NCBI GenBank assembly: GCA_965655095.1
Contig: OZ296654.1
Span: 71,920,001 to 71,984,000 of the forward strand
Direction of reading: 5' to 3'
Length of the DNA: 64,000 nucleotides
DNA from: Haplodiscus bocki
Lineage: Eukaryota
The position numbers and the translations under genes were made by a program. Positions 1-64,000 of this stretch are shown piece after piece (position 1 is the stretch's first letter; every line of letters starts with the position of its first letter). The notes beneath the pieces are model-generated. The model did no database searches. It was given only the letters and a program-made list of their open reading frames with translations, and was not told the origin of the DNA.

Positions 1-2
1 AT

Positions 3-173
3 CTATCTTCAATGGCTGATGATAATGATGACTCTTCTAGTCCATGCCCCATATGTCCCTTCATTGACTGGGAAGCCGAAGAGGAAGACCCAGTAGATGT
101 GCCAGCTTCCAAAAGAAACAGGAAGCGAACCTGTTTTAGCGAAGGCAGTGACACAGATGAAAATGTGGCCTAA
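3..173 (+). CDS. C-terminal tail of a plus-strand ORF entering from the left of the window (acidic, with an NLS-like KRNRKR); probably a Polinton gene, possibly the pPolB tail
   Basis: Open frame LSSMADDNDDSSSPCPICPFIDWEAEEEDPVDVPASKRNRKRTCFSEGSDTDENVA*, convergent with the protease gene. Identity cannot be established from this fragment. Confidence 0.35.
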   Translation, partial: LSSMADDNDDSSSPCPICPFIDWEAEEEDPVDVPASKRNRKRTCFSEGSDTDENVA

Positions 174-247
174 AAACTAGTTAAGTTTCAACGTCTTCGC
201 AACAGAGTCTTGCCTTAAACATTAAATTCATTCCAAATCGACAATAT

Positions 248-816
248 TACCAGGTTCTATATTTATATTGACTATATTCAACATGTTCGTTAAAAAAGCG
301 TACTATATCAATTTCGAAGGTTTGCATTAAAGTCGGATTTTTTGCAGTTTGTAGACGTCGAAGGGTTTCCTGACCAGATAGTGTACTAAATACAAGCAGT
401 ACAGACCACACAGGTTAGAATGAAGATTTTGCAAGGGTGTGTTGATCGCTTGGAATCCTATGCATTTTCCGTACAGCTTCCAGAGTCTGCTGTAGAATTG
501 ATCGTAATAGCATAGAGGCCTGCCGAGGCAATCCCAAACAAAAATTCCAACGTGATCACCATTGTCGATTGCACACAGTAAAATCCAATGCTCACCGCTT
601 TTCTTTGACGGCGTGGAGTTTATTATTTGAAATTTTCTCAGTTTTGAAAATTTCAAGCTTGCTTCCTTTTTCTTTTTGTTGGGGCTGCTGGTTTTTCTGT
701 TTTTCAACGCAGTCTATCCTTCAATTAGGGAAATTGTCCGACGACCAAACGCCACCAAAAATGTGCAATGTACTGGAATACTTTGTTGCAATTTCTGCTA
801 TTGTGAAATTATCCAT
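248..816 (-). pseudogene. Polinton adenain-like cysteine (maturation) protease, frameshifted
   Basis: Catalytic motifs GEHW (His), WDCLG (Asp) and LQNLHSNLCGLYC (Gln/Cys) in ORF 327-707. The N-terminus MDNFTIAEIA...FGGVWSSDNFP starts at ATG 816, overlapping the MCP stop. The C-terminus continues in another frame to ~248. Confidence 0.9.
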
Positions 817-2214
817 CGATTAATGTATTCCTGGAGATGTTTCGGAGAGAATCGATGAACACTTGACTGAACCGCTCGCCAATTAGAAATAATTCAATTG
901 CATCTTCAAGAGCAGTGGAGAAATACAATTTCAAGGTTAGACTCGATCCAGTAAGTTCGGGAAATAAGGTTAAGCTTCTGCTAGCCTCTTCTGTTGATGT
1001 TAGATCGAAAACGAGGAAAAAACGATTGTCTTCGAAATCTTCCAATTTTACACCGTTCCCATTTTTGGTAACCCTAAGAGCCGTAAATCTATTGTAATGA
1101 AGCCTAACAGTGTTGCTCGTGTCTATTGGTGTCCCAACCAAGGGCACCCCGTTGCCGGGCTGTACTTCTACACGCTGTAAGTTGATCTTTTGGTATGAAA
1201 AAGACGAATAGTTCAAAGCTGTACTTCGAAACAGTGAAATTTTGAGCATGCACAAAGTTAACCTTCTGATTGGCTCCGTTCCAAACACGTTTTCATTCAA
1301 AAAACAGCTTTGACCTGCTTGTATGATGAAACTTCTGTTCAAATTTTCAATGTAGGGGTACATAGCCGAACTCTTCACGAGAGCTTACTCAATCGACAAT
1401 TTCACACTGTCCGTAACCACTACTTTCCTCACAAAAAGAGAAGCTTTCTCAATAATTGCTTGCACTTTACCATCAAGCGCCTTAGCTTCGTCAACGGTTC
1501 CCTTCATAAAAAGCAACGTGTTATTGGGAGAACGGAAAAGTCGTAAATGAAGTGTGACGCCGGCACCAAAAGTTTCTCGCAGTCAAAAAAGTCAATATGG
1601 AATGCTCCATAGAGCTCGGTCGTGCATTGTTTTTGGCGATCAAAATCAGCGTACAATTTATTGAACTGTTGATTTTGCTCACTTGTTTTTGCCAAGTAAT
1701 CATATCCCTGACACTTTGTCCAAGTTTGCTTTCCGTCGGTGTTAGCTGTGAGTTCGGTTTCGATGAACACAGCATGAAAAAAACAGTTGTTGCTGTGTGA
1801 AATGAGTTTCCCGTTCAAATACAATTCAGCGTGAGAGAACAATGTGTGAAGCGTGTTGTTCGGAAAAACTGTTGGATACTCATCGACTTTGGCGCGGGTC
1901 TTCCCGTCCTCCGTGTAGACGCCAACTTTTACTCTCAACAGAATACGATTCAAGTCGATCAAGTTTTTTGCTTCAGCTGTTACAAAAAAGTCCAACTGGG
2001 GGCCTCTACATCCTACATGTGGGAAAACCTCTTGATCGTAAGAACCTTCGTAATTGATTAACACGTTGGGCTTCTCAAAAAAATGCAGAGCGCTGTGAGT
2101 GACCGGGCTCGCAATTTCCATTGCACTACCAGAAAAAGTCGTTGTTGTTCCTGCTGTTGGTACGGCCGGATTGCTTGCTATTTTCCTTGGTTGTCGTTGT
2201 GGTTTCACTATCAA
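809..2214 (-). pseudogene. Polinton major capsid protein (double jelly-roll), frameshifted near 1560
   Basis: ORFs 1504-2214 and 809-1378 join through a frameshift. Motifs SALHFFE, LIDLNRILL, PNNTLHTLFSHAELYLNG, FFDCEKLLVP|GVTLHLRLFRS and FFLVFDLT...LTLKLYFSTAL...IDSLRNI match Polinton MCPs. Confidence 0.9.
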
Positions 2215-2816
2215 GCAAACTGAACTTCAGACAGAATATCTGACCGACTTCTCTTGGCGGGACTGGATTTGGAAATGATTTGTGTCGTTGTTGATTCGGA
2301 CAATGATGCTGCTGAAATGTTCAGTAGCTTTCGATTAGGACTGCCGGTCCGCCGCGGGTCTGCTCCGGCCACCCGCTTGCGCGCCATCCGGCCGCCTGGC
2401 ACCCGTCCGCCGCCGGAACGCGCCGCCCCCTGCGGTGCAACGCTGGCACTGGCCGAGCGGCCTGCAAATCTCGGCGCCGAGGTCTTTACAGTTTTCTTGG
2501 TAGCAGTCTTCGCAACATGTTTTAACAATTTGCCATTGGGTCTCTTCTTGCCGGCCAAAATCTGACCAATTTCAGGTATTGCCGCTTCCAACAAATTTTT
2601 TCCAAGTTGTTTAGCTACCGTCAGAATGTACCTCCGCACAACTGGAAGTGCCACTCTTCCGATTCGCATGGCGAACGCGCCCAAGCCACCAGCACCCGCT
2701 CCCACTTGGAGTGCGGGGCCGCTAAACGAGGTGTTTTGGTGAATTGCATGATGAAGATTGTGGTTACTTCGTATTCGAGAATGATAATGAGCATCCATCT
2801 TTTTGTGTGTGATCAC
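2211..2816 (-). CDS. Basic core/membrane-active virion protein (adenovirus pVII/pX-like) with a QxGxG protease site
   Basis: Intact 201-aa ORF with FSGPALQVGAGAGGLGAF, then amphipathic helices (VAKQLGKNLLEAA) and an Arg/Lys-rich, GC-rich tail. It lies between the penton and MCP genes, as in Polintons. Confidence 0.75.
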   Translation of the reverse strand: MITHKKMDAHYHSRIRSNHNLHHAIHQNTSFSGPALQVGAGAGGLGAFAMRIGRVALPVVRRYILTVAKQLGKNLLEAAIPEIGQILAGKKRPNGKLLKHVAKTATKKTVKTSAPRFAGRSASASVAPQGAARSGGGRVPGGRMARKRVAGADPRRTGSPNRKLLNISAASLSESTTTQIISKSSPAKRSRSDILSEVQFA

Positions 2817-2975
2817 CTAATTTAACATACATACACACGACTCATTTTTGATAATGATGATTAAACGGTTGGTACAACTGTTTGGTTCCGTGACTGATTG
2901 TCAAATGGCGTGGACTAGAGAGAAGAGGAATAATCAACCTTCTCCGCTTGGTTGTCTCTCGGTCAATCGTTCTCG

Positions 2976-4006
2976 TCAACATGGCTTTGTCCCAAGTGCC
3001 AAAGTAATGCTTGTGCAACCGCAGCTCAAAAAGGGCATCCTTTGACCCATTTCATTGACCAGAGTCAGAGTGATTGATTGAAATTGTGATTTTTATATTC
3101 GCTTCCACTGCAAGTTTGAAAAACTCCTGTGGTTCACTTCTTTCCTTTCTCGTTGGTCCGTCCATGACAAGCTTTCAAGAGGAATGGAAAGCAACACCGC
3201 AGTTTGTGTGTCACCCAGGACCTCATTTTGAACCAAGTCGCAATACAAAAACACTGTGTGATTTCCGGCTTCCAAGTCAACTGGCCACTGACCTGAGTTC
3301 TTTACAAATTCGATATCTCTTTGATTTTGCTGATCGTCTAGGCAGTTTCCATCAAAGTAATTTTTTGACTCCTGTCTCTGCTCGCCGTCTTGGCAGTCTA
3401 TGATTGTGGTCAAGCAGTATGTTTTTCAAATCCTATGATTTTGCTCGGATAACCAAACCGTTTTGCTCCAGATTCCCCCAAAACTTAACGTGAAGTTCTT
3501 GCGTCACCCTATCAACGTTCCACGAATTATTTGTTGATCGTGATGTTGTATCTGTAGGGTGCTGAGTTGTTGGCGGGAAGTTTTTCATTGTCGCACTTTT
3601 GACTATGGCCTGCATGATATCATCAATGGATGAATAGCAACCTGGCTTTATATAGCGTACTTCTGGAGCAGTGAACGTCAATGCTGGTTTCTCTGCTCTA
3701 AACTGTCGGGGCACTCTCATTGACACAATACCTGGTCGTCTGCTTGGAATATTTTTGCTCGGTGATTGATATGGCGGCGGTGACTTTGGGCGCGGCAATT
3801 TTTGAAACAGTTATTTGGCCCTCAGTTACATTGCGAACCATTGCCGACCAAGAAATCTCCAGCTAAGCCACCTGCCAATCCCCGGAGAGAGTCACAGGTG
3901 TCGGTAGGAGTGTTGTGAAACTTGACAGTTTGTTTCCTGGAAATGATTCCATGGACGCATTGGAAATTAAGTTTAGCGTGAATTCAGCACTGCCAGAAGC
4001 AGTCAT
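2976..4006 (-). pseudogene. Polinton minor capsid protein (penton), with stops and frameshifts
   Basis: N-terminus read manually from ATG 4006: MTASGSAEFTLNLISNASMESFPGNKLSSFTTLLPTPVTLSGDWQVA*LEISW. The middle has IKPGCYSSIDDI, and the C-terminus has VFLYCDLVQNEVLGDTQTAVLLSIP and TLVNEMGQRMPF, all typical penton motifs. Confidence 0.88.
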
Positions 4007-4096
4007 GTTTTGGGGAGATGTAAGTGTCTGGTTTGGACAGATTGTTGATGTTACGCGGTTTGATAATTCCAGACACGTGCGCTCGTTTGTTCTTGT

Positions 4097-5246
4097 TCAA
4101 TTAGTTGCGACAAAATTCACGAGTTCAGGTTCATAAAATTTACCTTGTATGATTTCGGTTATGTCCTTCACAACGTACGTCGGCGGATTTTTTTTAGGTA
4201 TGTGTGAAATTTTAAAAAGCTCTTCCGTGAACTGTATCCTGTAACCACGATGAAATGTTTCAATTTTCTTTCGAATGCGAACTCGGTCGCCGACTTTGAA
4301 CTTTGGTCGTTGTGGTGGCACAGTATTACAAAGAGAGATCAAGTAAGGAACGTCTTTTTGTGACACATCGATTGGAGCCAACTTAGTCATACGATTGACA
4401 CTATTGTTAATGACTGAGACAAACTTTTCAAGGTGGTCAATGTATCGATTTGTGTCACGCTCATGTAAGTATTTGAAAATGCTAGTTTTCAAGGTTCTTA
4501 TGTATGTCTCAGCCACAGCAGATTTTGTTTCGCTTCTCGTAGAGTAAATTTCTTTACGATTTTCTTTGCAAAACTTTGCGAATTCACCAGCAAACTCTTT
4601 ACCTTAATCAGCCCATATCTTTTCGGGAAATTTTTTGGTTGCACAAATTTTTGGACCATTTCGTTACCTATCAGTTGAAATAATTTTTTTTCAGCTCTTC
4701 TGAACATGCTTTAGATGTCTTAGACTTAACGCCCACGACCCATAGAAAGCGACTCAAGGTGTCGATCGCCACAAACAGATACCTAACTCACAAATTTTCT
4801 CTGGAAAGTTGTTGCATATCAGCCAAGTCAATAGACCAAACCTCATTCAGTCAATAACTGACAACTTTAAGTCTCGGAAAACGTTTTCGGGTAAGTTTAA
4901 ATTTCGTAAGTTTCACTTGAGTTCAAGTAGCGATTAACATGTTTGAGCGAGCAGTTCGTTGCCCTGGCTAAATTTAAAGGACTACCAAACGCCGTTGTTT
5001 TTTCTGGGTTTGTATAAACATCGTGAATCTTGGTATATTCAACTGTGAACGGATCATCATCTTCAATCATAACTCGACTTCTTGAACATTTTGAACATAG
5101 AAAGTTGTCATTATAATCAGTTTTGGTTTCCAACCCTGAACAAGTGAAGTGAACCCACACACATGGCATCACACCGTAGGGTTTTGTTTTGATCCTTTAC
5201 CCATCCGCTTTTGGCAGCACCCGCAGAAGCATTTCTTTGGCGCCAT
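4097..5246 (-). pseudogene. Polinton rve (DDE) integrase with an apparent N-terminal PHD finger, frameshifted
   Basis: Read across frames: YTNPEKTTAFGS, VWSIDLADMQ, YLFVAIDTLSRFLW, PEKIWAD*GKEF, TKSAVAETYIRTLK, NNSVNRMTKLAP, PKFKVGDRVRI, GKFYEPEL. Upstream Cys/His pattern CGCC...RC...WVHFTC...FLCSKC. Confidence 0.92.
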
Positions 5247-5262
5247 TTGTCGAACAGTACAT

Positions 5263-5812
5263 TCAGAGAGTCAGCCAACTGCTGGGGGCTTCAGTGTCGA
5301 GTTTGAGACGTTTGCTTGGGGATTCTAAGTACGCTGTCCGGTTTTGGATTCTAGAACTCGTCTGTCTAGCGTAAGTGTTTGCCAGCAGAAAATGCGGCAG
5401 AGCAAGTATCTCAACCAAATTGAGAATTTGTTTGGGCATTTGTTTAGTATTCACTTGGAGAGCAGTTAGGAAGTCAGTTATACCTATTGATGTCTCCTGT
5501 TCATCGAGGAAAATGTTTTGATTTATATCGTCAACGGTGACGCGGTTGTTTTTTTTGGATGGCCTTCAAGATTTGCCTTGACCGTTCAATTTTTCCTCCA
5601 GCTATTCCGGATTGAAGTAGGCCGGCTAAAACTCTGTCTGGTGTATTGTTGTGGGGATAGTCAGTGTTTACTTGTGACGTCGATGTTTCTTTTTTTTGTT
5701 TCTTCTGATCCTGAAACCTTGAGTTCAAATTGATTTGAGCAATCAACGCTTGTTACTTGTCGATAGGCGGATTCGTGGTTGCTTCACTTTCGCTGTTTAA
5801 AGAGGTTGATGC
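5263..5812 (-). pseudogene. 3' part of a conserved Polinton ORF upstream of the integrase, interrupted by the LINE
   Basis: Reads ...NIFLDEQETSIGITDFLTALQVNTKQMPKQILNLVEILALPHFLLAN...WLTL* and joins the 5' part at 10637-10790 across the TSD. Confidence 0.6.
5798..5812 (+). repeat. Left target-site duplication of the LINE
   Basis: TAAAGAGGTTGATGC, identical to 10637-10651. The empty site reads TTT/AAAG, resembling the L1-type TT/AAAA endonuclease site. Confidence 0.9.
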
Positions 5813-7156
5813 ATTTGTCTTGAGTTTTCTTATCGCGGTTTGAATTTCTATCAGTGTAATTTCTTCATCTAAAGCATTGGTTGAGTCAAGAGGTATCTTC
5901 TTACTGAATTTTCGAAGGACGTCAAACCTTTTCGAACAATCCATTTCTTCGTCAGAATAGAGACTTATATAAAAAGATGCGAACTCCTCCAAAATCACAT
6001 GAGACAGTTCCATCTGACCTTTTTAATTCACTGATAACAGTGGAAGGGTGTCTTTTATTTGCCCACTTTTCAACTTCGCGAGGGTTTCCTTCATACGTTT
6101 CCAGCATACTGTTTTTGATCGTTCTGAGTAGTTCTCCGCACTCTTCATTTTCTAGTTCTGTTAGTTGCTGTTTGGCTTCTTTTGCTTCGCTAGAGGTCTC
6201 TACGTTTTCATTTATTGCCTGGAGTAACCTTTGTCGGTATGCTCTTCTGACTCTATTTCGATTGATGCTAATGCTTCTGAGGGAGTCACGCAGCAGCTGT
6301 TTTTTGCGTCGTAGCTAATGTTAAGCTTCAGGACTGACCCAATAAGTTCTGATATGACTTTGTGATTTTTGTCTAAAATGTTGTTATTGAGTCGCCAGAC
6401 ACCAGGTCCTATCTCCATAGAAAAAGGTGCTTTCAAATGTATTTCCAATATGCTGTGATCACTGAGGTCCCTGTCATGCATAATGAAGTTTTCGATTAAA
6501 TCGGTTTTGTTTGTGAAGATATAATCAATCCGCGTATCAGTTCCTGTCTTTTTGCAGGTATGAGTGGGCGCTCTTCTTTTGCCAGTAACCGCTGCATCAT
6601 CTAATAAAAGCTCTTCGATAATAGGAATCACTTTTCGGAAAACCATAAGGTGATTATCTTTCGAAATTGTTCCAGTTGTCTGCGCGCCTTTCCGATCCTG
6701 CTTCACATTATTGTATGCATTCAGATCTCCCATTAATAAAACAGTGGTCTCTGGGTGATCTCCTGTCAGTATAAAAATAACACCGTCTCTTAGTACTTGA
6801 CAAAATTTGATGTATTCCATTTTTCGTATGTCGGTACTAATAGTAATTACGTTTTGCTTAGGAAATTTAGAGATCAGACAAGCTTCGTTTCTAAATAGTA
6901 AAAAGGACTCAAGATTGTTCGTCCAAATTGTAAGTAGTCCACCGCTCTTACCACACGATGGTTGAAAATCATAGGAGAAATTAAAAAATAAAAGACACCT
7001 CTCAATGTTTTTGTTTAGCTGTTCAGTTTTAATTTCCTGAAAACAGAAAATACATGAGTCTTTCTTTTGATTTTTCAAGGTTTTTCCAAAGAATTTGATG
7101 AGTTTCATTTCTTTATCTAAGCCATTGCAGTTCCATGTTGCAACTTTAAAAGCCAT
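5813..7156 (-). pseudogene. LINE ORF2 N-terminal half: APE-type endonuclease plus linker (inverted segment)
   Basis: MAFKVATWNCNGL, FCFQEIK, KSGGLLTIW, LLMGDLNA, TRIDYIF, LSDHSIL, GPGVWRLNNNIL. After a frameshift near 6300 it continues to FYISLYS...LDEEITLIEIQTAIRKLKTNAS, which normally lies just before the RT. Confidence 0.92.
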
Positions 7157-7173
7157 TGTTTGCTTCGGTAGCT

Positions 7174-8390
7174 TCAGACAAAGCTGATAGGTTGGTTTTG
7201 GTTGATTTCTTTCATTTTGGATTCATTCTTCTTCGACGAGTTTCTGTTGCTTCTTTGAATCATTCCAATAGACTCGAGCTTGCTTTCATTTTGCCTATCG
7301 GTTGGCTCCAGTTCAGTTTGGTTCAATTTATGTTCAGTTTCATTTCTTGTGCGTGAGATGAACTGACTCATTGTCTCTTCCTCAGCACTTTGAGTAGTTT
7401 CTTGAAATTCTGCTGGTTTGGGGCTCCGTGGCTCCTCCATGTTATCTCCAATGTGATTTCTATTGTTTTTGTCACCTGCTGACGGTAAGGGTGGATCTTC
7501 TTCACTATCATCATTTGTTTCCTGATGCGTGTATTTTTCGATTGTACGAGGCGTCATCTCTGTTGCTTCTTTAATTTGTTTGCGATTAGTGTAACTTTGT
7601 TTCTTCTCAGTCCGCTTTAATGAGAAATATGCTTCATGATGACCTCGAGCATTATTACCAAGTGTTTGGCAATATGCGCATGTCAATAATGATGGAATGT
7701 TGCAGTAGAAGTCCATCTCATATAGCTGGAAAGATTTTGTACAGCTTTGCTCTGCCCAATTTTTCAGAGCTTCTTCTTCATTTTCGTTTGACACCATAAC
7801 CTTGCCATAAGCAAAGCCTGTATAAACGAATCCTTGGTCTTCGGTTAAAAACTTTTCTTTCATAATTGGCGATAACTTCTTCACATAAGGAAAATTAATG
7901 CAGTCGTAGATATCTTCACCCTCAAAGAAATGAGGAAGCGAGCGAAAATGTACAGTTACTTCCCTCGGGAAGCTCCTTAAGGAATACTCGCGTGGGCCCC
8001 ATGCTTTGATGTGTTTCCGTCGCACATCTATGCCATTTAATTTCAATTCCAATATGCTACTTTGCATTTTTGGAGGTGCGATCAAGCGAACCGCATGCAA
8101 TTTGTTTCCATCTTTCTTTTCAATAATAGTCTTGAGAATTGTTATGTGTTTCTGTCTTCTGCCGGAAGCTTTTTCCGAAAACTTGCAACTGTTTCCGTAA
8201 AAAGATTTTGTTGTTCTTCTTTGTTTTGAAAAATTTCCCTTGTGAAAGGAAGGATAAATTCTGCTTTAATTGCCCCAAAATCCTTTTTGTCGTTCACTTG
8301 ACGTCGCTCCGTTGCTTCTGCGAAGGTCTTTTGCGCTTCTGCATTCCCTGTGCTTCCTTCACATAAATATTCTGTGGAGACTTGATACAT
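7174..8390 (-). pseudogene. LINE ORF1 (gag-like nucleic-acid chaperone) with a degenerate zinc knuckle
   Basis: ORFs 8142-8390 and 7174-8100 lie directly upstream of the endonuclease. They contain VTVHFRSLP, GFVYTG and CAYC...GHHEAY(F), followed by a charged low-complexity tail. Confidence 0.75.
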
Positions 8391-8757
8391 TTTGGATGAT
8401 TATTTCTTCTTTTTAGGTGATTCCAGCGCAAGAATGCGCAGCGGACAATGTTTTATTTGTCTTTACTTTGGTTATAATTTATTCTGTTCACACGGAATAA
8501 TTGCTCGTTTTGAGCAGTATACACAATATGCTTCGCTGTGCCTAAATAATAATAGAGTACAGGCGCGGCGAATAATTACGTAATAGCAATGGCAACTGAT
8601 CAAGATGTAACAACTTCGCGAAAACAGGTTGGAGTAACTGAGCGAACAGCATGTCATGCCTCTGGTAAAGTTCCGAAGAGAGGCCATCGGGACCGGGTAA
8701 GACCTCTAGTTGCTCTGCAAATCGAGAAAAATTTTCGCCTTTTACTAAAGTTTTCCC

Positions 8758-10552
8758 CTTCTATGATTACGTGGATTAATTAGTTAACATTCTTTCGCTC
8801 GCGGAAGCCTGGGAAGGCGGAAAACTTCCGAAGTCCTTCTCAAATGCGACGATAAAATTATTGCCTAAGAAAGCAGGACTGAAAGAAGCGAAAGATTTCC
8901 GCCCTATCAGCCTTATGAACGCTGATCAAAAAATCTTACCACATATTCTTGCCAGAAGGTTGAAGACTGTCCTACATTATGTGATCGGTGAGGAACAGGT
9001 GGCTTGTATAAAAGGACGATCAATACATAAAGGCATTCAAGATCTTGAATTTCTCCTCCAGGCGGAAGAAACCAATTGGTGCTTAGTTACGATAGACTTT
9101 GTTAAAGCATTTGATCGTGTTGACAGGGAATATATGTTTGAAATGCTTCGGAAAATTGGGTTGCCTGAACGCCTAATTACCATAATTGAAAAACTATAGC
9201 AAAACAACAGCAAATATAAGTGTGAACGGTTTTCTTAGTAACAGAAAAAAACTGGACGAGGTGTAAGACAAGGATGTCCTTTGTCGGCACTTTTGTTCAA
9301 CATTTCCTTAGAGCCGCTCTTAGATGATCTCAGACGAAATTTCTGGTACAGTTATCATGCAGAGCGAAGACTGATAGCTTATGCTGAAGATCTCTCAGTT
9401 TACGTTCACAAGAATGATTTGGAGTCTCTGTTCAAACGACTCCAAATTTTCTGCAGCGGTACGCATTTATTGATTCAACAAGGCAAATGCCACATGTACC
9501 AATGCAATCAACCAGAAACCGACGGACAAACAAAAACTCTCAAAATTCTGGGTACATTCAAAGGTGACCCGTTCTCATGTGAGCAAAAGAGTGAAGAGAT
9601 GATTGTCAAAGCACTCAACGAATCGCATCTCTTCTTCAATCGATGGATGTCATTGAGGGCAAAGGCAATTGCTATGAACACCTTTGTAATTCCAAAACTT
9701 TTGCATATAGCACGTCACCAACGAATTCGCAAACGAGTGCTTGTTGAATATAAAAGACGGAGCTTCTCTGTATTATGGGGATCCGGTAGAAAGACAGAAA
9801 TAGCTTTGTGTTTCTCAGAACGACCGGTAGGGAAAGGTGGTATCGGTTGGCCTAACCTTCTTTGTCACATTATTACAGCAAAATTGACCGACCTTCTGAC
9901 TAGCTTCTGTTCAGACTCAACTACTAGACAATAAGCTATGCACAATTGGAGAATGAAGAAACGATACCGTAGACAACTGGAAGCTGATCTCAAAATGGTC
10001 AAAATGAACATCCTGTGAATAAACGAAGAAGACGTTGTCCTAGCTAACAGGAATGAAGTTCGTTTCATATTGCGGAAGGATAAAACCTATAAAGAACTGT
10101 ACGGTTTCTGCTGGGAGTCTTCAAACAAGGAAACCTCGTGGGACATGCGAATATCGACCTCATGTCAAAAGTTCAAGCTCACGCCAAACAAGTTTCTTTC
10201 TTGTTCTAAACCGATTTGGAGGGACAAAAAACTGACCGCCTTTGAAAAAAATACTATCTACAAATTACTGTTCAACTGTATCAGGGACAAAGACGTACTA
10301 TGGAACAAAGGCGTAAAGGCGCACCCTATATGCTACCTATGTGATGTAAACTTTGAAAATCTCGAACATCTCCTCGGGGGATGCATGATAACTCAAAAAT
10401 ACTTGCAGCCCTGTGGTATCAAATCTATCGAGGACGTGTTTCAAAAACCTACAACTACTACTTTCAAAACGGTTGTAACAATTGTTGCTGGTGCCTGGGA
10501 AGACGATGCAGAAAAATGTTTGTGGAAACTAGAAACTCTTCTCAATTTGTGA
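8758..10552 (+). pseudogene. LINE ORF2 C-terminal half: reverse transcriptase plus zf-RVT/CCHC
   Basis: FYD...WEGGKLPKSFSNATIKLLPKK, DFRPISLMNADQKIL, IDFVKAFDRVD, RGVRQGCPLSALLF, YAED (mutated YADD), KILG, KGGIG, CYLCDVNFENLEHLLGGC. Several stops and frameshifts. Confidence 0.93.
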
Positions 10553-10636
10553 TTGAATGTTCTGTAATATTCATTAATTGTATGATTTAGGTTTATTATA
10601 GCAGTTTGTATTTTAGTAATTCAGATCTTTACATAC

Positions 10637-10651
10637 TAAAGAGGTTGATGC
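10637..10651 (+). repeat. Right target-site duplication of the LINE
   Basis: TAAAGAGGTTGATGC directly after a short AT-rich 3' UTR, with no long poly(A). Confidence 0.9.
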
Positions 10652-10790
10652 TGGTACCTGAGCGAGGAAATGCTGCTTGTTTTTCGCAATAATCCAGACG
10701 TTTGCTTTCGTGTTGTGGTTGATTTTTCAGAAAGCAGTACTCGTCGTTAGTTATTAGAAAAAACTCTTTAAGGCTACCGTTTGATGTCAT
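10637..10790 (-). pseudogene. 5' part of the LINE-interrupted Polinton ORF
   Basis: ATG at 10790 (MTSNGSLKEFFLITNDEY...) overlaps the end of ORF 10774-10992 and, with one frameshift, reads through the TSD into ...PASTSLNSESEATTNPP. Confidence 0.55.
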
Positions 10791-11010
10791 GGTAAGACGC
10801 TAAATGACCTAGCACCGACGGAAGAAGGAATTTCAATAAACGAAAACCTCTAGGAGAAGCCAACATCTGACGCTTACGTTGGAGTGAAATGTTTTTCTTT
10901 GAACAGAGAGTCGCTATAATGCTCTTTTCTCGTGAAAGTGTTGATATTTTTGCTTGCATATTTTTCTCTAGTTTGACATTTCCTTTTATCACGTTAAAGA
11001 TGCAGTCGTT
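10774..11010 (-). pseudogene. Small conserved basic Polinton protein downstream of the ATPase (N-terminus truncated)
   Basis: DCIFNVIKGNVKL...KSIIATLCSKKNISLQRKRQML...GFRLLKFLLPSVL resembles the CxxNxxKGNV...SLxxKRxxL pattern of a conserved Polinton ORF. Confidence 0.6.
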
Positions 11011-11039
11011 TCAGTGTGAGAGGAAAATTATTGTACAAA

Positions 11040-11739
11040 TCAACTGTATAAAAATCCGGTAAACTCATTGCATAAGTTCAGGTACAGTTGATCTGTTGAA
11101 CAGTAGAACAACGAAGGCTCGTCACCAGAACACTGGGAATAGTACCTCACTGTTTTACTACTTCTCACGTCTAAATCAATCATCAAATGACCGAAGGGTT
11201 TGCGAGTAGCTCTTTTATATGCTTCCATTGCGAGGTGTCGGTCACCTAATTGACGTCCCAAAATACCAATCTGCTCCGAGTCTCTTGGGCTATTGAAGAG
11301 GATAATCTGCGTGACATTCAAGTCGATTGTTTTTGAACCTTTTGTCTGTTGAAAAAGATTGTGTCTTAAAACCACCAAATGGATGTTGCGATGTCGACCG
11401 GCAATAACTAGTGTTAGAAATTCTTTGCTTTTTGCCGCTTCTTCGAATAAATCATCCACAACTAACAAGATCCGTTTCTTCTGCGCTTAAACTTTTTCCA
11501 AAGACTTCCATTCTAATCCTTGAATAAATACAATATCAACATATGTTGACTCGGAATTAATTAAAATAGTTCCATAATGTTCTTGATAATGGTAATAAAA
11601 GTAGATAATTTTGTCGAAGCTCGGTGAAAATTTTTGCCTGTTTGACAATCATACGCCCAATCAGTCTGCTTTTCCCCGATCCAGCAGGTTCCACAACAGA
11701 AACGAAGCAGTGAGGTTGGGTACTAATTCGCTTGTTCAT
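11040..11739 (-). pseudogene. A32/FtsK-like DNA packaging ATPase, frameshifted
   Basis: Walker A (E)PAGSGKS, Walker B LLVVDDL, AGRHRNIHLVVLRHNLFQQ, IDLNVTQIILFNSPRD, and KPFGHLMIDL. Confidence 0.93.
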
Positions 11740-11805
11740 TACTTTGGAGTGGGTGAAATATGACCTGAGCAAGCTCACAAGAGAGCTAGTATCCCTGATG
11801 CGAAT

Positions 11806-12159
11806 CTATTGTCCGCCTCGCAAAATGTGAGGAAAGTTATACAAAAAAATGACAAGAATCAAAATAACTAAGTGATGACTTATTATTACGAGTGAAGACC
11901 GATCGAGCTTTAAATCGTCACCGCCGCAAAGATTTACACAAAATGGTGGTCGCTCCTGATCATTTCCATCAAAAACAAGGCGATCGATATTACATTGAGA
12001 AATGTTTGCGAAATCAGGTTCATCCACCACCTGTTGTTCTTGATCTACACAAAGCTCACTGTAATAACCACAGGAACGCTTCGAGTCGACGTCTTGCAGG
12101 GCAAACAGATTGTTCGCTGGAAACGTTGCCTGTGCTGGAGAAACCCAACCGTTTTCCAC
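11806..12159 (-). CDS. Polinton accessory ORF, hypothetical, with a C-terminal hydrophobic helix
   Basis: 117-aa ORF co-oriented in the cluster, ending ...LVIISHHLVILILVIFLYNF. Confidence 0.35.
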   Translation of the reverse strand: MENGWVSPAQATFPANNLFALQDVDSKRSCGYYSELCVDQEQQVVDEPDFANISQCNIDRLVFDGNDQERPPFCVNLCGGDDLKLDRSSLVIISHHLVILILVIFLYNFPHILRGGQ

Positions 12160-12178
12160 TTCGAATAAATTGGAATGG

Positions 12179-12585
12179 TTAAAACGGAAAGTTATCGAAA
12201 TAATCAGGCTTCAAAAATTTCATAAACGTCCAAAATAAAATTCCCGAAAAATGACCCAAGAGCATGCTGTTTTTGGAATACTTTTCATCAGATGAGGTAT
12301 AAACATAACCAGGTCCCACGTTGTTGACACTCCTCATATAACCATAAGCATCATGAAAAACTGCATGCATTCGTAAAAATTTGAAAACTTTAAGTAGTTG
12401 TGCAGAAGGCTGTCGCCTGCTCCGGAATTGCCACCAAAAGATGCCCTGGAATTAACTTCATTGAAATCTATTGTTTTGTCTACATAGAGACAAACTGCAA
12501 GAAAAGCGTTTTTAAATGTTGTGTTTTTTGGGAACCAGTATGTTACTTTCACAAAGTTTTCGCAAATGTCCTTCGAAGAAAACAT
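12179..12585 (-). pseudogene. Putative phospholipase A2-like accessory protein, frameshifted at ~12365
   Basis: The joined ORFs give SFGGNSGAGDS...CMHAVFHDAYGYMRSVNNVGPGYVY...LLGHFSGILFW, a Gly-rich loop followed by an HD-x-Y helix. Confidence 0.5.
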
Positions 12586-12636
12586 TTAAGTAAGCAAGTT
12601 TGAATTAGGAGAAGCGTCTGTCTCAGAACAAAACTT

Positions 12637-13372
12637 TTACAAAAATGATGTATCAATAATTGTGTCTTCATCACAAACAGAAAAAAGCTGCAAAGCGTAG
12701 TTGTTGCCTTCTTGAGCCGTCGAACGGATGATTTGAAGTGGCTGAGTCATACATTCGAAACACGTGCATTGAGCATTTGTTACCCCCAAATCAATATTCA
12801 ATGTCCGGCTGTGCGCAGTCACGTAAAATCGCCCTCATCCTTTCTGAAGAAGATCAATGTATGACAATATGCTGTCTTTGAAAGGTGCATCTGAACTTTC
12901 AAGCTCGAGCAGACGTTGAAAGAGAAACAATGCTTTCTCTGACCCAACGGATGCGCCCAGTGAATTGTGTTTTTCGTACTCCCACACACTTTTGAATTGG
13001 CAACCAAGTCCTCCTGTGGGCTTTTGATTCATGAGGGACTTCATCTTCTCGCCTCTTACTGAAATGGCACTGGCGGCCGATTTGTTGTTTGTTTCTGCTC
13101 TGAGAAAGTTTTCCGGATATGACTGTCATCAATTTTACATGCGAATTGTTTGTTGTCGATAGAACTTGAAGACTAGTCTGCTTCAGAAAAGTTTCCACTT
13201 CAGCACAATCAGGAAGATAAAGCAGAGTATGATGATGGTTCGAGGGCATCGTTTGGCAAATTTCTTCCAATTGCCCGCAGCTGAATTCACTCTGAAGGTG
13301 TTCTCGGCTTAAATATTGAGCGTTGTGCGAGCACATGAGAATTTGTAGAGCATTGCACAGACTGGGAGGCAT
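12637..13372 (-). pseudogene. Unidentified Polinton accessory ORFs (fragmented)
   Basis: Overlapping minus-strand ORFs 12899-13372, 12835-13044 and 12637-12822 are co-oriented with the cluster but show no recognisable motif. Confidence 0.3.
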
Positions 13373-13634
13373 CGAATCAGGAAACGTATTTCGTGTGGTT
13401 TCAAAAGCTTCTCAATAGTGGTAGTTTCGTCCGTATGAAATAGGTGCAACTAAAAGTTCGACGGAACTTCTCTGAAAACAGATGTCATTTGTTTCAACTA
13501 GCGAATATTTTCAGCAACTGATTGTGGTATTAAGTCTTTGCAAAATGAAGCGTCTCACAGTTGTTATCTCACCTACCTCTTAATAAGGAATTTTCCATTC
13601 GGTCTCTAGGAGTTTTCCATGAAAATGGAAGAAA

Positions 13635-13709
13635 AGCACACTTGGCACAGTCACGATCTTTGATAAGTCCCTGTTTGCAACTAGTCCACGTGAGTGTGCC
13701 AAGTGTGCT
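13635..13709. repeat. 21-bp-arm inverted repeat (hairpin) at the presumed Polinton terminus
   Basis: AGCACACTTGGCACAGTCACG (13635-13655) pairs with CGTGAGTGTGCCAAGTGTGCT (13689-13709) at 20 of 21 positions, with a 33-nt loop. Confidence 0.85.
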
Positions 13710-15117
13710 AGCAACCTGTACTGTATGAACGCGATACTGCTGTTACTGTTTTCCTAGGTTTTCCTTTTGGATTGAATTCAACACTTATCGAATGCTCGAG
13801 AAAAAATTTATTTTACGATGTTGGTGCTTCATGCTTTGGAAGGTTAATTTAGCATCATTTAATCTTTTCTCACGGGGTCCAATGAATAAATTCCACTCTC
13901 TGAATCGACAAAGTCTCGAGAGTGAATTATTTCACTCTTTGTAGAACCAGTTGTCACAGTTTGACTGATGAACAATAGAAAATTTGCTTTGTCAACGAAT
14001 TTTCACGGTTGGTTTACTTACTGTGTACTTAGTCAACAAAATTCAGTTTCGGTTGAATTTGTAATTTGACCTTTTTGACTTAGAAAATTTTCGGTTTGGG
14101 AGTCAAAAATTGCAGCAAACCCCCTCCCCTCCTTCCTTTACTACTAACATTTAACCAATGAGATACTTTGAAAGTCAGAATGTAAGTAAAATCGGCAAGT
14201 AAATGTTAAAAACGCGCGCATGCACAAGAGGATTTTCATTCCATATTATAAATTTGACGAAAAAAAAGGAAAAGAGTATACCAAAAACTACTGGTAGGTA
14301 GCCAGTAGGCGTCACGGTATTACGACGATAACTACTGATTGAACAATCAAACAGAAATAATGTAACAAAATTAATTTCGAATAAATTATACAAGTTTCAC
14401 AAATACAGGTAGCAGTTAATTCGCTCAAAATATCAAACAGACGCGCAAGACCGGCCCGAAAAAAGGCCACAAGAGCAAGAGAGCAAATGAATAAATTTTG
14501 CAAGGACACGAGAGCGAACGAACAAAAACTAGGAACAGTAGTACCTAGGAACAAATGCGAACTGGAAGCAGATCACAGTAGGCAGCGAAAGAAGTCCGCA
14601 AAACCCGGTGATATACAACTTGCCTCCACTACTGTAATGATTACACTACTTCGACGTCTCAGACGATGGTTGGTAGCTCGAAAAAGCGAAAAAATAAACA
14701 GAATCAATGGATGAGCCTGGTTTTTATTAGCTGACCAGGAAGGAACCAGTATCTGTGATCAAATTTTCGAACGATACATTTAATTGCGTAATAAACGATA
14801 ACAACTGAAAACAACAATTGTCGTCAGAAAGAAGTCTTGAAAGTATATGCATTATATCCATTTCTATCTACAAATGCAAGATATACACAAAAAGGGGGAT
14901 AGCTTGCAGACTCCCATAAAACACTAAGCATTTTTCGAGAAAAATTTTTGATGTGATTAAGAGTTTGGGAAACTAGCTAAATTCGCTACTTTCAGAAAAT
15001 TTTTTCTTTTGCTCCCAAAGCCAACCTTTTCATCAACAAAAGCATCAAGTATGAAAGAGTATGGGCTAATGTTCTGAAGAGTTTCTTCAAGCTCCAATCT
15101 TGACAGAGAAACTACAT

Positions 15118-15220
15118 AGAGCCTGCGGCGGCACCGAACAAAGACTCGAGTTCAGGCCACTCCCTCATCTTTGGTCAAACCTAGGAACTTCTGTCAGTTG
15201 CGAATGGTGTAACGGCTGAC
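15118..15220 (+). mobile_element. tRNA-derived SINE fragment (same family as 61556-61680)
   Basis: Shares GGCCAC.CCCT..TCTTTGGTCAAA..CTAGGAACTT.TGTCAGTTG.GAA.GG with the 61.6-kb copy. Confidence 0.6.
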
Positions 15221-16099
15221 CCAAATCTTAACAACAGATTCAAGCTTGTGCCGGTTCTCGGTTTGTCCTGCTTTCCACTAGCAAAACAGGATTGTGGAGA
15301 TTCAAAGGACTGCATCTTCCAATTGTTTCCGATTGATTCTGAAACAGCTCCATTAGATAAGAATCGTCAAAGTAAGGAATAGCTACCTCAAAAACTTCTT
15401 CGGACTGGAAAATCTTGGTGAAAATAGTCCCAACTATGACTACATTGTCTTTAGCACCGATTGTAGAAAGTTGACCGATTTAAATCTCAAGTTAACTATC
15501 AACCGATCACTAGCGTTATTCAAAACTGGTCTAACCAACTATTAGAACATACTGTTTACATAGCAGACAGCAAAAAAAATTGAAATTATAAAGCGTGAAT
15601 AACAGGTGGATTGGTGGCGACCAACATGTAAATTAGCAAGTGGCTGCCAAAAAGTAGTAGGTGGAGGTAAAACACTTCATGAAGGAATACACATGACATT
15701 CAGGAAATGCTCAGAATACCGAAATCCATCTCATTGAATTTCAAAGTAATTTACTCAAATAAAAAGATACCGCAAAAGAGTAAATTGCAACCCAACAAGC
15801 ACAATAGATGCGGAACCACATGAGTTAAGTGGGTGCGGCGTGAACGATAGCTTTACAGGGTCACAAGGCACAGGAAACAAAAAATCACGCTAAAAACACC
15901 AAATTTGCACAATAAATCTCAAGAATATAGCAAATTCGTTCAGTGTAAAGCATTGACTACTGGTAAAATGGGTCGGTATGACAAATATCAGGAATCTTGA
16001 ATTAAAACCGGTCTAATTAATATTTTTAAAGTATGAATTAAGCAATAAAGAGATGAGGAAATGGATGAAATCCATTAAAACTTGACAGAAGACATAATT

Positions 16100-18050
16100 C
16101 TAAAAGGACGCGGTTGAGGAAGATTTTAAAATTTTGAAAAGCAGATTTAGTTTTCGAATGTCTCGGCCGATGCACCATGTTGAAGACGGGTTTGTATAGA
16201 AATCTTAGCACAAAATGACATTTTGACTTTGAGATATAGCATTCTGAAGGTCAGTATAGGATTAGAACCGAGTTTCACTAATCTGACAGGTTAAGGGGTG
16301 AAAATGCTAGAAGTCAGCGAATTGAATTTCTCACATGCGAGGCAAATGTTAGGGCCTCATGTGGGGTCAATTCAAAAGATGAAACAATTTTACTAAGTTC
16401 GACAAGTTTTCAAGTTTTGGGATTTTCCAAGTCTCTGGCGTCAACGAATGGATAGGACAAAAGAATTAGGACTGTGTTATAAGAATTGCTATCCCAAGTG
16501 CAAAAAGTTCAAAATGTGAACAGGAACCCTTATTTTGCGAAGTCTCAACATAATCAAGACTTTAATCGCCGATATGGACCGAGAGTCAGGGAGTTTTGAA
16601 TTTTCCAACAGAGTTAGTGGTTTTTCGGTAGATTCGCCAACAAAGAAGTCCCTTGAAACCCGATTTTGTACCCAAAGAACTACCTAACAGACTATCCATA
16701 ATATTCCAATACATTTTCCGAAAGCGGGGATGATGAGTCAACAACGGAGGGCTCCCATCAAACAGAGGGAGGGAAATCGATAAAAACATATTTGACAAGA
16801 AGACGCAACTGAGTAGTTTCTGGACTAAAATTTGCAAGTGAGGGGTTTTCATCCAAAACGAACCCCATTTCTGCCAAACAAAAATGAAGTTAGTTTCAGG
16901 AAATACCATGAAACTGGCAAGTGTGACTGAGCAGAGGATAATGTTCGGATGATGTCGAAATCGTGACTTTTGAGCCAAATGAGAAACTCTATTGGGAATA
17001 CGGCCACAAACATGCATTTTCAAAACCTATTTCAGACATCTACTCCTCAAAACCATTGAACAGTCTACCCACTCCTCGCCCAATTATCACACTCAGTGCT
17101 TTGATGAATGGCTAGTGGATAGCTTCATTCTAAATGATGGACGTTGAGTAAAAATTCATTGAAAATAGACGGCACGGAAAAATCTCTTTATTCAAAATAG
17201 AAAGATACTTCTCGCACTTACGACTCTTAATCTTGCAATATCTTTGTATCACAGCCCTTTTTGACTCAATAAGCGTGAGAGAGCCGTACACGGCGTTCTT
17301 ATGGGATCACGTGAGATTTTCACCAAAAATGGGCAAGAAAAAGTGGTGTTCTCGAAAGTTTTGATCACAAAAAGCACCGCAAAACCGGTGTTGTAAACTG
17401 AAAGAATAGTGAAGTAGGCCATTCGTTGACGCATGTTTTTCCAGTTTGTTGATTGATGCATGAGGACTGTATTGCTTCAAAAAATGATGCACCTTCAGAA
17501 AATCAAACTTGAAAAAAAGAACCCAAAATTCAAGTTACATGTTTGGATCCTTCTCCGATTGAAAACACTAGATCTTGTAAGAAATACTTAAAATGTTTTT
17601 AAAACTATCATATAAGTGATTATTATGACTGAGCACACGAAAGTGTTCAAACGATGTCAAAAACGTAACTTTTTGACTAAAAGTATGTATTTTTCGGGCA
17701 TTTCGGCGGCAAAGAAGCACCATACAGACCGATTTCAAACCTAAAGAACAGAACTGTGGAACTGGTCATCCATTAACTCACTGTTTTTTCCATTTGGCGG
17801 GTTGACGAATGAGCACTTGATGGCTTCAATCAAAACGATGTACTGTGAGAAAAACATATTTGAAAGAAGACACCACTGAAAAATTCGCGAAATTAAAGTC
17901 ACGAGTGTAATTCTCGCACCAAGAACCCCATATCTTGCACGAAATTAATTATTTCTCCAGAAACTTTTTAAATTAATGGTTGTGACATAGTGAAAAAGTA
18001 TTCGGCCGTTTTGTCCAAAAAGCATATTTAAAATCGAATTTGGCTCTCCT
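16100..18050. repeat. Highly degenerate tandem repeat, period ~355 bp
   Basis: A related block (AAAACATATTTGA.AAGAAGAC...ACTGA...TTCTCGCAC...ATCTTGCA...TGACTGAGCA) recurs near 16783, 17150, 17500 and 17851. Confidence 0.45.
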
Positions 18051-18653
18051 TAATCCTTAATACGGAAATTAATCGGCAAAAAATTCCGAGGCCAGAAACG
18101 AGCTCATGGAGGAGGCAGAATTCATCTCACCACACATCTTGCGCGCATTGTGAACGCTACAACAAAAAACGCGGGTCAACCATAAGCTGCCGCTTGCCAG
18201 CTTAAAAAAAAAACAATTTAAGTGCAATAACTTTTCTACTGGTGCAAAACACGCCCAAAGATTAGATTCATTCGGCTATAAAGTTGAAGATAATCAGAAC
18301 TATTGCTGGTATAATCGCAGTTCGTTGGTGTAAAGGACGCAAGTAGTTTGGTTTCTAATTTTTAGCCCGTAATGTAGACAGACCGTACGCGCGACTTCTA
18401 TAGCCCTAGAAAAACAAAACGAGCTGAACGCGTTCCAGTCCTGCTGATATGAAACAGCTTCATGAATATACTTGAAAAATTTTCAAATACTGTGTCAAGA
18501 TCATTTATGATCAGGCCATACAAAGCAGGAAGATGACCTGGATGTACCCTTTCTCCAATAATTATCTTGATAAGTAGTATTTGAAAAAATTGTGAAGCAA
18601 AATTCATGAAGATAATCTTGACTTTATGTAAAGCAGCATAACTCATCACTTAC

Positions 18654-18720
18654 CGTAGATGCTGTCTCGAACATACACGAACGTGTTCAACACTTTATCA
18701 TCAAAAGTTGCGAAGATGTT
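18654..18720 (-). CDS. WDR19: WDR19/IFT144 internal exon (NIFATFDDKVLNTFVYVRDSIY-G)
   Basis: 67-bp exon with ttttcAG acceptor and GTaagt donor (phase 1). It matches the vertebrate segment [23 protein letters not shown] and is in frame with the previous exon. Confidence 0.9.
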
Positions 18721-19346
18721 CTGAAAACAAAACACCAAGTGTTGTAACCAATAAATGATCTCCAATATTTTAGTTCATAATATACTGAGAAATTACTCCT
18801 TCGTGAGTTGTTTTTTTTTGTGGAGATCGGTTTGAATGCCTCAAATGATTTCAAATCTTCTACATTTTGTATGATTAATAACGCTTCTAAACAATGAAAG
18901 AAAAGTTATTTTAATCGCCTAATTGTTAAGTTAATATTACGTGTACGTGTAAGGCAACATTAGCAGACACAATCCTTTTGGCAACAAAGTTTTCGAATGT
19001 CTGTACATACACTTGGTCGGATTTCTCTTTCAAGCGAATTTATGACATCATAATATTTTCCAGTCCATAAAATTTTGCATATTATCAACTGTGTTGCAGG
19101 CACAAGAACCAAATAAAAGTGACACCCACAAGAAAATACTTCATCCACGAAATTTTTCTTGGTGCGCGAACTGTAAGACGACTCATACATACATCTTTTG
19201 AGGTTAATGCCTAAACTTTAAGACAACTTCTTCCACGTATATTTATTTACCAACTTTATCCAATTAAGAATAAACTTTGATGCAACCGTGATCTCCAGCT
19301 ACATTGAAGGGCCAGTTGCCGTACACCCTTTGACATTTTTGAATTC

Positions 19347-19775
19347 TTTTTTCCCGCCCCATATTTCATAAATGAAAGGAAAACAATTCATTCACCATAA
19401 AATTTTTTGTTACACGGAATCTGCTCTGCCAGTTGCACGATAAAGCAAAAATTGCACGCTCAAAATTGTGTAATTTGTTCCAAATTTGCCGTAAAATGTG
19501 TCTCAAAAAAATCATATTTTTAGCCACAATTTTTTAAAGAAATAAATCGAAAAAAACCTAAGTTTCCAAGTGATTTTTTCTTAAAAGGAAAAGACGCCCA
19601 ATTTTTCACAGAATGTATATTTAAACGTGGAGTTTCACAAAAACGGTTTTAAAAAGGAAATCTCAGTTTATTTTTAGGAAGTTTTGGTGAAACATGCACT
19701 TTATTTTCCCCTCTTGAACACGTTTTTAGTAATTTGGGGGGCGGAAAAATTAACCGAATTACCGGGCGTCTTGTT
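19347..19775 (+). mobile_element. Non-autonomous Helitron2/Helentron-like repeat, diverged copy
   Basis: 5' TTTTCCCGCCCC...ATGAAAGGAAAA and 3' GGGGCGGAAAAAT...ACCGGGCGTCTTGTT. Confidence 0.55.
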
Positions 19776-20216
19776 GGACTTCATGCTACTTATACCCCCA
19801 GCTGATATTTCATTTGAAAAAATGAAGATTCCTTAGAATTATTAGTCAAAATCTTCAATATCACGATCAAATGAATCCTTAAATACTCATTCTGAGGAAA
19901 GCAGTTGATTTAGTATAGTCAAATTGTTTTAGACAATTGGGAAGGGGGGATGACCAGTAAATTCAACTATTTAAATGCAATATTCCTTTCATTTTAAATA
20001 CGACAGTTCGCTTTCAATGCATAATATTGATGGTTAAAATCACCACTGTCGACATAAATTGGACGTTGTATTGACCTAATTAATTATACTCCACTAAAGG
20101 TATTTGGGGGGGTTATAAGTAGCATGGTCCGTCTTCTTAATTCTTGTCCACTTATGATACGCACAGAAGTTATGTTCTAAAGTAGCACTATTAAAATTAA
20201 CACTGCAAGCAGCAAC

Positions 20217-20447
20217 CTTGTCGGGCTCGAAGTTTTCCCACAGAAGACCCTCCACTCTGCTGGGAAAGTCTTCGACAGGCAGCATAGAGTCGTCTATGGG
20301 GCTGTAGACGAATGCCTGGTTGCTATCGTCCACTGCCACCAGTCTTATTCCAGTGATGTCCGGATATATCCTCTCAATCCCTTTGGAGTGCTGGAAGTGT
20401 GTGATTTCAGTCCAGTCTTCCAGAGAAAAGTAATTGATCGAGCCCTT
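20217..20447 (-). CDS. WDR19: WDR19/IFT144 internal exon (KGSINYFSLEDW...LLWENFEPDK)
   Basis: 231-bp phase-0 exon, tttcAG...GTtgct. It closely resembles vertebrate [52 protein letters not shown]...IKGVLWENWPMDK. Confidence 0.93.
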
Positions 20448-21420
20448 CTGAAAAGGAGACACAGCGAAAGGTTATGTGCAGATTTTGACTCAACAAAATG
20501 AACCAAAGGTAGCATAGTTAAATAAATCCTCTTCCACAAATAAATCCCAAAAATTTTGAACGAGGGCCACCCCGAGATTTTGAAAAGCTTCGTCTCAAGA
20601 AAAAATTCGGTCTATTTAATGAACGGTATCACCATTTCAGTCAAAAAAGTGACGTTAACATGAGTTGATAAGTGTTTTCTGTTTCAGGAAAGTCGCCTCC
20701 TAACGTCTCGTCAAAGCTTTCTCTTGGCGCTAAAAATAGATTCAATGATTTATTTTAACAATTAATTCTCAGCGGTACGCACTGAGTGACCGTGTCGTCT
20801 TTTTCTGAAGATCCCTCACAGAATTTGCCGGTACTCTTCAGACGGAGAACTTAACGCCGTTCTTCTAGCATTTATTCAAGATGCAAGAGATTCCACAAAA
20901 AATTTCAACACTTCAACGTTATCTAGTCTACCTGGGCCTGATAAATACTGCATGAATTGCGAAGTCAGTGACCAATTTCATTATTTTAACTATATTTTGT
21001 AGTCAGACTACCGGATTTTTTCAAAAACTACTAGTTAAACTTTTTGCAAAATTCAAGAACTTTCATTCGATGCATTAATCGAGTTGATAATTCTGACTAG
21101 AAGGCCTTCATTGGATCAAATCTTACAATAAATAGAAGAAGGCTGCTCTATTAACAAAATTATTAGCCTAAAGTTGTAATTACTTTCAATTAGTGGTCAT
21201 TAGCAGCGTTTGAGAAAACTTGGACAATTGTGCGTTTTAGAAGAAATAACATGCTAAAGATGGCCAGAGTCAACTGCCTCCCCCCCCCCCGTATATCTCA
21301 GATAATTAATTTGCGTTATACGCTTGAACTCTATTTATTCTTTTTCCGACCACACTTTCGGTTAAATCACACATGGCATACTTTGCTAGCAGTTTGTTTT
21401 ATTCCCTATCCTTAGAGATA

Positions 21421-24400
21421 GAACATGAAGCAGTAAGCAGACCATTCTAACCAATTTTACCGAAAACTTGTAAATTTTTATTTTACCGAGAAAATAAGAC
21501 CGATGATAGAGTACAGATACCGTGTTTTTACGAAAAAGGAACAGACCGGAAGAACTTACAACTACCGACAGTGGTTGCAACTATTCAAAGAGTACACAAA
21601 GGGAAACCTTAATGTAGACATCGGGCCATTAAACACTTAAGGAACACTAACCGAAAAAGATAAACTGGGAAACAAAAGAAAATACAAGATTTTCTTTGGG
21701 CATTGGGACCCGAAGCAACACATCAAATAACACGCTCCGATTACCGAACCGAACAGGACAAAATCTAAATCGACAAAATATTCAAGATATACAACAGATA
21801 CTACTTACCGAAAAATGGAAAAAACTAATCCACGAGCAAATTTTTCTTTGCGCGAAACAATCAGATTCAGAAACACCGGAAAATCATTGGGAGAAATCGA
21901 CAGAAACAGAAAAGGAATTCGATTTTCCGGACTTTAGCGCCAAAATAATTATAAAAATGTAAAAAAAAAATTACCGACGGGGGACTACGTGAGAGATTGA
22001 TGAAAGAAAAAGACGGAGACGTACTCAAAACAGTCGAACAGACAGAACAAAATACATCAGAGAAAAATAATACAATACCCGATGCATTAAAATCAACAGG
22101 AGAAAAGGAGATCAAAGAAGAATCGATACACAAAAAATCATGCACTGCGAAAAACGGAACAAGACCGGAAGAAACTACAAATACTGCAATGAACCGAATT
22201 GGATCACTAACCACAAATGCTCAGCTGCAGAATCAACATCTCATAAAGTGCGAAAAAAAACAATCGGCGAAAACCTGCAAAATACAATAACAGAAAGACC
22301 ACAAAAAGCAATAAAAATATGGAAACGGAGGGAACCGATGAAAATTACACATACACAACCAATAAACCCAGTAACCGAAACAAAGCAATTGAGCGAAAAA
22401 AGAAACAACTTTACAAGAATGCAAATCGACGGAACACAGAGAGAATTTACCGTGAACACCGGATGACCGGTTAAAAAAACACCACGGGATGAAAAATCAA
22501 AAGGGAAAAGCAATCACTACCGATGTACAAAAGAAATAAGGACGCCGAAAACAATGCAAAAAATTCCTCGGTAAAATTACGGTAGAAGCAGAGAGCAAAT
22601 GAATTCAAAGAAATCAAGCTGCTATTTCTAATGGATTGGCTACAGATTAACTAGTTGATACAACATTTTTAACACACGACGAATGAAACAGACCAATCAG
22701 AAAAAAACCAGCTAATATCAAACTTCGGAAAACCAAACGAACAAAAGAAACACCGCAATCAGAATTCAATTGAAGACGGATACTGGCCAAAAAAAATAAA
22801 AGGCTAGGACAATACCATACGGTAGTATGGACCCACAAAAAGACGTAGAAAATCAAATAAACAAACTACTCAGTACCGGACACTTAAAAAAATCAGAACT
22901 TAGAAGATTGCTTCGCATTCTCTGGGGGTCATAAACGTCGAAGAAGACAAGTTGGTCAAAAATGCATGGAATTCAAGAAAACTAAATGAGAGCTCAATCA
23001 AAATGGGACTCCATACGTGGAACATGGAAGAACTAATAAACCAAACATCCACTGAAATAACGAGGGTACAAATACAACCTTCAAGTATATCAAGAACATC
23101 TTGAAGACGCATATGGCCAATTGAAACTGTCCGAAGAAATAATTACACAAAGAATTTTTGCAGCAACTGGGGGAAACATGAACGGATATTACAGACTCAA
23201 ACGATGGTACTACGGTTTATTCGACGTCCTGACAAGGTTTCCTGAAAAATTGACCTAACAATAAATTACCAGACGCTAGAACCGTTAGCCAAAACAAAAT
23301 TTGTAACAAGGGGAAATAAAGTATAGCAGGAACAAAACTTTTTAACAAACTGAAGAACTTTAAGAAGCCGGCTTTCGAGCAAACCGGACTAAACCGAATT
23401 CTTCCTCAAGGAGACAACCTGGTTGGGACATGGAATAAACGACATGGGATGAAAAAAGAACGCAGAAAAACTAAAGCGATCTTACAGTTGAAACCACCAA
23501 ACCAAATGACTATATTCATTTCTCGGAGCTATACAATGCATCGCAAAAACTTTGCCGACTTTTTGAAGAAACCGACCGACTGAGACAATTATTGAAACGA
23601 CAAGGGAATAAATGGGCATTGAAAATGAAATTTTCTAAAAAAATCAAATAACAAGATAGCCAAAAAACTGAATCCAGAACATTTTTCGAGAAACTTTTAC
23701 GAAAGCACAACAAATGACGGTAGAAGAACCGCATTCGTCATAAGATTATGGCAAAAACAGAACAAAAAAACACTCTGCCGAAACGCATTCTTGAGTTATT
23801 TGAAGGACGCCCAGAAAAGTTACTCGGTGGTAGAGTTAGAGCTATTAGCAGTAGTATGGGGACTAGAATTCATCTCAACGATTTATCGGAGCGTTCCCAC
23901 CATCAAGTACCAGAACCATTAAGAAGACGCAACCGAACAGAGACTGCAGCGAACGGCAAAAGAGAGGGCTAGATATATGAGCACATTTTGGTATTTAATA
24001 AAAACACAACACCGGGAGGAAATTCAATTCTACGGACTATCTGAGTAGACACCCATGGGTGACCACGTCAACCAAAGAAATTAAAAAAGAACTTGATATT
24101 ATTATCCTAATGGAGTTATTCAAACTCAATTACAATTACGGACAAAAATTAAACGGGAAACAAAAATTTTGATAGAGCGACCTACGAAATAACATGACTT
24201 TAACGATGATCCGAACACCGTCCGATGAATTTACACGACCGAAAAAACCCAATTCAGAAATCAAATTCAAAGACTTCAAACGCGAACGAACACGAACGGA
24301 TGATAAATTTCAATTCCAATCAAAAATTCAACAGTCTTAAATTAACAGAATCCATAACCAAGAAGAAGCTCAATTACGATTGTCAACACTGTTGCCCGGC

Positions 24401-24935
24401 ACAAAGGTCACCCAAGAAGAAGCCGGTAAAACCAGTTAGTGAAAAATTCAACAATATCTATACAGTTTTCGAAATTTCCGAAAAAAAATCATTAGAAAGG
24501 AAGATACAAGATAAACCAAAAGAGCGATAGACTGTACTGAACACACAGTCCACAACGCAGATACAGAAATACTACACCAGAAACTCTTATCAACACCAGT
24601 TAGGTTTCAGAAATCACCAGAAAAATAATCGTCTTCCAATAAGCATGAGCTCAAGAGGCGGAGAAGGAAATACTTGGGCTCTGGCGAAAAAAGAACGAAA
24701 GATGAAATAAGGCATCATTGCAGAGTCTAGAACGAAGGTTAAAAAAAGTGGAGTCGGAGGAGAGGATAGTGACTTCGACTGCTACAACAAATCGAACGAC
24801 AAACCGGTTCGTGTCGACGAGGAAAAGGAATTTACAATCGACGGAAAAACTGAAGCCGAACAAATCAATTGAAGACGGAATTAACAATAACAACGCGAAA
24901 GAGGTCGGGAGAATATTTTACAGGGAACTCTAGTG
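21421..24935 (+). mobile_element. Decayed Ty3/gypsy LTR-retrotransposon internal fragment (gag-PR-RT-RNaseH), copy 1
   Basis: gag-like WALGPEATHQIT and ETPENHWEK; protease IDGTQREFTVNTG*P; RT NMEELINQ...DAYGQLKLSEE...FAATGGNMNGYYRLKRWYYGL; RNase H YLKDAQKSYSVVELELLAVVWGLE; TDYLSRHP. Heavily disrupted, with no LTRs recognised. Confidence 0.85.
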
Positions 24936-25331
24936 CACGAAGAATTAGTAGAAAGTTTAGTTTAGATCACCGGGATGTCTGGGTAGCATACCATACCTCT
25001 GAACTGTAGCTTCCAATTTGTTACTACAACATTACAACATACAGGCGAATTTGATTCGAAAAACGGATTCACCATCAAAAATGTTGCGGAGCTTGAGCGT
25101 TTGGCAAGTTAGGTAAAATACAACGTTAATGCCGCCTCGTTCATTCTTATCAGAGCTGGTTGCAAAAATGGTTTACTTTCAGAAAACAAATTGGCTCAGG
25201 TTTTATTTGCTAATTAATTACTGAAATGAGTTTCTCCGAATTTTAAATTAGGTCCGAATCTGTCTTTGGTCCGCAACGGTTTTCGGTGCAAATTGTCGTA
25301 GAGCTGTCGCTCATATACTTTTTTTGCTACT

Positions 25332-28300
25332 GAACATGAAGCAGTAAGCAGACCATTCTAACCAATTTTACCGAAAACTTGTAAATTTTACCGAGAAAAT
25401 AAGACCGATGATAGAGTACAGATACCGTGTTTTTACGAAAAAGGAACAGAGCGGAAGAACTTACAACTACCGACAGTGGTTGCAACTATTCAAAGAGTAC
25501 ACAAAGGGAAACCTTAATGTAGACATCGGGCCATTAAACACTTAAGGAACACTAACCGAAAAAGATAAACTGGGAAACAAAAGAAAACACAAGATTTTCT
25601 TTGGGCATTGGGACCCGAAGCAACACATCAAATATCACGCTCCGATTACCGAACCGAACAGGACAAAATCTAAATCGACAAAATATTCAAGATATACAAC
25701 AGATACTACTTACCGAAAAATGGGAAAAACTAATCCACGAGCAAATTTTTCTTTGCGCGAAACAATCAGATTCAGAAACACCAGAAATTCATTGGGAGAA
25801 ACCGACAGAAACAGAAAAGGAATTCGATTTTCCGGACTTTAGCGCCGAATTAATTATAACCAAAACTGTAAAAAAAATACCGACGGGGGACTACGTGAGA
25901 GATTGATGAAAGAAAAAGACTGAGACGTACTCAAAACAGTCGAACAGACAGAACAAAATACATAAGAGAAAAACAATACAATACCCGATGCATTAAAATC
26001 AACAGGAGAAAAGGAGATCAAAGAAGAATCGATACACAAAAAATCATGCACTACGAAAAACGGAACAAGACCGGAAGAAACTACAAATACTGCAATGAAC
26101 CGAATTCGATCACTAACCACAAGTGCTCAGCTGCAGAATCAACATCTCATAAAGTGCGAAAAAAAACAATCGGCGAAAACCTGCAAAATACAATAACAGA
26201 AAGGCCACAAAAAGCAATAAAAATATGGAAACGGAGGGAACCGATGAAAAACATACACAACCAATAAACCCAGTAACCGAAACAAAGCAATTGAGCGAAA
26301 AAAGAAACAACTTTACAAGAATGCAAATCGACGGAACACAGAGAGAATTTACCGTGAACACCGGATGACCGGTTAAAAAAACACCACGGGATGAAAAATC
26401 AAAAGGGAAAAGCAATCACTACCGATGTACAAAAGAAATAAGGACGCCGAAAACAATGCAAAAAATTCCTCGGTAAAATTACGGTAGAAGCAGAGAGCAA
26501 ATGAATTCAAAGAAATCAAGCTGCTATTTCTAATGGATTGGCTACAGATTAACTAGTTGATACAACATTTTTAACACACGACGAATGAAACAGACCAATC
26601 AGAAAAAAACCAGCTAATATCAAACTTCGGAAAACCAAACGAACAAAAGAAACACCGCAATCAGAATTCAATTGAAGACGGATACTGGCCAAAAAAAATA
26701 AAAGGCTAGGACAATACCATACGGTAGTATGGACCCACAAAAAGACGTAGAAAATCAAATAAACAAACTACTCAGTACCGGACACTTAAAAAAATCAGAA
26801 CTTAGAAGATTGCTTCGCATTCTCTGGGGGTCATAAACGTCGAAGAAGACAAGTTGGTCAAAAATGCATGGAATTCAAGAAAACTAAATGAGAGCTCAAT
26901 CAAAATGGGACTCCATACGTGGAACATGGAAGAAATAATAAACCAAACATCCACTGAAATAACGAGGGTACAAATACAACCTTCAAGTATATCAAGAACA
27001 TCTTGAAGACGCATATGGCCAATTGAAACTGTCCGAAGAAATAATTACACAAAGAATTTTTGCAGCAACTGGGGGAAACATGAACGGATATTACAGACTC
27101 AAACGATGGTACTACGGTTTATTCGACGTCCTGACAAGGTTTCCTGAAAAATTGACCTAACAATAAATTACCAGACGCTAGAACCGTTAGCCAAAACAAA
27201 ATTTGTAACAAGGGGAAATAAAGTATAGCAGGAACAAAACTTTTTAACAAACTGAAGAACTTTAAGAAGCCGGCTTTCGAGCAAACCGGACTAAACCGAA
27301 TTCTTCCTCAAGGAGACAACCTGGTTGGGACATGGAATAAACGACATGGGATGAAAAAAGAAAGCAGAAAAACTAAAGCGATCTTACAGTTGAAACCACC
27401 AAACCAAATGACTATATTCATTTCTCGGAGCTATACAATGCATCGCAAAAACTTTGCCGACTTTTTGAAGAAACCGACCGACTGAGACAATTATTGAAAC
27501 GACAAGGGAATAAATGGGCATTGAAAATGAAATTTTCTAAAAAAATCAAATAACAAGATAGCCAAAAAACTGAATCCAGAACATTTTTCGAGAAACTTTT
27601 ACGAAAGCACAACAAATGACGGTAGAAGAACCGGATTCGTCATAAGATTATGGCAAAAACAGAACAAAAAAACACTCTGCCGAAACGCATTCTTGAGTTA
27701 TTTGAAGGACGCCCAGAAAAGTTACTCGGTGGTAGAGTTAGAGCTATTAGCAGTAGTATGGGGACTAGAATTCATCTCAACGATTTATCGGAGCGTTCCC
27801 ACCATCAAGTACCAGAACCATTAAGAAGACGCAACCGAACAGAGACTGCAGCGAACGGCAAAAGAGAGGGCTAGATATATGAGCACATTTTGGTATTTAA
27901 TAACAACACAACACCGGGAGGAAATTCAATTCTACGGACTATCTGAGTAGACACCCGTGGGTGACCACGTCAACCAAAGAAACTAACGAAGAACTTGATA
28001 TTATTATCCTAATGGAGTTATTCAAACTCAATTACAATTACGGACAAAAATTAAACGGGAAACAAAAATTTTGATAGAGCGACCTACGAAATAACATGAC
28101 TTTAACGATGATCCGAACACCGTCCGATGAATTTACACGACCGAAAAAACCCAATTCAGAAATCAAATTCAAAGACTTCAAACGCGAACGAACACGAACG
28201 GATGATAAATTTCAATTCCAATCAAAAATTCAACAGTCTTAAATTAACAGAATCCATAACCAAGAAGAAGCTCAATTACGATTGTCAACACTGTTGCCCG

Positions 28301-28837
28301 GCACAAAGGTCACCCAAGAAGAAGCCGGTAAAACCAGTTAGTGAAAAATTCAACAATATCTATACAGTTTTCGAAATTTCCGAAAAAAAATCATTAGAAA
28401 GGAAGATACAAGATAAACCAAAAGAGCGATAGACTGTACTGAACACACAGTCCACAACGCAGATACAGAAATACTACACCAGAAACTCTTATCAACACCA
28501 GTTAGGTTTCAGAAATCACCAGAAAAATAATCGTCTTCCAATAAGCATGAGCTCAAGAGGCGGAGAAGGAAATACTTGGGCTCTGGCGAAAAAAGAACGA
28601 AAGATGAAATAAGGCATCATTGCAGAGTCTAGAACGAAGGTTAAAAAAAGTGGAGTCGGAGGAGAGGATAGTGACTTCGACTGCTACAACAAATCGAACG
28701 ACAAACCGGTTCGTGTCGACGAGGAAAAGGAATTTACAATCGACGGAAAAACTGAAGCCGAACAAATCAATTGAAGACGGAATTAACAATAACAACGCGA
28801 AAGAGGTCGGGAGAATATTTTACAGGGAACTCTAGTG
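25332..28837 (+). mobile_element. Decayed Ty3/gypsy fragment, copy 2
   Basis: Near-identical to copy 1, with the same inactivating lesions. Confidence 0.85.
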
Positions 28838-29233
28838 CACGAAGAATTAGTAGAAAGTTTAGTTTAGATCACCGGGATGTCTGGGTAGCATACCATACCT
28901 CTGAACTGTAGCTTCCAATTTGTTACTACAACATTACAACATACAGGCGAATTTGATTCGAAAAACGGATTCACCATCAAAAATGTTGCGGAGCTTGAGC
29001 GTTTGGCAAGTTAGGTAAAATACAACGTTAATGCCGCCTCGTTCATTCTTATCAGAGCTGGTTGCAAAAATGGTTTACTTTCAGAAAAGAAATTGGCTCA
29101 GGTTTTATTTGCTAATTAATTACTGAAATGAGTTTCTCCGAATTTTAAATTAGGTCCGAATCTGTCCTTGGTCCGCAACGGTTTTCGGTGCAAATTGTCG
29201 TAGAGCTGTCGCTCATATACTTTTTTTGCTACT

Positions 29234-32200
29234 GAACATGAAGCAGTAAGCAGACCATTCTAACCAATTTTACCGAAAACTTGTAAATTTTACCGAGAAA
29301 ATAAGACCGATGATAGAGTACAGATACCGTGTTTTTACGAAAAAGGAACAGAGCGGAAGAACTTACAACTACCGACAGTGGTTGCAACTATTCAAAGAGT
29401 ACACAAAGGGAAACCTTAATGTAGACATCGGGCCATTAAACACTTAAGGAACACTAACCGAAAAAGATAAACTGGGAAACAAAAGAAAACACAAGATTTT
29501 CTTTGGGCATTGGGACCCGAAGCAACACATCAAATATCACGCTCCGATTACCGAACCGAACAGGACAAAATCTAAATCGACGAAATATTCAAGATATACA
29601 ACAGATACTACTTACCGAAAAATGGGAAAAACTAATCCACGAGCAAATTTTTCTTTGCGCGAAACAATCAGATTCAGAAACACCAGAAATTCATTGGGAG
29701 AAACCGACAGAAACAGAAAAGGAATTCGATTTTCCGGACTTTAGCGCCGAATTAATTATAACCAAAACTGTAAAAAAAATACCGACGGGGGACTACGTGA
29801 GAGATTGATGAAAGAAAAAGACTGAGACGTACTCAAAACAGTCGAACAGACAGAACAAAATACATAAGAGAAAAACAATACAATACCCGATGCATTAAAA
29901 TCAACAGGAGAAAAGGAGATCAAAGAAGAATCGATACACAAAAAATCATGCACTACGAAAAACGGAACAAGACCGGAAGAAACTACAAATACTGCAATGA
30001 ACCGAATTCGATCACTAACCACAAGTGCTCAGCTGCAGAATCAACATCTCATAAAGTGCGAAAAAAAACAATCGGCGAAAACCTGCAAAATACAATAACA
30101 GAAAGACCACAAAAAGCAATAAAAATATGGAAACGGAGGGAACCGATGAAAAACATACACAACCAATAAACCCAGTAACCGAAACAAAGCAATTGAGCGA
30201 AAAAAGAAACAACTTTACAAGAATGCAAATCGACGGAACACAGAGAGAATTTACCGTGAACACCGGATGACCGGTTAAAAAAACACCACGGGATGAAAAA
30301 TCAAAAGGGAAAAGCAATCACTACCGATGTACAAAAGAAATAAGGACGCCGAAAACAATGCAAAAAATTCCTCGGTAAAATTACGGTAGAAGCAGAGAGC
30401 AAATGAATTCAAAGAAATCAAGCTGCTATTTCTAATGGATTGGCTACAGATTAACTAGTTGATACAACATTTTTAACACACGACGAATGAAACAGACCAA
30501 TCAGAAAAAAACCAGCTAATATCAAACTTCGGAAAACCAAACGAACAAAAGAAACACCGCAATCACAATTCAATTGAAGACGGATACTGGCCAAAAAAAA
30601 AATAAAAGGCTAGGACAATACCATACGGTAGTATGGACCCACAAAAAGACGTAGAAAATCAAATAAACAAACTACTCAGTACCGGACACTTAAAAAAATC
30701 AGAACTTAGAAGATTGCTTCGCATTCTCTGGGGGTCATAAACGTCGAAGAAGACAAGTTGGTCAAAAATGCATGGAATTCAAGAAAACTAAATGAGAGCT
30801 CAATCAAAATGGGACTCCATACGTGGAACATGGAAGAACTAATAAACCAAACATCCACTGAAATAACGAGGGTACAAATACAACCTTCAAGTATATCAAG
30901 AACATCTTGAAGACGCATATGGCCAATTGAAACTGTCCGAAGAAATAATTACACAAAGAATTTTTGCAGCAACTGGGGGAAACATGAACGGATATTACAG
31001 ACTCAAACGATGGTACTACGGTTTATTCGACGTCCTGACAAGGTTTCCTGAAAAATTGACCTAACAATAAATTACCAGACGCTAGAACCGTTAGCCAAAA
31101 CAAAATTTGTAACAAGGGGAAATAAAGTATAGCAGGAACAAAACTTTTTAAAAAACTGAAGAACTTTAAGAAGCCGGCTTTCGAGCAAACCGGACTAAAC
31201 CGAATTCTTCCTCAAGGAGACAACCTGGTTGGGACATGGAATAAACGACATGGGATGAAAAAAGAACGCAGAAAAACTAAAGCGATCTTACAGTTGAAAC
31301 CACCAAACCAAATGACTATATTCATTTCTCGGAGCTATACAATGCATCGCAAAAACTTTGCCGACTTTTTGAAGAAACCGACCGACTGAGACAATTATTG
31401 AAACGACAAGGGAATAAATGGGCATTGAAAATGAAATTTTCTAAAAAAATCAAATAACAAGATAGCCAAAAAACTGAATCCAGAACATTTTTCGAGAAAC
31501 TTTTACGAAAGCACAACAAATGACGGTAGAAGAACCGGATTCGTCATAAGATTATGGCAAAAACAGAACAAAAAAACACTCTGCCGAAACGCATTCTTGA
31601 GTTATTTGAAGGACGCCCAGAAAAGTTACTCGGTGGTAGAGTTAGAGCTATTAGCAGTAGTATGGGGACTAGAATTCATCTCAACGATTTATCGGAGCGT
31701 TCCCACCATCAAGTACCAGAACCATTAAGAAGACGCAACCGAACAGAGACTGCAGCGAACGGCAAAAGAGAGGGCTAGATATATGAGCACATTTTGGTAT
31801 TTAATAACAACACAACACCGGGAGGAAATTCAATTCTACGGACTATCTGAGTAGACACCCATGGGTGACCACGTCAACCAAAGAAATTAAAAAAGAACTT
31901 GATATTATTATCCTAATGGAGTTATTCAAACTCAATTACAATTACGGACAAAAATTAAACGGGAAACAAAAATTTTGATAGAGCGACCTACGAAATAACA
32001 TGACTTTAACGATGATCCGAACACCGTCCGATGAATTTACACGACCGAAAAAACCCAATTCAGAAATCAAATTCAAAGACTTCAAACGCGAACGAACACG
32101 AACGGATGATAAATTTCAATTCCAATCAAAAATTCAACAGTCTTAAATTAACAGAATCCATAACCAAGAAGAAGCTCAATTACGATTGTCAACACTGTTG

Positions 32201-32741
32201 CCCGGCACAAAGGTCACCCAAGAAGAAGCCGGTAAAACCAGTTAGTGAAAAATTCAACAATATCTATACAGTTTTCGAAATTTCCGAAAAAAAATCATTA
32301 GAAAGGAAGATACAAGATAAATCAAAAGAGCGATAGACTGTACTGAACACACAGTCCACAACGCAGATACAGAAATACTACACCAGAAACTCTTATCAAC
32401 ACCAGTTAGGTTTCAGAAATCACCAGAAAAATAATCGTCTTCCAATAAGCATGAGCTCAAGAGGCGGAGAAGGAAATACTTGGGCTCTGGCGAAAAAAGA
32501 ACGAAAGATGAAATAAGGCATCATTGCAGAGTCTAGAACGAAGGTTAAAAAAAGTGGAGTCGGAGGAGAGGATAGTGACTTCGACTGCTACAACAAATCG
32601 AACGACAAACCGGTTCGTGTCGACGAGGAAAAGGAATTTACAATCGACGGAAAAACTGAAGCCGAACAAATCAATTGAAGACGGAATTAACAATAACAAC
32701 GCGAAAGAGGTCGGGAGAATATTTTACAGGGAACTCTAGTG
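29234..32741 (+). mobile_element. Decayed Ty3/gypsy fragment, copy 3
   Basis: Near-identical to copies 1 and 2. Confidence 0.85.
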
Positions 32742-33426
32742 CACGAAGAATTAGTAGAAAGTTTAGTTTAGATCACCGGGATGTCTGGGTAGCATACCAT
32801 ACCTCTGAACTGTAGCTTCCAATTTGTTACTACAACATTACAACATACAGGCGAATTTGATTCGAAAAACGGATTCACCATCAAAAATGTTGCGGAGCTT
32901 GAGCGTTTGGCAAGTTAGGTAAAATACAACGTTAATGCCGCCTCGTTCATTCTTATCAGAGCTGGTTGCAAAAATGGTTTACTTTCAGAAAACAAATTGG
33001 CGGTTTTATTTGCTAATTAATTAATTACTGAAATGAGTTTCTCCGAATTTTAAATTAGGTCCGAATCTGTCTTTGGTCCCAAACGGTTTTCGGTGCAAAT
33101 TGTCGTAGAGCTGTCGCTCAGATACTTTTCTGGCTATTGAATTTTAGGTAGGAACAACCAGCTGCAGGTTTTTGGCATTCGAAGAAACGACCAATCTACA
33201 GAATTTTTCCGACATTTTGATCATTTCCAGCGATCGTTTGTCCCAATTTAACTACTGCAAATCTTAACTACTTTAAACTACTAGCCAGCTTTTACATAAC
33301 TTATCTTTCAGCTAATTATTTAAACTATTCAACTAATAGTTTCAATGGCCATCACTGTGCGAAGAATTGCCATTTTCAAAAGCCAACAAAAGATTTAGGA
33401 ACGATCAATGAAAATCGATGCCTTAC

Positions 33427-33546
33427 TGAAGTAGAGTATATGAAGCATTCGGGGGTTAAGGCGATTGCAGTGATGGACTCTGCCTGCTGATTGGCTGGAA
33501 ACAATTTGCTATTGTTGAAGTCATCCTCCAACGAACTCACGCCGAC
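33427..33546 (-). CDS. WDR19: WDR19/IFT144 internal exon (VGVSSLEDDFNNSKLFPANQQAESITAIALTPECFIYSTS)
   Basis: 120-bp phase-0 exon, ttttAG...GTaagg. It matches vertebrate [41 protein letters not shown] and splices in frame to the exon starting at 20447. Confidence 0.88.
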
Positions 33547-35772
33547 CTAAAATGACCAAGCAGTACTATAGTGCACTCGCGATTTATGAGCCAGCCCGTA
33601 ACGTGTAAAATGTCAACTACTGTATAGACAGGAAAGTTCATAAAGCCAAAATCTGAAATTTTGATACTTTTGTTGAACTAAACCGAATCACGTTTAAATA
33701 AATCCAATAAATAAAAAGTTGAATGATCATTTATACTATCCTTCGAATGCACATCGCTGCTTGGAGCTTATCAGCTGTCAAAAATCGATGATAGTGAAAT
33801 GTTGGTTTGCATAAAACAATCTAGTTTTAACACCGCAGATTTTACTTTTGAGTTGAAAACTACAGTACTGTGAAAAAAGATTCGCACTCTTACTTTGGGA
33901 AAACAGCTTCGGACAAACTTCGGAGTTTCTAATCTAAACTAACAATTTTTGAGACAAGCAGTGAGAACAAAAGTTTCTTCGAACTTTACGTAGATTAAAA
34001 TGGTTTCGGCTGCAAAATTTTAGGGCCAATACTACTAAAAGTTAGATTTTGTTGATTTTTCTCCTGTAAAAACAACTATCTAACCCATAGTTTTGATTCT
34101 GAAATAAGATCAGAGATAAAAAATATCGTTTATTTAGTGAAAAAAACTTAACACATGTATTAAAATAGGGTTTAAAATTATTCCTGGAATACTTTCGGTT
34201 CTAGCTGTGCAAAAATGAGCGAGCTCTTAAATTTTCAGCGCAATCAGTAGTTGATGGGGTATCTGGCAAGTAAAAAATGTTAAGATTGCTGGACTTTGAG
34301 ACACTTAAATCATAATTTAAGCTATAGTAAAAATGTCATACAAACCGAAAAACCTGTTTTACTACATGTATTCATCAAATTTTCTAATTACCGAAAAAAT
34401 CCCAGAGTTTCAAACAAGCATCATTGCAAACTATAGACAAGTATAAGAAATTTCTACACCGACCATTGCTTATGGTTTTTGGTTGTTTTTGAGCGAAAAA
34501 TAGGAGCTGAACGAAAAAAAAATCACAAAATAATCCTGTTCTTTTCTGAAAGAACTGTAGAATCGATTTGTTGCTGTTACGCCTGAGGGCATCCTGCCTG
34601 TTACAAGTGGCCGCGGTCGCGATGCTCACTTTCCTGTACTGTATGATGAAAAATTCAGACATTCCCACCAAATTCTTTTTTGCTTTGTAATGTTTGCACT
34701 TTGCGAAACACGTGTTGGTAGATAAACAAGCTTAGATATATTGATAGCTAGCTTTTCTTCAAGAAAACCATAGTTATAACTTACGACTGTTACTGTATTG
34801 ACTTCTACTAGAAACTTGCGGTACTTGTTGCAAAGTTTGGTCCCAAAAAAATGGTGGCTATTCTTAGCTCGGAATTTGTATTTTAGTATCATAACTCCGA
34901 ATTGAAAATTAATCTCTAGTGAAGGCATGTTGATTTTATTTGTTTGAACTGAATAATTTTAGTTGTTTCCGACAATTTTCCCTTCAATTCGCATTTTGGC
35001 ATCAATTTATTTCATTTAAATTAATCATTTTATTTATTCTATACTTGACTTCCGCATCAAAATCAGTTATTTTCAACGTTGCGAGAATGATGCTAAAGAA
35101 ACTACGTACGCTAATTAAATTCGCAGTTATGCACCTCGTTTCTTAATTTCGGAGCTATGGATATTTGGAACTATGAGACGTTAGCCAGAAAAATAGCTGT
35201 AGTCTAATGTGAAAACCATATAAAAAAGTGTGGTCCCTAACTTAGCGAGGCTGCTAAATAAACAACTTAGTGAGGAAATTTACCAATCCTCAATAGAAAA
35301 CTCAATACATGTAAATAACTTCGGTGGCTATCAACAACTTCGAATGAAGTCCGGAAGTAATTTAACTGGATTGAAATGCTGATCAGTATTGAAACCAGTC
35401 CCTTCGGCACCTCCACATCGAACGTTCCACCTGCTATGCCGGCGGTACGAGTGCCCTTTTTCACTCAGCATAGTAACTTGGCGCCTTAGTAGTGGTATGT
35501 GTTGGTGGAATTTTTAGACGGGACCACATTTTCGAACAAGTTCCCGATTTTCTACATATACAATTTGAAACTTTCCCAAAAAATGGAAAACGGATGTTAC
35601 TTTCGGATATGATGTAAACAATATCTATAAAAACAATTAAATTTTGGCAGTAAACTGAAACCTGAGCTAAAGCAAAACCCTTTTCTCTCCACATTTGAAA
35701 TAGATTACTTTATGACTAATTTATGGAATGCAAACACTCCTAATTATTAAGAAGGAAATTTAACATGGGTAT

Positions 35773-35840
35773 CTGTTACTACAACATTACAACACAGAGG
35801 CGAATTTAATTCGAAAAACGGAGTCACCATCAAAAATGTT
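35773..35840 (+). repeat. Dispersed repeat fragment also present inside each triplication unit
   Basis: TGTTACTACAACATTACAACA...GGCGAATTT.ATTCGAAAAACGGA.TCACCATCAAAAATGTT also occurs at ~25020, ~28921 and ~32825. Confidence 0.8.
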
Positions 35841-36681
35841 CAAAATAGGTAAAATTGTATATTTTCCAAAAACCTAACTCGGCCCTCTACACAATCAGGC
35901 TAAGGTAGAATTTGTTTCCCAAGCCAAAGAAACCCGATTTTCAAACCTATTTCCCGTTTACAACCAGAATCACTGAAACAAACCCGTTATGTGCGGAGTG
36001 TAACCTTTTACAGAGAGCATTTGACGCACTGCAACAAAATAGCACGAGAGTGATCCAAAATTTCATCTGGATGATGCAATATTACATTTTGGATGTGCAT
36101 CCCTAGATAATGTTACCCAAAACTAAATGTATGTCTTGCAAGGGAACTTCCCAAATGGCCGAAAATTGGAAGGTTTGTGTACCCGAAAATTTTTAACCCA
36201 TCGCTTACTCAGTGTTGAAAAAATGAATAATTTCTAAAACGGAGAAAACAAAAAATATATATTGCAAAACAAATCGTTCATATGGGTGCCTCAAACACTT
36301 GAAATTCATGAAATTCTTATATTCAAGTTTCGGGTGTCCACGAGCAAAACCAGGCAATTGCACATGTACGTGACAAAACTGATCAACAACGCCCAAGTTC
36401 AAGAGCCGTTAGTTTTTGTTTTCCCACTATTGTAGTAGGACTTTTTTTGAAATTTGGCTATCTCAATAGTCGCCGTCCTGCAAACTTGGAGTTCTTTTCG
36501 TTAAGTTATTTATGAAGAAATTGAAGTTTCTCTTCAGTTTAGCGGGAAAATAGAACAACTTCATTTTACGAACACTTTTCTCTCTAATTGCTTTCACTCT
36601 TTACCGTAACAGCAATTAGCTACAGCCAGGAACGCCAAAAAAAATTTTCTCCAATATTTTCATAAATTTACAATAAATGAT

Positions 36682-37156
36682 TTATTATTTTCCGCCCATA
36701 TTTAAAAATGGAAGGAAAATCATACACACAATGCGTGCGTTTTTTTTGCGTTCACTAGCCGATTCACATTGTCCGACTGTTCTCAATATCCAAATTTTTA
36801 ATCACCAAATTCTAGTAAATTTGCCGCAAATTTCAACTGAAAAATTAAAATTTCTCAAATACGTACGAAATTTGATTCTTTAAAAAATGCGTTTTTTTTG
36901 TAAATAAACTTAATTTTTCGAAGTCGGTAAAGGTGGTATAATTGCAACAGAATGCGAATCAAAAGATATCACTTCTTACAAATGTCTTTTTTCCACTAAA
37001 TTGAGGTTTTGTAAAAATCAGAAAATTTTAAAAATCGAGAAGTTGGAAAAATTGATGAAGAGCTCATTTCCAAACATAGCGCTTTCATCTTACAAAAAAC
37101 ATCTTTAACAAAGTTGGATGGCGGAAAATATCCCGGTGGTAGCCACGTGTCTTGTT
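36682..37156 (+). mobile_element. Non-autonomous Helitron2/Helentron-like repeat (~470 bp)
   Basis: 5' ATTTTCCGCC, a subterminal inverse GGCGGAAAAT, then a GC-rich palindromic segment and a TCTTGTT end. Six related copies occur in the window. Confidence 0.7.
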
Positions 37157-37393
37157 GAACAATTCAATGCAACAAAAATAACTTACTGGATGATTTAAAA
37201 AATGAAAACACTTCATTGATTCCACGAAATAATTCCATGCAGCGTCGAAATTGCTGTTCGTTTCAGGAGAACATTTGGATTACTACAACTGACGAACACC
37301 GACTGAAAACTACTCATTTGGAGAGAAATGAACCTTTTATTGCGGAAAATGTAGCTTTGAATTATCAAGATCATTATTGATCAACAATAAATT

Positions 37394-37908
37394 TTATTAT
37401 TTTCCGCCTATATTTATAATATGGAAGGAAAATCATCCTCTCAAATCGCTGGAATCCAACGGTTTCTTGTACGTTTTTGCCTACTGATAACGTCTGATGT
37501 AAGCGAAAAAGTCCGATGTTTCGCTTGAAATTTTTTCATCACCAAATTGTAGCAAATTTGCCGTACAATGCTACTGAAATAGTAAGATTTCTCAAAACGT
37601 AGAAAATTTGAGTTTTCTTTTCGAGAAAATAGATGGGTTTTTTCTCAAAAAAAACATGACCTTTTTCAAAACCGGTTAAAGTGGCAAATCTGCTGTAGAA
37701 TGCGCATCAGAAGTTATTTTTTCATAAATATGTCTTTTTTCCACCTGAATTGACGGTTTTTTTCCCCGAAATTAGCAAAATTATAATCTAAAAATTATCA
37801 AAAATTCGCAGAAGATAGTATTTTTTCGAGACCGCTTTGATCTTTTTCAGAGGCATCCTTAGCAAATTTACAGAGTAAAAAATATGCCGGTGGTGCCCGG
37901 CCTTATTA
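37394..37908 (+). mobile_element. Helitron2/Helentron-like repeat copy
   Basis: Same 5' end and body, with 3' hairpin GCCGGTGGTGCCCGGC. Confidence 0.7.
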
Positions 37909-38865
37909 TTTTTTATCAGCAAAAAATCTATTCAATATTTTACTGAAAAGCTTCAAAAATAATTCATTGGATGCATGCAAGAAAAATGAAATACCTACTG
38001 CGGCATCCTTGACTACAGCCTCTCCCATCACTTCATAAACCCTGATATATAAACCTCTTTCCTAAATTTCGTCAATCAATTCTGATATACCTTTTCTTTT
38101 GGCATGCTTTTCATTATTTTCGGTCGCAATGCATTCTACGAAAGGATAATTATCAACTCAATATGTTGATTTTTTTTCTCCGATTGTTTGCCAATTCCAC
38201 GCGAACGTGAACATTCCCCAAAAAAACAACCCCAAAATGTTCTTCTGGACACGTAGAATGCAATTTTGACAACACCAGCCGGAAAATTTTCGCTCAAAAT
38301 TGGTAAAACTAAAAAAATTTTTAGATATTTTCAATGAAATCGCACAAAATATTACTCTGAATACGTAATCAGGTTTGAGAATAGTTTTTTTTCTAAAATT
38401 GTTCTTATTGAGGTAAAAACGAGCCTCCTGGTACCTTAGGGTTCATATAATTATCTATAATTATCTTGAGGTTTTTAGCACTTGCATTTTTGAGAGCCAT
38501 ATTCTCAACATCTGTCGGCAGAAAATATCACACCGCTTGTTCGAACTTCTGTACTGACATTCTTTTGCTGTTCAAACTTGTTTATGTGGCTTTTTGTTAA
38601 TCATGAATAATCACACAGCCAATGCAAATTTTTCCAAGTATTTTCAACCTGTAGTTTTAAATCAGAAACGGGTCCCAGCTTTTAGAGGGGCTGTTTTTTT
38701 CACCATATACTTGCCGGTGATTACAGATGGCTCTGCTCACCAAGTGAAGAATGGCCACTTTCTTGTTGACCTTAAATAATGTGTGGAAAGTGTGGCAGTT
38801 GAAAATTCAAGTGATGAATAGCCCTGACACCAAAAAATATTTTGCTTTCACACAGCTGGGAAGCG

Positions 38866-39075
38866 AACTTCGCAACACATTCTGACTTATCATTTGAGAT
38901 CACGGATCCCGAAATAGATTTGAAGCCATGACCGGAGATGTGATTAACAATTTTAGAAATTCTACAACAGCTGTCAATCAAAAGCTTGTTCGAAGAAGTC
39001 AAATTGAGACAAATAACTGTCACAGGGGCTCATATTCTAAAAGTTGATATATCAATCATGTCTTTTCAGGTTAAG
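38866..39075 (+). repeat. Dispersed repeat, paired with 41549-41760
   Basis: GAAGCGAA.CTTC...ACACATTCTGACTT.TCA.TTGA.ATCACGGATCCC.AAA...TGAA.CCATGA...AAATTGAGACAA is shared by both copies. Confidence 0.7.
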
Positions 39076-41548
39076 CCATTTTCCGCTCAATAGTTCACAA
39101 GTAAACGTCAGCGAAAACAAACAAGTACCTTTCAAAAAGAGCCCGTTTTTGACCGTTTGCACTAGATGGTTATAGATTCTATGACAGCGTCACAAAATGC
39201 AAGTTTGGGACAGGATAAAAAAAACCAAGCATAAGCCCGTTACAATACATCTTCCTTTCAGTCAAAATATGTGAAAACAAAGTTCTATCGAAGTGTTTTT
39301 CGACAATGCGAGATGAATTCTTCGGATCAAAATGCGTGATACCCACTTGGACGTACTCGGTTTGCTTCTAAAACTGGAAGCTTTCGGAACACTTGAGACC
39401 TTCACCAATATTTAAAACCTCACTTGCGCCGGTCTCATTTTGGTTCAGATTGTCAGTTTAAGCGTGAACTATCACTTTTCCCACCGCTGCTGCAAATCTG
39501 ACTTATATCACAGAGCAAATGAAAGTTATTATTAGTTCAAAATTGGAAAGCGATTGCCTATATCTTCGTGGATATATAAGGATAAACAGTGCAGATGGAA
39601 TTAGTTCTCTCCAATATTTCTATTTCTCTTCTCAGTATCCACAAAAACTCAGCTCTTTTAATCGTAATCTTCCCATTTTTTTCATCTATCTTTTCCAAGG
39701 GATGCCTGCTTAATACACCCCCAAAGACTACCGGGGAAACATTTATCCTTTTCAGTTCATTTCAAGGAAAAAACTTTTTTTGACATCCCCTTGAATTCAA
39801 GTGGGCTTACGAATATGGGTTGTTCACACGGATACGATGATACGAGAGGTAACATAGACAGTCTAGAACTAGTATTGAAGTTGACAAAAGTTAAAAAAAA
39901 ACAGCAGTGGAATAATACTAGCAAGACTGCAAGAAAGGAAGTGGAAAATTTAATATTAAATATGAATTGCTTTTGACTAAAATTAGTTATTTCACCAACG
40001 TAGCAAAAGTGTAGCAGGCTTGGCTTTGACTCTGATGCGACGCCTCTATCTTGTTATCAAATCGGTCTGGTGGATGATCCGATAAATCACATTATTTCAA
40101 CGTCCAGGTACTGTGTTATGTCTCAGAAGATTCCACAGCCATTTCATTCTCTTTTCAAATTGCACCGAATTTTCATTATTCACTCAGGCTTTAAAGACTG
40201 AATCTACTAACACTGCCTAGGGTTACTCGTGGTCACCACATTTACTTGCTTTATACTTGTTCAAACAATTACAAATTGATGACGCAAAATGTGGGAAAAA
40301 TGAGGTTACAAGCGGTTAAAAAACGGGTTAGTAAATTTTCTAACATAGGGCTAGTTCATTTCTTGCATATTCGACATTTACATACAGTGCTATGAAAGAA
40401 GAAATCGAACATAAGGCTGTGAAAAGGAAATAGAAATTATGTCTTCTTTAAAATTACGGGCTTCTCAGACTACTCTCGATAATTTTATTGATGAAGGTTC
40501 CTCTAATTGTTCGTATTTTCAATTGTGAATAATTCAAAATACTGTCGTGTACTTGAAACACTTGAAATTTGGAGGTTTGTAAAACTCTTGGAATTTGCCA
40601 TTTCTACCATTCTTTGTCTACGAAATTTTGACGGTCGAGAAAAGATCATTTTTGAGATTTTGTTTGTACATGTAATATTGTCTCTAGTGGATCATCAATT
40701 GCATAAAAAATAGGAATTTCCAATACTTTAGGAGAAAATTGACAATTTGCGGTCAATAACTGGTATAGATAACCAAAAAACGTGTGAATCCAGATTTTTT
40801 GGCCTACAAAGTTGATGAACCATCTGAAATTTTCAGAAAAAAGTTTCAGCAAGACAAAGCAACAATTCTGAACTAAAATTGCAATAACAAATTTTTTCCA
40901 AAGATCAAAGTCACAAAAAAACCATAAACAAGCTACGGAGGCTCAAGTCGGCTCTGTCCGTACGGCTCAAACTAAATAAGAGTATCACAAAGTTTTCGCT
41001 GCGAGAGTTTGGAGAAAATGAGATTTTTGCATTATAGGTTTGTAAGTAATATACTAGCTTTCCAGGCTTTGGTTGTCCTTTCGAACACGGTCGGAGACCT
41101 AGGACTCCAGTACTAGATGGTAGAATGTTTGGAGAATTTTGCCAATTTCGATGCTTTTAAAAAACAAATAAGCCAAGAATGGCCAGGGTCGGCTGCGCCC
41201 GTATGGCTCAAAAATGATAGGAACTGATTTTTGAAAAAATGTATTTCGGTTAAATTTTGGTATGAAATGTGAAAAATCATAGCTTATGCTGGCATTCAAA
41301 TCCGCTACCTGTCGATTCGTAAGATAGATAAGGGAGTATCACCAAAAAAAATTTGGATGGATTTTTTTGAAATAGGTATACTTTTGATTTAGTTTCTGGT
41401 ACAAAATGTCGAAAGATAGCGTACACCACGGTTTGAAACTGAAAAATGTGGCTCCGGAGCCCTCCGATGAAACCAACTACCAAAGTTTATGAGAAATATA
41501 GCCAATGATGGGGATCGAAACAAACATCCAAATATTAAAAACACAGGC

Positions 41549-41760
41549 GAAGCGAAACTTCCCAGCACATTCTGACTTGTCAGTTGATATCACGGATCCC
41601 AAAAACATCTGAAACCATGATCCGAGATATCACTGACACTTTTCCAAATAGCACTTCGACTTTCAATCATAATTTAGTTCGAAAAAAAATTGAGACAAGT
41701 ACCTGCTACAGTGTCTCAAACTCGATGAATTGATGTCAATCGTGTCGTTTCAAGTGACGC
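41549..41760 (+). repeat. Dispersed repeat, paired with 38866-39075
   Basis: Direct, diverged copy 2.7 kb downstream of 38866-39075. Confidence 0.7.
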
Positions 41761-42203
41761 TATTTTGTCACCCAAAGATTACGAAGTTTGCACAGTAAGA
41801 AATGAGAAATAAACAAGTTCCTGCTACACAGACAACCCACTGGGCCATGAAGGATGTAAAAAAAAGTCTATCATGAACTTGTTTTGATTCTGAATAATTT
41901 GGAAGCATTGCTTCGAGTCCCAATATCAAGACCGTCAATTTGACCAAATCCGTTAAAATTGGATCAGTTCGATGTGACCTCTATCATCTTAGGAATATAG
42001 GTTCACTACAATAGTCGGCCTCTTTACTAAAGTAAAGGGCCTACTAAAAATAGAATTCGGACTTACCTAGCCTCGAACCAGTTTCTGTAGCTCAAGGTGA
42101 ACAAATATCAGGATGCATTTGATTGTCACAGTTTTTTTGCCTGTTTTCTAGCATCATTCTTTGTTGACTCTGGCTACTTGTAACAAGTGAGGGCTAGATT
42201 AGT

Positions 42204-42658
42204 AATTTTCCGCCCAATATTGCATATATGGAAGGAGCATCATTCGTTCAACATTCAAGTTTTTCTAACATGAAATTTGCAAAATGCACGAAAGTGCGCA
42301 CTTTTTATAAATAGCATGACATCATTGAATAATCGATGCTGATTGCACGAGACAAAGTCGCAGAATACCGGTTACTATAAATAGCATGACGTTACCAAAT
42401 ACTCCATTTTGATTGGAAGGGACAAAAAGCGCTAGAAATTCGTTACTATTAATAGCAGGTATAAGCTCTCGACCAATAGGAATCGATTATTTGATTCTAA
42501 TTTGAGCTCTTGGGGGAAAACCAGGTGGCTTAGCCGTTAATGCATTTGTGATAGTTGCACCCGGTCAAAGCAGAGACGTTAGGAGTTCGCGTCTCGGACC
42601 GAAACCGTCAACTCTACAAAAAGCTGAAAATGTTCGGGTGGTAACCGGGCGTCTTGTT
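42204..42658 (+). mobile_element. Helitron2-like repeat with family termini but a different interior, including a tRNA-like segment
   Basis: 5' ATTTTCCGCCC...ATGGAAGGA and 3' GGTGGTAACCGGGCGTCTTGTT. The interior has TATAAATAGCA repeats and GGTGGCTTAGCCG...GGAGTTCGCGTCTC. Confidence 0.55.
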
Positions 42659-45509
42659 TATAACCATCCTATCTACGAGTACTTTGAGCCTTACGGACTG
42701 CTCTGTCTTGGGCCGTTTTCCTTTGGTTAATATAATTGCACACAACCACAACCTGATTTTTTAAATAAATAGAAACGTTCTAGAGCCTCGTCACCAAGGC
42801 AAGAACAAGTTATCAGAGTGATCCACTGAGCCTGTAGTAGCAATTTCTATCATTTTCTGCCTAAGGTTCTTGGCATTTTGGATCTTTTGTCTAGTACAAG
42901 CTGCAAGATAAATTGAATAAAAGATTTTAAGTCTTGATAAATTAGATAAAAGATTTCAAGTCTTAGAAGCTGCATAGGCAATTTATGCATCAAAAAACAA
43001 TCCAATTGTGACCAACAACAGGAAAAGCGGACGCACATTTTAACCAAAGGTTAATCCAACCACATAGTCGTATCAACGAATTTTGTATTTTTGGGGGTGC
43101 ACTTCAATAAATTAGCCTATACTCCAACTGAACAATTGCACCACCAAAAGGATTTTAATTGCGCGTATTTTGCTTTTCACACGAATCTTAACTGTTGGAT
43201 TATCTTAACTCAGAAGCGACACAAAGCTATTTTTTGCTCGCTGGTTCATACTCTGGAGCCTTTCTAGTTGGCTTCTATAGAATATGAAACGCCGACTATT
43301 ACGGTTAGTTTCTTTTCACTGCATATTCGACTAAAATGATAAATCAAGAGTCGATGCTCTGTGTACTTTTACTAGAAGACTCGTCATAAACCACTATCAC
43401 ACAGTGAAAGAAAACAGAAACTCAGAAAACACTAAAGGGTCCTCTACGCAATTTTTCGGCAATGCGAGACAAAATATTTCCAAATAAAATTTGTGATATG
43501 CCTCTGTGCTATAGCAAAAGTTTTTGGAAACCACAATTCTTCAGAACACCAAAGAGCCCCCTATGAAAATTTTTGGCAGCGCGAGACAACTTTTGAAAGA
43601 AAAATATATTTTTGGTGAATGCCCGTATAGTGAAAACCGTGTAGTGAATACCCATATTTTACGAAGAATTTTTACAAAAAAGACCATTTTTTTCCAAAAT
43701 TTCAAAGGCTTCCCCTCAAAGTAATCTGATGATTCCAGACTTCGGAGCCTCCTCTCTTTGGACTTTCAGTCACAGTCATTTAGCACCAAAGCCCCGCGCC
43801 CTATTAGGATCATCTTTTCAGTCAGCGCTTCTTATAAGGAAGAACGCTCGACTATTACATTCACATTTTTATTTCTTTTTTAGTTTTAACTCATCGAAAT
43901 CGACGAAATTCAAAAACTCGAAATTTTAATGAACAATATGGTCGATAGAGGCGCCGACTTTGAGCTCTGCCTGGCACGTTCATAATTAGACAAAATTTGC
44001 TGATAATTATATAGTACCTCCTCTATCGACTTGATAAAGCATTCGCGCTTCTTAGGTACCCCCCCCCCCCCCAAAGTATCCGGCGACACATATTGGGTAA
44101 TTTAACTAGCACTTCATACAGTTTTTATGCAGTATTATTATTCTTAACGGTGTTTTGTCAAGTCACGCACTATCCATTCCATGTCGAACAATTATCCAAA
44201 ATCTATCAAACTAAGTACATTGTATTTGCATCAAATAGAGATGCATTAGAATCACGAAGACCATCTCACAAAACCACTCAGAAAACTGTTAGTAACTTCA
44301 TTTATTATAACTTCCAAAAAGCGCCCTGAATCGAATATAAAGCTTAACCAACGGAATCCCAAAGTCATAATTTGTATACACATCTGTTTATTTTCATGAT
44401 GCGATTACCCTATCCAAAATCAATCCAATCCAAGTGTTTCCCTCCTCCATTACTAATAGAAACACTAGAAGCAAAAAAAAATGTAGTCCCGATATTCCTG
44501 TTAGTACATAACAAAACAAATAAACTGAGAACAGACGCACTCATGGACATTCGAGAACATGAAGATTTGCCAAAAAATGGATCAAAACTTGGGTGCCGGT
44601 CTCTTATGCGGTCTACGTTTGATTTTCTGTTCTATTATTCGGTCTACATTTTGGAAAAGCATTTCGATTAAAATTGTTTTTGGACGAATGCACGAAACTC
44701 ATCTGACCAAAACGCTTTCGGCCAATAATATTTGAGAAATCAACATTTGGGCGCACTGGAACGAAAGCACCGTTTTGGCTCGTCGATCACAAATGTTCGT
44801 AGAACGCAAACTAGACAGACTCGAACTACACAGACTAGCACGAAAACTTGCATCCAATTCCACTTCGTTAACTGTTTCATCTGACTGCTTACTTTATATG
44901 CACAGTTAAATCAATTTCTATCAACCGTGATTGATTGAACGACAGCTTTTGAGCTCAAACAGTGAAGAGCCAACAAAGCAAGTATGAATAGTACGAGTGA
45001 AGCAGAGTCCGATATATGCAGAAAAGCAAACGCGACACTATAGTCAGTGGAGATGTGTTTTTGGAGCTCAAAAACAACTTTTTATAAAAAGCTCTCAATG
45101 ATAGACGGTGGTCTCTTATTTTTACCGGATCTGGTTGCGATGCCAACCATTTAAAAATTCAACTTCTGACAGATATCTGCATAGGCCATCTGACGCAGCA
45201 AGCATTGAAAATTTTGCACACGTATACTTGCTATGCAGAATAAGAACACTTTCAAAACACGACCACACGAAATGAAGTGAAAATGCGTTTATTAATTATT
45301 TGCTCCGAAAAATTCTAGTAGTCTGAAGAACCAGACGGCCAACATAATTGTAAGCCAAAAAAATCAAGGCTCTAAATATTGAAATAAATTTCAGCCTCAT
45401 TTAAATATTCCAACTGTTGATGTATTGATCTAACTTTAGCCTCGTTTAGCGTCAATTGATAAAATTTCGTTTTGATAGAATTCCAATTGATTTCCAAATG
45501 ATTACAATG

Positions 45510-45671
45510 AATCGATTCAAATCAATAGACAATCGATTTAAGGTAATGGAAAATCGATTCAAATCAATAGACAATCGATTCAAATTAATAGACAATTGAT
45601 TCAAGTCAAAGGACAATCCATTCTAATCATAACACAATCGATTTAAGTCAATGGACAATCGATTCAAATGA
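45510..45671 (+). repeat. 21-bp minisatellite (~8 units, consensus AATCGATTCAAATCAATAGAC)
   Basis: Directly visible tandem units that translate as NRFKSID heptads. Confidence 0.9.
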
Positions 45672-45948
45672 ATCATAATTGGTCAAAATATCGAAGCCAT
45701 GACTGATCAAGAAAAATCACAGTAACTATTAAAAATTTTCACCACATATTTTTAAATTTGTAACAAAATTTATTCAATCAGTAGGGTCCTTTTTCATTTT
45801 TTTCAGTCTCTTTTTGCCAATTTTTATTCAAAAATGAAACTCAGCAGTGGGGTTCGGACAAAGATTTCTCAAGCAGTAGGTCCAGGTTCGAATATATGTC
45901 GTTCCATGTAACTTTATGATTTCACTGCCCTTCGTCAGAACTTGTAAC

Positions 45949-46018
45949 GGTTCGTATGGCAGAGTGGGAAGGACAACAGGGTTCTGAAGCGCTAGATACA
46001 GGTTCGAATACCAGCATT
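45949..46018 (+). mobile_element. tRNA-derived SINE head or tRNA pseudogene (Gln-CTG-like)
   Basis: Box A TGGCAGAGTGG, GGGTTCTGAAGCGCTAG and box B GGTTCGAATAC, but no intact acceptor stem. Confidence 0.6.
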
Positions 46019-49000
46019 TTCCTTTATTTATTTTACTTCATTGATACGATTTCTAACAACGAGGATTGTTGTTTTCTACTCCCATCAAATTCATCATTTT
46101 CCGCCGGCTTTTCGCTACTGTGAGAAAGAATTTTCGGCAGAAAATCCTGATACCCCCTCTGATGAATAAGTTTTCTCCACAGCAGAAAATTTCGAAAATA
46201 TAGAAGGGTTCCAGTACGAACAACGTGAGACAAAAAACTTTGACGAAAAATCGTGCTCCTCCGTTACGCGTACTTCTTCGATACCAGCTTTCGAACACAC
46301 GAACAGGGAGGTCGTCCTAACGAAACTTTTCTTGGGGACAAAAAGTTTGACATCTGTCTCTGAACCCCCCCCCCCCCCAATCTATGGTTACCAAAAGTTT
46401 CGCACCCAACAAACGGGCTTTCAGAAACACCAGAAAAATCAAGAAACTCGAAAAGTGCCCCCTTACTAATTTTTCAGAACGGTGATACTGTGAAACAGAG
46501 AGTTTTTGACATCTTTTGGTGATACCTTCCTATGGTTTCCCTAAACTTTCGCTCCACACAATCGAGAAGCTTCAAATTTGACCTGTTTTCAGCTCGTTTC
46601 AGTTTCCGTCCATAAATTTTCCAAAAAGGAAGTAGTCAATTCAGTAGTGCAGTTTTTCGTTTTCCAGAATTTGTGAAAGTCACGCGGGCTTCGTGTTACA
46701 GATTTATTAGCCTCTTCTATATCACAAATATACCATGCGGTGTCCTAGCAAATAAGTAGCCCCAACATAGAACGCAACCAATCTTTTACAAGCTGGTTTT
46801 ACGTTTCCTGAAACATTCAAAAATTTCAGATTTTTTCTGTTCCACACTACAGTCTTTCTGGAACTGATTTCAGAGTTTTTCGAAAAAACTACCTTTTTCA
46901 AAATAGATTAAGCAACAAAAACTTGTTCCAGATTGAAAAAGTGACAAAAAATGGACCTTTCAATATTTTCAACCATCTGAAATGTAAATTATCACTTTAT
47001 AACATGAATTCTGTTTTTAAAAAATGAAGTATTTCCCTTCAAAAGCTTCCTGGAGTACCTGTATACTGTTTTCGTAACTGAGCTTTCAACAAATGAAGCA
47101 CTTCAAGAAAATTTTTCATAGAACACGTTATGTACGTTGTAAAATCCTTAGTGCCAGACCAAGTTTGAAAAACATGGTAACTAATATTCTCGATCCTAAA
47201 GTTCACTTTCCTCCGAAACGACTGAGGGGACTACTTCCAAAAACGCATCAAGCGACAGTTTTCCACCAGTAGAAAGTCCATTGTCGTCGAAGTATTTCCG
47301 TTTGAAAAGCTGGCAATTGAGACAAGGATCAATTGTGCCAACAACTTTTGGACAGGTAACTTTCTACATCGAAATTAAAACCAAAATTTCTTCAAAACTA
47401 CCTGCTGATGTTCATCCATCAACGTCTTGCTCGGCAATTGTCAACTTGTGGAACGGTGTTCAGTAGTTATTTTTCTATTTGACCTTTCCAATAAAAAGCA
47501 CTTTGACCAAAGTTAGCAAAAGCTGCGTTTACGTAAGATCAACCATGATAAACAAAATATTCTTTCTTCAAAACTACCGAGTATGACAAATCCATCAAAA
47601 ATTCAGTCGAAAATTCCCAATTTGAAAAAGATTTTTCAGCGACAAAGCTTGCAAAGCATTTCTTGCACCGGATGGAATTAGCCGAAAACGGGCACAGGAT
47701 TGATTTTTCCAGCAACTCAAACCTAAAATCCGCCGAAACTACCAGCTACGTCTCTTCAATTTTTGCGTCCACCACAGTTTTTCTACTCGTAAGAAAGTGA
47801 TTGACAGTCCAACGTTGTGTTTGGATCCTTGGAACGGAAACTTGATACGGGGAAAATGTCAAGAAGTGCAATTTTATATGATCCCTTTCGATAAACAGAC
47901 TCAATTCATTTCAAAACAACCTTCTCGATTCCTGCGACCATGGTCTCAATCAACAACTTTCCGTCTGCAGAACATCGTTCAAGGATAAGGTTAATGGAAA
48001 ATGTCAATGCATCGCAAACTTTTTGGACATAGCCAAAAGTTGGAGGTGTTCTAAATTTTCCTGCAAAACACATGCCTTTCTCAAAAACCAGTCGGTGCAT
48101 TTCATTCATCAAGGTATCAGTTGACCATTTTATTACTTGTTAAAACGTTCTGGAATGTCATTCCTTGCCCTTGGTTTCTGGCACCACAAATTTGAAAGGA
48201 GGAAAATGCGAATATTTCCATATCCGTATGAAGTGTCTCGATAATCCAAATCGATTTTTCAACACAAACCACATCGAGGTCATTTTCAACAACTTTGCGA
48301 TTGTAGACCTTCATTCAAAAAGAAAAATGTGCGAAACGTTTCTTACATTGGAAACTTGAGGAACCGAAAAAGTGAGAAAGTGCAGAAGTTTTCGATTTTT
48401 CCGGAGAATCAAAACTTTTCTTCTTTAAAACTACTGGCTGCATTTCGCCCATTAGGGTAACAATCGACTTCTTTGAACTCGTAAACAGTTATGTGACTGC
48501 TAAACAATGCATTTATTTCCTTGCAGCGGAAACCCGATGGGCGAAGCTAGCCAAAAAATGAGTATTCGTCTGCTTCGTCTTTATAAACATAAACAGTCTC
48601 CCTCAAAGCAACTCAGGATTTATTCTGTCAAGGTTTCAATCAACAAGTGTGTTTCTGTACAAGATGATTCAGCTTCCATAGCTTTTTTTCATCCTTTCCT
48701 GGAAAATTTGATAACCCCAAATTGCCAAAAGTTATGTATCTAGATGATGCTTCTTTGTATTGGAACCAATTTTTCCCAGGGCTACAAGCTGCATTTCTTG
48801 CTCGAGCAAGTTTTAAATTTCGAAGATTTTTGAAACGTGAAACCTTAACTTTTATTGCTCTCAGCGGAACTCGGTTGACTGAGAATTCCAAAACTTGAAT
48901 ATGCATGTGGTTTTACTTGAGATTCCAACTCATCTCTCCAAAACTACCGAGAGATTTCAAGAATTCGTACCATCCACGAAGTTTTTCGGGACTGTGAGCT

Positions 49001-51128
49001 TAAACTTTCCAACTAAAATCGTGCTATCCTCTTTGGATTACTTTCTGCCAAAAAATTTTTTCCTTAAACACCAAAATCTACTTCTCGTCAAAGAGGAGTA
49101 AATTCTACCTTTTTTTCAGGAGTAGTTGGCATAGTGTAGAAGCCGTGACACACAATCGAAAGGATGTGTGTTCGATCCTTAATCTATCCAATGTCTTTGT
49201 TACTCGAAAAACTTAATTTGCTGCAGGATAGAAGCCATAAAAGCTCCTATCAATCAAGAGTGGCTTAAAAATTAGCAACTGCTCAATATCAACAGATACG
49301 GAACAGCTCATCTAATCAAGACCTGTTCCATACAATAGCATTAAAAAAACCAAAATTTTTCGTGATACCCGGTCCCGCATTTTGCGAAAAGTCAAAAATT
49401 TTCGAAACTACGAATACCAAGTATTTTGTCATGTTTTCTTGTTCAAGATCACAGAGAAGTGTCCCCTCTATTAAGTTTTGCGGAACTGCGAAACACTTTT
49501 TCGACACAAAAAAGGTGGTACTTCTCTATGGTTCATCCAAACTTTCAAGTCCTTGTCCTGTTTATTGCATTTAGATTACTTTTGATGTGCCAAGCCTATT
49601 AGGTTTCCGCGAAAATGCTGCCCTTCAGTTTTTCCAAAATGGTTTTCGAAGAAGACATTTGCAGGTTTTGCCGTCATTTTGGGATACGTTGGATAAACTT
49701 GGTCTGTAGTATTTGAAACGTGTCAATACTTAATGGACTAATTCTGCGTATAGACGCAAATACATTTAGTTTTTGCAAACTAGTTATACAAAGATGACAC
49801 CTGCCGGTGTAATCATTTTTTGAATGCGTTATCTTCATTGTTCGTTTTGCTTCGATTGGAATTATCTATAATTTACGTTTAATTTAGTTTCGGGAGTATT
49901 TTTTTTCACCAGAAACAAATAGCAACCAGATTCTGAAAAATTTCAAGTTTTGCACGTAAATTGTCTTTTCTGTTGGTAAATTAAGATTTCCCATTATTCT
50001 ACCCGAAAAACATCGTAAAATAAAGTCTTTAAAAATGTGACGGAGACCAAAACGGTCCTGTTGATTTCCATTTTTCGAGGAAATGGCAGCATGAGATTCA
50101 ACGTAAGGTCATTTTTATTTTCAAACTTTGGGCTATAAGCCTATGACTTGAATATGACAGGACAGCAGTTTGACACGTTTTTCTATTATTCTCCCTGAAA
50201 AATTTCGCGGAAAAATCCGCCGTTCAAATTTGTACAAGTCACTGCGGAACCACTGGATGCCTTTTGGGGATCGAAGTTAAAAATTTGGATGCCAAAAGTG
50301 CTTCGGTGGGCATAAAAAAATAGTTATCAGAAATCGATCTAAATCGAGATAATGCTAACTGAGTGTTTAAATTGTCGATCGATAGTCTATCGGTTTTATT
50401 TAAAAAAGTGCCATGGAAATCGACCTCAAATCCATTGAGATCGATGGAGAATCCATCGTCCATCGATTAAAAAAATCCAAGAGAGCTAAACAAGGGTACC
50501 GTCTACTTGTTCAAACGGACCTTTTCAAGCACGCGATCGAAAACTCTTTACGTTTTTAAATTGAGTTCATTATTTATTATGTCAGCCAAATTACTTCTTA
50601 TTATTTCTCACTCGACTTAATCCAGAACTCTGATTCAGAAAGCCGGCTACCAGATCATGGCAGGTATGGTAATAACACAGGACACTTCTGATGTATTATT
50701 ATTAAGTTGTAATACAAATGACGAGATGCACAATTCACCTTAAATTAATACTCGACCCGTCGTGTACAACAGTTCGAAGTTGAAGCTAAAATAGAGCTGG
50801 GACTACTGTACAAGGATGAAATTTTTTCGAACAGCGTAATGCATGGCCAATTTTTGATTAAAAGTCTGAAGGCCATTTAGGAGCCATCGACCTAATTTTG
50901 TGAAGTATCCCAATATTTTTGGGTTGACTAGCGACCCACCAAGGTTCATCCGTACCGGAGACAGTTTTAGCGCAACGGCGCACTTCCTATCTTCCAATTT
51001 TGGAAAGACCAAAAGTGGTGCTAACTGATGAAATCTTTGCAGGTGTTTTATTACATCTACGCATATCTATAAGTGAACCACATCGTTGCACGCAAAACCC
51101 TTATGTCATTTCATTGGCCAGAAGTTTC

Positions 51129-51603
51129 ATTATTATTTCCCACCCTATTTATAAAATGGGAAAAAAATCTTCTGCTCAACGCGAACGTTTCTTTAATCAA
51201 ATTTTGACAATTGCGTTCACGTTTTTCACCAAAATATAGCACATTTGCCGTCAAATGCGACTGAATTACAAAAATTTCTCAAAACCTTCAAAATTTGGAT
51301 TTTTTTTCTGAAAAAAAAACATGGGTTTTTACGAATAAAAACTAGAATTTTTTCAAAACAGCTATATGTGGCAATTTTTTTGTAGAATGCGAATCAAATG
51401 GTATTATTTCTTGAAAATATTTTTTCGCCTTAATTATGAGGTTTTTTTGGCAAAAAAATCACGAAAAATTTAAAGTTGAAAAAAATTGAAAATATGCTAA
51501 GAAGGAGTGCTCTTTCGAAAAAAAACGTTTTCATCTTTTCACAAGCATTCTTTACAAAAATGGTAAGGCGGCAAATAAGCCAGTGGTAGTCGGCCATCTT
51601 GTT
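51129..51603 (+). mobile_element. Helitron2/Helentron-like repeat copy
   Basis: Same body, with 3' GGCGGCAAATAAGCCAGTGGTAGTCGGCCATCTTGTT. Confidence 0.7.
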
Positions 51604-54600
51604 ACAAAATTCAAGTGAAAATATCTACATTTATTTTGAACTGTTTTCAAACAATTAGATGATTTTCTTTACATTCGATCTAATATGTACATCATTCACC
51701 TTGTAAATCCTATTCTTAATATCTTTTGAGCGTAACTGTATTGACCAGTGCTTCCAAGGATAACCATTTGTATACACACACTTTTATGTTCATTTCGTTC
51801 ACCTTTTGCTTTTTCTATCTTCCATGAACGATTTCGTCCACTTTTCAGTGTTTCCCCCCACTGGAGAGCTTTCAAGCAAAAAAATTTAATCTGATATTCA
51901 TATTTTCCTTAGAGAATGTGTTTCTAAATCATTCGACAAAAAGTAGTTCATTAACGTTCGATATATGATGCTTATTATCGGATGCCTTAGAATATTTTTG
52001 CCAATTCAATGTTTATGGTATCCCCATGCGCAAAAATGTTGCGAAAGATTCATTTTTGATTTTACGAATAGTTATTTACGAGTTATGCGCTGCTTAATGT
52101 TATTATTTGTTATCTAAACAGGGTATGTTCTGGTCAAGTAAGAGGTAATAATCAACTCATCAAACTTGAGTTATCTCACAATCGTTATTTTATCCAGCAA
52201 GTCTTCTGCATAGAGTATGTTGGCAAAGTTTCATTCAAAGATTGCTCAAAGCTCCGAGAAAGTATTAAAGTTGTGAGAAATTCGATACTGGGAATAGCCA
52301 AAGTGATAGCTATTTCAATAGAGGAAACATAGTCTTTTTTCTACTGGACTGACCCAAGCCGGAGTAAAGTATAGTAAAAAAGCGTTCATGTATACTTGTC
52401 ACGGAATTGGAAGGGCAAAGCATTGGAAAGGCGTCAATTTTCGAAAGTTCTCGACGTTGAAGTTTCCTGACCACTCGTGTTCTCAATACTGATCATTAAG
52501 CTTCGACAAAAAATTATGCTCTAGATAGTTTTTATTTCACCTCCAGATCAATATATAGTTTTTGTTACCATATATCAGACATTATTGGATACTTAAATTG
52601 ATTTTCGCAACCATTTTAGACGGTCTGAGTTGAAACTGAGGATGCAAGGTTTCTTCTGCATTAAAGGAATACCCGATAAAAGACCACTTGAATTTGAGCA
52701 ACTAGCCTGACTTGCTGACAAAATTTCGTTGCCTACGCTTGGCACACCGCTTCCGCAGAAATGATACAATCCACTGGTAGCAATTTTGCCAGCTGGAAGC
52801 CCATATGATATCAAACCCGTATCTGATCCGATCATAAATTGCATCAAAGCGTAGTTTTTTTGACTTTTCGAAGGAAGGGCCATGTCAAGGTAAGTCGAGC
52901 ATGGTGATATCGTTGTTTCTATGGAACTACGGTTTGTACTTTGCAACGAAATGTAATTAGTTCAGTGTTTATAAAGCCAAAGGGGGACTAAGCCTGATGC
53001 TTAGTAACAAGATTCCGTGACTTTGCATTGGCATCAATTAAGGTTTGCCAAAGAAGTTGAGAAATGCAATGAAATTGCAAACATCTTCCGTCAATGTTCA
53101 AGGTAACATTCTCCATAGTTTGAAAGTTTCAAGAAAAATTAGTCGGCGCTTTAAATAAGAAATGCCGGACTATTACACTGGCTAGTATATTGATTTACTT
53201 TTCACCGAGCTTTCAACAAAAATGAAGACTTCCGTGTAATCCAAAACGAATGGTCATGAAAAAGGGCGATACACTGGTACTAACCATAACGACCAGTGCA
53301 GAAAAACAATCGTTGAAACAACCAAAGGCTCCCACATGTAGGTTTTTGGTCAGTGCCAGACAAATTTTTATCAACTATAAATTGGTTAAAAATTAAAATT
53401 TTCTTATGCTGATTTTTTTCCGAATTTTTCGAAAAATCAAAGGCTGTCCTCTTCAAATGTATTGAACCTTCCGGGGAGTCCCCGACTTGGGCTGTTCTCT
53501 GGTTCTTTGCTAATATCTCCGCCCCATTTTCAAGTCTACGTAGCGAAGACTTATGAACACGGCCATTCACTGTCTGCATTTCGCCAGGATAATCGTTTGG
53601 CACGTCAATTTTATTTATCACATCAAGCAACGAAGAGCTGTAAGGAACAAAACAAGAAGGGCCGCTCATAAGGGGCTCAAACACGTATCGATGGGAGCCC
53701 CGGATATTTTCATAACTTTTCAAGAAAATTAAGTATATCACAGAGAAGTACTGTAATTTTTCGAATTTCCGTCACCATTTCCGCAACCTTTTTCGGGGGC
53801 GGTTAGTCGAGGGTGTTTGCTCACCCAGAGTGGGTTCGAGTTGGATAATCTTTGAACAATGAACCGTCAAAAGCTCAATCATGTTGTAGAGGTTGGAGAA
53901 TAATCGAGTTTGGCGGTTATTTACTCCAGCCAAAATGAATGCCGACAAAAGAGCGGATATTCGAGTGAATATAAAAACTGGGCATTTTTTCATACTTGCT
54001 TTTAGACTAAAAATTTAAAGAACAAAGGAAATTGTCACGTAACATTTCCGTATTTAACTTCCCGAAATTTCCGGTATGAGCAAAAGGTGGTATCCCAAAA
54101 CGTTTAGGGGTTCTTTCGAAAAGAAGGTATCGCGACATCGTCCGAGTTTTCCCTTCAAAAAAATATCTAGCACATGCCTGGGGGTTTAAAGAAATTTTCG
54201 ATTTCGAAAGTTTTGGAAGGTATGGTACTACAAGTCGTAGCATCCGAACCACTAATTTGATCAACTCGTGAAAATTGGATTGATTAGAAGTGAGGTCTGA
54301 CGAAAAAGAGACTTTCATTGTCGAATTCATTACTTTTCGCAAAACACCCACTAAAAATTTAGTAATGAAAGTTCAATATTTCGAAAAAAAAACATTTGTT
54401 GATGATACAAGGACCTCCTGACCTTGTCTTCTATTCTCTCAAAGCAATGCAGTTATAAAAATTCATGATTTTCGCCTCTTTTAAATACAACTACCGTTAT
54501 TAGCATAAGTTCTCGAAATAGAGTAGATTGAAAGCAAGCATTTAAGATACACCTATTTGCCTTATAAACTTCAAATTAGTTCCAAAGCAGAGATCGGTCA

Positions 54601-57034
54601 ACGAAATGATATCAATGAAATTTTAGCAATTCACTCCAATTATCAACGACTCCTACGATGCCATTGATCAAAATGTGTGGAGTTGGAGCGCGAAAAAAAT
54701 AACCAGAAACATGAACTGTTGGGAAATTTCTTATCCGGACTGGACTATATAATGAAGCACTGATGCTTGAAATCCTAACAACTTCTGTTTCATATGCTTG
54801 CATACATCATTGCTCTTTGTAAAACGGCAATTCTTTTACTCTGCGAAAAGCAATACGAGCAATATGCGAAAACTCAGGTCTCAAAGATGTTCCCTAATTT
54901 TTGTCAACTCGTTGAGGGAAAAAGTAAAATCATTATTGTTATGGTGTTCCCTTTGCTTCATCATTAAAAAAATGGTGACTCATAACCTTGTAATGCTTGT
55001 GTTTTATTAATATTTGTGTTAAGCATTATTTGTCTATATTCTTTTTTTTCTACCACTAAATCGAGCTCAAAACTTTTAGTTCCTCCAAAACCAAAATCCA
55101 ACTCTTTGCCTTCTTTGAATCCCATTTTGTTCTCATATTTTAAGCAGACGCCAAATTCAACACTGCTTCATACCTCACGGTGATTAAGCAATCATGACAT
55201 CCACCTTCGCTGAGGAGACTGGACAAAATTCGGCTTGAAAGAGCGTCAAATTGGCTTGTATGTTTCGAGTTATGTCTGAATATTTAATGGGTTTGCATTA
55301 AACATGAAGTTTCTGTTTACCATTTCTCCATTGCACAATCTACTTTTTGCCTATTTTTCTTTGAGCACGGCAACCGCCAACACACGAAAAACAAATCAGC
55401 GCTGTAGTAGTCTTACTTTTCGTTTTACCGTCCTGTCTACATCACTGATTTCATCGCTTTTATTTTTTCTCCCTATATTATATATTGCATTGCTTATCAC
55501 ACTCATCGTTTGACCGTTCATCGATTGGACTGCTTGTCTTATCCAGACGGTTTTTGCAGACCAAAAAGATTGTTTCTTAAAACTTTTGTTCTTTGCCTGT
55601 ACAAATTGTGAGAACTTCAATACAAAGCTTAATAAACTTTTGTTGAGCAAAAACCACTCATTCAAACTTGCACAAGCATTGGGCCTTCATATTAAAAAAA
55701 ATTGATGTTCAGGTTGAAACAGGTCGCTATCAACTTAAGTCTAGGCAATCCTTTCTATGCCAAGTCAGGTTCTCACAGATCATCAACCAATCAAAAAGGC
55801 ACTAACCAAATGACATACACAGCAGATTGCATAAACTGAATTCTGTCTCAAAAAAACAGGCTCCTGGAGCAGCTCGAAAATCAAAGCAAAAGATACCAAT
55901 TCTTCATTTCACTCATTTCAAATAGTTCCAACAATGAACAGAAGATCGATTTTATTATTATATTTAGATAATTATTATATTAAGATAATTAGGTCATTAT
56001 ATTTCCCGAAATATAACGCTTTCGAACCCAAGGGAAAAATTGAGCAGTCCGACAATGAAAAAAAAACGATGATTTACCCACGACACCCTTTATTGCACTT
56101 TTAGAAATTTGACCTACAGTCTCCTGGTTTCAAAGCCTTTTCAAATTTTGTAAATTGGATGAAATTACTTTGTTGTGTCGGTTTAGTATGAATTAGTAGC
56201 TAACAAAGATGCTTAATGGGCAAAAGGGTGGAAATCTCCGAAAAATGGCTAAGCTCTCTATAAATTAGGCTGCTCCAACCCCTGAAGCCTTTTGAAAAGG
56301 TTGGCTGATTTGGAACATGAAAGTGACGTTTTCAAGATTTCCGTATTTGCACAAAAATTACTACCAAATGTAATTTCATAACTTTGTACTGAGTAATAGT
56401 AGAAAAAACTCATTGGAACAGAACAAATCTGTCGAGCATCCGAATTGACACCCCGTGTCTATCAACATGTGAATGCGGCCATTTAAGGCTCACATCAAGA
56501 AAGTTGTCTAGACTTACTAGCCAATAGAAAACCGCTACAAAATTTTTCAGCTCTCAAAAAAATTTATCTTCGTCAGCAGACTGTCACCACGATCTGAAAA
56601 AACTTCAAATCACAGGCTAAATCATCAGAATTAGTGACTCATGGTTCAAATATTACAGTGACAATTGTTGTTTATTTTCACCAGCAGCTTCGAAAATTAA
56701 AATTTTTAAACATGCATTGTTTTTGGAGCCACCCAGTTTGTCAAAGTTTGAAATTTCGAACAAAATTTCATCTTTAGAAATATCAAAAGACATTATTTTA
56801 ATTAGGCATAATTCATTTTTTTGATCTCAAGCGTCTTGGTACATAAACGAGCGTAAACTTTGAGATTATTTAAAAGGCCGAAACTACAGTTTGTTGAAAT
56901 TGCAGATTACCTTGTGAACGGTTGACAGGGTAGAGGTTGAAATTGCTTTGGACGAAATGACATGTAACCATTTAATGCCACTTCTGAGAGTTCTACGCCA
57001 TTTGATGAAACTAAATTCGAATTTTTGGTTCTAT

Positions 57035-57492
57035 ATTATCATTTTCCTCCATGTTTACACTATGGAAGGCAAATCATCCACTCAACGCGAACTTTTTTTT
57101 AACATTCACTTGCCTATTGAAAATGTCCAACTGTCCTAAATATGAAAAATTTTTGATCACCAAATTGAAGCCAATTTGCTGAAGAATGCGACCGACCGAA
57201 ATAGAAAGATTTCTCAAACACGTACGCAATTTGTTTTTTTTTCGAAAAAGATCCCTGATTTTTTCAAAATCAGTAAAGTTGGCAAATTTGCTGTGGAATG
57301 CGTATCAAATGATATCATTTTTTCACTGCCTTTTTTCCACCTAAATTGAGGTTTTGCAAAATTTTCAAATTGCGAAAAGTGAGAAAATTAGATTAGGTTT
57401 TTTTCCACAAATAATGCTTTCATCCTTCTAAAAGGCATCTTTAGCAAAGTTAGAGGACGGAAAATATGCCAGTGGTGGCCGGGCGTCTTGTT
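57035..57492 (+). mobile_element. Helitron2/Helentron-like repeat copy
   Basis: Same body, with 3' GACGGAAAATATGCCAGTGGTGGCCGGGCGTCTTGTT. Confidence 0.7.
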
Positions 57493-58399
57493 TGCGAACA
57501 CTTCACATGAACAAGCTTAAGATCGCTTGATTCTGTCACAAGATGGAAGCATAAAAGAAGCGAATTCTTTCATAACTCCACTCATGTGTGTCACAAAAAG
57601 CATCTGTGGCCTGTTTTTCCTCTCGTTGAAAAGTCTCTTCACGTTACAAGGACGCCAATTTGTCTCAAAAAATGTGGGCCGGAAATTTGTGATTCACAGA
57701 AGCGTCATACAGCCGATAAAGGTGACAGCGCAAATTTTGCTAAAAGAATTATTTGTTACTGGTTATTTTCCAGCAGCTACTAGTTGAAGGTATGGAATGA
57801 AATTTTTGTGATTTTTCGATAGTTCCTTTTCAGGAACTAAAGGCGCAACTTCAGAGATTCAATAGTTCCATTTTCAAATACTTTAAAGTAATAAAATCAT
57901 CAAAATTACCGAGCATTAGCATGCTTCCTCTTTGAAATAGGGTTGTCAATAACTTCGTTATGACCAAAAAAAGGACCTGCCATATTCGAAGTTTTGCCAA
58001 AACTTTGAAACTTGCCCAATCATTTTCAAAAACCAAATTCGATATTTGGACTCATGAAACATTTCAAAAAGGAAGGGGATCATCCACTCACCCCGTGCGT
58101 TTTCTCGCATAAAAACTTGCACGATTTTGCCAATGGAAATTTATCGCTACCAAATTTGCTGTAGAAAGGGGAGAAAATTATAACAATTCGGTCAGCTATA
58201 ATCCGCATATTTTTTGCAAGATGGCAATACTTTATGATCAGGTTCTGCGAATGTTTTTTTAAATAAACGAACAGTACTTTTGAAATAGTTTTCCAAGATT
58301 TCACTCAAAAATCATATCTGCCATTGTTTTATCCATTATCGATTTATCAAGGCTCCCGAGCAAAATACAGAGCCGGCGATAACCTAAAATTATCAACCT

Positions 58400-60620
58400 G
58401 TCGAGGTTTTCACAGTGGAAATCCAGCAGGTAGTTTTGAGTAAAAATGAGTTTGAGTATCGAGACAAGCCACTACGTATCAAATTTTTCCCATTTTCGGC
58501 CTTTCAGACTACCTATTAAAAAAACATACCCCGCAAAAAGTTTATCGAGTAACTTTCTTGAAGAAAACCGCTGATGGAGAACTTGAGGAGAGAAATCCAG
58601 TTGACAGTTTTGAATAAAATTTAATCTGATTATGGAAAAAGACCATATGAATGTGATAGTTTTGGCATTTTAGTTCGTTCAAGCTTTCGGTGCAAAAAAC
58701 GTAGCACATGATATTATTTTAAAATGACCTTTTCCTTGAGACTATAAAACTGTCGATTGAGAACCTAATGGAGAAAAGCCAGAGGTATTTTTGGAAAACG
58801 CACTTGAAAATCCAAAAAAAAAATCAGATGTAAAATTGCAGCTTTTCTAGAATTCGGGCATCAACTATCTGTTGCAAGGAATGCAGCATAACAATCCGTA
58901 TTTGGCAAACTGTTTGCAAGTACAAAATATTCGATTGCTTCCTTCAAGGACAAAATGAAGCTGGTAGGTTTGGAGAGAAGTAATTTACAAATATGGAAGA
59001 ATCATTTCTGCTTGCTTTTTGTGGCAATATGGATCCTCCAATTTTCCGATGCAAGGAGTCTAAAACGAGATATTTTCAGTGAATGGTCTCCGAAAAAAAA
59101 CTTGAGAACTATATCATTGATGGAAAAAGTCCAGTCTGTAGTTCTCGAGGAAAAACATTGGGAACAATAAAACGTAAATGCATTTTTCGGCAAATTCACA
59201 ATGTGTGCGAGACGAAAAGAGTACGTTGATCAAGAATATTGATACGCATGTGCAGTTCTTAGCATGTTGGGCCTATCAAAATTCACGAGCGAGGAACGCA
59301 ACTGATGATACTAATTGCAAGTGGTCTTCCAAATTAGGAAAATGCCATTTGTGACGTTGTTGAAAGAAATCCAGCCGGTAGTTTCCGGGAAAATCAGATT
59401 TGAAATTCATCAAAACTCATTCTGTTTGCACTTTCTGCCACTGTCCATCAGAACAATGCAAAGAATTCAACAGACGATTTTCAATAGCTCAGCTGGGAGT
59501 AGGCAAATTTCCATTCAGATTCTAATAGCAGAAATACAGCAAGCAGTTTTGAACAAAATTGACTTTGTTTTCCACGAATAATGATACGCATGTCTAGTTT
59601 TTACAAACTTTCCCCATATCAGGTATCCGAAGCGAGGAAGGTAACCGATGGTACTTTCATCAACTGATCTATTTCTATTATTTCTAGCCATGAAGTAGAA
59701 AAATAACGGAAGATACATCGACGGATGAAATTCAGCCGACAGTTTTGGAAAAAACCAGGCTTGATTCCGAGTAAAAATCAGTTGTTTGCACTCTCCTTAC
59801 CGACAATTTCGGTCATCAGGTTTCCAATAGCATGAACTCAAACCAAGATTTCTGACATTGATAAACTTCTACAAGAACAAAACAGCTGATTGACTCCTTG
59901 ATGAAGAAATAGAGCACGTAGTTTTATGACTCCTTGATGAAGAAATAGAGCACGTAGTTTTAAGAAAAAAGTTTTTATCTGATGCGACGTTTATAACTGT
60001 GGAGTCTATAGTGCAGTGACCTTCTATAGGTTGAAAAAAGCCCCTTGAGACGTTGAGGGACGAAATGCAGGCGGTAGTTTCGAAAAACAAAGTTTGAATT
60101 TCAGGACAAATGAAAACTGTGTAAACTTTGTGTCAATTTCGGTTCGTCAGGATTACAATGCAAGGAATTTAACAAGCCATCTTTTAATTCCTTCACCTCT
60201 TAGGAGAAATCAACTGTCAATTGAGGTTTTGATGGACTAAATCCAGCCCGCATTTCCAACAAAAATGACTTTGTTCTTTGAAAAGAACGACACCTATGCC
60301 TATGTGCGATTTTGACAATTTCGGCCTATCCTGTATCTGAATTGAGAAACTTAGTCGAAGATACATCAGCGGAGTAACCTTCTTAGAACAGACACAAAAT
60401 CGGTTCAAAAGTCTTAAGAAAAAATCCAGCCAGTAGTTTCCTAGAAAAGTGCACAATGATAGATAGCAGAGAATGATAGAAACCAGATGTTATTGGCCTT
60501 TTCGGATTAGAGCGATTACACAACGGTTTATGCCCGGTGAAAAATCTCATTCGCTTCCCAGGTGTGTGAGGAACAAAAAACAACAAAGATAAATGGAGCA
60601 GCTTTCCGGAGAAAAAAGAT
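58400..60620 (+). repeat. Ancient degenerate satellite, ~175-180 bp period, ~13 units
   Basis: The anchor GAAATCCAGC.GGTAGTTTTG recurs near 58418, 58592, 58773, 58953, 59126, 59366, 59531, 59727, 59906, 60062, 60239, 60421 and 60590. Confidence 0.65.
59891..59962 (+). repeat. Perfect 36-bp tandem duplication
   Basis: TGACTCCTTGATGAAGAAATAGAGCACGTAGTTTTA occurs twice in tandem. Confidence 0.95.
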
Positions 60621-60977
60621 TTCATTGAAAATTATTTTTCCATTTTGAATTGATAATCTTCAGAGAAATCGAAATCTATAAATGGTCATTTTTTTCCAAA
60701 TTTTTCTCGAAAAGCCAGAGACAACTTGAGTTGTTTCTTTTAGGTACAAAAAGGGAGAATTTTCTGAAAACAGAAACTATTTGGTCGGAAAACTCTAACG
60801 AAAGTCGAACAAACCCTGTAATTCGGGAGAAAAAGTAGCCAACCATGTATAAACGTTTGAAAACATCAGAGTCGGCTTTTCAAAAAAAAAGATCCGATTT
60901 CCGCTATTTGTGGTCTACCTCATCGCGCAGTAGAGAAAAGAGGCTTCTGAAAATCGTAATCATAGTGTAAAACTTAT

Positions 60978-61047
60978 GGGTGAAGATTGGGAATCGAACC
61001 CGTAACTAGCGCTTCAGAACCCTGGTGCTCTACCCACTGCGATGTGG
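60978..61047 (-). mobile_element. tRNA-derived SINE head or tRNA pseudogene (same family as 45949)
   Basis: Minus strand reads GCAGTGGGTAGAGCACCAGGGTTCTGAAGCGCTAGTTACGGGTTCGATTCCC, with box A and box B. Confidence 0.6.
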
Positions 61048-61555
61048 AAATTGAAATTTCGACAAAAATAAAAAAAAACAAAAACGAATGGCATAGCAGG
61101 GTTTCAAAACTGGACCTGGTGTTCGATAAAATTCTTGCCCTGCCAAGAGTTATATATATTTGCAAAATTGACAGTAGAAGAGAAACGACCGAAGTCAAGG
61201 AATGATTTTTCTTGCATATTTAAAATATGGAGCAAAAAAACAATTTCGAAAAACCTTTTTTTGACCAAACTGGGAGTTCTTGGAAAAACTTTATCATTAA
61301 AAGAAGGTGGCAGAATGCAGTAGAATGTATATTAAAAAGTACTTATCACACAGAGGGGAAGCTGTGCTTCGCAGCAATTGCACCAACGGATTACAAGTGA
61401 ACAAATCGACTGAATATAACTGAGTTTTGAGGGGGCTACGATACTACTGACAACAAGTGTAGAGAAACTCAGTTAATTCTAGTACATTTATATACAAGTA
61501 AGAAACGCAATAATATTTCATTCGCTCGATATTTTGAATAAAAACACTGATTCTC

Positions 61556-61680
61556 AAACTAGAATGGCACAGTCAGTAGATAACTCGAGTGCGGCGCGAA
61601 CGGTTCCAGGTTCGACCCTGGGCCACACCCTGCTCTTTGGTCAAAATCTAGGAACTTGTGTCAGTTGTGAACGGATCGAA
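61556..61680 (+). mobile_element. tRNA-derived SINE (second family)
   Basis: Box A TGGCACAGTCAG and box B GGTTCGACCC, followed by a body shared with 15118-15220. Confidence 0.6.
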
Positions 61681-62784
61681 AAAAATGAAGACTGTCATAA
61701 CACTTACTTGCGCAACTGTAATAGAAACGGGGTCTCTTCTAAAACGCATTTTTAAAAACTGAAAGGCCGAAAATGTCCCGATGATAGCTGGGCGACTAGT
61801 TGGAAATTCGAACGGCTCTAGAGGAAGAAAGTTTCACTCTGACTCAACATAACTTTCCTTTAAATTCCTGTTCCAGGAACGAATTTCGAACTTCCATCGA
61901 TTTTCGGTTCGATTTCGATTATCGCGTATATACATTTAGTTCCACTTCAGACATTCCATTTTCAGACAGGCAATGTTTTTGCCTTGATTCAGCGCAAATT
62001 GCCTTTCTAGAGCATCAATCTGCGAACTTCCTAAGACGCCATCCTGATGTGGTACCATTAAATCTGTAAAACGATATTTTGTGAAATAAATGTGATATGT
62101 CTGCATCAGTAGATATCCACACCCTGGTACGCACTGCTTTCAGTTCATAGAAATTTCACGAAAATATAATCACCAAAATGGAATTAAATGTGAAGAAAGT
62201 CATCAATCGAACAGCCCTAGTTTGAATGCTTCGCAAAACGATCATTAGGTAGATTATGTCAGATATTATCAACAAACATTGCAGATTTCGGTTTGTCTAG
62301 AGATAAACTAGTCTTTTCATGCTTGTTCGTATTTTGCAGTTTATCAAATCCAAACTTTGTCAAACTCATCTTCGAATATAGAGTACAATCAGTCAATTGA
62401 TTACACTCATGACCTTGTATGAAAAGTTCAATTACGGCATCGCAAACTAACTTAGGACTTCAATTGATATTCGTGTGAATGAAGCAGTCATCTTGTTGAA
62501 GTTAACCCCAAAGTCGATAAACTTGCTGCCAGTATAGCTAATGTACGAACAGAGTAAAATCCATCCAAACTTGATATTGCATCGCTAACTGTTACTCACA
62601 AGTTTGCCCGATTCCAAATATTTTGCAGGTCGATTTTCCCTTCATTTTAGACAGTTACAGATAATTTTCGATCCTTTTCCGTGGACGGCGACAAGAGCTA
62701 TTCACGCCAATGAACAGCTGATGCCTTCACCACAAATGTCACTGCCAAGTGCTAGGGATCTTGATTTTCTTTGCAAATTTCTTC

Positions 62785-62938
62785 AATTTTCTTGATTTCT
62801 TGCCATGATCTTGGTTACTATTTTTGACAAGGTACGCAAGATATTTGAAGATCGTGGAAAGAAATGCTAGAAAATTTATATAGTTCTTGGCAAGAAAGAA
62901 AGATTATCCAAGATCTTGGCAAGGAAATCAGGAAATTT
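62785..62938. repeat. Imperfect inverted repeat (MITE-like), ~30-bp arms
   Basis: AATTTTCTTGATTTCTTGCCATGATCTTGG (62785-62814) pairs with CCAAGATCTTGGCAAGGAAATCAGGAAATTT (62908-62938). Confidence 0.65.
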
Positions 62939-64000
62939 TTCCCGTTACAAAAAATTTTGGTCGGCGATGAAGATTTAAGCTACCACTTCGTAACGTAGTA
63001 GCAATTACCATTTGAGACCAATTTCACGGAGCAGCTCATGCAAGAACAAATCTGCGACTCGATTCTATGTATGGGGCACATGAAGCGAAAAAGCCCAAAA
63101 TTAAACTAAGGACGCAAACATCTGAAACAAATCCTTATCCGAACTGTAATTTCGCGTTTACGTTTTACACACATTCAATATTTCATTATTATCAAATTTA
63201 TTATCATTTTCATCATCATTTCTTTACGATTCAAAAACCAAATCTGCAGTTCCCAACACGCGCAGACGACAGGTTAACATACTAAAACAGCCAAACTACG
63301 GTAATGTTTCACATGCTGTTTGTCTTTATTTTCTTGAATAATTTGTTTGACGATGCCAACATTGTTCACCAGTAAAATTAGTTCCTATGGATCAAATCGC
63401 TAAAGCATCAGAAGTATTGACGACAAGTTTGAAATTTTTCCGACAAATTGATAAATTAGTTCTAAAAATCAATAAAGTTCTAAAAAGAACGGCTATAATT
63501 AGAGGTTTCTCATTCAAAAATTTTTTTGAAAGTTTATCAAAAATTACACAGAGGCCAAGCTGCGCTTCACGATACTTGCACCAGTGGAAAACTAGTGAAC
63601 AAATCGAACAAGTATAATTGATTTTTGAAGGGACCACGGTACTCAGAAAAACTGCTGATTCAAAAGAAATGTTATTTACTCAGTTAATTCGTATTTATAT
63701 ATCTATATACAAGTGTAACAACAAGTACGGACGGCTATAGCCGTTGAATACCTTTACATTTAAAACAAGCGTGAATGCTGAAAAATAGGCCCCGTAAACA
63801 AATTTTTGCAACTGCACGAGAGTGCGTCAACAAATTTGTGCAAGAAACCGAGAGCGCACGAACAAAATCAAAGCAATATTAGAATGCGGGCACAAATGCT
63901 AGTTGTTAACGGATCGGAAAACGAAATTTGTGATAAAACAATTATTTAGGCAAATGTAAAAATTACGGGCAGACACTATCACGGCTGGCGAAAGTAAGTT

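What the first reader, a model, noticed from the sequence alone, without database searches (positions are those of the whole stretch)
5798..10651. Twin-priming 5' inversion in an invertebrate L1/Tx1-clade LINE
Seen: ORF1 and the endonuclease/linker are on minus (8390 to 5813) and end at ...AIRKLKTNAS. The RT resumes on plus at ~8758 with FYD...GKLPKSF, so only the ~8-codon PGxDG segment is missing. The whole structure is bounded by a perfect 15-bp TSD, and the inversion starts exactly at the left TSD. The TSD 3' end (TGATGC) is complementary to GCATCA (Ala-Ser), the inferred element sequence at the internal priming site. Established: this geometry (inverted 5' segment, small junction deletion, TSD-RNA microhomology) defines twin priming, which is best documented for mammalian L1 and thought uncommon elsewhere. 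Inference: this invertebrate LINE family also uses second-strand priming, and here it copied almost to the 5' end.
Basis: partly seen in the sequence, partly recalled or inferred. Interest (0 to 1): 0.78.

Follow-up and report, generated by a model that had tools for sequence, protein, structure and literature searches.

The report
Twin-primed LINE insertion, four blocks
A retrotransposon copy sits in this non-mammalian genome with its front part flipped, which fits "twin priming", a mechanism documented almost only for mammalian L1; no sequence is missing, and a 187-base piece at the centre is flipped a second time.

Summary
The core observation holds. A 4.8-kb LINE (5813-10636) lies between perfect 15-bp target-site duplications. 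A 95%-identical paralogous host sequence (L006) carries the target once, uninterrupted. ORF1 and the endonuclease are on the minus strand and abut the left duplication; the reverse transcriptase is on the plus strand.

All seven other family copies fetched from the same assembly are collinear, so the arrangement is specific to this insertion. The last bases of the left duplication match the element at the inversion point (5 exact, 7 of 9). That motif occurs once, as expected of a primer.

Nothing is missing. The copy has four blocks, not two:
- 5' UTR remainder, ORF1, endonuclease and linker, inverted
- the supposedly missing 84 bases, inverted, at 8615-8698
- reverse transcriptase to the 3' end, direct

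The two inner junctions are a reciprocal, loss-free exchange inside a 5-base repeat (TCGCG).

Best reading: one twin-primed, full-length insertion. Its centre was swapped either by template switches during cDNA synthesis or by a later 187-bp micro-inversion. The copy is decayed. Organism and exact LINE clade are unresolved.

The parts
5798..5812 (.). Left target-site duplication (15 bp). Its last 5 bases (TGATG) are complementary to the element motif CATCA at the inversion point.
   Evidence: (D16)
5813..10636 (.). The whole LINE insertion: four blocks that together contain every base of a full-length family member exactly once.
   Evidence: blocks map to L001 4539-7365 (inverted), 7362-7445 (inverted), 4441-4543 (direct), 7439-9284 (direct)
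5813..8621 (-). Block A, inverted: rest of the 5' UTR, ORF1, and the endonuclease plus linker part of ORF2. It ends in the 5-base exchange motif (8617-8621).
7150..8390 (-). ORF1 remnant (415 aa in L001). Broken: 3 frameshifting indels, 1 in-frame indel, 1 stop. No Pfam domain.
5813..7156 (-). ORF2, endonuclease (Exo_endo_phos) and linker portion. 2 frameshifting indels.
8622..8698 (-). No breaks; 100% identical to L001 and L004.
8699..8803 (+). Block C, direct: the first ~100 bases of the 5' UTR, starting within about 3 bases of the family's 5' terminus. It ends in the exchange motif TCGCG (8799-8803).
8804..10636 (+). Block D, direct: the reverse transcriptase and C-terminal (zf-RVT-like) portion of ORF2 plus the 3' UTR. 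The ORF2 part has 2 frameshifting indels and 3 stops. It ends ...TTTACATAC with no A-tail.
10637..10651 (.). Right target-site duplication (15 bp)
1..5797 (-). Left flank: host repeat, 94.7% identical to L006. It includes a paralog of an integrase-like gene (window 4900-5169). Probably a decayed Polinton/Maverick.
10652..15118 (-). Right flank: the same host repeat, 95.7% identical to L006. It has a weak A32-type ATPase hit at 11040-11468.

Best explanation
One retrotransposition event of a full-length RNA, made by twin priming.

Inferred course:
1. The endonuclease nicked the bottom strand at the left edge of the 15-bp target, and cDNA 1 started at the RNA 3' end.
2. The top strand was cut 15 bases downstream before cDNA 1 was finished.
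3. The freed top-strand 3' end (...TGATGC) annealed to CAUCA inside ORF2 and primed cDNA 2 towards the RNA 5' end. This gives the inverted block that abuts the left duplication.
4. The two growing cDNAs then exchanged templates at a 5-base repeat (UCGCG) that occurs about 100 bases from the RNA 5' end and about 80 bases 3' of the internal priming site. cDNA 1 jumped from the downstream repeat to the upstream one and copied the first ~100 bases. cDNA 2, on reaching the upstream repeat, jumped to the downstream one and copied the ~80 bases left uncopied, ending at its own priming site.
5. The two cDNA ends were joined directly.

Every RNA base was therefore copied exactly once, giving the order inverted A, inverted B, direct C, direct D.

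Shown: the duplications and empty site, the four blocks and their exact contiguity, the two microhomologies, and the collinearity of the other copies.
Inferred: the order of events, and that the exchange happened during cDNA synthesis rather than later.

Twin priming as the source of the large inversion, under either timing of the central exchange, I put at about 0.8.
For: - Target-site duplication and empty site.
- Block map against collinear L001, L002, L004 and L005.
- At the inversion point all six relatives read ...AAAT-ACATCA-CCCGG... (one has G for the last A of the hexamer). The reverse complement of the duplication supplies CATCA, block A stops just before it and block B starts just after it, so there is no gap and at most 1 base of overlap.
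- The motif is present once, and the duplication's last base (C) differs from the family's base there. Both are expected of a target-derived primer.
- Chance of 5 or more matching bases at a random joint is about 0.001.
- Both inner junctions lie inside TCGCG, reciprocal, with no base lost or gained.
- The exchanged piece straddles the joint of the two cDNAs. That is expected if it arose while they were being made, and a coincidence otherwise.
- The duplication is 15 bp, and family duplications are 8-15 bp. In cell assays L1 5' inversions go with 10-20 bp duplications, peaking near 15 (PMC4245944).
Against: - Two template jumps at the same 5-base motif are needed.
- An RNA helix between the two motifs, which would have coupled the jumps, is not supported. 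In L001 the duplex energy is -17.4 kcal/mol against a random-pair median of -11.3, and 11% of random pairs are as good or better.
- The sequence alone cannot tell a switch during cDNA synthesis from a later DNA inversion.
- There is only one such copy and no read-level support.
- I found no precedent for this four-block form in the papers read. The search was not exhaustive.
Confidence: 0.45

Rival explanations
1. Two steps. An ordinary twin-primed, full-length insertion (inverted A and C, then direct B and D, with the two cDNA ends joined directly) was followed, at some later time, by a DNA-level micro-inversion of the central 187 bp. The inversion ran between the 5-base inverted repeats CGCGA and TCGCG, for instance by replication template switching.
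For: The observed order equals the canonical twin-priming product with exactly that 187-bp piece inverted. Both copies of the 5-base motif are kept, one at each junction, as in a repeat-mediated inversion. The copy is old enough to have collected 7 frameshifting indels, 1 in-frame indel and 4 stops, so there was time for a second event.
Against: Five bases is very short for a spontaneous inversion. Nothing but chance would place a rare micro-inversion across the joint of the two cDNAs, since 187 bp is about 4% of a 4.8-kb element.
Confidence: 0.33
2. No twin priming. An ordinary full-length, collinear insertion was later rearranged at the DNA level by two inversions or one complex repair event.
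For: The blocks are a permutation of a complete element. Short inverted repeats exist at the breakpoints: TGATG in the duplication against CATCA in ORF2, and TCGCG twice.
Against: The first inversion would need a breakpoint exactly at the boundary between the duplication and the element's 5' terminus. A repeat-mediated inversion keeps both repeat copies, yet CATCA/TGATG is present only once. The base next to it is the target's C, not the family's base. Both facts fit a primer, not a recombination.
Confidence: 0.05
3. Assembly artefact: the contig mis-joins or mis-orients reads within a repeated element.
For: The family has at least 8 copies at 92-96% identity in the assembly. The junction-spanning ORFs occur on this contig only. 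Reads could not be examined.
Against: Each element base is present exactly once. All junctions fall on microhomologies with no loss or gain. The composite is framed by a duplication of a target that is single in the paralog. Misassemblies do not usually give reciprocal, conservative junctions.
Confidence: 0.05
4. Two independent insertions of the family at one spot, one inverted and one direct.
For: Opposite orientations of two parts of the same family.
Against: There is only one pair of duplications. The inverted part lacks a 3' end, which LINE copies keep. The parts are exactly complementary in element coordinates, with no overlap or gap.
Confidence: 0.02

Closest known systems
5'-inverted L1 insertions of humans and mice, explained by twin priming (Ostertag and Kazazian 2001, as summarised in PMC2837659 and PMC12016303)
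   Same: One pair of target-site duplications around an inverted 5' part and a direct 3' part of one element. The inverted part abuts the upstream duplication. There is microhomology between the overhang and the internal priming site. The duplication is about 15 bp. The two parts meet at adjacent element coordinates.
   Different: The element is a distant relative (about 26% identity to the nearest named vertebrate protein) with no A-tail. The copy is full length, whereas in human germline polymorphisms the inverted cDNA has a median of 751 bp and the non-inverted one 571 bp. Nothing is deleted or duplicated at the joint. The centre carries a reciprocal 187-bp exchange, giving four blocks.
LINE retrotransposition assays in human and chicken cells (PMC4245944)
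   Same: That study links 5' inversion to long (10-20 bp) duplications and reports one 5'-inverted insert of a non-L1 LINE (zebrafish Nimb-2_DR). The family here also makes long duplications (8-15 bp).
   Different: In that study inversions were otherwise seen only for human L1 in human cells. Here the case is a natural genomic copy in an unidentified non-mammalian genome.
Template jumping (copy choice) by reverse transcriptases at short repeats, and microhomology-mediated template switching in DNA replication (FoSTeS/MMBIR). Named from general knowledge; MMBIR is mentioned in PMC8082928.
   Same: Junctions fall inside a 5-base repeat with no loss or gain.
   Different: The exchange here is reciprocal between two nascent strands or two sites of one insert. 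Which polymerase made it cannot be told from the sequence.

Membership tests
Twin-primed (5'-inverted) LINE insertion | One pair of target-site duplications encloses both the inverted and the direct part, and the target is single at an empty site | tested here: met
   15/15 repeat. Paralog L006 has the target once, with 14/15 bases identical.
Twin-primed (5'-inverted) LINE insertion | The inverted part is the 5' portion and abuts the upstream duplication; the direct part carries the 3' end and abuts the downstream duplication | tested here: met
Twin-primed (5'-inverted) LINE insertion | Complementarity between the 3' end of the upstream duplication and the element at the internal priming site | tested here: met
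   5 exact bases, 7 of 9, against six of six relatives. The motif is present once.
Twin-primed (5'-inverted) LINE insertion | The two parts are neighbouring stretches of one element (small gap or overlap at the priming site) | tested here: met
   Gap 0, overlap at most 1 base at the priming site. Both halves are 92-96% identical to the same copies.
Twin-primed (5'-inverted) LINE insertion | Only two blocks with a single internal junction | tested here: not met
   Four blocks. The central 187 bp is exchanged at a 5-base repeat.
Twin-primed (5'-inverted) LINE insertion | The arrangement is specific to the insertion, not the family's native structure | tested here: met
   Seven of seven other copies are collinear: 3 near full length and 4 truncated at the 5' end.
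Twin-primed (5'-inverted) LINE insertion | Two reverse-transcription starts on one RNA at the target | not testable with these tools
   This is a process, not a sequence feature.
L1/Tx1 group of LINEs | ORF2 with an N-terminal APE-type endonuclease followed by a reverse transcriptase | tested here: met
   P0012: Exo_endo_phos at residues 6-234, RVT_1 at 503-732
L1/Tx1 group of LINEs | Reverse transcriptase closest to L1 ORF2p | tested here: inconclusive
   The best solved structure is human L1 ORF2p (E 1.8e-55) against R2 (about 1e-27). The structure bank holds no CR1, RTE, Jockey or I-clade proteins, and no phylogeny was made.
L1/Tx1 group of LINEs | C-terminal zinc-binding domain (zf-RVT) | tested here: inconclusive
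   19.4 bits (P0012) and 26 bits (window ORF), both below the cut-off of 27.5
L1/Tx1 group of LINEs | Recognisable L1-type ORF1 domains | tested here: not met
   The intact 415-aa ORF1 of L001 has no Pfam hit at E up to 0.1.
L1/Tx1 group of LINEs | Poly(A) tail (mammalian L1) | tested here: not met
   Eight of eight copies end ...TTTACAT(A)(C) without an A-tract.
Polinton/Maverick (host of the insertion) | Protein-primed DNA polymerase B, retroviral-type integrase, A32-type ATPase | tested here: inconclusive
   All three are hit, but each below Pfam's cut-off: DNA_pol_B_2 24.3 and 14.8 bits on two collinear ORFs, rve 17.7 bits, Pox_A32 16.3 bits.
Polinton/Maverick (host of the insertion) | Capsid genes, protease, terminal inverted repeats | not tested
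   Not pursued, because the host is only context for the finding.

The most novel reading that the evidence does not exclude
The four-block, loss-free order records two reverse transcriptases working at the same time on one RNA molecule and swapping templates at a 5-base repeat, each finishing the stretch the other left. That would be direct sequence evidence, from a non-mammalian L1-like element, that second-strand cleavage and internal priming precede completion of the first cDNA, and that the two cDNAs of twin priming share one template.
Probability: 0.4. Interest if true: 0.6.

Novelty: new member of a known kind. Interest (0 to 1): 0.45.

Why it matters
5' inversions are documented almost only for mammalian L1. 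In cell assays they depended on both the LINE and the host (PMC4245944). [quoted passage not shown] It also fits the proposed link to long target-site overhangs.

The exact bookkeeping at this locus is unusually informative for a single copy. The full-length RNA is copied once, with no base lost at the priming site. This constrains the timing of second-strand cleavage relative to first-strand synthesis.

It remains one decayed copy, so it is an anecdote until a census is made.

Tried and rejected
- Other copies in the window: none. Self-comparison found only the element itself.
- RNA families in the window: none.
- An RNA helix between the two exchange motifs as the coupling device: not supported. 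11% of random window pairs in L001 pair as well. The motif search mislocated the upstream site in L002 and L004, which lack the exact motif there, so those two numbers are void.
- 3' flanks of L002 and L008 as tandem LINE copies: rejected.
- More copies or a second assembly of the junctions through protein clusters: none beyond the eight contigs.
- Organism: not identified. A 42%-identical relative lies in NCBI assembly GCA_013332895.1, and no paper names it or the ENA analysis.
- The founding twin-priming paper (PMC311219) is not held, so I relied on later papers' summaries. One literature search was badly framed and useless.
- The large representative protein search, structure prediction and fold search were not used, because the family scans and the word search answered the question.
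- Steps left out: the host flanks were not joined to model the empty site. They were compared apart with the natural paralog.
Full report
**What is there**

Between the two copies, Pfam finds an AP-type endonuclease on the minus strand (ORF 6212-7156). On the plus strand it finds reverse transcriptase (8861-9199, 9281-9934) and a sub-threshold zf-RVT hit (10070-10552). The opposite orientation of the two ORF2 halves is therefore real.

**Relatives**

The endonuclease ORF belongs to a 90%-identity cluster of 14 proteins, all from one ENA assembly (ERZ26859043) that also holds the window's contig. I fetched the seven other contigs. L001 carries an intact-looking copy with an ORF1 of 415 aa and an ORF2 of 1064 aa (P0012), framed by its own 11-13 bp duplication.

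Using L001 4437-9284 as a yardstick, all seven copies are collinear:
- L001, L002 and L004 are near full length.
- L005, L007, L008 and L009 are truncated at the 5' end.

The window copy is the only rearranged one.

**The real anatomy**

Against L001 the window copy falls into four blocks, not two:

| Block | Window | L001 | Orientation | Content |
|---|---|---|---|---|
| A | 5813-8621 | 4539-7365 | inverted | rest of 5' UTR, ORF1, endonuclease, linker |
| B | 8615-8698 | 7362-7445 | inverted | ORF2 stretch after the inversion point; 100% identical to L001 |
| C | 8699-8803 | 4441-4543 | direct | first ~100 bases of the 5' UTR |
| D | 8799-10636 | 7439-9284 | direct | reverse transcriptase to the 3' end |

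- The same map is obtained with L002, L004 and L005.
- Every base of a full-length element is present once.
- ORF2 resumes at about 8804.

**The junctions**

- Left duplication to block A. All six relatives that cover the site read AAAT, then ACATCA (one has G for the last A), then CCCGG. Read on the minus strand, the window gives AAAT followed by the reverse complement of the duplication, which begins GCATCA. The exact microhomology is therefore 5 bases, or 7 of 9 if extended.
- The motif occurs only once in the insert. The duplication's last base is the target's C rather than the family's base. Both are expected if the duplication's 3' end served as a primer on the RNA. Neither is expected of a repeat-mediated DNA inversion, which keeps both repeat copies.
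- Block B begins at the base after the motif, so nothing is lost or repeated there.
- Blocks A/B and C/D. Both joints lie inside the pentamer TCGCG. In L001 it occurs about 100 bases from the 5' end and about 80 bases 3' of the priming site. The exchange is reciprocal with no base lost or gained.
- Blocks B/C. The end of B meets the element's 5' terminus, to within about 3 bases of L001's terminus as defined by L001's own duplication. There is no clear microhomology, so this is a direct joint. PMC4245944 cites earlier studies reporting direct joining for full-length L1 inserts.

**Empty site**

A host gene 640 bases left of the insertion has a 90%-identity paralog on another contig. Compared apart, the window's left flank (1-5812) and right flank (10639-15118) align to L006 15248-9434 and 9446-4973. 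They meet on a single copy of the target, with 14 of 15 bases identical. The 15-mer is therefore a true target-site duplication, and the LINE is a single insert.

**Interpretation**

The order inverted A, inverted B, direct C, direct D equals the canonical twin-priming product of a full-length RNA (inverted A and C, then direct B and D) with the central 187 bases turned round between the two TCGCG motifs. Twin priming explains the following:
- why the large inversion starts exactly at the duplication
- why the microhomology is there and occurs only once
- why the coordinates are contiguous at the priming site

I put twin priming at about 0.8.

For the centre I see two readings that the sequence cannot separate.
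- Same event (0.45). The two nascent cDNAs switched templates at the repeat, each then copying the stretch the other left. This accounts for the exchange sitting on the joint of the two cDNAs and for the loss-free result.
- Later event (0.33). A DNA micro-inversion between the 5-base inverted repeats.

A test of one coupling idea failed to give support. Pairing of the two motifs in the RNA is no better than 11% of random window pairs in L001.

Other rivals and why they rank low:
- Ordinary insertion plus DNA inversions. It needs a breakpoint exactly at the element's terminus, and it predicts two copies of the priming motif.
- Two insertions. The coordinates are complementary, there is a single pair of duplications, and the inverted part has no 3' end.
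- Misassembly. It is unlikely given conservative, reciprocal joints, but untested because reads were not available. The junction-spanning ORFs are singletons in the protein collection.

**State of the copy**

Counted against L001's open frames:

| Gene | Frameshifting indels | In-frame indels | Stops |
|---|---|---|---|
| ORF1 | 3 | 1 | 1 |
| ORF2 | 4 | 0 | 3 |

- ORF2 is also split by the rearrangement into three pieces on two strands.
- Places of the breaks are not listed.
- The block bounds given here are the anatomy under test, not a list of breaks within the reading frames.

**Family and host**

- Among solved structures P0012 is closest to human L1 ORF2p (E 1.8e-55; R2 proteins about 1e-27). 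Its nearest named relatives are only 24-26% identical, from Xenopus and a plant.
- ORF1 has no Pfam domain.
- All eight copies end without an A-tail.
- Duplications in four other copies are 8-14 bp.
- 'L1-like' is fair. 'L1/Tx1 clade' and 'invertebrate' are unproven.
- The host repeat shows sub-threshold hits to protein-primed polymerase B, integrase and A32 ATPase.

**Literature**

- In the held library 106 papers use 'twin priming', and those listed are overwhelmingly about mammalian L1.
- Human rates of 5' inversion are 18-22%.
- PMC4245944 found inversions only for human L1 in human cells, apart from one zebrafish Nimb-2_DR insert, and linked them to 10-20 bp duplications.
- One of eight copies inverted here is compatible with such rates, but the sample is small. 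It is also biased to copies that keep ORF fragments.
- I found no description of the four-block form. The search was not exhaustive.

Noticed in passing
window 21421-33141: Three tandem copies of a ~3.9-kb unit, 98.6-99.1% identical, with 42% A on the plus strand, which explains the strong AT skew at 22-32 kb. It has no long ORFs.
   Followed up: partly
window 1-5797 and 10652-18858; L003 17596-18921; L006 1-15248: The LINE sits in a repeat of about 14 kb or more that has a ~95% paralog on another contig. The repeat has weak, sub-threshold hits to protein-primed DNA polymerase B (two collinear ORFs just left of the window), integrase (rve) and A32-type ATPase. It looks like a decayed Polinton/Maverick. 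The paralogy is interrupted at window 15118-17156.
   Followed up: partly
L008 7465-8054 and 11497-12093: About 590 bp, made of 100 bp of flank plus the first 489 bp of a 5'-truncated copy of the family, occurs twice at 96% identity, on either side of the rest of that copy. The origin is unexplained.
   Followed up: partly
3' ends of the family: window 10628-10636; L001 9277-9284 and the other loci: The family has no A-tail. Eight of eight copies end ...TTTACAT(A), and five are followed by C. In L001, L004 and L009 the last bases overlap the start of the duplication, which suggests priming by short microhomology.
   Followed up: partly
L008 15096-16660: A Ty3/gypsy-type retroelement (PEG10-type capsid, aspartic protease) lies near another copy of the LINE.
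   Followed up: no
window 45510-45673: A tandem array with a 21-base period (7.8 copies, 74% matches), also readable as a 63-base period.
   Followed up: no
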